A stretch of DNA of 64,000 bases from Mytilus edulis (lineage: Eukaryota). Positions 1 through 64,000 of the stretch are shown here, piece by piece; position 1 is the first letter of the stretch; each line of letters starts with the position of its first letter. Location: the NCBI RefSeq assembly GCF_963676685.1, contig NC_092357.1:13764001-13828000 (forward strand), written 5' to 3'. Below the pieces are notes generated by a model that searched no databases, had not been told where the DNA came from, and saw nothing but the letters and a program-made list of their open reading frames with translations. The translations under genes and the position numbers were made by a program.

Positions 1-679
1 AGTTGGGAAAGGGGGTTAATGTTCTCATTCCATAACAATATAGACCGTTTATCTGTAATCATTGCTTTTTTAGGGCCCAATATTATCTCTTCTGTGATTT
101 CAATCATTTATTCGTTCTTTCATTTGTTTGTTTTGATTTCTTTTAGCACAGTTCTCTCCAAGCTTGTTGTGTATGACCCATTTTTTAATTGTAAGATCAG
201 AAAATAATTATGGTGACAACTGTTTTATCAAAACGATAAACAATTGTTTTAATAAGTCGCTTGTAACATTTAACATATAAAAAGGGATGTTTTTGTTAAC
301 GACTTTTGAGTCTAAGTTAACCTTTTGTTTCTTCCCCCTCTCTTTGTCCGGAGGATTTCTATTTTGCCGAGTTTCAGAAGTATCTATTGAGGACAAGTGA
401 GTTTCGAGTTTACTAAACGAATATTCTAATATGACGTCCTTACTACGCTTTGTAAACAAAGCCGTGTTCTAATGAGCACAAAATATGTTTGACACATGCG
501 CACAAATGTACAGTTTATTTTAAAGTTATTTCCATCGTTATCCTATAAAATATATACATTCAAGTAGCTTACATGCATAAACTTTTATAATACATGTTGT
601 ATCGAACAACACATATTTACCCTGCTCTCGTATTTTTTAAAACTTATCAAAGATGAAATGCAATGTACAGAATCCTCGG

Positions 680-1903
680 CAGGGCCGTAACTAGCCACTT
701 CTAATAGTGAGGCAAAGTATATTTGCCGAGCGGAGCGAGTCGAAAAAATTTTGGCGAGGGGTCTGGGGGCCGCTAAAGGCCCCCAGAAGTTCTGAGAAAA
801 ATAACGCAAAATCGTGCATTCTGAGCGTTTCCCGGACTCTTTCTCACATAGAAACGCAATTAATTTTTAGCTATTTTTTCGACAATATTCTAGTCTCAAA
901 GCAAAAACATAGATTCATTGTAATTCAAGACTTTTAGGTTTTATGGACAAAATTAAAAGACCGATGTGTAGGATAAAGCAAAAGTTGTAATTCTCATAAT
1001 CATTAATACCGGATCTGTCTTGTCTGTCTGTCTGTTCTTTTCTTGTGTTATGCTTAGACTTTGGTGATTTTTTTATGACTAGATTTAGTCACAGTGCAGT
1101 ACAAATTATACTTTAAGTACTAGTACTGCTTAAGTTGACACTAGGGACCATCTTGATCCTGTTTTACGGTATTAATGATTCTTTTGTTGTTAAAGACCCT
1201 CCAGCAACCATTAATCATTAGTATTTTTTCTATGCATTGACTTAGTGTGCGATTAGGTTTCGTGCACATTTACTCCATATTCCTTTATTTTCTGTTAAAG
1301 GGTCTGAACATGATTTAATGCAAGTTTAACCCTTCAATGTAAAAGTCCTATGGCAATACTTTATTGTTTTTTTTTTCAAATTATTTGATACCGCGAAATT
1401 GGTGACCTTACTTTAATTTAAACCATGTCAGCTATCTAGTTTTATCTACCAAAAAAAGACAGTTTTGTACTCTTTGATATCAAGTTCAATTCTTCATGCA
1501 GAAACGATCATTTTTTTCTGTGACTTGTGTGTAGCATCGTATATTCTTAAAATATTTTCTCGCACAATATCTGGACATGCAACATTGCAAAACCACACTT
1601 AACAAATGAAAATCAACACTCAGACTAGTCATTAAGTAGGACAATAAATGAACAAAAGACAAAACCGGGACACAGAAGTACAAACAATAGACCATCAACT
1701 CTGAAAACTAAAAGAAAAATAGAAACATGGATCACGAAAAACATGCAGGGGCGACACCAGAGAGTGAAGAGAACTTGCTTCTTGCTAGACACTTTCTGTG
1801 AAAACAATTTGATATTAAGACAATCTTTTGTTTCATTTTTTTTTGGTTGAAATTTCTAACATGAGGCATTTGCCTCATTTGCCTCAATGTAGTTACGGCC
1901 CTG
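680..1903. mobile_element. Non-autonomous hAT-like DNA transposon (MITE) with 5-bp TSD
   Basis: Terminal inverted repeats CAGGGCCGTAACTA (680) and TAGTTACGGCCCTG (ends 1903); direct repeat CTCGG at 675-679 and 1904-1908; no coding capacity. Confidence 0.8.
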
Positions 1904-4059
1904 CTCGGATAGGAAACGGGAACAGCTAAACATTTTTACGGTATTTTCTTACGATTCGACCTATAAAAACTCTGTATTTGTCCTATTAGAATCGAAATAA
2001 TTCCTTTGTGTCATGCTAACGCTCAGTATAAAATATCGACAAATATAATGCCAACCCATGTTAAAATGAGCATAGAGCATGACTTGAAGGAATTATTTCT
2101 TAATTTGATTTCTAGTTCATGGACAAGGTTTACGTGTGAGAGTAAGACAATTGACTTATTGATAAATATTTAACCCAAGGAAGAAAAGATGATTCCCAAA
2201 AATAAAATACGTGAAACTTACATAATTATTTCGTTTTAGATAAAATGTTTTATGAAATGAACGTCCTAAATGAAAAAAGGAAGATAAGAAATGTTCTTAT
2301 GATAGAAGGGTAATCTCCCTTGACAAATATTTTAAATTGATTTATTTTTACTTTTTGGAAAAAAAGACCTCTTTGGATTTAGTTATTCATTATAGAAAAA
2401 GCAAATAAAGCAATGATTTCACTACAGAGTTGAATCAACATTACATTATCTGGTCGTCCTTTAAATAGTAGTAATTCTGCACTCTATAACGAATCTCTTA
2501 AGTGCACATCGTAAGATTATTCATATCATTTGGCATTTCCAGTCACTGCAGAGTAAAACCCATACCGTATAGTATGATTTTTTTAGGAGCGTAGGGAGTA
2601 AACTGCTCCCTTAACATAACTTCTGTAGTAGATATAATTTGAACAGTCAGATAAATTATACCAGACACAATGATTAACATCAATCCCGCTCGTTCCTCTG
2701 TGTACATAACTATAACACAAGGACTTAAATAAGTAGAGCTTTTATAATTCTAAATATCAATTTAAATTATAGGAAATATTAGGTTTAAAACTTTTTAAGG
2801 ACAGATAGCTAAAACATGTATGTGTACTGCAAATATTTATAGGGGTCAATAGTGGATGTACAGAATATAGAACAAAGGACAAAATGTTAAGATCAATCGG
2901 CCAACACATCATGCACATACACACATGAAAAAAAAAATCGGCTTAAAAATTGATACTAAGAGAAATAAAGAATTAACATCGACTTCCTCGTTCATATTGG
3001 ACCAAATAAGGATTATTCATATACAAACCCTCGATAAGATATTAATACCCAATCCTGTTAGGAAAACACTTGTCTCTTTTTCAACATTTTCTCTTTGCGT
3101 AAAACCACACATTAAACATACCGTTCGATCAAAATGAATTGGAGTACAATTCAAAGTCGGTAGAATATCTATATCAAAATAGTGAATTTAAAATATCAAA
3201 AATAAGAATAACTATAAGAATAGAATTAATTGGCGAACTATGAAATTTGTTAGTCAAGTTTAGATAAATTATGAGGACTGGTTTTGAATACCAAAGAAAA
3301 AAGTAAAATAACAGGTTCAAAGTTTTGGTTTTATGACTAAACTTCAATAAGAAAAAAAGTCTCGACCGCAAAGTTTCTGTCCACACTAGATACACATGTA
3401 CATTTTACAAGATGTGCAACTGCCAAAGGCTGTCCAGACTCAAAAACCTTGTGTCTACTCATGATACAAATGATAGCTAATAGTATAAGGTTGCATGAAG
3501 CCAAAAACTCTAGAGTCGATTTCCGTTAACAAACAAAAAACAACATATTTTTAGTTTCTTGTGTATATATCAGAGTTGAGTGTTACGTTCATTATCACTG
3601 AACTGGTATACATTTTTGTTAAGAGACAAGCTGAAGCACGCCTCCAGGTGCGGGAGTTCCTCGCTGCATTGAATACGCATTAGGTATTCGGCTGTTGTCT
3701 GCTCTTTGGTCAGGTTGTTGTCTTTTTGACACATTCCCCATTTCCATTCTCATTTTTATTATGACTAAGATTGGTCGTAAGTCATGTGCAATTTAGCATA
3801 ACAACGATCGATCCAGGTACAAAATTGGGCTATGTTTACTCTGCATCCTCTATACGTAAAAAAGGTCCTTCCGGTAAAGCACAATATACAAAGGATAGAC
3901 AATATAGTAAGGATGCTTTATCTCAAAGACTCTAGTGGGTCAATTGATGGAAAGTTACCACTGATGAACAAAGTTTTGGTTTTGTAATCCTTTCCCTCCC
4001 CTCTCGCGGTCATTCAAAAAAAGTTCCTACGACAAAAATTTACAATATTTTGATGTTAA

Positions 4060-4296
4060 GGCGGTACCTACCACCTTGACTACAATTAATTTGGCTCGTT
4101 TGATTTTCATAATATAAGGAAAATTTCAAAAAAATTGAACCAAACACATTATTGGAAAGAAGTAATTCGATATATAGCAGTTTGACAAACACTAATTTTG
4201 ATCATTGAGAAGCTTCATATTTTCTTTACAAGAGAACGTAATTATAACGTTCAGCTGCTTTTACAGAGTTATCATCCTGAAGTGTTATGTACCACC
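4060..4296. mobile_element. Short TTAA-flanked MITE (Kolobok-like)
   Basis: TTAA|GGCGGTACCTA ... TATGTACCACC|TTTA; imperfect TIRs; a related end begins at 61415 (TTAA|GGTGGTACCT). Confidence 0.5.
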
Positions 4297-6732
4297 TTTA
4301 GTTAAATTATTTTAAAAGCCCTCGATATTTGTCGAAAAAGCGAGACAGAGCGATCCTTCATGTGCATTCCGTCGTCTGCGTCGGCGTTCTTGGTGGCAGC
4401 GTCCATTATTAATCACTCTGTGGTTAAAGATTTTGAAATTTTAAGATCAGATTTAGACATTCAAGAGACATACGGAAATAAAAAAAAGTAGTACACATTT
4501 TTTCTATCTGTAAATTTCTGTGGTTTCATAATTATATTTAAACAACAGTATCGTTCAGAAATACACAATATTGGGCAATGCAAACATACATGTACTACAT
4601 TTTAATTTTGTTACTCATGGCAACCGTTTCTACAATAATCTGAAACATTATGGTATGTCCATATTGAATAAGCTTGAATTAGTAGCAAATGTGTTGTTTA
4701 CATGGGGGGGGGGGGGGGGGGGAGGGAACAGTGCATCATTTAAATATTTGCCTGTAGCAAGTCAGGAATATGACATTAAATTTTGTTATCCATTCGTATG
4801 ATATGTTTGAGCTTTGGGTTTAGCCATTTGCTAACTGACTTTTCGTTTAGAATTTTCCTAGGAGCTCTGTATTTAGGTTATTTTACTTATAAGCATATGC
4901 ACATCTTTGAAGTTTAGAAGTGTATTTATATCTGTCAATGAAACGTATAAAACGGTTAAGATTATTTTAATTTATTTAATTCAATCCAGGAATGGTCATG
5001 TAGAATTCTGAAATTACAAAAGATTTAGATATGATTAATTTATAGTTACTTTGTGGTCAATATATCACAAGTTTTCCTCGTAACACGAACAATTTTTTTT
5101 TTATCACAAATGTGTCTTTAGAAAATATGTTTTTCAAAATTAAATATTAATTTAGTACAAATACACCAACAATCATTTCTTTTGTTGCATCACAAAACAG
5201 ATCAAAACAAGATAGTTCCATTGTCTAGCTTGCTTTTATATCCGAATTATAAAAAGTGTAATTTAAATAATAATATCAAATATCAATCAATTCGCCTTTT
5301 CAGAATCTAACGGATTATTGGTAATATATCTGTTCGTACACATGTGATAGCCAACGCTTAGTACGTTGAATCCTATACTCTGGCCTATAACTATTTACTG
5401 TCATTGAGACTCAGAGTCGTCTCATTGGCACTCGTACCACTGCTCTTTCTTTCTACCTAAAGGACAATTCACTTATGTTTACATTGCTGAATGCATCTTC
5501 CCATGCTAAATCCATAATTTCCGTAGGACAATGCAAAAAATCCTGAAAAAAGAACAGGCTAATTTATCATTTGAGATATCATTACATTTCTGATGATGTG
5601 TTGTTTTTTTTTTATTAACGTAAAACGGTTATTGATGCATCGAAAATTATCTTTTTTTGAGATAATTATTCCAAATATATTGTTGCAAGTTTAATATGAA
5701 ATTGACTAAAATCAAAACAAGCAGTATTGAAAGTAGAAAGTGGTCTTTAATGTTTGCATCACACGTTAGTTTTTTCTCTATCCAAAAGATGGGTAAAGTA
5801 TATTTTATACAAGTTTTTTTTCTAGAACGGTGATAATAATTGTAAATTGTTGTCGTCATAGAATAATCAAAATAAACAAAAGCATAACATTTATTTGATT
5901 GTTGATGTTAAAATATAATTTTGAAATTGAGTTTTCTGAAAACGAAGCGTTAGCTACGTAATAATAAAAGACGTTTACCTTGTTCATTGCATTTCCCGTG
6001 ACAATCTGGAATATATTAATTTTATCTTTTTAATCATTTCCTTGTCGACTGGTTCTTTTCAATAATACTTTTTATGAGATTTTAGAAGCTTGTTTATCAT
6101 TGTCAGTTTTGTATATCATTCGCATAATGTCTACACAACTAAACGACATATACACACATGTAACATTATTCTGAAAGAAACCAGGCATATAATGTAGACA
6201 ATCGTTTCTTTGTAATAAGTAAGATCATCAGTGACGCTCAAATCACAACAACATCAAACCCATACAAAAGACATAAACAATAACGAAATATCATATCCAA
6301 TATTTTGTGTGTAATACCGTCGATGACTTATACTAAATAGTTTACTTTCAATAATACTTTGATGGAGAATAGTTTCATTGGCACTCATACCACATTTTCA
6401 TATTCCTACCTAAAGGATAATTCACTTACATTCTATACGTTTATTTATCTGCTTCACTTTTGCAAAGTCGGATATTGAACTTCCTTCTTCAATAGCTACG
6501 TAAAAATGAAATTACTAATCATTTGATTTAGTATCACTTTTCTGATGATGTTTGTGTATTTGGTTGCTGCTAACCTAACTCGTTTATTGATGTTTTGAAA
6601 ATAATCATTTTTCTAGATAATACGTACGTCAGAGTATATTGTTGCAACATAAATTATGTGCAAATATAATAATGACTAAAATCTGTACACTTTTAGACTT
6701 CTAAACAAGAATGATAAAAAAAAATATCAGTT

Positions 6733-8330
6733 TAGGTATCCAATACAGTGATGGAAGATCCAGCTCATCATATTTGGTTGAAATTCCAAAGGAATATAGC
6801 ACGAACAGACCTATGATTATCCAGGATTTCCTCTTTGGTATGTGTCGTTAGGGTATATGTTGGGTTTCCAAGTGATTTGTCAATACCTAATTCGTTTATC
6901 AAGCAGTTAATGTAATGAGTTTTACACACAAAAACGATGTTGTTTGGGGCTTTATCTGCAAGGACAACAACATATTTGTCGTGAAGGTAGGATAAGTGTT
7001 TTGCAACATTAGGGTCTTTAAATATTGACGTAGCATGGGCATTGGTAAACCCATTCAGTTTCTTGATACTGATTTGTATCAACGACCGCACTGCCTTAAT
7101 CCATTTGGAAAGAGCGGATACGTCTTCCTTCTCACGCTAACCCATTGCCTGGCATAATCCTCGACTGAATACATAAAAATTTTAAAGCTGTATTTCGAAT
7201 TGATGGATTTTGGCTCACAATATTATGGACCTTTCGATAACACATTTTGAAGGGAAGTGTTATTAACAATGTTGAGGTCATCGGTAATAACATGGCCAAT
7301 CGAATTATATGTGAATTGGGAACTAGCACAAGTGCAATCAGGAGGTTTAGACTTGAAGTCGTCCATACTGAGATCCTGCAAGACGTGTTTGTAATTGAAA
7401 ATTTTAGTTGCAATATGTTTGGTATAGGTATAAGAAATGATTGATACATATTGGTCTTTGAAATAAGGAGGTATTTTCGATTGAATTAATTTATGATATT
7501 GCCTAAGTTGACGCCATCGAGACCTTTGTTGGCGAAGGAAAGATTAAGGTTCATGTGGACCCTATGGCTAAAATGGTCGTATTTTCACCTCACAATTTAC
7601 TCAGAGTACAGACAAACCTGTGCATCTGTAAAAAATTTCAGGCATAGCATGCCCTAGATAAATAAATTTCAAATATGTTTTATGTTTTAGAAAAATAAAA
7701 ACTTACCAGGATTTTGCCGTGCATTTTTTTTTTATTCCTTCAGAAGGTGCCAAAATAAACTAAGTTGGGAAACAGTTTTGAGAACTTCCCCACAGGTAAT
7801 AATTGAAGTGAGCAGTATTGAATGACATGGACATTACACGGACAATATTTACATGACAATAATTGGTTATTTAAACTGTGTACCTGAGTGGACCATATCA
7901 AGGTAAACTCAACTGTTTGTTAATTTTATTATCTTCTGCAGGGACGAAAAAAAGTGTACGGCAAAATCCAGTTAAGTTATGAATTTTCTAAATCATACAA
8001 TGCATTTGAAATTTATTTATCTAGGGCATGCTATGTCTTGAAACGTTTCTAGATGCACAGGTTTGTCTGTACTCATAGTAAATTTTGATGTGAAAATACG
8101 GCCATTTTAGCCATAGGGTGCACATGAACCTTAAGGAAAGATCTTTTCTCTTTTTGGAACACATTTCCCTTTTTAAAAAGGTTATCAAGGATCGATATGG
8201 AAATTCTATTATCATGATTATATTAAATTCTTGGTTTAATAATACAAAACAATTGAGGTCTCATTTTTTTAATAATTTAGTTGTTTTATATACTATTTTA
8301 TATAAATATTAATAGAAAAAAACATTTACT
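6733..8330 (-). mobile_element. Penelope-like retroelement fragment (region N-terminal to the RT core), interrupted by a MITE
   Basis: Minus-strand translation gives HDKYVVVLADKAPNNIVFVCK (ORF 6768-7091) and ELDLPSLYWIPK near 6735-6770, typical of PLE reverse transcriptases; frameshifted; the 8330 boundary is approximate. Confidence 0.75.
7548..8130. mobile_element. Foldback MITE with TTAA TSD (Kolobok-like), nested in the PLE fragment
   Basis: TTAA|GGTTCATGTGGACCCTATGGCTAAAATGG ... CCATTTTAGCCATAGGGTGCACATGAACC|TTAA; inverted repeats extend more than 130 bp; GG...CC termini. Confidence 0.85.
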
Positions 8331-8764
8331 GCATTATTAACTAAAGTCTAACTGACACCATAAATCTATACTAGCTTAAGTTAATGGTGAAAAAAGTCCA
8401 GTTAGCATAAAATACTTCAGAAATATTCATAAAATTTTGAATAATATTGAAAATATTAGTCACAATTCATTGTTTAGATTATTTGATCACCTTGTTTTAT
8501 TTGTATTTTAAGGTTGATATATATTATTATGTAAGTGTTGATTAATATTGTGTTGAAGTTATTTTATGATTGATTATTGTGAAATTTTAATTTCAATACC
8601 ATGGCGTTGTCAGTTTGTTTTAGATTTATGAGTTTGACTGTCCCTTTGGTATCTTTCGTCCCTCTTTGATTACATTTTTAATATCAAGTTGTTGTTCAAA
8701 TTTCATTTTTATTAAAAATATTTCCTAAATTGATAAAATTCAGTTGATAGATACAAAGAATAGG

Positions 8765-9000
8765 TCTAGGTTGGTTAAGACTTGGTCGAGTATGGTTCAG
8801 ACTAGGTCGAGTATGGTTCAGACTAGGTTGAGTACGGTTCAGACTAGGTAGAGCATGGTTCAGACTAGGTCGAGCATGGTTCAGACTCGTATAAAATAGT
8901 TAAGAACTGGTCAAGTACAAATTCAGACTGTTAAGTATGGTTCAGACTACAGTCGAGTATTATCAAATAAATTGCAGACCAATTCAGACTGGTGGAGTAA
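8765..9000. repeat. 21-bp tandem repeat (GACTAGGTCGAGTATGGTTCA)n, decaying 3'
   Basis: Units start at 8779, 8800, 8821, 8842 and 8863. Confidence 0.9.
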
Positions 9001-9447
9001 AAATCAGTACAGTCAAGTACAGATATAGGCCATTTCAGACTTTGACTGGTTTGTAGTGAATGCGGACTGGTTTGAAAAGTCTGTGACTTGCAATATCCGA
9101 CATTATAGCTGTAAGTTTGTATTGGTTTGAATGAGGGTTTGTAACATTGGTTTTCAAACATAAATTGAACATAGAAAGGCCACCAATGGGTCTTCAATGT
9201 AGCGAGAAACTCCCGCATCCGAAATTGTGTTTAAAGTTCAGATTTATTTATGTTCATGCTAATAACGTTTGTTTAATATGCCATGTATTACTCAAGAAGT
9301 CAGGATTTGTCAATTGTGTCTCATTCGTTTGATGTTGGTTGATCTTTTGATTTTGCCATTTGATTAGGGACGTTCGGTTTGGAATTTTTCTCGGAGATCA
9401 ATACTTTTGTGATTTTACTTTTCGCATACATTTTTGTATTCACAAAT

Positions 9448-11572
9448 AGACATGTTGACCATAAGCCGATACCGAAACCGAAACAGAAACCGATACTGAA
9501 ACCAACAATAGTAGTGGGGTATAAGATAAATGTTCATAATGTTAATTAACTCAACCATTTGAACTCCATTATATTGTTTGAAATTTGAATACACTAGATT
9601 GAGTACTAGTAATACTTCAAAACTATTAGTTATTTGATATACTAAGAATTTTCTTATCCCAGGCATAGATAACTTAAGCCGTTTTTGGCACAACTTTTCG
9701 GATCTTTGGGTCCTCAATGCTCTTCAACTTTATACCTGTTTGTCTTTTTAATTATTCTTATGAACACGAAACGCGCGTCTGGGTTATCAAATTATAATCC
9801 TTGTACCTTTCATTACTATGTATTTCAATTCATAGTTTCACATGCATCTTTCAAAAAAACAAACTTAAATTCAACAATTATTGGTATCGTCGTAGGGAAA
9901 TCTTCACATAGTCTACAATAGGTGCAATATTGTTCCGACAATGTCTACAAAGAGAACCTTATATTTTATAAATCTCCCTTCGTCTGATGGAATGTTCTAC
10001 ATTAACTCTTCTTGCACGAATCTTTTCATTGAAACATTTATGTTATTTTGGATTTTTTGCATTTTGATTGCGTAGCTTCCTTGCAGTATATGAGTAGAAA
10101 TATGATTTTCAGATGGATATCGCCAATTAAGTGACAATCACGAGGAAACGAAAATATCTCGTGTGGACCGATCGCATTCATCAACATGTAAGTCATTGCG
10201 TCATTTATATGATCCAGGAAACCAGATTTGATGTATTTTATTTTCTTTTCTATGTCTATTATGACTTGCGTATTAATACAGTGTATATGCAAATGTCCAC
10301 TATAAGACAATGCCCATTTTTTAGTTGGGCAATTTATTCTTCCGGAGGTGCCATCAATAGATCCAAATATCTCTTTAAATTCCCATTCTTCAGTTTTTAT
10401 TATTAATCTGAATGCTTCATGAACAATTTCAGTGAAAGCTTTACGAATTAAAGTTCAAATCAAAAATCAAAGCCATTAGTTCAAATGTGATGTAACATCT
10501 TAACCAAATCAAAACGATAAAATGTTTATTATACGTACCGCTCCTTTATTCCTCTGTCTTATTCTCTCATTTTTATGTATTTTATTAAATTTGAATCCAC
10601 ACCTTAATTGTATACAACTTGCGTTAGTGTATTCAATATCTAATACTCAGTGATAGATTCATGTAAATTGTTGAATTGAAGTAATACTCCATCAAGTGTA
10701 TTCAAATGTCACTCAATATATAATGAAGTAACAGGGTTAGATTAATCAAACATTATAAATATTTACAAAAGAGGGACGAAAGATACCAAAGGGACAGTCA
10801 AACTCATAAATCTAAAACAAACTGACAACGCCATGGCTAAAAATGAAAAAGACAAACAGAAAAACAATAGTACACATGACACAACATAGAAAACTAAAGA
10901 ATAAACAACACGAACCCCACCAATAATTAGGGGTGATCTCAGGTGCTCCGGAAGGGTAAGCAGATCCTGCTCCACATGTGGCACCCGTCGTGTTGCTTAT
11001 GTGATTACAAATCCGGTAAATAGTCACATTCATGAAAGGGAAGGGGATTGTAGTTACGACGTAAGGAACATATCCGATATCATTTGTGAAACGGTTATTC
11101 CATAACGGTCAACCAACTCGTGATGGAGTCCGTAAAATTTACGAAGGGATGATTTCAACTTCACCATTTGGAACTCTCGGTTTAATAGCTTCCTTGTGAG
11201 CAGTAACCCTCTATCAAGAAAATCATGATAGGAAATGCAAGCACTGGAATATCGTATCAATTGGGAGATATATACCCCGTATGCAGGTGCTGCTGGGATG
11301 TTGCTACTTAGAAATGGAAAGTTCACAATTGGAAAGCTGAAATCATCTCTTTTATCGTAAAGTTTTGTTTTCAACCGACCCTCATTGTCAATTTATAGAT
11401 GTAAGTCAAGACATGTAGCCGACTTAACCGTATCTGTAGTATCCGTTATCTCCAATTCGATTACAATTTACCTCACTACTATTTTTGGTTTCGGTATCGG
11501 TTTTGGTATCGGTTTCGGTATCGGTGTCGGTTTCGGTGTCGGTTTCGGTATCGGCTTATGGTGAACATGTCT
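9448..11572 (-). mobile_element. Decayed PIF/Harbinger DNA transposon with DDE_Tnp_4-type transposase remnant
   Basis: TIRs AGACATGTTGACCATAAGCCGATACCGAAACC... / ...GGTTTCGGTATCGGCTTATGGTGAACATGTCT with subterminal CCGAWA hexamers; 3-bp TSD AAT (9445-9447, 11573-11575). Minus strand reads YSGHLHIHCINTQVIID...SGFLDHINDA...LIGD (ORF 10038-10310) and, in another frame, KIRARRVNVEHSI (~9980-10025), matching Harbinger nuclease motifs. Confidence 0.8.
10767..11461 (-). mobile_element. Penelope-like retroelement 3' fragment (RT C-terminus plus 3' tail) nested in the Harbinger element
   Basis: ORF 11054-11374 KLYDKRDDFSFPIVNFPFLSSNIPAAPAYGVYISQLIRY, followed by the family tail ending ...GGTATCTTTCGTCCCTCTTTT. 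Confidence 0.85.
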
Positions 11573-11859
11573 AATAATAAGTAATCAAGTAATATAACTC
11601 TTCTTAAAGATTTAGAGAATTAAATACATTACAAAATTATCTGTTTCCTTTATATATTATTCCGAAGTCCATTATGATGTGAACAAGCCCCTACTCTTTA
11701 CATGTTATTACCAGTAGACTCTACAAATGCACGTAAATAATTAAATCAAACGTCCAAAGTCATCATCAAATTAAACAGTCATTTGCGATTTGTAGATAAG
11801 TAGTTACAACATTTTCGCCTCAGTGCATTTTCACTGTTTTATTTACTAGTTAAGCACAT

Positions 11860-12039
11860 TTCTGGTTGACATGATTGATGTCGTGTCACTCTATTTTCAG
11901 CCAATGACTTGAATTATATAAAATATGGTTTATAGTTTTGAATAAATAGTCTAGATCACTGTCTTATCATTATATTTAAGTTTAGATATTGGAACTATCT
12001 TGTAGTACTTTACTGACATCCTATATTTGTGATTTTACC
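11860..12039 (+). promoter_or_regulatory. Putative proximal promoter/5' UTR of GH128 copy 1 (block conserved upstream of copies 1-6 and 8)
   Basis: CAGCCAAT (CCAAT 11901-11905), TATAAA 11917-11922, then TCTAGATCACTG-TCTTATCA...ATTGGAACTATCTTG, recognisable upstream of each copy. Confidence 0.6.
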
Positions 12040-14576
12040 ATGGGTATGTACAAAACTGTTCATTGACTTAATCTTTAACAAGTAATATGTTAGCCGGAAA
12101 TGCCAATTAAATATACGAAATATAACACACACACTTTTATCTCTAATATCAGTCATTGAAAAAAATGTAAAAATGCTCGTAATCTTCATTTTTTTGCATA
12201 CGGTTTCAAGCCGTATAATTTTAACTCTACATTGTTTCTTTCCAGTTTTTACTTATGTTTCAGTGTTACTGGTATCTGGTTTACTAAGCTTGCTTGTTCT
12301 CAATATGATTGATCTTTCCGAGGCTTCCATCAAGAAGGGTGTAGGAATAATGTTCAGCAAACAATACCGGTGTACAGACGAATTTACCTTTAATAACGTT
12401 CACTGGTGGTAAGCTAACAAGTAATTGAACAGTGTCACTTGATCACATAGAGGCCAATGATTATGATTGATCTTTCTGAGGCTTCCATCAAGAAGGGTGT
12501 AGGAATAATGTTCAGCAAACAATACTGGTGTACAGACGAATCTACCTTTAATAACGTTCACTGGTGGTAAGCTAACAAGTAATTGAACAGTGTCACTTGA
12601 TCACATAGAGGCCAATGAAATCTTATTTTTCTTCTCAGACGACACCTTATTTGTTTACCTGTGCGACATGTACATCACAAGTTATTTCCTTTTTTACAGA
12701 TTTTGACATACTTAACTTTACTACGAAATTGGATGATAATGTCACGTGGTGCTATCATGCTGCTCATATTCAGGTTAAAGGACGGTGTATGTTATATCTT
12801 TAAAAATAATATATAACGCTTTGGTTTCCTCTGATAAAAAAAATTTAAAATAAAGTCTTTGAATATGATTCGTTTCAGTAATTTTTCCAATCTTGAATTA
12901 TAAAACACTTTGTTCACAATAGATCTCTTGGGAATGCTGATTTTTTTTATTCTTATACTAGTCTTGTTACTTGTACAAACATGCTATTCATTATTATGAC
13001 ATTTCTAGAATACCAATGATTTTGTAATGTGATTTGCACGATATTTTTTAAAATAACTTGTTACAGTTTCCGTTAATTTTTCTTATCCTAAAAAAATATT
13101 CATTTTATGTTCGTTTTATTTTTGCGGTGTTCTGTGATATTAGGGAAAATTTGTAAAACACGTAATATATATTGATAATATCGATTCATCTGGGATGATC
13201 TTTGCGATATCATTTCTTGAACAAGGACAAAGATAGTGGGTTCTCAAATCTAAACATGCTAAATATTGGCATTTTTTTTTAAATTTTCTACTTTGAACTC
13301 CTTGTTCACTCTTTTTAATTTGCATTGGTGTCCCATTATACTCATCTTTTGTTTTGCGCAAGTTACCGCCCTATTATGTTCCACTCTTAATTTTCCAAAG
13401 GATTCGTATGTATTTTTCATTTTTGGCATAGTTTTCTTTATCTTGTGTATCTCATCAAGACTAAAAAAACTGATTTTTCCTAACCTGTCAATTAATATCT
13501 TACAACAATGTAGTTAGATGATAGAGTACAATTGCCAATGAAACATTTTATACAACCATACCTAATGAAATAAAAATAGGCATCTCGAGTTCATCTTATC
13601 ACTTTTAACAATGATCAAAACAAACACCACACTGTAAGCTATAAACGTTGGCTATTTCAGGTATTGAGAAATAGAGAATCACTGGAATAACTTAAAGAAG
13701 ACAAAGACCTACATATGTAACCATAGGCATTTTAACAATGAGTAAAATCTCATAATATAATGTCTATAACCTGCATTGATTTGACAAAATGAATAACAAT
13801 TTATATATAAAAGCTAAATACCTGAAGTATGTATAAAACAATAAACAAAAAAACGAAAAACAGATATAATAAAAGCGTGGTTTAAGATATGTACACATAG
13901 TGTTCTCTATGTTTAAATTTTCCCTTTTGTTATTGCTTTAAGGTATGACTGGCATCAAACACCCAATTTGATGCACGGATATAATCACTGTCCGACAACC
14001 GTTAGATCAGGATATGTACCGATGGTCAACGGCAAACAGTTTGAAAGAGGAATCAATATTTCTGTCAACTCGCAATTTCTTCTTGGGTTTAATGAACCCG
14101 ATCACAAAGTACAGGCAAATCTTACCGCAGCTCAAGCTTCCGTTATGTGGAAAGAAGTAGAAAAACATGCTGCAGGAAAGACATTGGTAAGTCCGGCAGT
14201 TACAGATATCAACTGGTTGCAACAATTTTTTCAGCATTGTAACAATTGCAGAGTGGACCATGTGGCAGTACATATCTATAAATGCAATGCACACCAAATC
14301 ATGGCATACCTTAAGCAAACATGGGATAGATTCCACAAACCAATATGGCTGACTGAATTTGCCTGCCCTCATACTACATCAGCTAATGAACAGCTTCGAT
14401 TGATGAGAAAGCTACTTCCGCTATTGGAGTCTGCACCGTATGTGTTTCGATACGCATGGTTTACTAGTAGATGGGTCTTCCATAGTCATACATTTGTAGA
14501 TGGTTCAACAAGTTTGATGAAAGAAAACTCAGCAGAATTGTCAACACTTGGACATTATTATAATAACTTTATGTAA
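12040..14576 (+). CDS. Secreted GH128-family (Asl1-like) putative beta-1,3-glucanase, copy 1, 260 aa; exons 12040-12043, 12264-12408, 13943-14576
   Basis: GT-AG introns (phase 1 and phase 2) give MVLLVSGLLSLLVLNMIDLSEASIKKGVG...HWWYDW...GFNEPD...DHVAVH...KPIWLTEF...RYAWF; hydrophobic N-terminus; both catalytic Glu present; AATAAA at 14586. Confidence 0.9.
12304..12618 (+). repeat. Tandem duplication (2 x ~158 bp) of the 3' part of exon 2 plus the intron-2 donor of copy 1
   Basis: 12304-12460 is repeated at 12462-12618 with a few substitutions, including a second TGGTG|GTAAG donor. Confidence 0.92.
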
Positions 14577-14949
14577 CTAAATGGTAATAAATGCCGAAAA
14601 ACTAAACAATTGGTCAAAATTGAAATTGTGTTGTTCATTTAAATATGCATAGAGGACATCTTTATCAAATGTTACTTTTTTGTGCGTGTGATTCCCAGAG
14701 TGTTAGTTTCTAGTTTTTTTTATAATACACTTGTAGTTATATGATTTACTTACAAACACAGTGTTGTATGGTGCTTTGTTTGCAAAAATAACACCATATG
14801 TGTCGTAATTATATCTCAGACATTTCAGAGTCCCTTTTGAACATTACCTCAGTTTAAAAATACAGAAAAACCCAGCAACTTTTTATAAAATCCCCGTCGC
14901 ATGTTTGAGCCCGTAACAAAACTGCACTCACACCGCATCTATCTTTATC

Positions 14950-15240
14950 TATGTACATCTGTAAAGCTGTATATCAACTTTACATCTCTAAAAATGTATA
15001 CAAACTGTAGATAAATATCATATCACACAAGATGCAATGGTAGAAGCTATATGTTAACCCTATACCCAGATTTAAATTGTACAGCTGTAAGGCTGTATAT
15101 AAACTGTACACCAGTAAAGCTGTATATAAACTGTTCATCTGTAAAACTGTATATAAACTGTACATTTTTAAAGCTGTATATAAACTGCAACTCTGTAAAA
15201 ATTTACATGTACAGCACATTTTCAAACTGTGTATAAACCG
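14950..15240. repeat. ~27-bp tandem repeat (CTGTAAAGCTGTATATAAACTGTACAT)n
   Basis: Period of 27 visible at 15092 and 15119 onward; explains spurious ORFs 14980-15286. Confidence 0.85.
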
Positions 15241-15323
15241 GATAAATTTGATAACTATTAACACCACTGGTCGATGCCACTGCTAGTGGAAGTTTGGTTC
15301 ACGAGAGAACCAATAGCCCAGTA

Positions 15324-15811
15324 CAGCCGTTGGATGGTGTAAACGTCCCAAAAAACCGTGCATGGTGTAATAGTGTATGGCATATGGTGCAATGGTGTAA
15401 GGAGTATGGTGCAATGGTGTAAGGAGTATGGTGCTATGGTGTATGGTGTAAGGGGAATGGTGTAATGGTGTATGAGGAATGGTGTGATTGTATAACGTGC
15501 GATCGGGAATGGTGTGAATGAACGGTGTACAACATTTCATTGGTTGAAAACAAAGTTCTTTTTATTTAATATTTCGGATAGTAAACATAAATAATAATAA
15601 TAATCTTAATATTTGAAATTTAATTGCGTTATGGGTAATTTCGGATCGTGTATATAGAATGGTGAATGGTGTATGGTGTAATGTGTAACGTGTATGGTGC
15701 AAAAGTGTAACGTGTATGGTGTAATGGTACAGGGTGTATGGTGTAATGGTGTATGGTGTATGGTGTAATGGTGTATGGTGTTAGTGGGAAGTTTACACCA
15801 TCCAAGGACTG
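15324..15811. mobile_element. Tc1/mariner-type MITE with internal (ATGGTGT)n-like repeats
   Basis: TA|CAGCCGTTGGATGGTGTAAACGTCCCA ... TGGGAAGTTTACACCATCCAAGGACTG|TA; splits another dispersed repeat (...AGCCCAG|TA|ATCAGCACTTT...), which is seen uninterrupted in reverse orientation near 35050 and 42700. Confidence 0.8.
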
Positions 15812-17711
15812 TAATCAGCACTTTGCTGTTGACATGAATATCAATTATATGGTTATATCTATATTGCTTTCATAGCATAGACCGTTTCCAATTAAAAAAA
15901 AACACAGAATTAGTTACTTACGTGGAAACTACTTTAACGCCAGAAAGACTTAACTCCACTCATCACCTTTCGAACTTTACTGAAAATCAATTGATTGCAA
16001 CTGCTGACATGGATCAGTTACGACGCAGCATCTAAAAGTAACCTCAATTTGAACTACTACGAATATAAGTAAGGTCTAGAAGTGTTGATTCATTTCATGA
16101 TATTTTCGTTGACAAATATAGGCAACTATAAAATAGAATTTGTTACGACTGTGCTGACTACTCTATTTCGATATTAAACCGTGTCTGATAATATACAACA
16201 CATTCGAGTACATCCCAATCTTACAATATATGCAAACGATAACAAGTATTTATATTTTTGTTTTATTGGTTTCGGGAAATAATTCAGTTCAATTCAGTCT
16301 GTTGAAATAGCGAACATGTTAGATTCGTGTTCTTACATACAGAGAAATACGCCGTATCCGCACATCCAATACTTTTGGCTATTATTAGGTATTAGCTTTT
16401 AAACACAGGAAATTTGTAAACTCATAAAACCAATATTTGTTTAAAAAGATCATATGCTCAGTTAATTTAATAAAATTGTCATTAGGTATCTTTTTTTCCT
16501 AGAGATTATTGGCTTTGTGTGTGTAAGTTAATAAAACATATGGAATACCGAAAAAAGGCGATTTAATCATTTCAGAATGACTAAGAATGCAAATCAAGTC
16601 ATCAGAAGAAATGAAAAATCAATTTTGACCTAAAAACATGGTATATTAATTTTTTTATGGTTTACAACTATGTTACATTATGGATATGAAGAAATCAGGC
16701 AATGCGTATTATCACCGAAATATTCATTCGATAAATCTAATGTGTAAAATTAAAGTGTGTATCAAGGTGGTGCTACCTTCTCTCCAATGAAGACAATAAG
16801 TCGACAACGAGGAATACAAAAACATATAATAAAGTAGGTACGTTGATTTAACTTTATTCAAAATGTCAGGATTATTATTTGTTATATTTATGCAATTGTC
16901 ATACAAGAGAGAGGTTCGGCTAGCTATACAACTAGATTTAATTCACCATTTTCTACATAAGACAGTACTATGACAGTTGTTGTGCACTTGTTTGATGTTT
17001 TTGAGCTTTTTATTTTGTCATTTGCTTAGAGAGTTTCCGCTTTACCTATAAATTATTTGTGATACAAAGCTACTAACTATGTATCGCTTTTTATAATACA
17101 ACTGGGCATTTTCTTAATATTCCATTACAAACTGTTAGTAACAGTTGCAATATTAAAAAAGGAAAAATACGGAAAAAAACAGAAAAAAAAAATACAAAAC
17201 AGGAATGTAAAAATCAAACGGCTAATCACATCAAACTAATTGAAAACAACTGTCCTATTTTCCTAACTTGGAACTGGCATTTTCCGATGTAGAAAACGGT
17301 GGGTTCATCATTGTTTAGCTTGATTAACCTCTCACTTATATGACAGTCACATACAATTAAATTATACTGACAATAATGTTTGAACAAAACAAACGGACAC
17401 ACATCATTAGTAATTTTTTTATGTATAGCATGTATTATTTGTGAAATTGATTTATAAGATTTTTCATAAAGGATTTGAATCCACCGCTGAACATTTTTAG
17501 AAAAGTAACAAGAAGTTCTTCGACATAACCCTGGGTCATCAAAAAACTGCTCTATGAAAAAAGAGCTGCAAGTTATTGAATATTGAATACATTGGAAATG
17601 TATACCCCAAACGCAGGAAAAATTGCTGTATTGCTACAAAGATATTTTGTGAAAACATTGATATAATTAAAATGTCAAACTATAAAAAGAAAAGCAAAGA
17701 AGCCATATAAA

Positions 17712-17873
17712 ATAGAAGATGTGGTATGATTGCCAATGAGACAACTATTCATAAAAGACCAAAATGACACAGACATTAACAACTATAGGTCACCGTACGG
17801 CCTTCAACAATGAGCAAAGCCCATACCGCATTGTCAGCTATAAAAGGCCCCGTTAAGACAATGTAAAACAATG
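17712..17873 (+). mobile_element. Short dispersed repeat (AGAAGATGTGGTATGATTGCCAATGAGACAACT family)
   Basis: Related copies at ~35420-35605 (-), 47881-47996, 56660-56710, 59180-59330 (-) and 60440-60500; class not determinable by eye. Confidence 0.65.
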
Positions 17874-18160
17874 TCTGTTGTTTCAAAATATTTAGTTCTG
17901 GAAGATATATAAATGAAAACCAACCAGAAAAGTTCCGATTGTTAATGGAAGGATAAATATAATTATTACTATATCTCGATGTGAAATTAAAAGATCTGGT
18001 TGATCAACTATTCATCGTCTTAAAATTATGTTTGATCTGTACATGGTTCAACATAACTTATTTGATCGAAACAGCCTCCCACTCTACAATTTTAGATGAA
18101 GATATTGAAAAATGAAATTTCAATATATAAACATTTGATGTTTATTCAAAATAGATATAA

Positions 18161-19578
18161 TTGATACATATTCCTGTATATGTATGTCTATACTTAGCAT
18201 ATATTTGATACATATTCCTGTATATGTATGTCTATACTATGCATATATTTGATACATATTCCTGTATATGTATGTCTATACTAAGCATATATTTGATACA
18301 TATTCCTGTATATGTATGTCTATACTAAGCATATATTTGATACATATTCCTGTATATGTATGTCTATACTTAGCATATATTTGATACATTTTTCTGTATA
18401 TGTATGTCTATACTTAGCATATATTTGATACATATTCCTGTATATGTATGTCTATACTTAGCATATATTTGATACATTTTTCTGTATATGTATGTCTATA
18501 CTTAGCATATATTTGATACATATTCCTGTATATGTATGTCTATACTAAGCATATATTTGATACATATTCCTGTATATGTATGTCTATACTTAGCATATAT
18601 TTGATACATATTCCTGTATATGTATGTCTATACTTAGCATATATTTGATACATTTTTCTGTATATGTATGTCTATACTTAGCATATATTTGATACATATT
18701 CCTGTATATGTATGTCTATACTTAGCATATATTTGATACATTTTTCTGTATATGTATGTCTATACTTAGCATATATTTGATACATTTTTCTGTATATGTA
18801 TGTCTATACTTAGCATATATTTGATACATATTCCTGTATATGTATGTCTATACTTAGCATATATTTGATACATATTCCTGTATATGTATGTCTATACTTA
18901 GCATATATTTGATACATATTTCTGTATATATATGTCTATACTATGCATATATTTGATGCATTTTTCTGTATATGTATGTCTATACTTAGCATATATTTGA
19001 TACATTTTTCTGTATATGTATGTCTATACTTAGCATATATTTGATACATTTTTCTGTATATGTATGTCTATACTTAGCATATATTTGATACATATTCCTG
19101 TATATGTATGTCTATACTTAGCATATATTTGATACATATTCCTGTATATGTATGTCTATACTTAGCATATATTTGATACATTTTTCTGTATATGTATGTC
19201 TATACTTAGCATATATTTGATACATTTTTCTGTATATGTATGTCTATACTTAGCATATATTTGATACATATTCCTGTATATGTATGTCTATACTTAGCAT
19301 ATATTTGATACATATTCCTGTATATGTATGTCTATACTTAGCATATATTTGATACATATTCCTGTATATGTATGTCTATACTTAGCATATATTTGATACA
19401 TATTTCTGTATATATATGTCTATACTATGCATATATTTGATGCATTTTTCTGTATATGTATGTCTATACTTAGCATATATTTGATACATTTTTCTGTATA
19501 TGTATGTCTATACTATGCATATATTTGATACATATTTCTGTATACGAATGTCTATACTAAGCATATATTTGATACATA
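18161..19578. repeat. Minisatellite, 32 x 44 bp (TTGATACATATTCCTGTATATGTATGTCTATACTTAGCATATAT)
   Basis: Exact 44-bp period from 18161 to 19569; two main variants (ATATTCCTG / ATTTTTCTG); no unique spacers. Confidence 0.97.
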
Positions 19579-20135
19579 AGGATCATGAGGATTATTATCA
19601 ATTTTGTTTTCTAAATGAAGTGCACTCTGTTGATTTTATAATTAGGAATACAATATATGTGTATGTCTCGCTTTGTATTTGTTTCTAAGCCACACATTAA
19701 TTCAATATTTCAATTAAATATACGGTTGTTTAAGATGGATGTTGCACAAGAAACAAGTGTGATTAGAATAAGTATTTCTATTTTTCAAACTTAGATTTTC
19801 ATATGTTTTGGTCGGTGCATTTTTAGAAGATTTCCGTCTGTTTAAAATAAAATCGTATGTAGTCGTATACTATAGGTTCCGACATGTACCGAAAAGTAGA
19901 ATAGTAAATGCCAAACTTAAATTCATACTTTGATAAGATTCAGCAAATTTAAAGTTGACATCGTGCAGGAATGATACCGTTTCAAGGTCATACTTCTCAG
20001 CCAATCACAAACAAGATATTTAACAGTTATACTATAATGATCTAGACTACAGTCTGATCAGTACATTCAAGTATATTGGTATTATCTTGTTATATTATCT
20101 TACTGCTATTTTGATTGTGTGTTTGTGTTTCCATA

Positions 20136-23100
20136 ATGGGTATGTACAACACTTTTGTTTTCTTTGTTTCAGAAATTGATTTATTAGATTAGATTGCCAA
20201 TTCAATGAAATACAAAGTTCATTAACATTAATTTTTTTATTCAAAAAAAAGAGTAGAAAATGTGTTTTTCGTAGATATTTGATTTTCACGATTTTGCAAT
20301 AGGTTTGATACAGGCAAAAAGGAAATATTTAATTGGTTGAACGATTGTTGTAATTCCTGGTTGACATGAAACAGTAATGAATCAACAGTGTACGAAGTAT
20401 AAATAGTTCTTAAATGACAATTGATTTTTTTTATTTAGTAAGGAGGTTATTTTATGTCAGCTTCAAACTTTTAAAACTTAGTTTTTGGTGGGGTTCGTAT
20501 TGCTTATTCTTTAGTTTTCTATGTTGTGTCATGTGCACTACACTTTCTCTATTTGTCTTTTCATTTTTTAGCCATAGCGTTGTCAGTTTATTTTCAATTT
20601 ATGAGTTTGACTGTCCCTCTGATATCTTTCGTCCCTCTTTTAGTGGACTGTAAAAATGAATCAACAGTGCTCGAAGTATAAAAGGTTCTTAAATGAAAAT
20701 TTTATTTGTTGCGTTTAAACCACGTTGTAACCTTCTTAACCGTCATAAGATTATTATAACGAGCACAAGTCACAATAAGGATTTTTTATTAACAAAGGAG
20801 GTTATTTTATTTCTTGCATTTAAACCACATTGTAACCGTCTTTACATTCATAAGAATATTATAACGAGCACAAGTCACAATTTGTAAAAGTAAACCAAAA
20901 TACGGTTTCCATCACACGCCCTTGGCTCACAACAAACAGCAAGTTACAAAGTGCCCCAAACATGACTAGATTAAAACAATTAAAACAGAAAAAACACTGT
21001 CTAATCTTTATAAAAAACGACAAAGACTTATGAATCACATCAACAAACAAACAACAACCACTAAACATCAGGTTCCTGACTTAGTACAGATGTTCAGGTG
21101 CAAACACATGAAGAATGTCAAATATTTTAATACGTCCTTACCTTCACCCTTATCTGAAATAATAGTGTAACATTACAGCATGGAAACCATGCTATAAGAT
21201 ATCAATTGAAATGGATTTACTCAATGAAAAGACAAATTAACACAAATACTGAACGAATACATATGATCTATGACATAATGTAAATACAAAATAAATAGAA
21301 TAAGAGGTAAAACAATAACAGATGGACAATCATAACCTTGGACAGATTGCCGACAAATAAAGTTTAGTTCAGATAGCTTCAAACAATTTGTTTCTAATAT
21401 TTCAGTGTTGGTCGTATCTAGTACTTTATGCCTGATTGCACTCAATATCATCGATCTTACTGATGCATCTAACAAGAAGGGTGTGGGAATAGTGAGAAGC
21501 AAGAATTACCGGTGTTCAGATGAATCCACATTCAACAACGTTCATTGGTGGTAAGTATACACTGGACAGTATTATAAGTTCACATGTTTTATCTAGTCTG
21601 TAGTAGGATTAAGAACCATCACATTCTTTTACCATGTTTAAACTTCAGTACCGACAATCGATACTTAATAATACAGGTAACAAAGATCAAAATCTGCTGA
21701 TCACCATTGTAAATTCTGCTGTACTGCATGGTCAACCAAAACGAAAGACAAAATTCTGCATTAATAACCATAAACACACATAATATCATATCTGACGTAA
21801 TAGTAGGTGGTAATGTTGTTTGTACAGGTAAAAAAAGTGACGACGGAACAGTCAAACTCATCAATCGAAAATAAACTGACAACGCCATGGCTAAAAATGA
21901 AAAGGACTAACAGACAAACAATAGTACACATGACACAACATAGAAAACTAAAGAATAAACAACACGAACCCCACCAAAAACTAGTGTGATCTCAGGTGCT
22001 CCGGAAGGGTAAGCAGCTGATGCTTTACATGTGGCACCCGTCGTGTCGCTTATGAGATAACACATCCGGTAAATAGTCTAATTCGATCGATCACATCTAT
22101 GAAAGAGATCAGAGGATTGTAGGTACGAAGTTAGGCACATATACGATATCATTTGTGAAACGGTTATTCCATAACGGTCAACCAACTCGTGATGGCGTCC
22201 GTAAAATTTACGAAGAGATGATTTCGTCTTCACCATTTGGAACTCTTGATTTAATAGCTTATTTGTAAGAAACAACTCTCCTTCAAGAAAATCATGATAG
22301 AAAATGCAAGCACGGAAATATCGTATCAATTGGGAGATATACACCGTATGCAGGTGCTGCTGGAATGTTGCTACTTAGAAATGGAAAGTTCACAATTGGA
22401 AAGCTGAAATCATCTCTTTTGTCGTAAAGTTTTGTTTTCAATCGACCCTCATTGTCAATTTCTAGATGTAAGTCAACATATGTGTCTGTTGTATCCTTTA
22501 TCTCTAGTCCAATGGGATAGTTGCGTTCGACATAGTCACCAAATTTTGAAATATCTAGTTAAAGAACATCATCTATATAGCGGAAAGTAGAGTTAAAGGA
22601 TATTGCTCACCTCTTATCTTTCTTCCTAAGAAGTTCCTGTATGAAGTCAGCCTTATAATAATAAAGAAACAAGTCGGCAAGAAAAGGGGCACAATTTGTT
22701 CCCATTGGAATGCCGATAGTCTGTTGAAAAACACGTCCTCCGAACGTAACAAATATTTGGTCAATCAAGAAATCAAGCATCTTGATAATGTTAGTTTCAG
22801 AGAATTTTGTGTTTGAATCAGAGTGATCCTTTACAAAGTAGGATGTATCCCTTCCTAAAAGAGGGACGAAAGATACCAAAGGGACAGTAAAACAAGATAC
22901 TACGTAATTATACAGTCTACAACATACAATACAGGTATTGTTTAAAAACATTGTACCATCATAAAGCATGCAGATTAAAACTAATATTAAAATATACCAA
23001 CTTTGACTAGATGGAAGCCAAAGCAAGACGAACATTTTCTGATATAGTCCAATTGGCGACCATTTTTTTATCAGGTCTGCGGTGTGCTGTTATTTTGGAT

Positions 23101-23920
23101 ACTTGATACAAAGTGCAGACAACAGCTAAAGGCCATCAGTTTGTCTCCAAGACAGCGAGAAATTCCCGCAAAAGTTTTTTTCAAGTTTAATATTTGGGTT
23201 CCTAATATCTAAGTTTAGGTTCCTTTATCTTTTTTAGGCTCTTTTATCTATTTTTAGGTTTCTTTATCTATTTGTAGGTACGACTGGCAACAGTCACCCG
23301 ATCGTATGCATCTTCGCCACCACTGTCCGTTAAATGTTAGATCTGGTTATGTACCGATGGTAAACGGCAAAAACTTTGAAAGAGGAATACATGTTTCTAA
23401 CGATTCACATTATCTTCTTGGGTTTAATGAGCCTGATCATCATGAGCAGTCAAATCTAACAGTAGCACAAGCTACCGTCATGTGGAAAGAATTGGAAAAG
23501 CATGCCGCAGGGAAAACATTGGTTAGTCCTGCAGTTACCAATCTCAACTGGTTACAGCAATTTTTACAACATTGTCACAATTGCAGAGTTGACCACGTGG
23601 CAGTACATATTTATAGATGCGATGCGCACCAAATCATGGCATTTCTTAAGCAAGCATGGGATAGATTCCATAAACCAATATGGCTGACCGAATTCTCCTG
23701 TCCACATACTACATCAGAAAATGATCAGCTTCGAATGATGAGAGAGATTCTGCCTCTTTTGGAGTCTGCGCCGTATGTTTTTCGTTACGCATGGTTTGCT
23801 AGTAGATGGTTAAAACATGCAAGTGATGGCGCTTGGGTAGATATATCAGCAACTCTGATTAAGGAAAATACTTCAGAACTTTCAGCACTTGGACATTATT
23901 ATAATAACTTTATGCATTAA
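20136..23920 (+). CDS. GH128-family putative beta-1,3-glucanase, copy 2, 263 aa; exons 20136-20139, 21406-21550, 23278-23920
   Basis: Same exon phases and 145-nt exon 2 (MVLVVSSTLCLIALNIIDLTDASNKKGVG...); NEPD and WLTEF intact; ATTAAA overlaps the stop. Confidence 0.9.
20480..20641 (+). mobile_element. Solo 3' tail of the Penelope-like family in intron 1 of copy 2
   Basis: Matches the tail at 10767-10930; other solo tails at ~8600-8667, 24425-24630 (-), 47785-47862, 54995-55165, 56320-56390 and 61633-61850 (-). Confidence 0.75.
21831..22890 (-). mobile_element. Penelope-like retroelement RT fragment, antisense in intron 2 of copy 2
   Basis: FGGRVFQQTIGIPMGTNCAPFLADLFLY (ORF 22607-23035) and YISQLIRY (22078-22344); frameshifted; preceded by a short extra copy of the family 3' tail at 22857-22890. 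Confidence 0.88.
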
Positions 23921-24677
23921 AAATGTGGTAAAATTGAAATCAATGATTTTTTATCAGCTCTACTTATGTCATAATTTTTTTTTACCTTCTTGATTTTAAA
24001 TACTTTCAAGTTAACGGTTTATTATAGATAATATGTACGGATCTTAAATACATCAGTTGTTAATAACTCGTTTTATTTTTTTGATATACGTATGTAGACG
24101 CAATCGATAACACTTTTGGTCAATGTCAACTTTATAAAAATGTGAACCTATTTTCATTTATTGCAGCAGTTGCGTCATACATTTTTGTCTTACATTAAGT
24201 GTTTTCAAAACTTATAATAAAACATAATATTTCCTTTTAAAAAGTTATTTAATAAAACGCTACCAAGTGAAAATTCAATAAGAATTCAATAGTTTTTCTT
24301 TTTTTGCGACTCCACTAAAACCAGTTTGTTATTTGTCAGCGTTAATTAAAGCTTTTATAAAGACAGTTCACTTAACAAATCTGACGTGGATAATCTAAAA
24401 CACATAAGTAAATATCATTTCAGTAAAAGAGGGGCGAAAATTACAAGTCGGACATTCAAACTCAAATGTCTAAAATAAACAAACGACACCGTGGTTAAAA
24501 GAAAAAGACCTATGGACAAAAAAAAATTGACAAACACAACAGAGAAAAGTAAAGACTGAGCAACACAAACCCCACACAAAACTAAGGGTGATTTCAGGTT
24601 TTCCGGTAGAGTAAGCAATGCCTGCTCCGATATGACGAAACTACAAATATATGAGGCAAGCAATTAGGAATATGGGT

Positions 24678-25641
24678 CTGTTCCGGACCATATGAGTGTT
24701 TGGACCATACGCGTATGGTCATGACCATATGGGTATATAATCATATGGTCCGACCATACGCGTATGGTCCGACCGTACGCGCATGGTCGGGGTAATTAAG
24801 ACTCTGTTACAGTTTACTTTTAATACTTTGAAACTCTTCATATGGTATGACCGTTCATTAAAAAGACGCTATCATAAAGGTAATTTTATAATTATATTAT
24901 AATAAAAAGATTAGCTAAATAAAAATTAGAAGTTCACATAGTTAATTTAACTTACTTGTCAAAACTAAAATAAACACATTTTATACCGATGGTCTTTACC
25001 GATTTGTTTTTACGAGTGAATGGCAATGTGTCGACTTAAAAAAAAAATCTGTCTCAATGAACTGTTACACAAGAAGTCACTGAAAAGTAACATAATTTAT
25101 TTGAGTTGTCTTGTGAGTATGGTGTATTGCAATCATGTTACGATATTTGAGATCTAGAGCTTCTTAAAACACCGTTACGGTAGATATATCGGAATGGTAC
25201 AAGTTATCGGTATCACTGTACGCAGCTACAAAAAGGCTAGCTTTTCACTCGCAAAAGGTGTAAATGAAAAGGATCGTACGCGTGTACACACAAGACTTGC
25301 AAATGAACAAAAAAACTATGATACCATGTGGAAGTAAATCTCACCCCAAGCCTACATGTAAGAATATAATTAGCGATGAATACTAACTATGTCATCAATA
25401 ATTAATGTTTACGTAGTACTGATATTTGAATTATAAACATAATGCATTGTCATGTAACCATCATTGTTTTTTTAGTTTTTGTATTATTGAAACTTTTATT
25501 CTAGTAATGTAATTTAAAAGAAAATATACCTATATGGTCCAAATACTCATATGGCCCGACCCTTTTATAACCAAACGAGTATCATACTCATATGGCCCGA
25601 CCATACGCGTATGGTCCAAATACACATATGGTCCGGAACAG
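24678..25641. mobile_element. Non-autonomous TIR element with palindromic CCATACGCGTATGG subterminal repeats
   Basis: CTGTTCCGGACCATATG ... CATATGGTCCGGAACAG; possible 2-bp TSD GT. Confidence 0.75.
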
Positions 25642-28482
25642 GTCTAAATTTCCAGGAAGTCTTAAACAATTTTTTTTTAAAGTGTTACGGTTTATCAGAT
25701 GATGCATATTTTAAGATAATCAGTTTTTCATTTTACAATTCCTGACATGTCTATTATAGTGTGATACACGACGTAGACAAACAGTAAATATACATTTCAC
25801 TTATTCTTACTCGATTTTTCATTTTCCCGACCTGTTGATTCTTTAAATTTAATCAACGTGTGATTGTTTTATCTCACTTCTTTGTTGTTCAAAACTCGTT
25901 TATGATGTCCAATTTTTTAAGTTTTCTTCTGAATTTCTTTTTGTGACGTCTTATAAAGGCGACCATGCCTTCATACGTTACATATAAAGAACACATCTTT
26001 TTTGCAAATCATTTCAAGAGAAAAATTCGTTTGCCCGCAAGTTTTTTTTTTTAAATCATCAGAAAAACAGATTCCAACTAAATCTCGTGTAATACGATAT
26101 TTATTAACTCTCGACAGTTAAATTCTAAATATTTAAAATGCTCGGCGGTTTTCGCGTTTCAAATTTGAAAATGTAACTGTCTCGAGTGAATAAATATTGT
26201 TTAAAAATCATAATACAAACATTTTCCACAACTAAATCTCGTGTACTACGATATTTATTCAGTCTCAACAGTTCAAATATAAATATTTAAAATGCTCGGC
26301 AATTTTAGCGTTTCAAATTTGAAAATTTAACTGTCTCGACTGGATACATATAGTATTACAGTCGTTGCACTGGTAACATAACGGAATAACAGTACTGTAA
26401 TTGAAGAGTTGCCACCGTCAATTGTCGATTTGACGGTCGCAAAGACAGTTTTATCTCAAATCATCCGGAAGGGAAAACAAATCGTTCTCAACATTTGGTA
26501 CCCGTCGTGTCTCATCTCTTGTAATAATTTGATATAAATGATAATGGTAAAAAAAACTTATTATTTTATCAAGGTAAAATTTGCTGCATTATCGGTCAGT
26601 ATTATAACACTACACTAGAGGTATCAGGAAGGGTCATGTTTGCAGGAAATGACAATTAAGCACCTTCCTTCGCGGCGGAATGATAAATGGTTGTGAGAGA
26701 TATCAAACCATCCAGCTTATACATCTAACTAGCATTGAAGAGATCATCACAATGAAACACGTACAGTAAAAATCAGTTAAAAAGTCAGAGTTCGGTGTTA
26801 GAATAATTATAATAAAAATAATAATAAATAAGCTTTATTTAGAGTCGGCAAGGTCACAAACATAGATAAACCTAATATCTGATGAGCTTTTTATCGACAT
26901 ATGAGACATTTTTAACAATACAACATTTATAACAATACAACACATAATACACATGCAATAAATTTCACAGCACAAATGAAGCACTAAAAGCAAAATATAA
27001 GCAAAAACGAGGTATGAAAGCTAAATGCATATAAGTGTAAACTAGGCATAAAAGCTGGCAAAATGCATAGCATAAAATATTTAAAAAACGGGGTATGATC
27101 TAGATGGTAAATAAATTTGTCTAATATATTAACTAAAAGTCTGCACAATCTGTAGGTAACAGAAAAAATTTACGCCAAATGACTACGATAAACATTAATC
27201 AACAAATGACTACTAACACAAATGACAAGTCACCTGCAGATTGCAATACTACTGATTTAACATGTTTTTTTCTGTTAATGAATTTAGTCGTGTAGGCTCC
27301 TAAGAAGGCATCACATGATACTGCGCTAGGATTATGTGTTATTTCGTATCATATGAATTCCAAATAATAATAATATTGCCTTTCAAAACCATCATTGTCA
27401 TTCAAATTGTTTTGACAAGTATTGTGAAAATGAATTTATAAAGTTTAAGATTGCATGTGTGTTGCGTTAGCGACTCATTGTTTGCGATATCCTTTGGTGT
27501 TTTTTGTTGATGGTATATGTTTGCGTTTTTGTACTATAGGTTATCATACGGTTTTCAACAATAAACAAATTCCATACCGTATAGTCAGCTATAAAAGGCC
27601 GCTAAATGACAGTGTAAAACAATTCAAACGAGAAAACTAACGACCTAATTTTTGTATCAAAATATGTTACACATGGACACACAACAACCACAGAATTATA
27701 AGCTCCTGACTTGGGACAGGCGCATACATCAGAATGTGGCGAGATTAAACGTGTTTGCGGGATATCAACCCTACCTCTACCCAGAGTCAGTGGCATAACA
27801 GTAAAATATAAGAACATCTATAAAAATCATTTGTAAGGCTTAACTCGTCAGATGGATAAAACTACAAATACTACAAATACAACAATTTTGGCCGGGCACT
27901 TGTATATCGCAACTACAAAAAGACACCAAGTATAGATCTGAGAGTAATCGCATTTACGTTACTGACAGCTAGTTAAAAGCCACCAACAACTAAAAATGAA
28001 ATCTTCCATCTAAGAAAGATCGTTTCAAAATTTAATTTAGGGAGTTCAAATCACTACAACTAGACGTCATATCACACATATGTCAGACTTTGTATGGTTT
28101 CAGAGAGACTCAACCAAATCTGTCACTTCCTGTAGCAGTTAGGTAGTATTTCAACTGTAGTTTGTACTTACTATTCATGACTATATTCTGTTACATTGCA
28201 AACAAACAGTGGTTGTTGTTCAGATAAATAAAGCTAATTATTCCTCCGCATTGTATTAGTTTTAAGAAATTCTAATTCATAATTAATCAATAAGAATGTT
28301 TAAGGTTTGATTATTTTATTTCATTTTTATGATCATTTATTGTTTATCTTGTTTTTGCAATTTTATTATTCATATTCATTTAAATGCTCCTTTTGGATGG
28401 TATAACTTGGAATAGGCATTTCGTTTTTTATTTGTTTCTCTTTGGTAAAAATTGCAAACAACCCCCTGTTTAATAGTGGCAT

Positions 28483-28524
28483 GCGTCCTAAGCGCTTTTC
28501 TAGATTTACCTTCATCAGGAACAC
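28483..28524 (-). ncRNA. Minimal type I hammerhead ribozyme-like motif in a dispersed repeat
   Basis: Minus strand GTGTTC-CTGATGA-AGGTAAATCTA-GAAA-AGCGCT-TA-GGACGC: core boxes, pairable stem I, palindromic stem III, weak stem II. Confidence 0.6.
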
Positions 28525-29621
28525 TCAAAGCCAAACAATTGAAATCCGAGGGATGATCCGAGGGATGTATAAGTACCGAAAGAGTTGAAGCGCTACATGA
28601 CAAAAATACCAAAACAAATAGCCAAATTTTAACAAAGGTCAACTTTGTTTGAGGGAGTTGAAACAATGTACGGTTATTTATCATGTTTATAATGTATGTA
28701 TCACAGGACCTGAATCATTAATTATTTAGTTACGATGAGTATTGAATGTACTTCTTATGCTCAATGGTATTTGTTCGTGATTTCTGAGTGCACTTTTCGG
28801 TCTCTTAATTTTAATTCTAAATTGATGATGCATTACCATATTTTGTCTTTTTGAGTTTTATTCAGCTTTCATTTTTCCGATTGAATAGAATAAACACAAT
28901 GAGACATTATACTTTCATGTTTAAAGACTGTCGTGTTGTTGTCCAGTATTAATAGTATGTGTAGAACGATCATTTTAAAGCGGAAAAGATGTATTTGCTA
29001 AAATATGTCGATTTTGACTATGTTTCCTGAAGACAACTTTGATTACGTTGTTCTGGTATTTAATATGTTGTTAAAGTTATCACAAGCAGGAAATTGCACT
29101 TTTGTGCAAAGGTTAAAAGTCCGACAAGATAAGTCCTAACTATCTTAACAGTTGTTTAATGATATGTGAGAGAGTTCTACCTATAAGATAATCGACATTT
29201 GAGAAGGTATCAAAATCTGTTTACACTACAACTAGGACATTTATTTGTTTTCTCAGTGTTTTTTTAGGCATATTCCTGTCTATTTGAAATAAAATTTTCA
29301 AATAGTTTTATTAAAATAAAAATAAAATTTCAAATTGTTTTATTAAAAAAAAAAAAAAAAAAATTGACAATTAGGTACTGAAAGTTGGAATTATAAACTG
29401 AAAACTACGATATTATTTTGATAAGATTGATCACATTCTAGGTTGACGTCGTGCAGCTATATATGATGTGATGTCAAGGTAATGCTTTTCAGCCAATCAC
29501 AGACAAGATAATGAACAATTATAATACAACTATCTTGGCCGCTCTCTTACCAGTCCATTTAAGTTCATTGGTACTATATTGTTGTGGTATTTAACTAATA
29601 TTTTAAGGTTGTGTTTCCATT

Positions 29622-32600
29622 ATGGGTATGTACAAATCGTTTTTTTGGTATTTGTACCTGATATTAATATGGTATTTGAAACTGTCAATTAAATTCTTTG
29701 TATCTAATTTTTTCGCTGATATTAATTTTCTTTTAATTTAAAAAAAAATGATATTTTCGTAAATATTTGATTATATGCTATTGCCATAGCTTTTATGCAG
29801 ACCAAACCAAACTTGCACTTAATATCACGCAAATAACAACGAATCAACAGTTTATGAGGTACACAAAACACCAAGTTGTAATCTATTTATCTATGAAATA
29901 AAATAAAGAGATTGTTGTTGTCATATGTTTGAACAAGTATTAAAAGCTCATTTCACCATTATAACCATTTTAAGAGTGTAATAATGGCAATGTGGAAACG
30001 GGTTAAAATAAGTTGAAATAATTGTTCCCCAATCCACTATTAATGAATATGTTTTAAACTAAACTAGTTATAACCAAACATTTGAAGCAAAGTTAATAAA
30101 GATTCTAATGTTTCAGTGTTGTTGTTATCTGGATTGTTATGTGTACTTTTACTCAACATCACTGACCTTACTGGTGCATCTCGCAAGACGGGTGTTGGAA
30201 TAGTGAGAAGCAAACATTATGAGTGTTCAGATGAAGGCAATTTTAATAACGTTCATTGGTGGTGAGTATACAGGTTACTTAGCATAATCACGTGTCCCCA
30301 CACCTACCCCGCCCCTCACCTGCATGGAAGTGTGCGGCATGGTGTTTTTTTTTGTTTTTTTTTTTAGTATAGCAAAGTTTAAGAATACTTTAGATTCATT
30401 TATTTTCGTGGGTACCCATTTTCGTAGACTTCTGAGAACCTGCATATTCATGGATATTTGATTTCGTGTTTTTCCAAATGTCTGTATACAAATAAAATTG
30501 AGAATAGAAATGGGGAATGTGTCAAAGAGACAACAACCCGACCAAGTAAAAAACAAAAAACAACAGCAGAGGGTCACCAACAGGTCTTCAATGTAGCGAG
30601 AAATTTCCGCACCCGGAGGCGTCCTTCAGCTGGCCCCTAAACAAATATATACTAGTCCAGTGATAATGAACGCCATGCTAATTTCCAAATTGTACACAAG
30701 AAACTAAAATTAAAATAATACAAGACTAACAAAGGCCAGAGGCTCCTGACTTGGGACAGGCGCAAAATGCCGCGGGGTTAAACATGTTTGTGAGATCTAA
30801 ACCCTCCCCTATACCTCTAACCAATGTAGAAAAGTAAACGCATAACAATACGCACATGAGAATTCAGTTCAAGAGAAGTCCGAGTCTGATGTCAGAAGAT
30901 GTAACCAAAGAAAATAAACAAAATGACAATAATACATAAATAACAACAGACTACTAGCAGTTAACTGACATGCCAGCTCCAGACTTCAATTAAACTGACT
31001 GAAAGATTATGATTTCATCATATGAACATCAGGCACAATCCTTCCCGTTAGGGATTTAGTATCATACCATCATAACATATATGAGAAGAACATAACCCGT
31101 GTCATGCCAACAACTGTTTTTAGAATAAATGTGTTTAGTTCCGATGCAAAGACCTTATAAGTGACTCAATATTAACGCCAAAATATGCAATCTTTAATGA
31201 CTTGACAACAGTATCGTAATTATATCCCTTCTTAATAAGTCTATTCAAAGGTTTTGTAAGTTTCTGAGGTGAATACTGACACCTTTGTGCTTTATAAAGA
31301 ATATTTCCATAAAAATTGGATGTGAAATACCTGAACGTGTTAGAAGTCTGCATGTTGAGCTATATTTACGAATGATGTCTTTATACCGATGATAAAATTT
31401 AGTAAATGTTTTGACTAGTTTGTGATATCGAAAACCCTGGTGTAATAATCAGTAATACATAAATTTCTCTCGTTAAAATCTAAAACATTGTTACATACAC
31501 GAGCGAATCGTACAAGTTGAGATATATAAACACCGTAAGATGGTGACAAGGGAACGTCACCATCTAAAAACGGATAATTAACGATAGGAAATGAAAAATC
31601 ATCCTTTTTATCATAAATTTTAGTATTCAGCTTTCCATTAGTGATATAGATATGAAGATCGAGAAAAGGACAGTGGTCATTGTTAGTATTAGCTTTATTT
31701 AAAGTAAGTTCAACAGGATACATTTCATTAATATACATACTGAAGTCGTCATGATTGAGAGCCAAAATATCATCCAAATATCTAAAAGTATTATTAAATT
31801 TGTTTATCAGATGTTGTTTCGATGTGTCTTTGCTTATTTTTGTAATAAATTGTAACTCATAACAATACAAAAACAGGTCCGCAATAATTGGTGCACAGTT
31901 AGTCCCCATTGGAATTCCGATAATCTGACGATATACGGAATCCCCAAAGCGAACAAAAATCTTATCTAGTAAAAATTCAAGGGCATATATAGTATCAAAG
32001 CATGTCCAATTAACATAGTTTTTTTGTTTATTGCTACTAAAAAATGACCTAAAAGAGTTTGAACATATATATTCACATTCTGATTTTTGAAAATATGTTA
32101 TTCGTGGTTAATAATGGATAATAAGGAATCCACAATAGATGTAAACCAACAAGTGTTTGAATGTCCATAGCAAACACCTATCCTCTTATTTAGAATGGAT
32201 AGTCGAGGATATGATACTGTGTTTCTCACTCATATAGTAAAGGAATATTATAATGTTATGATACACTGCTGGTATTATATTTAAATATTGTACCTTCATC
32301 CAGCATACTTATAAGCATCCATGTTTCTGCTAGACAATATATACACACAAGGACCAATATGAATGATAGGCAGAAGGAATATCTGATGATAAAGTATATT
32401 TGACTACCATTATTTTTCCCGATCAGATCTGCTGTAATTTTGAGAACTATTCATTTTTTAATTGTATTATTTCAGGTCTGCTGTAATTTTGAGAACTATT
32501 CACTTTTTAATTGTATTATATTGCTTTACATCACTGTACGTAGCAATATATTTGATTTGTTATTCATGCAATTTTGAAATTATTACTTTGCAAACCTCGT

Positions 32601-34029
32601 TTAAATTGGTTGCCTTATAAAAGAGTTTATGTTCTTATGTTAAGAATGTCATATAGAATTTAGAATAAATCATGGAAAGAAGGAGATATTAAATACAAAA
32701 GACAGAAAGTCAACTTCAGTTTGGTTCTTGAAGATCAAATGAATAATAAATGCGTAATATTGATAAAATTTTTGAAAGAACTATGTACTTTTTTTTCAAA
32801 GAAAGTGTCAACTCATTATCGTTTAACTTCATTATGAAACGGAGTTTTTAACATATCACATCCAGCACATATACTCGTATAAACCATGGTGGTTATTAAA
32901 TATAAACATGAGTCTCATCTCATGTTTAATGTTCTGAGTGACATCATTTTGTTGATGAGGATCTGGTTGGGTTGGTGTGTGTCCCTTACCTCTGTGCAGT
33001 TTTTTTGATCATTTATTTTGTCGATCATTACTCCATCTTATATTATATTTTAGCATCTCTTTATACTCTTCTCTTTTCTCTATTTGCGTATTATTCTTCC
33101 TTCTTTTAACCAAGATTTTAAGAAATAAAAGTGTTCAGACCACATGAACAAGTCACTAACATTTCTCTCACTGTGGATTCATTTATTTTCAATATATAAA
33201 TATCAATTTTCATGGATTGACTATTCGTAGATATTTAACTTCGGATTTTAGCAAAGTAGGCATACATTCCTTTAGAAAATTTACACTTCGTTAAATATTT
33301 AAATTCGTCATGCACTTGTACCCATAAAACCCACGAAAATACCCAACAAATGTGAATGAATTTATCGATTTCTTTACTGTTTTCAGGTATGACTGGCAGC
33401 AATCACCTGATCACATGCACTCTCATCATCACTGTCCGGCAGACGTTAGAGCCGGATATGTACCGATGGTAAACGGCAAACATTTCGACAGAGGAATCAA
33501 TATTTCTGCAAATGCACATTATCTTCTAGGTTTTAATGACCCTGACCGTCGTGATCAGGCAAATCTATCAGCATCACAGGCTGCAGTCATGTGGAAGGAA
33601 TTGGAAGCAAATGCCGTAGGAAAGATCTTAGTTAGTCCTGCAGTTAGTAGTCTCGACTGGTTACAACAGTTTATGCAGCAATGTCATAATTGCAGAGTTG
33701 ACCACGTGGCTGTCCATGTCTTTAATTGCAATGCACACGAAATAATGAGAATACTTAAGCAAGCATGGGATAGGTTTGAAAAACCAATCTGGCTTACAGA
33801 ATTCGCTTGTCCCCATACTACATCAGCAAATGATCAACTTCGGTTAATGAGAGAGATTCTGCCACTGCTGGAGTCTGCGCCATATGTATATCGTTACGCA
33901 TGGTTTGCTAGTAGATGGATGAAACATTTAGATGGTGGTAATACGGTAGATATTTCAGCAACCCTGATAAAGGAAAACACGGTAGAACTCTCAGCGCTTG
34001 GACATTATTACAATAACTTTATGCATTAA
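29622..34029 (+). CDS. GH128-family protein, copy 3, 263 aa, with acid/base Glu changed to Asp (GFNDPD); exons 29622-29625, 30117-30261, 33387-34029
   Basis: Intact spliced ORF (MVLLLSGLLCVLLLNITDLTGASRKTGVG...); codon GAC at 33538-33540 where copies 1, 2, 4, 5, 6 and 8 have GAA/GAG; nucleophile WLTEF retained. Confidence 0.88.
30490..32090 (-). mobile_element. Second-family Penelope-like retroelement, 5'-truncated, antisense in intron 2 of copy 3
   Basis: ORF 31415-31909 MGTNCAPIIADLFLYCYE...FRYLDD...FLDLHI...YDKKDDFSF...YGVYISQLVRF; the ~640-bp 3' region has partial copies near 3560-3760, 27540-28010, 42845-43100 and 57880-58200. Confidence 0.88.
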
Positions 34030-34339
34030 CATTGGAGAAACTAATTTTGATTCAGCTCTATCAATAGTATGAATGCTTATTTTTTTGTAATACCATCATG
34101 ATAAAATTAATGCAATAAGGTTGATTACAGATATTATATATCTAACAAAAACACATCAGTTGTTTTCTATATTTGATTTACATTGTATATGATCCAACGT
34201 CAATTATTATAAATTAAGGAATGTATCTCCCTCGTGCAAAGTTCTGATTCCTTTCACGGATTTGGCTATACTTTGTGGACCTTTTGGATTATAGCTCTTC
34301 AACTTTTATAACTTTGGATTTCAAATATTTTGGCCACGA

Positions 34340-34383
34340 GCATCACTGAAGAGACATTTATTGTCGAAATGCAAATCTGGTGC
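34340..34383 (+). ncRNA. Minimal type I hammerhead ribozyme
   Basis: GCATCA-CTGAAGA-GACA-tttat-TGTC-GAAA-T-gcaa-A-TC-TGGTGC: stem I GCATCA/TGGTGC, stem II GACA/TGTC, intact CUGANGA and GAAA boxes, AUC cleavage triplet ending at 34377. Confidence 0.75.
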
Positions 34384-34789
34384 AGGAAAATTGGTACCGT
34401 TAATGTTATTGCATAAAAACTAGTTTGAAATCATTTTTTCAAATATGGTTATCTGATTTTATATAATTGATGCATTTGTCGCAGATGTATGCTTTATTTT
34501 AGAGCAGCAGTAACACTCGAAAGAGTTGTTTTCTATATTTTGATATACGTTTTTAAATATTCTAGGTATACAAGCACTTATCTTTTGTTCATCAAAAAAC
34601 ATTGCAGTTAATGATAAAATTCATCAAGAAAATATGGAGAAAATCTATGCAAATTCTTTATTTCCTTTGTATTTCTACACAGTTTAATCCTACATACAGA
34701 AGAAATTTGTTTTATATACTTGTTTCTTGTTCATGTGACTATATCAAACATCTAATTTATCTACACAGACTTTATAAACGTTTGTATAT

Positions 34790-35080
34790 AGTTATGAAAG
34801 GAACCAGGATTATAATCTTAAGAAGAGCGTTTCGTTTACGTACACTCATCAGTGACGCGAAAATCAAAATATTTATAAAGCCTAACAATTTCAAAATTGA
34901 AGAGTATAGAGGATCCAAAATTTAAAAACATAATTGTGCCAAATGCGGCTGAGGCAATTAATTCCTGGGTACAAAACCTTTAGTTTTTCGAAAGATACAA
35001 AGGAAAATTTATAAAAATGTCCATTTAATTGATATGCATGTAAACACCGAAGTGCTGACCACTGGGCTGATGATATCATC
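34790..35080 (-). mobile_element. Decayed hammerhead-containing short repeat (retrozyme/PLE-terminal type)
   Basis: Minus strand GCGTCA-CTGATGA-GTGTACGTAAAC-GAAAC-GCTCTTC at 34821-34860 (degenerate); relatives at ~6195-6245 (-) and 9650-9815 (+, CTGATGA box deleted). Confidence 0.6.
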
Positions 35081-36139
35081 TGGAGAAGAAAAGAAAAAAC
35101 GCCCTTCAAATAACAATAAGAATACAAAAAATACTATTAAGGACTATTAAGGAGTAGGTACTTAAGTTGATGACCAGCATTTTTGTTGGTGTGTCCTAGT
35201 AGTAAATCAAAATTATAATTAAACAAAGTAGAATAGCAAAATTATCAAACTAAAAACGGAAAGCCCAATGCTTCAACACATAAAGTAAATGCAAAACAAA
35301 TGTCATATTCTTAGCAAGATGTATTTCATTTTGAAAAATGGTGATTTAAACCTGGTTTTATAGCTAGATTAACTTCTCAATTGAATGATAATTGCATTAA
35401 GTTCATTATATTAATATATGGTTTTCCCGTTGTTTGAATGGTTTTACACTAGTAATTATGGGGCCCTTTATATCTTGTTGTTTGCTGTGAGCCAATGCTC
35501 TGTATTGAAGGCCGAACATTGACCTATAATGGTTTACTTTTTTAAATTGTTATATGGATGGAGTGTTGTCTCATTGGCACTCACACCACATCTTCCTATA
35601 TCTATATGCGTGACTTTAACAAACAGACATAAAAGGTGAAATTGTCAAAAGCTGTGGTACATCAACAAGATAGTTATATAATCTTAGTCATTATAAAACT
35701 CAAATAGTAATTTCATCAAAGAAAATATATTATTGACATGAATAGTGGTTTTAACTTAACATATAATAAAGCATTATCCCAATTGAATATGTTTTGTTAA
35801 ATAAGTCAGTATGTCCTGCAGTTCTTAAAAAACAAAGTAGAACACATGTAAGTCATATTAAAGATTCGTGTAAAGTTTTGGGCAGTCTTTCATGAATCAA
35901 TCATTGAAGCTCTAGTGTTTAACTCGGCATGAAAATGCCTCTAATGTGTAGTATTTGCATTTTATCCCATCATGGTAAGTACGGTTACACAGTTGCACGA
36001 CTATTAGGATATATCACCCTTATATTATATTCAGTAGTGAGATTTCCTTGAATAAAATGAACATCTTGGTACTGCAGTCGTAGTTCCCTAACGAAATAAT
36101 AAAAATGGTATTTATCATGATGCTTACAAATGATACGAT

Positions 36140-36541
36140 ATTTCTGTTATGACTTCCTTGATAGAGGGTTGCTGCTCACAAGGAAGCTATTAAACCAAGA
36201 GTTCTAAATGGTGAAGTTAAATCTTTCATTCTCAAATTTCACGGACGCCATCACGAATTAGTTGACCGTTATAGAATAACCGTTTCACACGGATTTCTTA
36301 TCACATAAGCAACATGAAGGATGTCACATGTGGAGCAGGATCTACTTACCCTTCCGGAGCGACTGAGATTACCCCTTGTTTTTGGTGGGGTTTGTATTAC
36401 TTATACTTTAATTTTCTATGTTGTGTCATGTGCACTATTGTTTGTCTATTATTTTTTTTTTTCATTTTCAGCCGTGGCGTTGTCCGTTTATTTTCGAAAT
36501 ATGAGTTTGACTCTCCCTCTGATATCTTTCGTCCCTCTTTT
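36140..36541 (+). mobile_element. Penelope-like 3' fragment
   Basis: Reverse-complement match to 10767-11230 with an internal deletion. Confidence 0.8.
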
Positions 36542-36965
36542 ACAGAAAACAAAATCATTGAAATTGTCATAATTATATTATATTTAGAACAATCGAAGGT
36601 GGCTATTTTTTTGTGTATATTGAGGGAAGAAATGATTATGACAACATTAGGTAGAAACATTGTCAGATCCTTGTCATTAAAGCCTATACACATGATCAGT
36701 AGTAATACTTGTATATGATGAACTTAAAGCAGAACATCCGTCACAGTCAGTGAGTATGCTATCTCCTTTGTAATATATGTCGGAACACATAGCGTACGAA
36801 CCAACTTAACGTTTATCTCACATACTGTTGAAATTAGGCTTCTAAATAATCAAAATAATCAAATAAAATTATTCCTGTAAATTTTGTGGTTCAAATATCT
36901 TGACAGTTTTGTATTTCTTCGTTGTACAATTATTAGGCTACACAAGAATGAATGATACAAGTATA

Positions 36966-37981
36966 CAGAGAAATCCGCGGGAACAGAAATAAACAAATGC
37001 ACGTGTGTAGATTGACAAATGTAAAATGTAAAAATGCAATCGAAAATAAATTGCTAAAGTTCCAAAACATCCAGTTGTAAAAGACAACAAGAAAATGAAA
37101 ATGATTTGACATCAAAAATTGAAGAAAAAAAATCAGCAGTAGAATCTTACTCTCATTGGATAATTGTAATAGGGTTCTTGGACAGAATAAACCATGTCTG
37201 AACCAGAAAGTAGATTTATAAAAATGGTGTGGATTTAAAGTTTGGTATTGAAAATTTAAAGAAGTGTAAGAATCAAACAGATTGCTGGGATGGTGTAAGA
37301 AATTATCAGACCAGGAACTTCAAGGGGGGTCAGATGAAGATAGGACATCAGGTGTTTTTCTATCACAGTAATTGTAAAGAGCCTGGAATAGCTGGAATTT
37401 GCAAGGTAGTGAAAGAAAGTTGTGTAGATTACACACAGTCTGCCTCTTAAGATCCTCATTATGATCAAAGTGCAAAGAAAGATGCTCCAAAGTGGTACAT
37501 GGTGGATGTAAAGTTTGAGAGGATGCTGAAAAAATTTATACCATTATCAAAACTTAAAAATCACTACATCTTAATCACAAGGCTGATGGTGGGACACTGA
37601 AAAATATGGCTTTATTCACAAAGGCAAGGTTGTCTGTACAACCTGTTACTCAAGAGGAATGGGATTTCGTATTAAACTTGGAGAATGAGAAGACATAAAG
37701 ATAATTTGATCAATGTTATGAATATCAGATGGATCAATTCGATAAAATGCACAGTTGGATATATATATGAGTAAAACATGAAGTGATGAATTTTTGTTTT
37801 ACAGGATGTACATATAGAACTGAAATATGTCTCATGTAAGAAACAAAATTACAAGACCTGAGAAGTTTAACATATATGGAATACAAATCTCATTGTGTGT
37901 AATTGTTAATCAAAATTGTCTGTAAAAATCATCAGTCATAACAGATTTCTATGTAAATAAAAATTAAATATTAAAAAAAAA
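36966..37981 (+). pseudogene. THYN1: Processed pseudogene of thymocyte nuclear protein 1 (EVE domain)
   Basis: Intronless SHW...SEPESRF...DLKFGIENLK...CWDGVRNYQTRNF...FFYHSNCKEPGIAG...DPHYD...PKWYMVDVKF...LKNMALFTKARLSVQPVTQEEWDFVL; stop at 37448-37450 and frameshifts; AATAAA 37956-37961, A-tract 37973-37981; candidate TSD AAGTATA at 36959-36965 and 37980-37986. Confidence 0.9.
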
Positions 37982-39734
37982 GTATAGTCTTTTGTTTTGC
38001 ATATTTGTGTCATATTTCAACAACTACATAATACAATTTAATTCTGAGCATTGATTTTAAAACATTATAAGAAACCAAAAAAAAAACTTTTCATGCTATG
38101 ATTTTGCTATATGGAAAAAAACATTCCGGTATCCTCATTTCCAGTTCGAAAACAAAGAAAATACCAGTTATAATTAGTTTGAAGAATATACATCTGAATT
38201 TAAGTTATTAAACTGATTTCTTAGAATATAAACTGTTATTACCCGGTGCGAAAAGGTATGTGTCAAACAATTAATAGATTGTACACAAACCCTGTACAAT
38301 TTATATTTTTTTACAAACTTATATCTTGTACACAACATATTTAATGCTTCTTACTTCTTATCGATCCAAAGTAAAAATATATGAGTCATTTTAAGTAAAC
38401 CTAACTAGGTCTATTCTATCTTCCATAAAGACAGATGTTAGAAACTTATAACCTATAGGAAATTGTAAGTTTATTGTCATCGAAAAAATGCATGTAGGTT
38501 ATTGAATATATATGAATATTTTTTTTAAAATGGACAACTGTATGTGGACACGGCGACTACAAGTCCTTGACTTCAAAGTACAAAATCGTGGCGGAATAAA
38601 CACCATTATGATATTTGTATGGTAAATTTTGTCGCCAATACATCATTGGGACTTTGAGGAAAAATTTGCAATCAAAAGTCTAGGAGGTTAATTTCAATGT
38701 TTTAAATCTCTGCTGACGTCCATGTTAAAATCAGGTTATTATTGGATAAAATAGTAACGTTAAGGGGAACATTGGAACATATTACATGTAACTTGAAACG
38801 TTAAGGCAAACATTGGAACAGATTACTTGTAAATAGTAACGTTAAGGTGAACATTAGAACAGATAGCATATAGACATATCCTCTAGTCCCCAGTTGTTTA
38901 CCTGATTGGTTTTATACGTACTTGTTTATTACAAAATGGACATGTGATATGATGTAGATAGTGATCGTTTTTTTACTACATTACAATTTCATTTGTGACA
39001 GCTCATATCATACAATGGATATATTACGTTATCAAAACTCTTTACACATATCATGGTGATGCTTGAATATAATGGTACCATTGATATTTGTTAAACACAA
39101 TTGTATTATCAAGGCTCCGTCATTCGTCGTCTCAGAATCGACAGGACTATGGATAATATCATTTTTTTTCAATAATAAAAGGTACTTAATGTCATTCATG
39201 GAACCTATAAGCCTTGTATATATAATTTTATCAATTTTTTAAATCGTAAATGATACTCTAAAATTATACCTTACCAATGTATTTAAGGAAGGTTTTAGAA
39301 ACACAGCAACATTTTTATTACTTTGAATCTATTTTGTTACAAAAAGCCGATGAGCTTTTATAGAGCTTTGCAATAAGGTGTCCATAGTATAATACTTTAA
39401 GTGGATTTTTGTAAGAAATGTTTTGGAAATTAACTAAGTTGTTTTGCTATTGTGCTCATTTGTGTCTTAAATGTAACGAATTCCTATTGAACAATTATCG
39501 ACTTTTAATTTCATTTGCTAGATAGCACACGACGAACTAATATATCTATTTGTATTTGATTAAGCCAATTTTAGATTTACAACGTACAAGAATGAGGTCG
39601 TGTCAAGGTCTTCCCATGAAGCTATTTCATTTAAAAGTCAATTTATAGTTATAATATAACTGTCTTATCAGATCATCTAAGTTTATTGGTACTATCTTTT
39701 AGTACTATACTTAGTTGTGATTGGTGGTTCCATC

Positions 39735-42346
39735 ATGGGTATGTACGTTACATTCGATGCTCTATTATCAGAAGTTGATATATTTTATAAAAATATCTAT
39801 CATTCAATTTGGTAAAAACACATCCTCAACAACAGTGAAAATCTATACACAGAAAAATCATCAACATATTACATTTTACCAATGAATCAAAAACAGGTTT
39901 TTTTTAATTTGTACTAGCAAATAATTCTACTATACTCCTGAACTCATAACGTGATAATTGTCTAAAGAATGCGATCTCCTTTAGTAATGCATATCAGAAT
40001 ATCAGTTAAAAAATAATCTGTGGACCAACATTTTCAATATGTTGTATTAATAAACGTACAAATTCAGTCTAGTGAAAGTTCATAGAATGTGTTCTTATTC
40101 TTGCCCGATTTTTTTTTCTTTTTCCCGAACTGTTGGTTATTTTAAGTAAATCAACGTGTGGTTCGTGTGATCTTAGTTGTTCGATTGTGATATTCATTTA
40201 ATGGCGTCAAAAGTTCTTGCTTTTCTCTGAAATTCCCTTTGTTACGTCATTTAAAGGCATCCATGTCTGAGAATGTCACATAGAACGAACTGATCATAAT
40301 GAGATCATTCGTAAAGAAGTACTGAATTTGTTTGCATATTGTCTAAAAATCTTTAAAGTAACAGATTTAATCACCAGATCTCATGCAATACGATATTCAT
40401 TTACTCTCGAAATATACATTTTTATAATTAAAACGATTGGCGAGCGTCGCTTTTGATGCTATATAAATTTGAAAATGTATTTCTCTCGAGTGGATAAATA
40501 TCGTAACACACTTGCTGCAGTGCAATACAGTGAAAGAATCTGTATACTAAGGGACACTGTAAGGTCACATATTCCAGAAGCATTCTTTGTTTGATTGTCA
40601 ACATTAAACAGGTTGATTTTTTGGGTTTTTTTTTATATTCTACTATATTCTAGTATTTCCTTAACTAAATACTTGGTGCAGACAAACCTGTATATTTTTC
40701 ATAGATGGAGCGACGTTATCTTCAAAGTCATACGTAAACGACGTAAATATTGTCAACTGCATCAATGCAAACAAGACGAAAAAGTCGCAATTACGTTCAA
40801 TACATTTTAAAGATTATTCCGCCTTAGCCTAAGTATAATCCCATTCACGCTCTATACTTTCGTATTTTACTTGGTTTACCAACGGATTTAATTGTGGTTC
40901 CTTCCCATATTAAACTAACCTTATTTAACACACTTTACAAATAACAATAAACACCTGAAGAAAATGGATCATATGATTAAAACACGTTTTAAACACGCTG
41001 TAACTTATGTTTCAGTGTTGGTGGTATCTGGTACTGTATGTGTACTTGTACTAAACATCATCACACTTTCCAGTGCTTCTAATAAGAAAGGAGTTGGGAT
41101 ATCATGGAACCCACAGTATCACTGTACGGATGAAGCCACCTTAAATAACGTTCATTGGTGGTAAGTAAAAAGATAACTCACCGGGATCACGTTTTCACAC
41201 ACAAGTTATATGGGTGAGTGTAGAACGCCATGTTCCCTTGTGCTGTTCATATCCTACTATCGACTATGGTTACTGATTAAACTGGAAAGAAGATCAAAAT
41301 CGAGAAATTCAAGGCAAATTAAAGTAATTGAAACCACAGACAAAATTCAGCTGCTACACCTTTCTCCTGCTAATGATTATATAATAAGCATCATCTGACG
41401 TACCGTTAGCTGGTATTAGGGTGGGATGTTCTTCATCTGCAGATTAATTGACATTATATCAAGAAACATAACCAATACTGTATGAAAATATCGAATTCTT
41501 GGCTGAAATGAAAGCTCAATTGCACACAATTATCTTTTGTTTAAAGTTAGTTGAATTTTCATGCTAGAAATTATATACCGAGTGGAAAAAATAAACTGGA
41601 CAACACGTATGTGTGAACATGGAATACATTGACGACAATAATGTATGTGACCTGGTAACACCAAAACCGGGCTATACAGTTAATTGTAGAATTATGTTTT
41701 TAATTTCAGGTACGACTGGAGACAATCACCCGACCAAATGCACTTACAACATCACTGTCCAACAACCGTTAGAGCAGGATATGTACCGATGGTGAATGGA
41801 ATGCATTTTGAAAGAGGAATTAATATTTCTGGTAACTCGCAATATCTTCTTGGGTTTAATGAGCCGGACCACAAAAAACATGCCAATCTAACTGTAGCAC
41901 AAGCTGTCGTCATGTGGAAGGAATTAGAGAAGCATGCCATAGGAAAAACCTTGGTTGGCCCTGCAGTAACAAATCTGAACTGGTTACAACAATTTATACT
42001 GCAATGTCACCAATGTAGAATTGACCACGTGGCTGTCCATATATATAAGTGCAATACACATCAAATAATGGCTAGACTTAAGCATCTATGGGATATGTTC
42101 CACAAACCCATATGGCTAACTGAATTCGCTTGTCCACAAACTACATCAGTTAATGAACAGCTTCGGTTGATGAGAGAGCTTCTTCCACTTTTGGAGTCTG
42201 CACCGTATGTTTTTCGATACGCTTGGTTTGTTAGTAGAAGGTTACACCATAATGATGGTTCCTGGGTTGATGGTTCAGCGAGTCTGATGAAGGAAAATTC
42301 AGCAGAACTGTCAGCACTTGGACATTATTACAACAATTTTATGTAA
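39735..42346 (+). CDS. GH128-family putative beta-1,3-glucanase, copy 4, 261 aa; exons 39735-39738, 41016-41160, 41710-42346
   Basis: Intact spliced ORF (MVLVVSGTVCVLVLNIITLSSASNKKGVGISWNPQYHC...); NEPD and WLTEF intact. Confidence 0.9.
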
Positions 42347-43488
42347 TACAATGAATAGAAAGTGTATGATTTGAAATCGGTACTATTTCTCCTGTTTATT
42401 TCTTTTCTCTGAAATACATTTCAGATAGCATTGATGCATAGTGTTTTATATTATGACAAATCAACAGCTGTTTAAATATTTTCGAGTACACGAATTTCAA
42501 AGTTAAACTCATCACTACTCAACCATTGTAGGCAAACTGGTTTTGACACTGTTTCATTTATGCAGAAAACGTAAAATCACAAAAATACTTAACTCCGAGG
42601 ACATTTCCTAATCAGAATGCAATATCAAAAGCTCAAACACATACACATAACATAAAGTTATAAACATTATCATATACTTGATATTCTAGTCAACACCAAA
42701 GTGCTGACTACTGGGCTTGTGATTCCCTTAGGGGCCGAAACGTGCACAATCAGTGTCATCGACTCAGTGGTATAAATAGTAATTACAGGTATCAGGCTTA
42801 TAACACGTGCACCAAAGTGCTGATTACTGGGCTTGTAATGAAAAAGAGAATGAAAACGGGGAAATGTCAAAGAGACACCAACCCGACCATAGAGCAGACA
42901 ACAAACGATGGCCATCAATGGGTCTTCAATGCAGAGAATCTCCTGCACCCGGGACTGGGGACATGGGAAAATTGCAGCGGGGTTAAACATGTGCTTTAAG
43001 ATATCAACCCTCCCCTATACCTCCAGTCAATGTGAAAAAAAAACACACAAAAATACGCACAATAAAACTCAGTTCAAAGGATGTTCGAGTCCGATGTCAG
43101 AATACATGTTTGTGTTTATCATTTGGAAAAGGGAATAAAACCATTGAAGAAAATATCCTCTTATTATCAAACGGGAACATTATTAGCAGACCTGGTACTA
43201 CATAAACAATTCCAACAAAAAACTGTATCGATCAATTAGTCAATCAATTAAACCGGTAAACCATTCGAATGGAAATACAAAGGCTCATTTGAAACAGGTA
43301 GTCAGGAAGTCAATTGTGCTGTGTTAGACTTAAAAAAAAGAGGATGGTTTGGATCTTCTTACAACTCAAAGTGAAGATGGATACATAAAACGATCGGCGA
43401 AGGGCTATCAATATATCATTGTTAACTTACAACTCCCTCTAAAGAGTACAAGACCTTGACAATAGCAATGTGTTCACTGTTGTGAAAC

Positions 43489-44061
43489 TAGTCCAAATAA
43501 TTATGACGTCTGGAAAGGATATGATATTGTTTTTTTCTTTAACGCCTTCCATCGACGTCATAACGCCAAACTCATATTTTCAGTTGGATTTTGAGAGGGA
43601 ATTTACTGCTATATTAAAACGTTTAGCTGATTTCTTCTCAAGATGCTTCATTTTAGGAGTATAAAATATTTTTGAACAAAACTCGGTAAAATTTGTCGGA
43701 CCTAAATTTCCGAATAATATAAAAAAATTGAAGTCTGTCAAATTTGACCGAGTTTGGTGCACAAAATATTTTATAATCTCCTAAAAAGAAATCAGATAAA
43801 CGTTTTCAAAAAAGCATTTTCCCGCCTCGTATGGAATTGTAACTTATTTTATTATTACTGTAGGGATTGATTAGACATGTTTTGCACAAACACACACATT
43901 TTTATATATGCAAAAGTGTTTAGCCTTCAATGAAAATTTAAAGGCTAAATATGCTCTCAAAGTCCAACCAAAAATGGTGGCTTCAGCATTATGACGTCGA
44001 TGTAAGGCGTCAAATAAAAAAAATATCATAGCCTTTCAATACATCATAATTATTTTGACTA
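43489..44061. mobile_element. MITE with ~75-bp imperfect TIRs
   Basis: TAGTCCAAATAATTATGACG...GACGTCATAA versus TTATGACGTC...CATAATTATTTTGACTA; flanks TTGTGAAAC / CTGTCAAAC may be a decayed 9-bp TSD. Confidence 0.7.
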
Positions 44062-44711
44062 CTGTCAAACTAGAAGCAGAAGACGTACGTTTTAAGATTA
44101 AAAATTGAATAAAAGACCCACTTTGAATCGTCTATATCGGGATGATATTTTGATAATTTTGTTAACTTTTCTATTTTGATATAAATTGTCCCAAAAATAG
44201 CACACTTAACTGTAAAACATTATCAAAAAAATGCAAGTGACTATTTTCTTTAATTGGTATTGTCTAACAAAATGCACTGTAAATCAAATGTGTCATCAAG
44301 TCTATTTGCGAACGATATGTGAAAAAATCTTGTGATATGATTAATTCATTGTAAAGAGTTCAATCTGCCGAGATAGATGGTAATTGGCTGAGAGAACTAT
44401 TTTGAACACATTTCAATTTTGACAAAAAAAATCTAATGTTGCCGTTCACTATATGATATCCGAGAGTACTGAAAAATATTTACTTGTAGTATAGTAATAA
44501 ACATGATAAAATTGCGAATGGAAATATGGAATGTGTCAAAACATAGATATGCCGTCGAGCTGGTATAATGCCTTGTCAAGGTCTCATCAATTCACCGACA
44601 AGTTGAATTACAGTTCAAATATTATAATCTAGATCACTGCTTATCAGAACATTACAGTTTATTGGTACTATCTTGGTGTAGTACTTTAATGAGATTTTAA
44701 ATTGTGGGACC

Positions 44712-47405
44712 ATGATGGGTATGTACAAAACGTTCGTCGATGTATAAATATCGAAATGATAATTAAAATGAAAAACAAAACTGTAGATTTATCTATATTT
44801 GTTGTCAGAAGGTTTTCTATAAATTACATTTTCGTTAATAGTTGATTCAATGCTTCTATCATAGTTTTTAAATTTCCAAATCATAATTTGCTTTTCGTTG
44901 AACGTTTTTTATATTCTAAGGTGACCTTCCACCACAAAATACACTCCAAGTTCTAACTCATATATTAGTAAAAGTCAATTAAAAAAAGCTAATAGTATTG
45001 TCATATGTTGAGGGAAATTATTATATAATCAATAGCATCACAACGCTGAAATATAAACCAACAATTTTGGACAAAGTTGTATCGTGTAAATTCAATTTTG
45101 TTTTCCGTCTGTTTAAGTGTTGGCAGTGGCTGGTTCTTTCTGTTTACTTTTACTCAGCATTTTGGACCGTTCCTGGGCTTCTCAAAAGAAAGGTGCTGCA
45201 ATATCATGGAACCCAACATACCACTGTACAGATGAAGCCACGTTTACTAACGTTCATTGGTGGTAAGTAGACTAGCTCCAAAATATCATGGAACCTATTG
45301 TATCACTGTACAGGTGAGGCACTTGTACTAACGTTCATTGATGGTAAGTAGACTAGCTCCAAAATATCATGCAACCTATTGTATCACTGTACAGGTGAAG
45401 CACTTGTACTAACGTTCATTGATGGTAAGTAGACTAGCTGCAAAATATCATGCAACCTATTGTATCACTGTACAGATGACGCCACCTTTACTAACGGTCG
45501 TTGGTGGTAAGTAAACTATCGTACCATTGTACAGCCGAAGCCACCCCTACATATGTACGTTGATGGTAAGTATACTAGCTCCACAATATCATGGAACCCA
45601 TCGTACCATTGAACAGATGAAACCACCTCTACTTTTGCACGTTGGTGGTAAGTATACTAGCTCCACAATACCACGTGTTCACTAGTCCTCACCTATAAGA
45701 CCATAGAGTTCTTTTATAAATAAATGTTTGCATCATATTTCCACCTACCTACATGCAGATACACCAAGTTACGAAATATACACGTTGGTAAAATTCATTG
45801 ATGTAAATGACTATCGGAACAGAAGGCACATGTCTGCTGTACGCAAATATTTGTATTGGCAGTCGCAAACACAGATCACATTGTAAACGCCGTAATAACA
45901 AACGTTTATAGGATACAATGATGCTGTACATAAGTGTTTAAATGTCAGTTGCAAACCCACATCAAATTGTAACAAAGAATGACACGCACTGCCTTATAAA
46001 AGTACTAGTCTCGATAAAGTCTGTAGCTCATTTTTTTCATAGACATGGACCATTCACATGATATGAATAATATTCTTTTGTTTTTCAACAATGATTCGCA
46101 TGCTTGAAAAACAAAATATCTGCTCTAATAGAGCTTATTGATTACAAAATAACACGATATATTTAGTTGGTTTTTCTTTTAATCGATGATCCAAGCCTTT
46201 CGATTCTTGTTCATTTCCCACCTCTGATCTTATAATGTGTATGAAATTATTAACATGTATTTTATTGTATTCGATTATTGATTATTTGCATGAAATCGAT
46301 AAGACTTTGTTAGTTGAAACACTTGCGTTTGGTCCATTATCTTAAGTTCAGACAATAAATATGTGCAATTGTATAATAATTTGTAAAGGTATTACCGGAC
46401 GATATAAGTCATCATACACTACTTGTACTGTTTAGAAAGATCGGAATGCCATCTAGCGCGCACTCATCTGTCTGCTGATACAATGAAAATGACGACTAGT
46501 TCTAGTGGTTTGGGTTTGTTTTACTTATTTTATTTGCATTTGGTTTCATATGCAATGCAGCCAATTGCGAGCCAAACAAAATAAAACTATACGGCATAAA
46601 AAGCATCAATTTATTCTTTATTCTTTATATTTTTGCAAACAAAACTAGCTTTTTTGACGATTTTTTTACTCTTCTGTCATTCTATTCTCTATTCATCTAT
46701 ACCCTGATAAACAGAAAAATTCCAAATCAGCCAATTTAACTCTCATTTGTTTTCTCTTTTTTCAGGTATACCTGGAAACACTCACCTGATCGAATGCATC
46801 TTCAACATCACTGTCCGACAGCTAACGTAAGAGCAGGGTTTGTACCGATGATAAACCCTAAAAATTTCAATAGAGACATCAATATATCTTCCAATGCAAA
46901 ATATCTTCTTGGTTTTAATGAGCCTGACCACAAAGGAGGGTCAAATCTTACAGTAGCACAAGCTGTCGGAATGTGGAAAGAAGTAGAGAAAAAGGCTGCA
47001 GGGAAAATCTTAGTTAGTCCTGCAGTTACAAATCTTCACTGGTTGCAACAATTTTTACATCAATGTCATAATTGCAGAGTTGACCACGTGGCAGTCCATG
47101 CTTATAGGTGCGATGCACATCAACTTATGGCATACCTTAAGGATGCATGGAATAGATTCCACAAACCAATATGGCTGACCGAGTTTGCCTGTCCTCATAC
47201 GACATCAGTTAATGAACAGCTTCGATTTATGAAAGATGCTCTGCCGCTTTTGGAGGCGGCACCGTATGTGTTTCGATACTCATGGTTTACTAGCAGATTT
47301 ATACACCACAACGAAGGTACTTGGGTCGATGCGTCAGCAAGTCTGATGAAGGAAAACTCTGCAGAACTATCAGTACTTGGACATTATTACAACAACTTTA
47401 TATAA
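44712..47405 (+). CDS. GH128-family putative beta-1,3-glucanase, copy 5, 263 aa; exons 44712-44718, 45118-45262, 46766-47405
   Basis: MMVLAVAGSFCLLLLSILDRSWASQKKGAAISWNPTYHC...HWWYTW...GFNEPD...WLTEF...RYSWF; AATAAA overlaps the stop. Confidence 0.88.
45200..45672 (+). repeat. Six tandem ~81-bp units of the exon-2 3' end plus splice donor (copy 5)
   Basis: AATATCATG starts at 45200, 45282, 45363, 45444 and 45585, plus one truncated unit; each ends TG|GTAAGT. Confidence 0.92.
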
Positions 47406-49759
47406 TAAAGAGGTCGTATATCATGTCTACTTAGCCGTGCTTCTCCTTCATACGGAGTACTAGTATATAATTTAGAAATTGTTGCAAGGTTTTTATTAAT
47501 ACGAAAAATGCGGCAGAGTTGTAAATGCAATAATGTAACCTCGCATTTTGAAATATTTTATATAAATTAAAAATGATTTTTTCTCAAAATCGTAAAAATT
47601 AGAATCGCATTTAAGTCTTAAATGACAAAATCTCAATAATAAATGCACGCAATAATTTCTGAATTTACAGTATATATCTCCCAATAGATATGATTTTCCT
47701 GGGCTTGTGTGTCCTATCATGCTTTTCTTTATAAGCCATTAAACCAAGAGTGCAAAGAGTATTGTGTTCTACCATCGTCTATTTTTCCTTTTTTAGTCAT
47801 GGCGATGTCAGTTTATTTTGATCTATGAGTTTGACTTTCCCTCTGGTATATTTTGCCCCTCTAGACCTCTTATGTGCACATAGATATAGGAAGATGTGAT
47901 GTGAGTGCAAATGAGACAACTCTCCATCCACATAACAATTTTAAAAAAGTAAACCATTATAGGTCAATGTACGTATACGGCCTTCAACACGGAGCCTGTA
48001 TGTTTTAAAGCTATGTACACGCGTGAGGCGCAAATACAAAATTTCAATCCTTGTATCTATGAAGAGATTATTTGCTGATTACATTAACTTAAAAGCATTT
48101 ATATATTATGGATGGTATATCATAAATCTAATTAAAAACTGATCTCTCATCACTTCTGTTTACGATATGTCAAACGACTGCTATATCATGAAGCAAAAAT
48201 GTTTAAGATGTTTTGATATTTTCAATATACGGAATATATGCAGTTTTTAATCATTTATCGTACTTTATAAACATGCTAAAATTATTCGTTATTCACTATT
48301 TTTGTAGTTTTCAGAAGTTATCTTCGGATTTTCGTGATTTTCTTCAGTTTTTTAGCGATAGCCATTCTATCATATCTATATTTCTAAATGTTTCCGATAA
48401 AACCAGTTGTCAACTTTTCTTGTCAATCAATTTCACAGTATTCATTAATGGCCTTTAATAATATTTTATACAATAGAGGTTTATCTTTGGTAAAGGCCGT
48501 GTTTAAGCAATTTCCCTATACTCGTGTTCTTTTATATCGTTTGATATTCTATAACAATATTGGTTTCTAATGTGAAGCAAAATCAGCTTACATTTACGGA
48601 ACATCTGAAATCACCATTCCTTTTTGTAAGGTTCGTGTTGTCCAGTCTTACTTTGTCAATATAATAATTTATGTAGTGTTTCCGTATTATTTTGTCGTTT
48701 TTTTTTTATCCTTTTAACATAGCATGCCTTAAAAAAAACTAAGTTTGTTTACTAGCTGGCTGCTTGTTCATTATTTTCCGAGCTATAATATTAATGGCAT
48801 ATAATTTAAAAAAAATATATACTGTCTTTTCTCAAAGCATTACTTTAACACACACAAAAATATGTGCTGATGCCGATCAGGAAAAAAAACTAATTTTGAA
48901 ACCTGTTACCTTGTATGAACGTCAGGTGAACGGAAGCGTAGGACATCACTCAAAATAAATATTAAAATAATGTTTAATCTTGTTTAATATGTAGCGGATG
49001 AAATTTTGACCAATTTGATATAATTTGGTCAAACAACTTAGTTCACTACACCTTGAAATAGAGACAAATGATACCAACATAATAAATATCGAAAGAAAAG
49101 AGGTGTGTAATTCTCTACTTTTTTTTTTTGCATTATTTATTTACTAACAAATCAATTTAGTAATCGGGTCTATTCGCGATATATACTATTAATCTACAAT
49201 AAATTAGTATCGTAATTTAAATAGTACCCATACTGTTCAACCTTATATGCATCGAGACAGAGGATAATGGTTTCGAGAGTACGATTTAAGTACATTTCAA
49301 TTTTGTTACATTGAAATATTATTTTGTCGTTACACATCCGATATCAGAGAATTCAGTATCTAAAAAATACCAAAATCCAAGGACAAAATCGAAACGAAAA
49401 ATTATTTAACGAAAGACAACATCAAAAGCTTGAACATATCAAACGAATTGAAAATAACAAGCATATTCTTGACCAACATTTCCTTATGTACGTGTAGAAA
49501 GTATGGTGGATTGAACCTGGATTTCTCACTTATATGACAGTCGTTTAGAAATCAATTATACTGACAAAAAAGTGTGTTCATAACCATTATATATATGTAC
49601 AACAGAAAACAGCAGTCAATATTGAGTTCTAATCTTAATCTCAATAACAGCAAAGAAACAAGAACCAAATGGCATATAAATAATCGACAGACAAAATACC
49701 GACAAATATCGTCCTGTGGTATAATAAACAAAGATATTTATATCTGTAAGATTAAACAC

Positions 49760-52700
49760 ATTTCAGGTTGACGTCGTGCATGTATGATGTCTGGCCATGT
49801 TCTAACTTTTCACCAATTCACCGATAAGTTGATTCACAGTACAAATAATTAAATCTAGATCACTGCTTATCGGTATTTTCAAGGTGTATTGGTACTTTCT
49901 TGGTGTAGTACTTAGATATGATCCATAAAAATAACAAAACAATACTGTCAATGTGTCTATTTTCGTTGTTATAAGGTTTTCTTGAATTTAAAGAAATTAT
50001 ATTTTTGTTAGTATTTGATTCAATTTTTTTTTTATCATAGTTGTTAAATTCTAAATGATAATTTGATTTTCGTTAAACGTTTTTCATATTCGTAAATAAC
50101 CTTTAACCACAACATAGATCCCACGTTCTAACTCATATATCAGTAATAGTGAAATAAAAAAACTCATATTGTTGTCATATGTTGCAGAAATTTTTGAAAA
50201 TATTATATACAATCAAAAGCATAAAAACGTTGAAGTAGAAATCAACAATTTTAGACAAAGTTGTATCGTGTTAATTCAACCGTAATTTTTTTTGGTCATC
50301 TTTTGAAGTGTTGGTGTTGTCTGGTGCTTTGTGTTTACTTCTATTCAATATCATCGACCTTTCCGGGGCTTCTCACAAGAAAAGGGCGGCAATATTATGG
50401 AACCCAACATACTATTGTACAGATGAAGCCATTTTACCAACGTTCATTGGTGGTAAGTAAATAAGCTCCACAATATCATGGAACCGATCGTACCACTATA
50501 CAGATGAAGCCACATTTGATAAAGTTCGTTGGTGGTGAGTAAACTAGCTGAACAATATCATGGAACCCAACGTACCACTGTACAGATGAAGCCATCTTTA
50601 CTTACGTTCATTGGTGGTAAGTAAAATAGCTCCATAATATGACTGAACCCAACGTAACATTGTACAGATGCAGCCACCTTTACTGACGCTAGTTAATGGT
50701 GAGTAACCTAGTTCCACAGTATCATGGAACCTATCGTACTACTGTACAGATGAAGAGACCTTTACTAACGCTAGTTAATGGCGAGTAAACTAGACACCAA
50801 CGAACGTTAGTAAAAGTAGCTTCATCTGTACAATGGTACGTATATGATGTATTCAATGGTACTAGTTCCACAGCACCATGGAACCAATCGTACTACTATA
50901 CAGATGAAGCTACCTTTACAAACGCTAGTTAAAGGTGATTATACTCGTTCCAAAGTACCATTGAATACATCATATACGTACCATTGTACAGATGAAGCTA
51001 CTTTTACTAACATTCGTTGGTGGTTAGAAAACTAGCTCCACAATGTCACGTTTTTACTAGTCTTCACATGCAGGATTTGTTACACGTTACGCACGATAAT
51101 GGGTTCGGATTAAACTACGATATTATGATTTAATAACAGTAACCATTCGCCTATACAAAATAAATCCACCAACATGCATATATCTACAGAAAGGCCTTGA
51201 CATGTCTTTCTTATTTTAAGTTAATTCTTTAAATTTTTGCACCATATGTATAGTTCATTGATCACACAAACCTTACTTTTACGTTTATAATTGCATGACT
51301 GGCGAAACATTTCAGATTACATAAAATACATTTTCCAAAGCACCGTAGTAATTTTGAACATAAAATCTGCAAAATTTGGTTCACCAACTTCCTACTAGAT
51401 TTATATTCTAACGTCATAGCCGTTTGTTTTTAGCGTTTGATAAATTTTTAACTAAGTCCTCTATGAAGAATTCAGCAGAGGAACCTGTCTGTATGTGTTA
51501 TGCGGAAACTTAATCGGATTTCGAATTTTATAATTTTCACTATGATATTATCAAATCATATTAAAACTATATTCAATAGAAAGTTCTGAAAACTATAAGC
51601 ATTCAAAGTTTCAAATATAAAAAAAAACTTATTCATGAAGAATAATTTAGATAAATAGCATGTCTAGCCGCTATGTCCAAACGTTAATGTGTTCCATTCC
51701 TTTGGTGAAGTCTGTAATAGAAATAGAAAATGTCCCCTTATAATATAAAATTAAGCTACTTCAAAGATGCAAACTATAAGTTCCTACAAATCGGTTGATG
51801 AGTCGGGTGTTTTCATCAACAGCATGACCTTACAGTTTGTTTTTTTTTCGGAAAGCATTTCTTGTGTCTAGCCATTATGTTCAAGGGCGTCATTTAGACT
51901 TTTCTTCACAGTGGCGTCATTTATATGAATACACACTTTTCGTCTAAGCAGTTAAAATAAATCCTTCAAATGTTCATTCCAAAAAGGTCTGCTGAATCAA
52001 AATAACACTCAGATGAAGAAAAAAACACACACATAAGGAATAGACCCTTTATAGACACAGTAAAAGCGGATGGGCTAGGGATAATTACTTATGGACAAAA
52101 GTTTTCACGCAAATCACGCACCTTTATAGATTAGAATCCGAGGTACAATGGACTTATATTTCAAATATGTACAAAAGTGTACAAATACCTTTTGTAAAAT
52201 AAAATCACCACCGCTAAAAAATAATAATATAACAAGCATTTCAAATAGTCTGAAAATCTCGCACAGATACATGCACATGCAGATATTAAACAAAAGTGAA
52301 TTCAATCTAAAAATAATAATTTCTACTAAAATTGTTATATAACATAACATGCCAAAATTATTATTTTATCGATTTATATGAAATAAATACAATAACTGTT
52401 TATTTTAAATTTGTCAAAAATATATTACTGGCTTGTTTCTCTCTTCTCGTGTGAACCTCTGGCAGCACGATTTTTTTTAAAGTTTGCTATGCATTCTTTC
52501 CAAAATAGATTGGAAAATGTGCTTTTATTTTCAATTCATCACAGATCAGAAACTAAGAACGACCCTTACGAAAAAAAATTTATTAATTGCCTTATAAATA
52601 ACAAATTTTGAAATTTCTATTCTATTCATCTTATGATATTTATTTTATAAAAATCGATCGAGTAAGTACTCAGCAATATATATTTTTGTTGAAACAGCGC

Positions 52701-54576
52701 AAATCTTTTTTGATAAGAAAATGTCGAAGTATATGGCGTCAAAATTGTCAATTATACATGTTACGTTTTGAGACGCAATACCGTGCGTAACGTCTTAGAG
52801 CATAGCATTATTTTATAAATGGATATTCGCATCATATAGCATTTAGCTTCATGCAGATACAGCTAGTAATAAAGATGAATAACAAACGCAAGGAACAACG
52901 ATAAATGACAAAAGTTTTAAAACATGATAACACAATACCATAATTCACTATTTTCACTAAATGTCTTTCACTAAAATAATAATTTGAGAAAATGGCTATT
53001 ACTAACGATAGTTCATGAACTGGCACACTGCTATATAATTCTTCTCGTTAAACTGCTATAAGCAGCAACATAGTGAGCAATGTCATGAATGTGTATGTGG
53101 CACAACTTAAGAAAACTGTCAATGTCGATGTTATCTGTTTTTTTATGATTTTGCATGATGATGCTCAATTTTTTCAAAGACATAGATAATCCTCATGATA
53201 AAAGGAAAATTCTATTGTTTTTCAACAAAGATTTCCATGCATTGAAATCAAAATAGCTGCTTTTAGCCAGTGTGTATTAACAACAAAAAATATGGTCCAA
53301 TCTGGTTTTAGAAATAGATGTTCGAAATCGTTTCGATTCATGTTAATTTCCTCCTCCTACATTGATAATGTGTATGAAATAATGCAAATGAATTTTATTG
53401 TGTTCGGTTATATATTATTTGTAAAAAATCGAAATAACTTTATAAGTTGAAAAAATTGCGTCTGATTATCATTAATTCGGAAAATATATAATAATAATTT
53501 ATAAAGGTTTAGACAGATCGGATCGCCATCTAGCGTGCACTCAACTGCATATTTGTCTATTGTTTTCAATGAGATTAGCTAAAAGACCGGACAACATGAA
53601 TAAACACTGATGAAATGAAATTAACGACCACTTTGAGTTTCAGTTTTTTTTTTGTTTTTTTTTCTATTTTATAAGTTTTTTTGTCACTTATTGTCCTTAT
53701 GCTCCGGAGCCTGTTGAGTACCACACAAAATTATGCCGAATAAAAAGCACAAATTTATTATCCTTTTTCTTTAAATTTTGAACGAAAGGACTATCTTTCT
53801 ATTTTTCCCGAATGTTATCTACTCTTTTTTCATTCTCTATTTTGTAAACTTCACTTATACCCTTCTAAATAGAAATTTCTAAAGCAGTCAATTAGTCTTC
53901 AAATTTATTTTTTATCTATTGTTATTTTTTCCAGGTATAATTGGAAACATTCGCCTTATCGAATGCACCTTCAACATCACTGTCCAACGGCTAACGTAAG
54001 AGCTGGGTTTGTACCGATGATAAACCCTAAAATTTTTAATAGAGACTTGAATATATCAACAAAGGCACAATATCTTCTAGGGTTTAATGAGCCTGACCAC
54101 CATGATCAGTCAAATCTAACAGTAACACAAGTTGTTGGTATGTTGAAGGAAGTAGAGAAAAAGCTGCTGGGAAAATCTTAGTTAGTCCTGCAGTTACCAA
54201 TCTTAACTGGTTGCAACAGTTTTTACATCAATGTCACAATTGCAGAAATGATCACGTGACAGTCCATGCTTATAGATGCGATGCACATCTACTCATGTCA
54301 TACCTTAAGGACGCATGGAATAGATTCCACAAACCAATCTGGCTGACCGAATTTGCCTGTCCTCATACTACATCAGTTAATGAACAGCTTCGGTTTATGA
54401 AAGATGCTCTGCCGCTTTTGGAGGCTGCGCAATACGTATTTCGATACTCATGGTTTACAAGTAGATATTTACACCACAATGAAGGTACTTGGGTAGATGG
54501 TTCAGCAAGTCTGATGAAGGAACACTCTGCAGAACTGTCATCTCTTGGACATTATTACAACAATTTTATGCAATAA
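49760..54576 (+). pseudogene. GH128 copy 6, pseudogene (closest to copy 5); exon 2 at 50309-50452, exon 3 at 53935-54576
   Basis: Promoter block retained but the ATGG|gtatgt start/donor is deleted near 49915; exon 2 is 144 nt (1-nt deletion near 50432); 1-nt deletion near 54163 splits exon 3 into ORFs 53963-54181 and 54211-54576. Confidence 0.88.
50391..51045 (+). repeat. Tandem array of ~80-bp exon-2/donor units in copy 6, including one inverted unit
   Basis: Repeated TGTACAGATGAAGCC...TGGTGGTRAGT; 50795-50863 is the reverse complement of 50954-51022. Confidence 0.9.
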
Positions 54577-55583
54577 AGAGGTCGTATTATTATACCTGTG
54601 TTACTCATGTGAAGATTAATATATTTCCTGATATCTATGGCGAGTTTATGTCCTGATCACTTTAAATCATTTAGGTATTATGGATGGTATATCATGAAAC
54701 TTAAATGTGTCAGGTATTTTGAATATAGGCTTTTCTTTATTATCTATTATCCATTGTAAACGTGGTAAAATTGTTCGTTTTACCATTTTTGTTGTTTTCA
54801 CAAGTTATCTTCGGATTCTTCAGATTAGCATCACTTCGTTATTTATCAGTTTAATGTTTTTCCTAAAACAGATCGTCAAATTTTCGTGTTTATAGATTTT
54901 ACTGTATTCATTAAATGTCTTACATAATATTCTATATGTAGGAGTTTTATCATTGGTAAAGGCCATGTATAAACAAATTATTCTCTATAACATGACGGAT
55001 GTCAAGTGTAAAGCAGGATCTGCTTACCTTTCCGGAGCACCGTAGATCACCACCAATTGTTTTAAGGCTAGTGGTGCTCAGTCTTAATTTTCTAATATTA
55101 TATTTTGTGTAGTGTTTGTGTATTCTCTTGTCGTTTTAATCTTTTAACATGGCATTTGTCAGTTGTTTGTTGTCGGCTTAAATACCTTACACCAACAATA
55201 AAACAAGCTTGTTGACCAACTGGTTGAATGTTCATTATTTTCAGAGCTATATCAGTAATGACATAAATTTTAAAAAGATCTTATCTCAAAATATAACTTG
55301 AACACACAAAAACAACTGTTTTGATGCCGATAGGGAAAACGCCTACTTTTTAAACCTGTTACCTGTTATCAATGTCCGGCGACACGGAAGCGTAGGACAG
55401 CACCTCAAACATATATCAAAATAATGTTTACTCTTGTATAACATGTAGGGGATGACGTTTCTTTATTAATTTGGTGAGTACGTTTTAAATCTCAATTCTT
55501 TATGTTGCGTTCACTATCTTTAAAACCAATAACTACCGAAAGTAATCGGAAAGAAGCATTGTAAAAATGAGTAAAATTTAAAA

Positions 55584-56052
55584 CAGACCACCAAGAACAG
55601 TCAAATTTTACATTATCACAAGCTGCCTTCATGTGGGGGGAATTTGAAAAACGTACGAAAGGGAAAACATTGGTAAGTCCAAGAGTAACTAGTCTATTAT
55701 ATAAAATTGGTTGCAACACTTTTTACAGCAATGTCACAATTGCACAGTTGTCTACATTGCTGTCCATGCTTATAGATGTAATGCCTAACAAATCATGGCA
55801 TATCTTAAACAAGCATGGGATAGATCCCACAAACCAATTTGGCTAACCGAATTCGCCTGTCCTCATACTTCATTAGTTGATGCGCAGCTGCGGTTGATGA
55901 GAGAGCTTTTTCCGCTTTTGGAGGCTGCAACGTATGTATTTCGTTAAGCATGGTTTGCTAGTAGATGGTTGTACCATCATGATGGCGCTTGGGTAGATGG
56001 TTCAGCAAGCCTGATGAAGGAAATCTCTGCAGAACTTTCCACACATTATTAC
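55584..56052 (+). pseudogene. GH128 copy 7, 5'-truncated exon-3 remnant
   Basis: Starts at DHQEQSN just after the NEP motif; insertion near 55695; KPIWLTEFACPH present; TAA at 55945-55947 in RY/AWF; no exon 1 or exon 2 seen upstream. Confidence 0.88.
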
Positions 56053-57492
56053 ATAAAATTTAAATTTATGTGTTCTACTTTGCTGTTCTATTTTTTTAGG
56101 TTATAATTCAAATAACATTAAGGCTTGTTGAAGTACAGAAAATTATCGAATTACAAAATATTTTAAATATTTCGTGAGGGGCTTTTTATACCTTACCATA
56201 CATAATGGGCTTTGTAAATAGTTGAATGCCATACAGTGACCTAGTTTAAAAGGGCTTTTCTTTACTAATTTACCTTTCCATCATATTATATAATTTGTGA
56301 TCATTAACCATTATAAGTCAACATGGCGTTGACTGCTTATTTTCGATTTATGAGTTTGACTGTCCCTCTGGTATATTTTTTCCCTCTTTTTTATAACGTA
56401 ATAACTTAATCCTAACTGAAGGTTTTTGTACAGCTTACTGCACGTAAGTTATGTCATGGGCTGTAGTATTTATTGCGATAAACATTTTTGATGTGCCACA
56501 GATAAGTTAAAAAGAATTAATTAACTCTTTAAAAAAAAACACGCTATCTTTCAGTATTGTCCTTGCCATATACAATGTAGTTTCTGTCACACACATACTG
56601 TGTTAATATTCACATGTAAATGATTGCAAGTAACGTATCGTACATACGTTTATGCATGTAGATATAAGAAGATGTTATATGAGTGCCAATGAGAAAACTC
56701 TCTATCCAAACTCAGCACTCATTCCATAATCGTTCAATACGGCCTGATCACTCAGTCTGAGAGCGCTCAAATGAACCTAAGCACACGCAACATGATTTCA
56801 ATACAGCCTCATTACTCACCGGTCGATCTTTGAAAACAGAAATCGAAGTTACTGCAACCCTTGATAAAAAATTACTTTGGACGTAGCTGTTGTGTGAATC
56901 CGCAATATCTTTTGACCGTAAGCAATCGTAAAGCATTGCAATATCGAGTTGATTCTAACGGAAAATTCATCACTAATGATATACTGTCCGTTCTAGAAAA
57001 AAAACACTCTATTAACCCATAGCATATAAATTTCATGATACGAAATGTCATTTTTGTAACTTAAAGGGGTTGTGAAACCATTTATCGTGCGCACATTTTA
57101 AGTATAAAGTGTCTCTGCGCTTGGTGGATGTTGGACTAACCCTGGTGGTATAGCTAAGGAAACCTCCAACTTGTACCAAATGTTGTGTTACGGTTGTTTT
57201 AATTTCCATTTAGTTGATAAAATGTCTGAGGAACCAACATAGACATAATCAGGTTATATGATAATAATTGAAAAAGTAAAGAGGAACCGAAAATTTGATT
57301 TCAATACGATTGAGTGCATTTCAGGTTGACGTCATGTAGTTTAGATGTAGGATCAATGTAATACTTTTCAGTCGATCAAACAGGTCTATATATAGCTATA
57401 ATTTGATAGCCTAGATTGCTGCCTTATCAGGAAATTTAAGTTTATTGGTACTGTCTCGTTGAAATACTTTGGATTTGATTCGTGCTTCCATC

Positions 57493-60367
57493 ATGAGTAT
57501 GTACAAAACGTTACTTTTCTTTGCCTTATTATTTGAAATCCATGAATTTGAGGCTAACATCAGTTAATGATTGTAGATATTTTTTATTGATGGGTAAAGT
57601 TTAACTGTATTAAGAAAAGATGCCATCACATGCATACATGATTTAATTATTCATAATTTCGGCAACGTTTTTATTCATCGAATTAAAAAAGAGTACATCG
57701 TTGAAGGTTTTAATTCTCCCACGAATTCCACGAAAAACTGGTATCCAATAAACATTACATTAATCACCATAATAAATACAAACATGTTTTATTGCGGTTC
57801 TCTAAAACAGATCCAAGTTGTGTTTATGTATTGATTCAAATCATTTTAAGCATTATTCGTATTCATGGATAAAATATTTTGGTGGGGATTGAGATCTCGC
57901 AAAACTTTTTAACCCCGCTGTATATTTTCGCACGTTTCAATCAAGTGCCTTTGGTCTTTTTAGTCTTGTGTCTTTATTTGTTTTTTATTGAGCTCCATTT
58001 TTTTTAATCTGAGTTTAGTGTGACATCAATTTTTTTCGGGTCTACTACACATATTTTGTTATAGGTCAGCAGAAGCCCTTCTGTGGGTGCAGGATTTTCT
58101 CGCTGTGTTGAAGACCAATTGGTGACCTTCGGCTGTTTCTGCTCTTCGGTTAGGATTAGTTTTTTTTAACATTTTCCGTTTTCTTTCTCAATTTTATTGA
58201 AAAGCTTTGTTTCTTTTCTGTTTCAATGTTACAGTACTGATGGTATCCGGTTCCTTGTGTTTACTTGTGCTAAACATCATCATCCATGTCGAAGCTTCTC
58301 ACAAGAAAGGAGTTGGAATAGCATGGAGCCCGCAGTACCACTGTACAGATGAAGCCACCTTTACTAACACTCATTGGTGGTAAGTTTAATGGTAATTGAA
58401 AAGTGTCACGTGTTTACAGGTAATTAAAGAGTATCACGTGTTAACCAGTAATTGAACAGTATCTCGTGTTTACAGGTAATTGAACAGTATCTCGTGTTTA
58501 CAGGTAATTGAACTGTATCATGTGTTTACATGTAATTGAACAGTATCACGTGTTAACAGGCAATTGAAAAGTTTCACATGTTAACAGGTAATTGAACCGT
58601 TTCACGTGATTAACAGTATCACGTGTTTACATAATACTGCTTTTCTGAAGATCATGACATTGTATTATAATGTTCACATCCTGTTGCCAAACGTAAATAG
58701 CAGAAACAACAGATTAAACAGATCCAAATGAACACTCATTTGCGATCTAGAAAAAAACATACCCAGTGGGACTTATTTGCAGATTAGACAATATAATTAT
58801 GTGCTGATATAGTGAAAATGACGCCCACCATTTGTATCTTGATTGCTTACGTTCAGTTGTTATTATGGGTACAAGTTATTGGTTTTAACCTGTCAACGTC
58901 ATTTTACTACGGAGCCTGTGGGGTTCTTCTGCAATATTCAATTGTACTGTCATGGACCTTGATAAATGGTTCATGTGGTTCACAGGTGTTTCTCTTTTTT
59001 TTATATATAGGGTTATATATGACTATGCGGTATTGGCTTTGATCATTGTTGAATGCCGTAGTTGTTCATTTCTGTGTCATTTGGTCTCTTGTGGAGAGTT
59101 GTCTCATTGGCGTTCGTACCACATCTTTTTTTTTTAATATACGCTATTGGTTTTCCTGTATTAACTGTTTTGCTAGTCATAATGGTGCTCTATATAGCTT
59201 GTTGTTCGGTGTGAGCCAATTTGAACCTTCATATTGACGGCCGTTCTCTGATCTGTAATGGTTAACCTCTTACACATTGTGACTTAGATTGAGAGTTGTC
59301 TCATAACCACTCATACCACATCTTCTTATTTCTAATAAATGGTAAAACAAATATTTGGTTCTAATCGATTAAACTATCATATATTTAATTATAAGTTTAT
59401 ACACGCATATAAAAGAACCAGATTTCGACCTGTACCCTACACCGTCTTTGGTTTAAGTCTGTTTTGAGGGCGAAAAACAACGAAAATAAACGTCTTTGGA
59501 TATACTTCTTTTTACTTAAAATGTTGAAATCGTCCCAAAAGTCTTCATTTTCTCAAACCTGTTGACTGTGATGTTTATATTATGTCGATATTACTAGGAA
59601 GATATGATTAAACCTCTTCAAAGTCCCTTTGCTCTTATAAACTTTTGGTCCTTTATACTCTATTGTGTAAACTCGAGCTCATTAATAGAAAGTGAATAAA
59701 GTTAATGTTTTATTTCGTTATTGGTTTCAGGTACGACTGGCGACAATCACCCGAAAGGATGCACTTTTTTAATCACTGTCCGGTAAACACTCGAGCAGGG
59801 TATGTACCGATGGTTAACGGCAGACATTTTGAAAAAGGGATCAATATTTCTGCCAATGCGCAATACCTACTTGGATTTAATGAGCCAGATCACCATGACC
59901 AGTCGAATCTGACAGTAGCACAGGCTGTCGTCATGTGGAGGGAATTGGAAAAACATGCATCGGGGAAAATCTTAGTAAGTCCTGCAGTAACCAATCTAAA
60001 CTGGTTGCAACATTTTTTACATCAATGTCACAATTGCAGAGTTGATCACGTGGCAGTCCATGCTTATAGATGCGATGCACATCAACTCATGACATACCTT
60101 AAGGATGCTTGGAACAGATTCCACAAACCAATATGGCTGACGGAATTCGCCTGTCCTCATACTACATCAGTTAACGACCAGCTACGGTTTATGAGAGAGG
60201 TACTTCCGCTTTTGGAGTCTGCGCCGTATGTATTCCGTTACGCATGGTTTGTTAGTAGGTGGTTGCACCACAATGATGGAGCTTGGGTAGATGGTTCAGC
60301 AAGTCTGATGAAGGAACACTCTGCAGAACTTTCCACACTTGGACATTATTACAACAATTTTATGTAA
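57493..60367 (+). CDS. GH128-family putative beta-1,3-glucanase, copy 8, 261 aa; exons 57493-57496, 58235-58379, 59731-60367
   Basis: MILMVSGSLCLLVLNIIIHVEASHKKGVGIAWSPQYHC...HWWYDW...GFNEPD...WLTEF...RYAWF; perfect TGACGTCA at 57327-57334 upstream; AATAAA overlaps the stop. Confidence 0.9.
58390..58632. repeat. ~28-bp tandem repeat (GGTAATTGAACAGTATCACGTGTTTACA)n at the start of intron 2 of copy 8
   Basis: About 8 units starting ~10 nt after the donor; the same motif occurs once after each donor of copy 1 (e.g. 12421-12447). Confidence 0.9.
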
Positions 60368-60790
60368 TAAAATGATACTATCAGTATATTATTTCGTGGG
60401 TTCTTTATTTCTAATATACATTTTTTTTCTTAACTAGATATAAGAAGATGTGGTATGAGTGTCAATGAGACAACTCTCCATTCAAGTCACAATTTATAAA
60501 AGTTAAGTATTTTCCAGATAATATAAAAGTCATTCACATGAGAGTGATTTTGAGTAACTTATCATTCATAACAGTAAAATCTTTCCTAATTAAGGGTGTT
60601 CATTTGACTGTGTTTTTGTTTCCATTCACTTCCAGACCGGATGGGCAATATTTGCATGTTAAATATTCTGAATCAACGATTTAAATTCAAAATATCTACC
60701 ACTTTCCAACATATTCTTATTTTCTAGTGTCAGTTTGAATTCTCGCAACTATACGTACTGAACCTGCCAAATATTTAACACTGCATTTAA

Positions 60791-61410
60791 GGGCATACGA
60801 TATAGTTTTTATCCTGTATTTACAGTTTAATGAAAATTTTCATATAGGCTATTTTTTACCTGATTAAATCAAATATGTAATAAAAAATATACCTCCATGT
60901 GCTTCTTTTTGAGTAAAAGGAGGTCAAAATTTTGTATATTTGCTCAAAATTCGGATTGGTGGCCGTATTTTTCTTTCAAAAGAAAGCCATAACTTTTTTG
61001 TATTAAACGATAAACACATTTTTTTTGGTTAAAAAATTTTGTAATTTCTGTTTTTTATAATAAGTATCCAAAAAATGTGTGCATTTTTTATTCAGAAATA
61101 ACTCATATTTATCAAATGGTCATGAATTGAGAAAAAAACGTCATTTTTTCCTGTATATTTATCAAAATTAAAATAATTGCACTATTTACAGTTTTACAAA
61201 ATTTGGTCCACATAATCTCCCTGGAAAATGAAACAAAATGTCGTTTTAAAAAATAGGGGTTCATGCACTCGTTTTCAAATTAAAACAGTTTGAATGATAA
61301 AAATCAATCGAAAAATGCATCTTTTCCCGATTTGTCACAGTTTGACGTCGCGAAAATAACATTTTACGTTAGCAACGTCATTACCTCCCCTGTAACTGTA
61401 TCGTATGCCC
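60791..61410. mobile_element. TTAA-flanked MITE (Kolobok-like)
   Basis: TTAA|GGGCATACGATATAGTT ... AACTGTATCGTATGCCC|TTAA. Confidence 0.85.
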
Positions 61411-62049
61411 TTAAGGTGGTACCTTACACAACACGACCGGGAGATAACTTTTTTAAAACTCAGCTGAACATTTTAATCCACTATTTTAAATCAAATATAA
61501 GCCTCTAAATGATCTAAAGTTGTGTGTGTCAATTGCTATATGGTCCGAATACACAGTTATCGTCCCTTGATTTTCACAACGAATATACTGCACTTATTTA
61601 GCTTTACTTTGAAAATGCCGCTGGCGTGGAAAAGGAGAGGCGAAAGATACCAGAGGTTCTCTAAAACTCATAAGTTTAACATAACCTAACAACTTTAACG
61701 CCATGGCCACAAATGAAAAAGATCAACAATAAAAAAACAGTACACAAAGCACAACATAAAAAACTTATTATGACTTGTGCTCTAGAAGGGATTTCAGATC
61801 CTGCTCCACATATGGCACCCTTCGTGTTGGTCATGATAGTACAAATCCGTCTTACTCGGTAAGGAAGAAAATCAGAACAATTTGATCCTATTTCTTCATT
61901 TTCTGTATTTCAATTCAGAGCTTTATAGATAGCTGTTTATTATGTCTATTGTAACAACGGTTCCCGAATGTTAGATCGCAGTGTTTAGCAGGTATCTTTC
62001 GTTGGGAAGCTGTCTTATTACCGTGTATCCACATCCTCGTAACTCGTAT

Positions 62050-62880
62050 CACTATCATTCAAAACAACCCAATCATTAGCAGAACGATCTCTCGAAACAG
62101 TCCAAGCACGCAGTCGCTCCGTGATCATTCAAAACAGAATCAGCACTTGCCCACATTCGTTCAACATAATTGTTTAGACTCGATCTACGATCTTCCAATA
62201 CAACATAATCACTCGGTCCATGATCTATCCAGATCTCTCATATAAGGCTCCATAATCGCCCAAACAATCTTCAAAACAGTCTCATCACACCCCATTCCTC
62301 CTGTCCCACCTCTCTTATTATTCCCAACAGTCTCAAAACTCGTCCAATAATCGTTTCAAAACCTTCAATCATTCCATATTTATTCGGAAAAACCGCCAGG
62401 ACCCGGTTTACGGACTCTCAAAACAGCCTCAGCACCCATTCCTAGATCTTTCAAAACAGCCTTTTCACTTGCCCCTCGATCTCGTCAAATAGCATCAGCA
62501 CTCGTCCCACAATCTTGCGAATCAGCAGCAACACTCGCCCTACAATCTTTAAAAACAGCATCATTACTCGCCCAAGGATAAGTCAAAACAGCCTTATAAA
62601 TCCCCCTACGATCTCTAGTACTCGACCATCGATCGTTTAAAACAGCCTGAGCACTGGCCCCATGATGGTCTATGATCGTTCAAAACAGTTTCATCACTCG
62701 CCACACGATCTCTCAAAGAAGCATTAGCTATTTCGCCTTTATGTTCAAAATAACCTCGGCACTCGCCCCATGATCGTGCATAACAGCCACAATATCGCCC
62801 AACTGTCGTTTAAAACAGTCTCTATATCTACTCAGCATTCGCTCAAAAAAACGTGTGCACTCAAACACGATATCTCAAAA
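62050..62880. repeat. Degenerate ~35-40-bp tandem repeat (TCAAAACAGCCTCAGCACTCGCCCCACGATC-like)
   Basis: Recurrent TCAAAACAG and CACTCG motifs with strong C/G strand skew. Confidence 0.75.
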
Positions 62881-63274
62881 CTGATACCGAGGTGGTTGCA
62901 ATTATTTATGAATAACTATAGTACTAGTATTACATGTGTGCTTCATATGAAGTCGTACTGTTGAATGGTTGAAATCAGTCGCAAGTCATTGCGATATTGA
63001 ATTGGATTTCTCTGTAAAACGCAACTCACTATTTCATACATGTACGCTTCCTATTACATCGTAACTACAATACATAGAAAAACAAGCAAAGTTCTTAGTA
63101 CAACATGTTCTTGGATTAATTTGCACTTCTCATAAGTGCAAATTGGAACCACACTTTTTTTTGTCGTAGAATCATCAAATTTGGCAATAATGTACCTCTG
63201 GGGATAAATAACACAATACAAAAAAAAATTGGTGTGGCTCGCCCGGTTCGGCAACTGGAGTGAAAATAGTGACA

Positions 63275-63840
63275 AAATCCTGTAGGATATTTTTTTCTCC
63301 CATAGGATTTTTAAAAATCCTACAGGATTTTGAGAAATCCTATAGGATAAAGTCATAATCCCATAGGATATTTTTTATATCCTACAGGATATTTAAATCC
63401 TAAGGGATTTATAATCCCTTAGGAGAATAAAAATATCCTATAGGATATAGTTTCGCCCTTAGGATTAAAAAAATCCCTTAGGAAAAATAAAAGCATTTCC
63501 TATAGGATATTTTTTATCCTACAGGATATTAGTCTAATAAAATAATCCCATGGGATTAAAAATATCCGATAGGATTAATAAATATCCTAAGGGATTTCAT
63601 AACAGAAAAAATATCCTGTGGGATAAAAAAGAATCCTAAGGGTAATAAATAAATCCTAAGGGTAATAAATAAATCCTAAAGGGTAATAAATAAATCCTAA
63701 GGGAGATTAAAAATCCTATGGGAGATCAAAGCAACTCATAAGAGATAAAAAAAATCCTATGGGAGAAAGAAATATCCTATAGGAGAAATAAATATCCTAT
63801 AGGAGAAACAAATATCCTATGGGAGAATGAAATATCTTAG
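63275..63840. repeat. Array of palindromic ATCCTATAGGAT-type motifs, likely subterminal repeats of a DNA transposon
   Basis: More than 20 variants of TCCYAWRGGA spaced about 20-25 bp apart; element ends not identified in the window. Confidence 0.75.
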
Positions 63841-64000
63841 AGAAAAATCTATTTGTGAACTCAACCAAAGAACAGAGAATAGTTTTATATGTTTTTGTAG
63901 TAGGTAAGGATATTATTTTATTGGAGCAGACCAAATATTCCCAGATATTATTGTTTAATAATTGTTAATTTTTCTACCAATGACACAAATTACCGATAAG

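Follow-up and report, generated by a model that had tools for sequence, protein, structure and literature searches.

In the retaining mechanism of these glycosidases, the glutamate of the NEP motif first donates a proton to the leaving group and then activates a water molecule, and replacement of this acid/base glutamate with aspartate usually costs a large rate factor on natural substrates; no paper on the size of the effect was found in the literature search. Glycosidase folds are known to be reused after catalytic-residue change, as in the GH16-derived beta-glucan recognition proteins and the GH18 chitinase-like lectins, where the substitutions are usually non-conservative or recognition resides in a separate domain. 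The beta-GRP/GNBP/LGBP proteins among them are defined by a GH16-like domain, which an N-terminal glucan-binding domain may accompany. Among the structures of family GH128, two groups are most relevant to the gene described here: the subgroup II endo-beta-1,3-glucanases (ScGH128_II, 6uax; CBM6E, 8j3x and 8j3y; PvGH128_II, 6uav) and the fungal subgroup VII proteins (TgGH128_VII, 6ubd; CnGH128_VII, 6ubc), which are titled oligosaccharide-binding proteins in the PDB. According to the available text on CBM6E, E168 and E272 are its catalytic residues and Y247 its nucleophile-activating element, with contacts from N167, H245 and F310 at subsite -1 and from W117 and Q174 at subsite -2, and with W141 as the platform of subsites -4 to -2 (PMC10956234). 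The equivalent Tyr-to-Phe change in the GH1 enzyme HoBGLA is described, in the accessible part of the report, as lowering kcat approximately 45-53-fold with approximately 2% kept, as severely compromising hydrolysis in two other GH1 enzymes, and as shifting the transfer products of the variant, the change being reported to favour transglycosylation (PMC4803828). A further parallel comes from the digestive GH28 pseudoenzymes of beetles, which the available portion of their description presents as inactive paralogues in an expanded, secreted, polysaccharide-degrading animal family, kept by selection beside active copies (PMC6549527).

The window, a stretch of 64,000 nucleotides of the Mytilus edulis genome, carries PF11790 (GH128) genes arranged in tandem, all on the + strand, and their last exons begin at 13944, 23279, 33388, 41711, 46767, 53936 (frameshifted) and 59732. 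A search of the same genome led from 21 candidates to 16 matches, among them four further open exon-3 frames on another contig, all four carrying NEP and H-x-Y. Public records call these proteins 'uncharacterized' or 'Asl1-like'. The gene of interest is the third of the array, copy 3, the features of which are listed here together with its sister paralogue, copy 2:

29622 to 29625, + strand: copy 3 coding exon 1 (ATG and one further base, ATG-G), with a GT donor after it; spliced joint in run X1.
30117 to 30261, + strand: copy 3 exon 2, with a hydrophobic leader (predicted signal peptide), the K-[K/T]-G strand and the first cysteine; covered in runs X1, X13 and X2.
30188 to 30190, + strand: Thr26 (KTG), codon ACG, a private or rare allele, Lys in other records.
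33387 to 34029, + strand: copy 3 exon 3, the GH128 catalytic barrel, ending in TAA; PF11790 E 6e-45, spliced joint in runs X4, X1 and X2.
33538 to 33540, + strand: Asp101, codon GAC, at the acid/base position (CBM6E E168, AmGH128_I E102).
33547 to 33555, + strand: Arg104-Arg105-Asp106 (RRD), with Arg104 in place of the +1-subsite residue (CBM6E F171; His in the other array copies).
33715 to 33723, + strand: His160-Val-Phe162, with Phe in place of the nucleophile-activating Tyr (CBM6E Y247).
33799 to 33801, + strand: Glu188, codon GAA, the retained nucleophile in WLTEF (AmGH128_I E199, CBM6E E272).
21404 to 23920, + strand: copy 2 (exons 2-3), with NEP, HIY and TEF intact.

Copy 3 consists of three exons separated by GT..AG introns, with a CDS of 792 nt that encodes 263 aa and six mature cysteines at positions 38, 66, 149, 152, 164 and 191; its exon 3 is 77% identical to that of copy 2. 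The intact reading frame, splice sites, six cysteines and TEF motif described in an earlier sequence-only reading of this DNA were all recovered, as was the central claim of a change from NEP to NDP in an otherwise intact three-exon gene. That reading had also named a signal peptide: the N-terminus is indeed a hydrophobic leader, and the peptide itself stays predicted. Record P0122, labelled Mytilus edulis, matches this product without a difference; it is unlikely to be independent of the window sequence. Reverse-transcriptase-like fragments, presumably retroelement remnants judging from their motifs, are found at 31418-32107, 22610-23089 and 11057-11392, all on the - strand; one of them sits in copy 3 intron 2, which also holds a very abundant repeat. 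A THYN1/EVE-domain fragment with a stop codon is located at 37241-37552, and the public gene model P0002 joins it to copy 3 and gives copy 3 the wrong name 'Thymocyte nuclear protein 1'.

The ten copy-3 orthologue proteins compared, drawn as members of the ten closest clusters, comprise two each from M. edulis, M. galloprovincialis and M. trossulus, one from M. coruscus and three Logan records. The motif around residue 101 in copy 3 reads LLGFN-D-PDRRDQAN, and all six other window copies with the motif read NEP, with codon GAA or GAG. Outside copy 3, position 101 is Glu in 280 of 293 domains, Lys in one and a gap in 12 (Glu in 280/281 residue-bearing), these domains deriving from 294 fetched proteins that are best-listed matches and include many related Mytilus alleles. 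In a set of 145 representative domains, taken from the 137 newly fetched proteins among the best 150 of 7449 passing 50%-identity representatives, the position is Glu in 140, Lys in two, Arg in one, Gln in one and a gap in one, with Asp in 0/144 residue-bearing domains. Longer and shorter homologue searches revealed no further Asp-type protein beyond the copy 3 orthologues. Copy 3 is therefore without the acid/base glutamate (N-E-P) of a canonical GH128 beta-1,3-glucanase, since Asp101 occupies the position in 10/10 orthologues, and it retains the nucleophile, the glutamate of W-x-T-E, with Glu188 present in all ten. The residues N100, H160, E188, F223, W53 and Q107 are likewise kept in 10/10.

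A second catalytic change, Y162F, was absent from the earlier reading. The H-x-Y motif, which aligns with H245-C-Y247 of CBM6E, is HVF or HIF in all ten orthologues. Among the 293 domains outside copy 3, position 162 is Tyr in 289 and a gap in four, making it Tyr in 289/289 residue-bearing domains; the 145 representatives have Tyr in 140, Phe in four (all four with both Glu) and Arg in one. Copy 3 does not have the usual nucleophile-activating tyrosine, carrying Phe162 in 10/10, although this feature is not universal, as HWH stands at the same site in BgGH128_III, whose PDB title calls it an exo-glucanase. As a second change at a catalytic position, Y162F makes it more probable that hydrolysis is lost or greatly lowered. 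Outside the array, 45 columns are conserved at 90% or more, and the window protein deviates from these at three alone, through W79N, E101D and Y162F, the latter two being specific to this copy and W79N being common to 8/8 array proteins checked; the coruscus-type copy 3 has A116S in addition. Each of the six other array proteins checked deviates at one or two further conserved columns, never at 101, 160, 162 or 188, and two of the six change Gln107.

The two accessory differences named by the sequence-only reading, RRD after the NDP motif and KTG in exon 2, carry less weight. NDPDRRD is present and fixed in 10/10 orthologues, but its columns are loosely conserved, making it weak as catalytic evidence: position 104 takes F, H, L, R and others, and so Arg104 says little about catalysis. 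The clam protein P0016 reads NEPDRED and the active AmGH128_I reads NEPDL. KTG occurs in the window and did not prove to be a fixed feature of copy 3, since six of the seven orthologue proteins covering site 26 have KKG (Thr in 1/7) and the RNA or RNA-like runs covering the codon have AAG in 3/3. Site 26 is Lys or Arg in 225/225 other domains and Thr in 2/119 representatives. As a co-evolved inactivating change, KTG was rejected on account of its status as a private or rare allele.

The same residues bear on whether copy 3 is still an enzyme, acting through Asp101, perhaps via a water molecule, and Glu188 as a slow hydrolase, as a beta-1,3-glucan transglycosylase or on a substrate that is bulkier or leaves more readily. 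No variation is seen in 10/10 orthologues at the nucleophile or at any -1 residue, Asp101 has stayed Asp with no drift to a neutral residue, HxF and HxH exist in proteins with both Glu intact, and the fixed R104, R105, S137 and T236 reshape the likely acceptor side. However, transfer too requires the acid/base, for leaving-group departure and acceptor activation in the established retaining mechanism, Asp at site 101 is absent from all 144 residue-bearing representatives, and two stacked impairing changes would likely leave very little turnover. Tyr-to-Phe is among the changes that favour transglycosylation in GH1, in the accessible text of PMC4803828, and mollusc GH16 endo-1,3-glucanases are noted for transglycosylation in the available part of PMC7551256. 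The conservative nature of both changes, the fixed nucleophile, the histidine of BgGH128_III, the HxF cases and this bias towards transglycosylation together make a slow or transferring enzyme a serious, though less probable, alternative identity for copy 3.

A tree of 44 domains took in five of the named copy-3 orthologues, and these form one clade (100/100) with copy 2 as its sister (100/96); each of the seven named, assembly-derived record sets examined contains copy 3. D101 and F162 occur together in all ten orthologue proteins. At least half of the exon-3 words were found in 20 runs from 13 studies, and the sequence was examined in four of these 20 (two recorded as RNA and two guessed to be RNA), a thin sample of polymorphism. 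This run evidence takes the form of contigs, which indicate presence and not level or tissue, and the depth of which cannot rank genes. Three of the four runs contain the joint of exons 2 and 3 and one contains that of exons 1 and 2, each across a GT..AG intron. In each run, the contig over codon 101 differs from the window at two to three other letters (sites 33456, 33477 and 33669), all of them synonymous, so that Asp101 is unchanged in 4/4 runs; F162 is unchanged for certain in three, the fourth having one unlocated difference in that contig. The sequence-only reading had named a rare allele, an assembly error and lack of expression as outcomes that would undo its proposal. Instead, the aspartate is fixed in all ten orthologues, which come from four named species and three further records, and is unchanged in the four runs, and the spliced contigs in three of the four runs show the gene to be spliced and transcribed. 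A 987-base contig encodes the full three-exon copy 3 with a mature part identical to the M. coruscus record (0/241 differences), which suggests that copy 3 is transcribed in the source of that contig as well. One run with exon-3 words is labelled invertebrate gut RNA, and four runs of the same study have next to no exon-3 words; this hints at restricted expression and is counted as no evidence. The matches listed included no protein from M. californianus, Perna or any other named mytilid, and the switch is therefore not datable beyond the four species; the text of PMC8063583 gave no date for the divergence of M. edulis and M. coruscus. A metagenome scan for mussel DNA orthologues returned 16 loci, all 27-44% identical and none a mussel gene.

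Selection on the gene was estimated with a GY94 codon model (F3x4) fitted to exons 2-3 of the six intact window copies. Omega on the copy-3 branch is 0.245, compared with 0.203 elsewhere (p=0.51), and is below 1 at p=4e-7 with a dS of 0.39, values that derive from one haplotype, ignore gene conversion and apply to a branch mixing time before and after the switch; a second topology left the outcome unchanged. The relaxed selection that would have spoken against a retained function was thus not what the branch displayed, the constraint on it being purifying. Compared with M. coruscus, the exon-3 protein of copy 3 is 93.0% identical and those of four canonical copies are 93.4, 94.8, 93.4 and 95.3% identical, with a doubtful copy-1 pair at 86.7%. 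Protein stem lengths are 0.18 for copy 3, 0.034 for copy 2, 0.065 for copy 4 and 0.11 for the copy 5/6 group, and past its long stem copy 3 has ordinary branch lengths, a pattern consistent with rapid change at first and constraint thereafter. Copy 3 is in this respect like described pseudoenzymes, an intact and expressed gene under purifying selection. The notion of a dying duplicate, or of an aspartate created by assembly, draws on the loss of other copies in the array (frameshifted at 53.9 kb, pseudogene at 55.6 kb) and on the K26T change of the window haplotype at a site that is otherwise so constant. Fixation of Asp in four species, the omega value, the spliced contigs and the ordinary divergence from M. 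coruscus largely refute it and leave it highly improbable.

By sequence and fold, copy 3 belongs to GH128 with two canonical catalytic features missing. It scores 154 bits against the PF11790 profile (cut-off 21; E 6e-45), and its AlphaFold2 model, built from a 51-sequence alignment, has a pLDDT of 91.5 and a pTM of 0.87. The top 21 structures matched by the model are all GH128 (Z 23.1-27.5), ahead of the next family at 18.7, with 6uax best (Z 27.5, rmsd 2.5, 227 aligned) and 6ub7, 8j3x, 8j3y and 6ub8 tied within 1. Subgroup II provides both the best sequence match (E 2e-29) and the top or tied fold match (Z 27.5), and shares with copy 3 the nucleophile and the equivalents of N100, H160, F223, W53 and Q107. 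Copy 3 differs from subgroup II in its acid/base Glu-to-Asp and activating Tyr-to-Phe changes, in the array-wide Asn at the W141 equivalent, in its lack of a CBM, and in its nature as an animal gene that has introns and for which a signal peptide is predicted. The fold is common to subgroup VII, whose binding function is the one proposed for copy 3; these fungal structures (6ubc, Z 23.7; 6ubd, Z 23.1) rank last among the GH128 matches to the animal model, which argues against membership. Copy 3 is probably not a subgroup VII protein because it is nested among canonical mussel paralogues, and that position in the Mytilus clade would make any loss of activity independent of subgroup VII. Copy 3 also resembles a pseudoenzyme in that its catalytic residues are substituted, conservatively in both cases, and its predicted fold and its pocket residues are kept.

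The same architecture bears on a possible immune role of copy 3, in which it would recognise beta-glucan of fungi or algae as a pattern-recognition lectin comparable to the GH16-derived recognition proteins. The altered catalytic residues, the kept sugar pocket, the hydrophobic leader and purifying selection are all consistent with such a lectin, and oligosaccharide-binding GH128 proteins exist in subgroup VII, going by the PDB titles of 6ubc and 6ubd. Copy 3 shares with the GH16- and GH18-derived lectins a catalytic-residue change and differs from them in fold. It does not belong to the beta-GRP/GNBP/LGBP proteins, having PF11790 alone and no GH16-like domain; no domain external to PF11790 was found in exon 3, and beyond the leader the 263-aa model forms one barrel. 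Insect recognition proteins have a separate N-terminal glucan-binding domain, whereas copy 3 has just one domain and is devoid of CBM, transmembrane and signalling parts, and the whole array is without the Trp lining subsites -4 to -2. Mussel immune lectin families are often highly variable, whereas copy 3 is near-invariant within species and present in all seven record sets; one of the runs with copy 3 RNA is, moreover, the gut-labelled one. An immune lectin is accordingly an unlikely reading of copy 3.

With E101D and Y162F occurring together, the pocket intact and the gene conserved, the best reading is that copy 3 is a maintained paralogue and a likely secreted pseudoenzyme that binds beta-1,3-glucan without efficiently cutting it, which is judged slightly better than an even prospect. 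The sequence, its fixation, the splicing, the purifying selection and the modelled fold are results of the analysis, and the loss of hydrolysis, the binding, the secretion and the role are predictions. The shorter Asp101 would likely not reach the glycosidic oxygen, leaving the leaving group unprotonated, and Phe162 would be unable to tune the nucleophile Glu188, while the kept Asn100, His160, Glu188, Phe223, Trp53 and Gln107 may still hold glucose in subsites -1 and -2. Copy 3 could then work beside approximately six canonical paralogues as a glucan-binding accessory or scavenger, the handling of food (laminarin-type glucan) perhaps being likelier than a signalling receptor; the role is the least secure part of the proposal. 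Against a pseudoenzyme stand the conservative nature of both changes, the carboxylate that Asp still provides and the fixed nucleophile, as if some chemistry remains. Since the array is without the CBM6E W141-type Trp and copy 3 has Arg104 in place of the +1 stacking residue, its binding may be weak; and since no Mytilus GH128 was found characterised, the baseline activity of the canonical copies is putative too. A digestive accessory, or a slow or transglycosylating enzyme, fits just as well as pattern recognition does. The possible digestive-accessory role is modelled on the beetle GH28 pseudoenzymes, which differ from copy 3 in family, fold, mechanism and substrate, and for which, in the available text, inactivity and role were tested, whereas both are deduced for copy 3 (PMC6549527).

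Pseudoenzymes in expanded glycosidase families are known already, and no earlier description of a disarmed molluscan GH128 was found. The literature searched, with subscription papers outside its scope, held no description of any molluscan GH128, active or disarmed, and no animal GH128 appeared in the title or abstract start of the papers listed for GH128; the available portion of a mollusc paper names GH128 once, in a family list (PMC7551256), and PMC13591233 and PMC10282164 contributed nothing further. More tentatively, copy 3 may represent a dedicated mussel beta-1,3-glucan lectin or a natural transglycosylase, created through Glu-to-Asp and Tyr-to-Phe and fixed before the split of M. edulis and M. 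coruscus. If true, this would be an animal-specific route of glucan sensing or remodelling that owes nothing to the GH16 receptors or to fungal subgroup VII. Copies 3 and 2 offer a natural matched pair for studying a shortened acid/base and a lost nucleophile Tyr in clan GH-A, with bearing on filter-feeder digestion or sensing of beta-glucan from algae and fungi and on the engineering of glycosidases into lectins or transglycosylases.

The remainder of the array shows variation of its own. Asn replaces the usual GH128 Trp (PMVW to PMVN or PMIN; CBM6E W141; window codon 33472-33474) in 8/8 array proteins, and PMVW is retained by the four intact paralogues of contig C4; the negative-subsite cleft may be shorter throughout the array. 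The -2 subsite residue Gln107 is His in copy 4 (41879-41881) and Gly in copy 5 (46938-46940), with the catalytic residues all kept, which suggests differences in specificity across the array. The 53.9 kb copy (53936-54573) has a one-base frameshift near 54160, and its close relatives are open in M. trossulus and M. galloprovincialis (P0010, P0172 and P0173); the 55.6 kb copy (55583-56061) is a pseudogene with stops. In the M. trossulus record P0175, the annotation joins a copy-8-like GH128 to a C-type lectin domain, and no match to a lectin exon of this type was found in the window or its 10 kb flanks; the fusion may be a gene-model artefact or lineage-specific. Canonical GH128 proteins are labelled from clams, abalone, limpet, periwinkle, brachiopod and annelid (P0016-P0033, P0058 and P0075), and myxobacterial proteins are among the next matches. 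Tandem duplications of the exon 2 end lie at 12302-12618, 45283-45654 and 50430-51027: copy 1 has a single one, and the copies at 46.8 kb and 53.9 kb have many in their introns, in steps of approximately 80 bases, one of them inverted. A tandem array with a 44-base period lies upstream of copy 2 at 18155-19578. Far from the array, at approximately 31.48 Mb (L023:1883-3990, on G000:C14), a decayed GH128 copy has an internal segment of exon 3 repeated approximately ten times.
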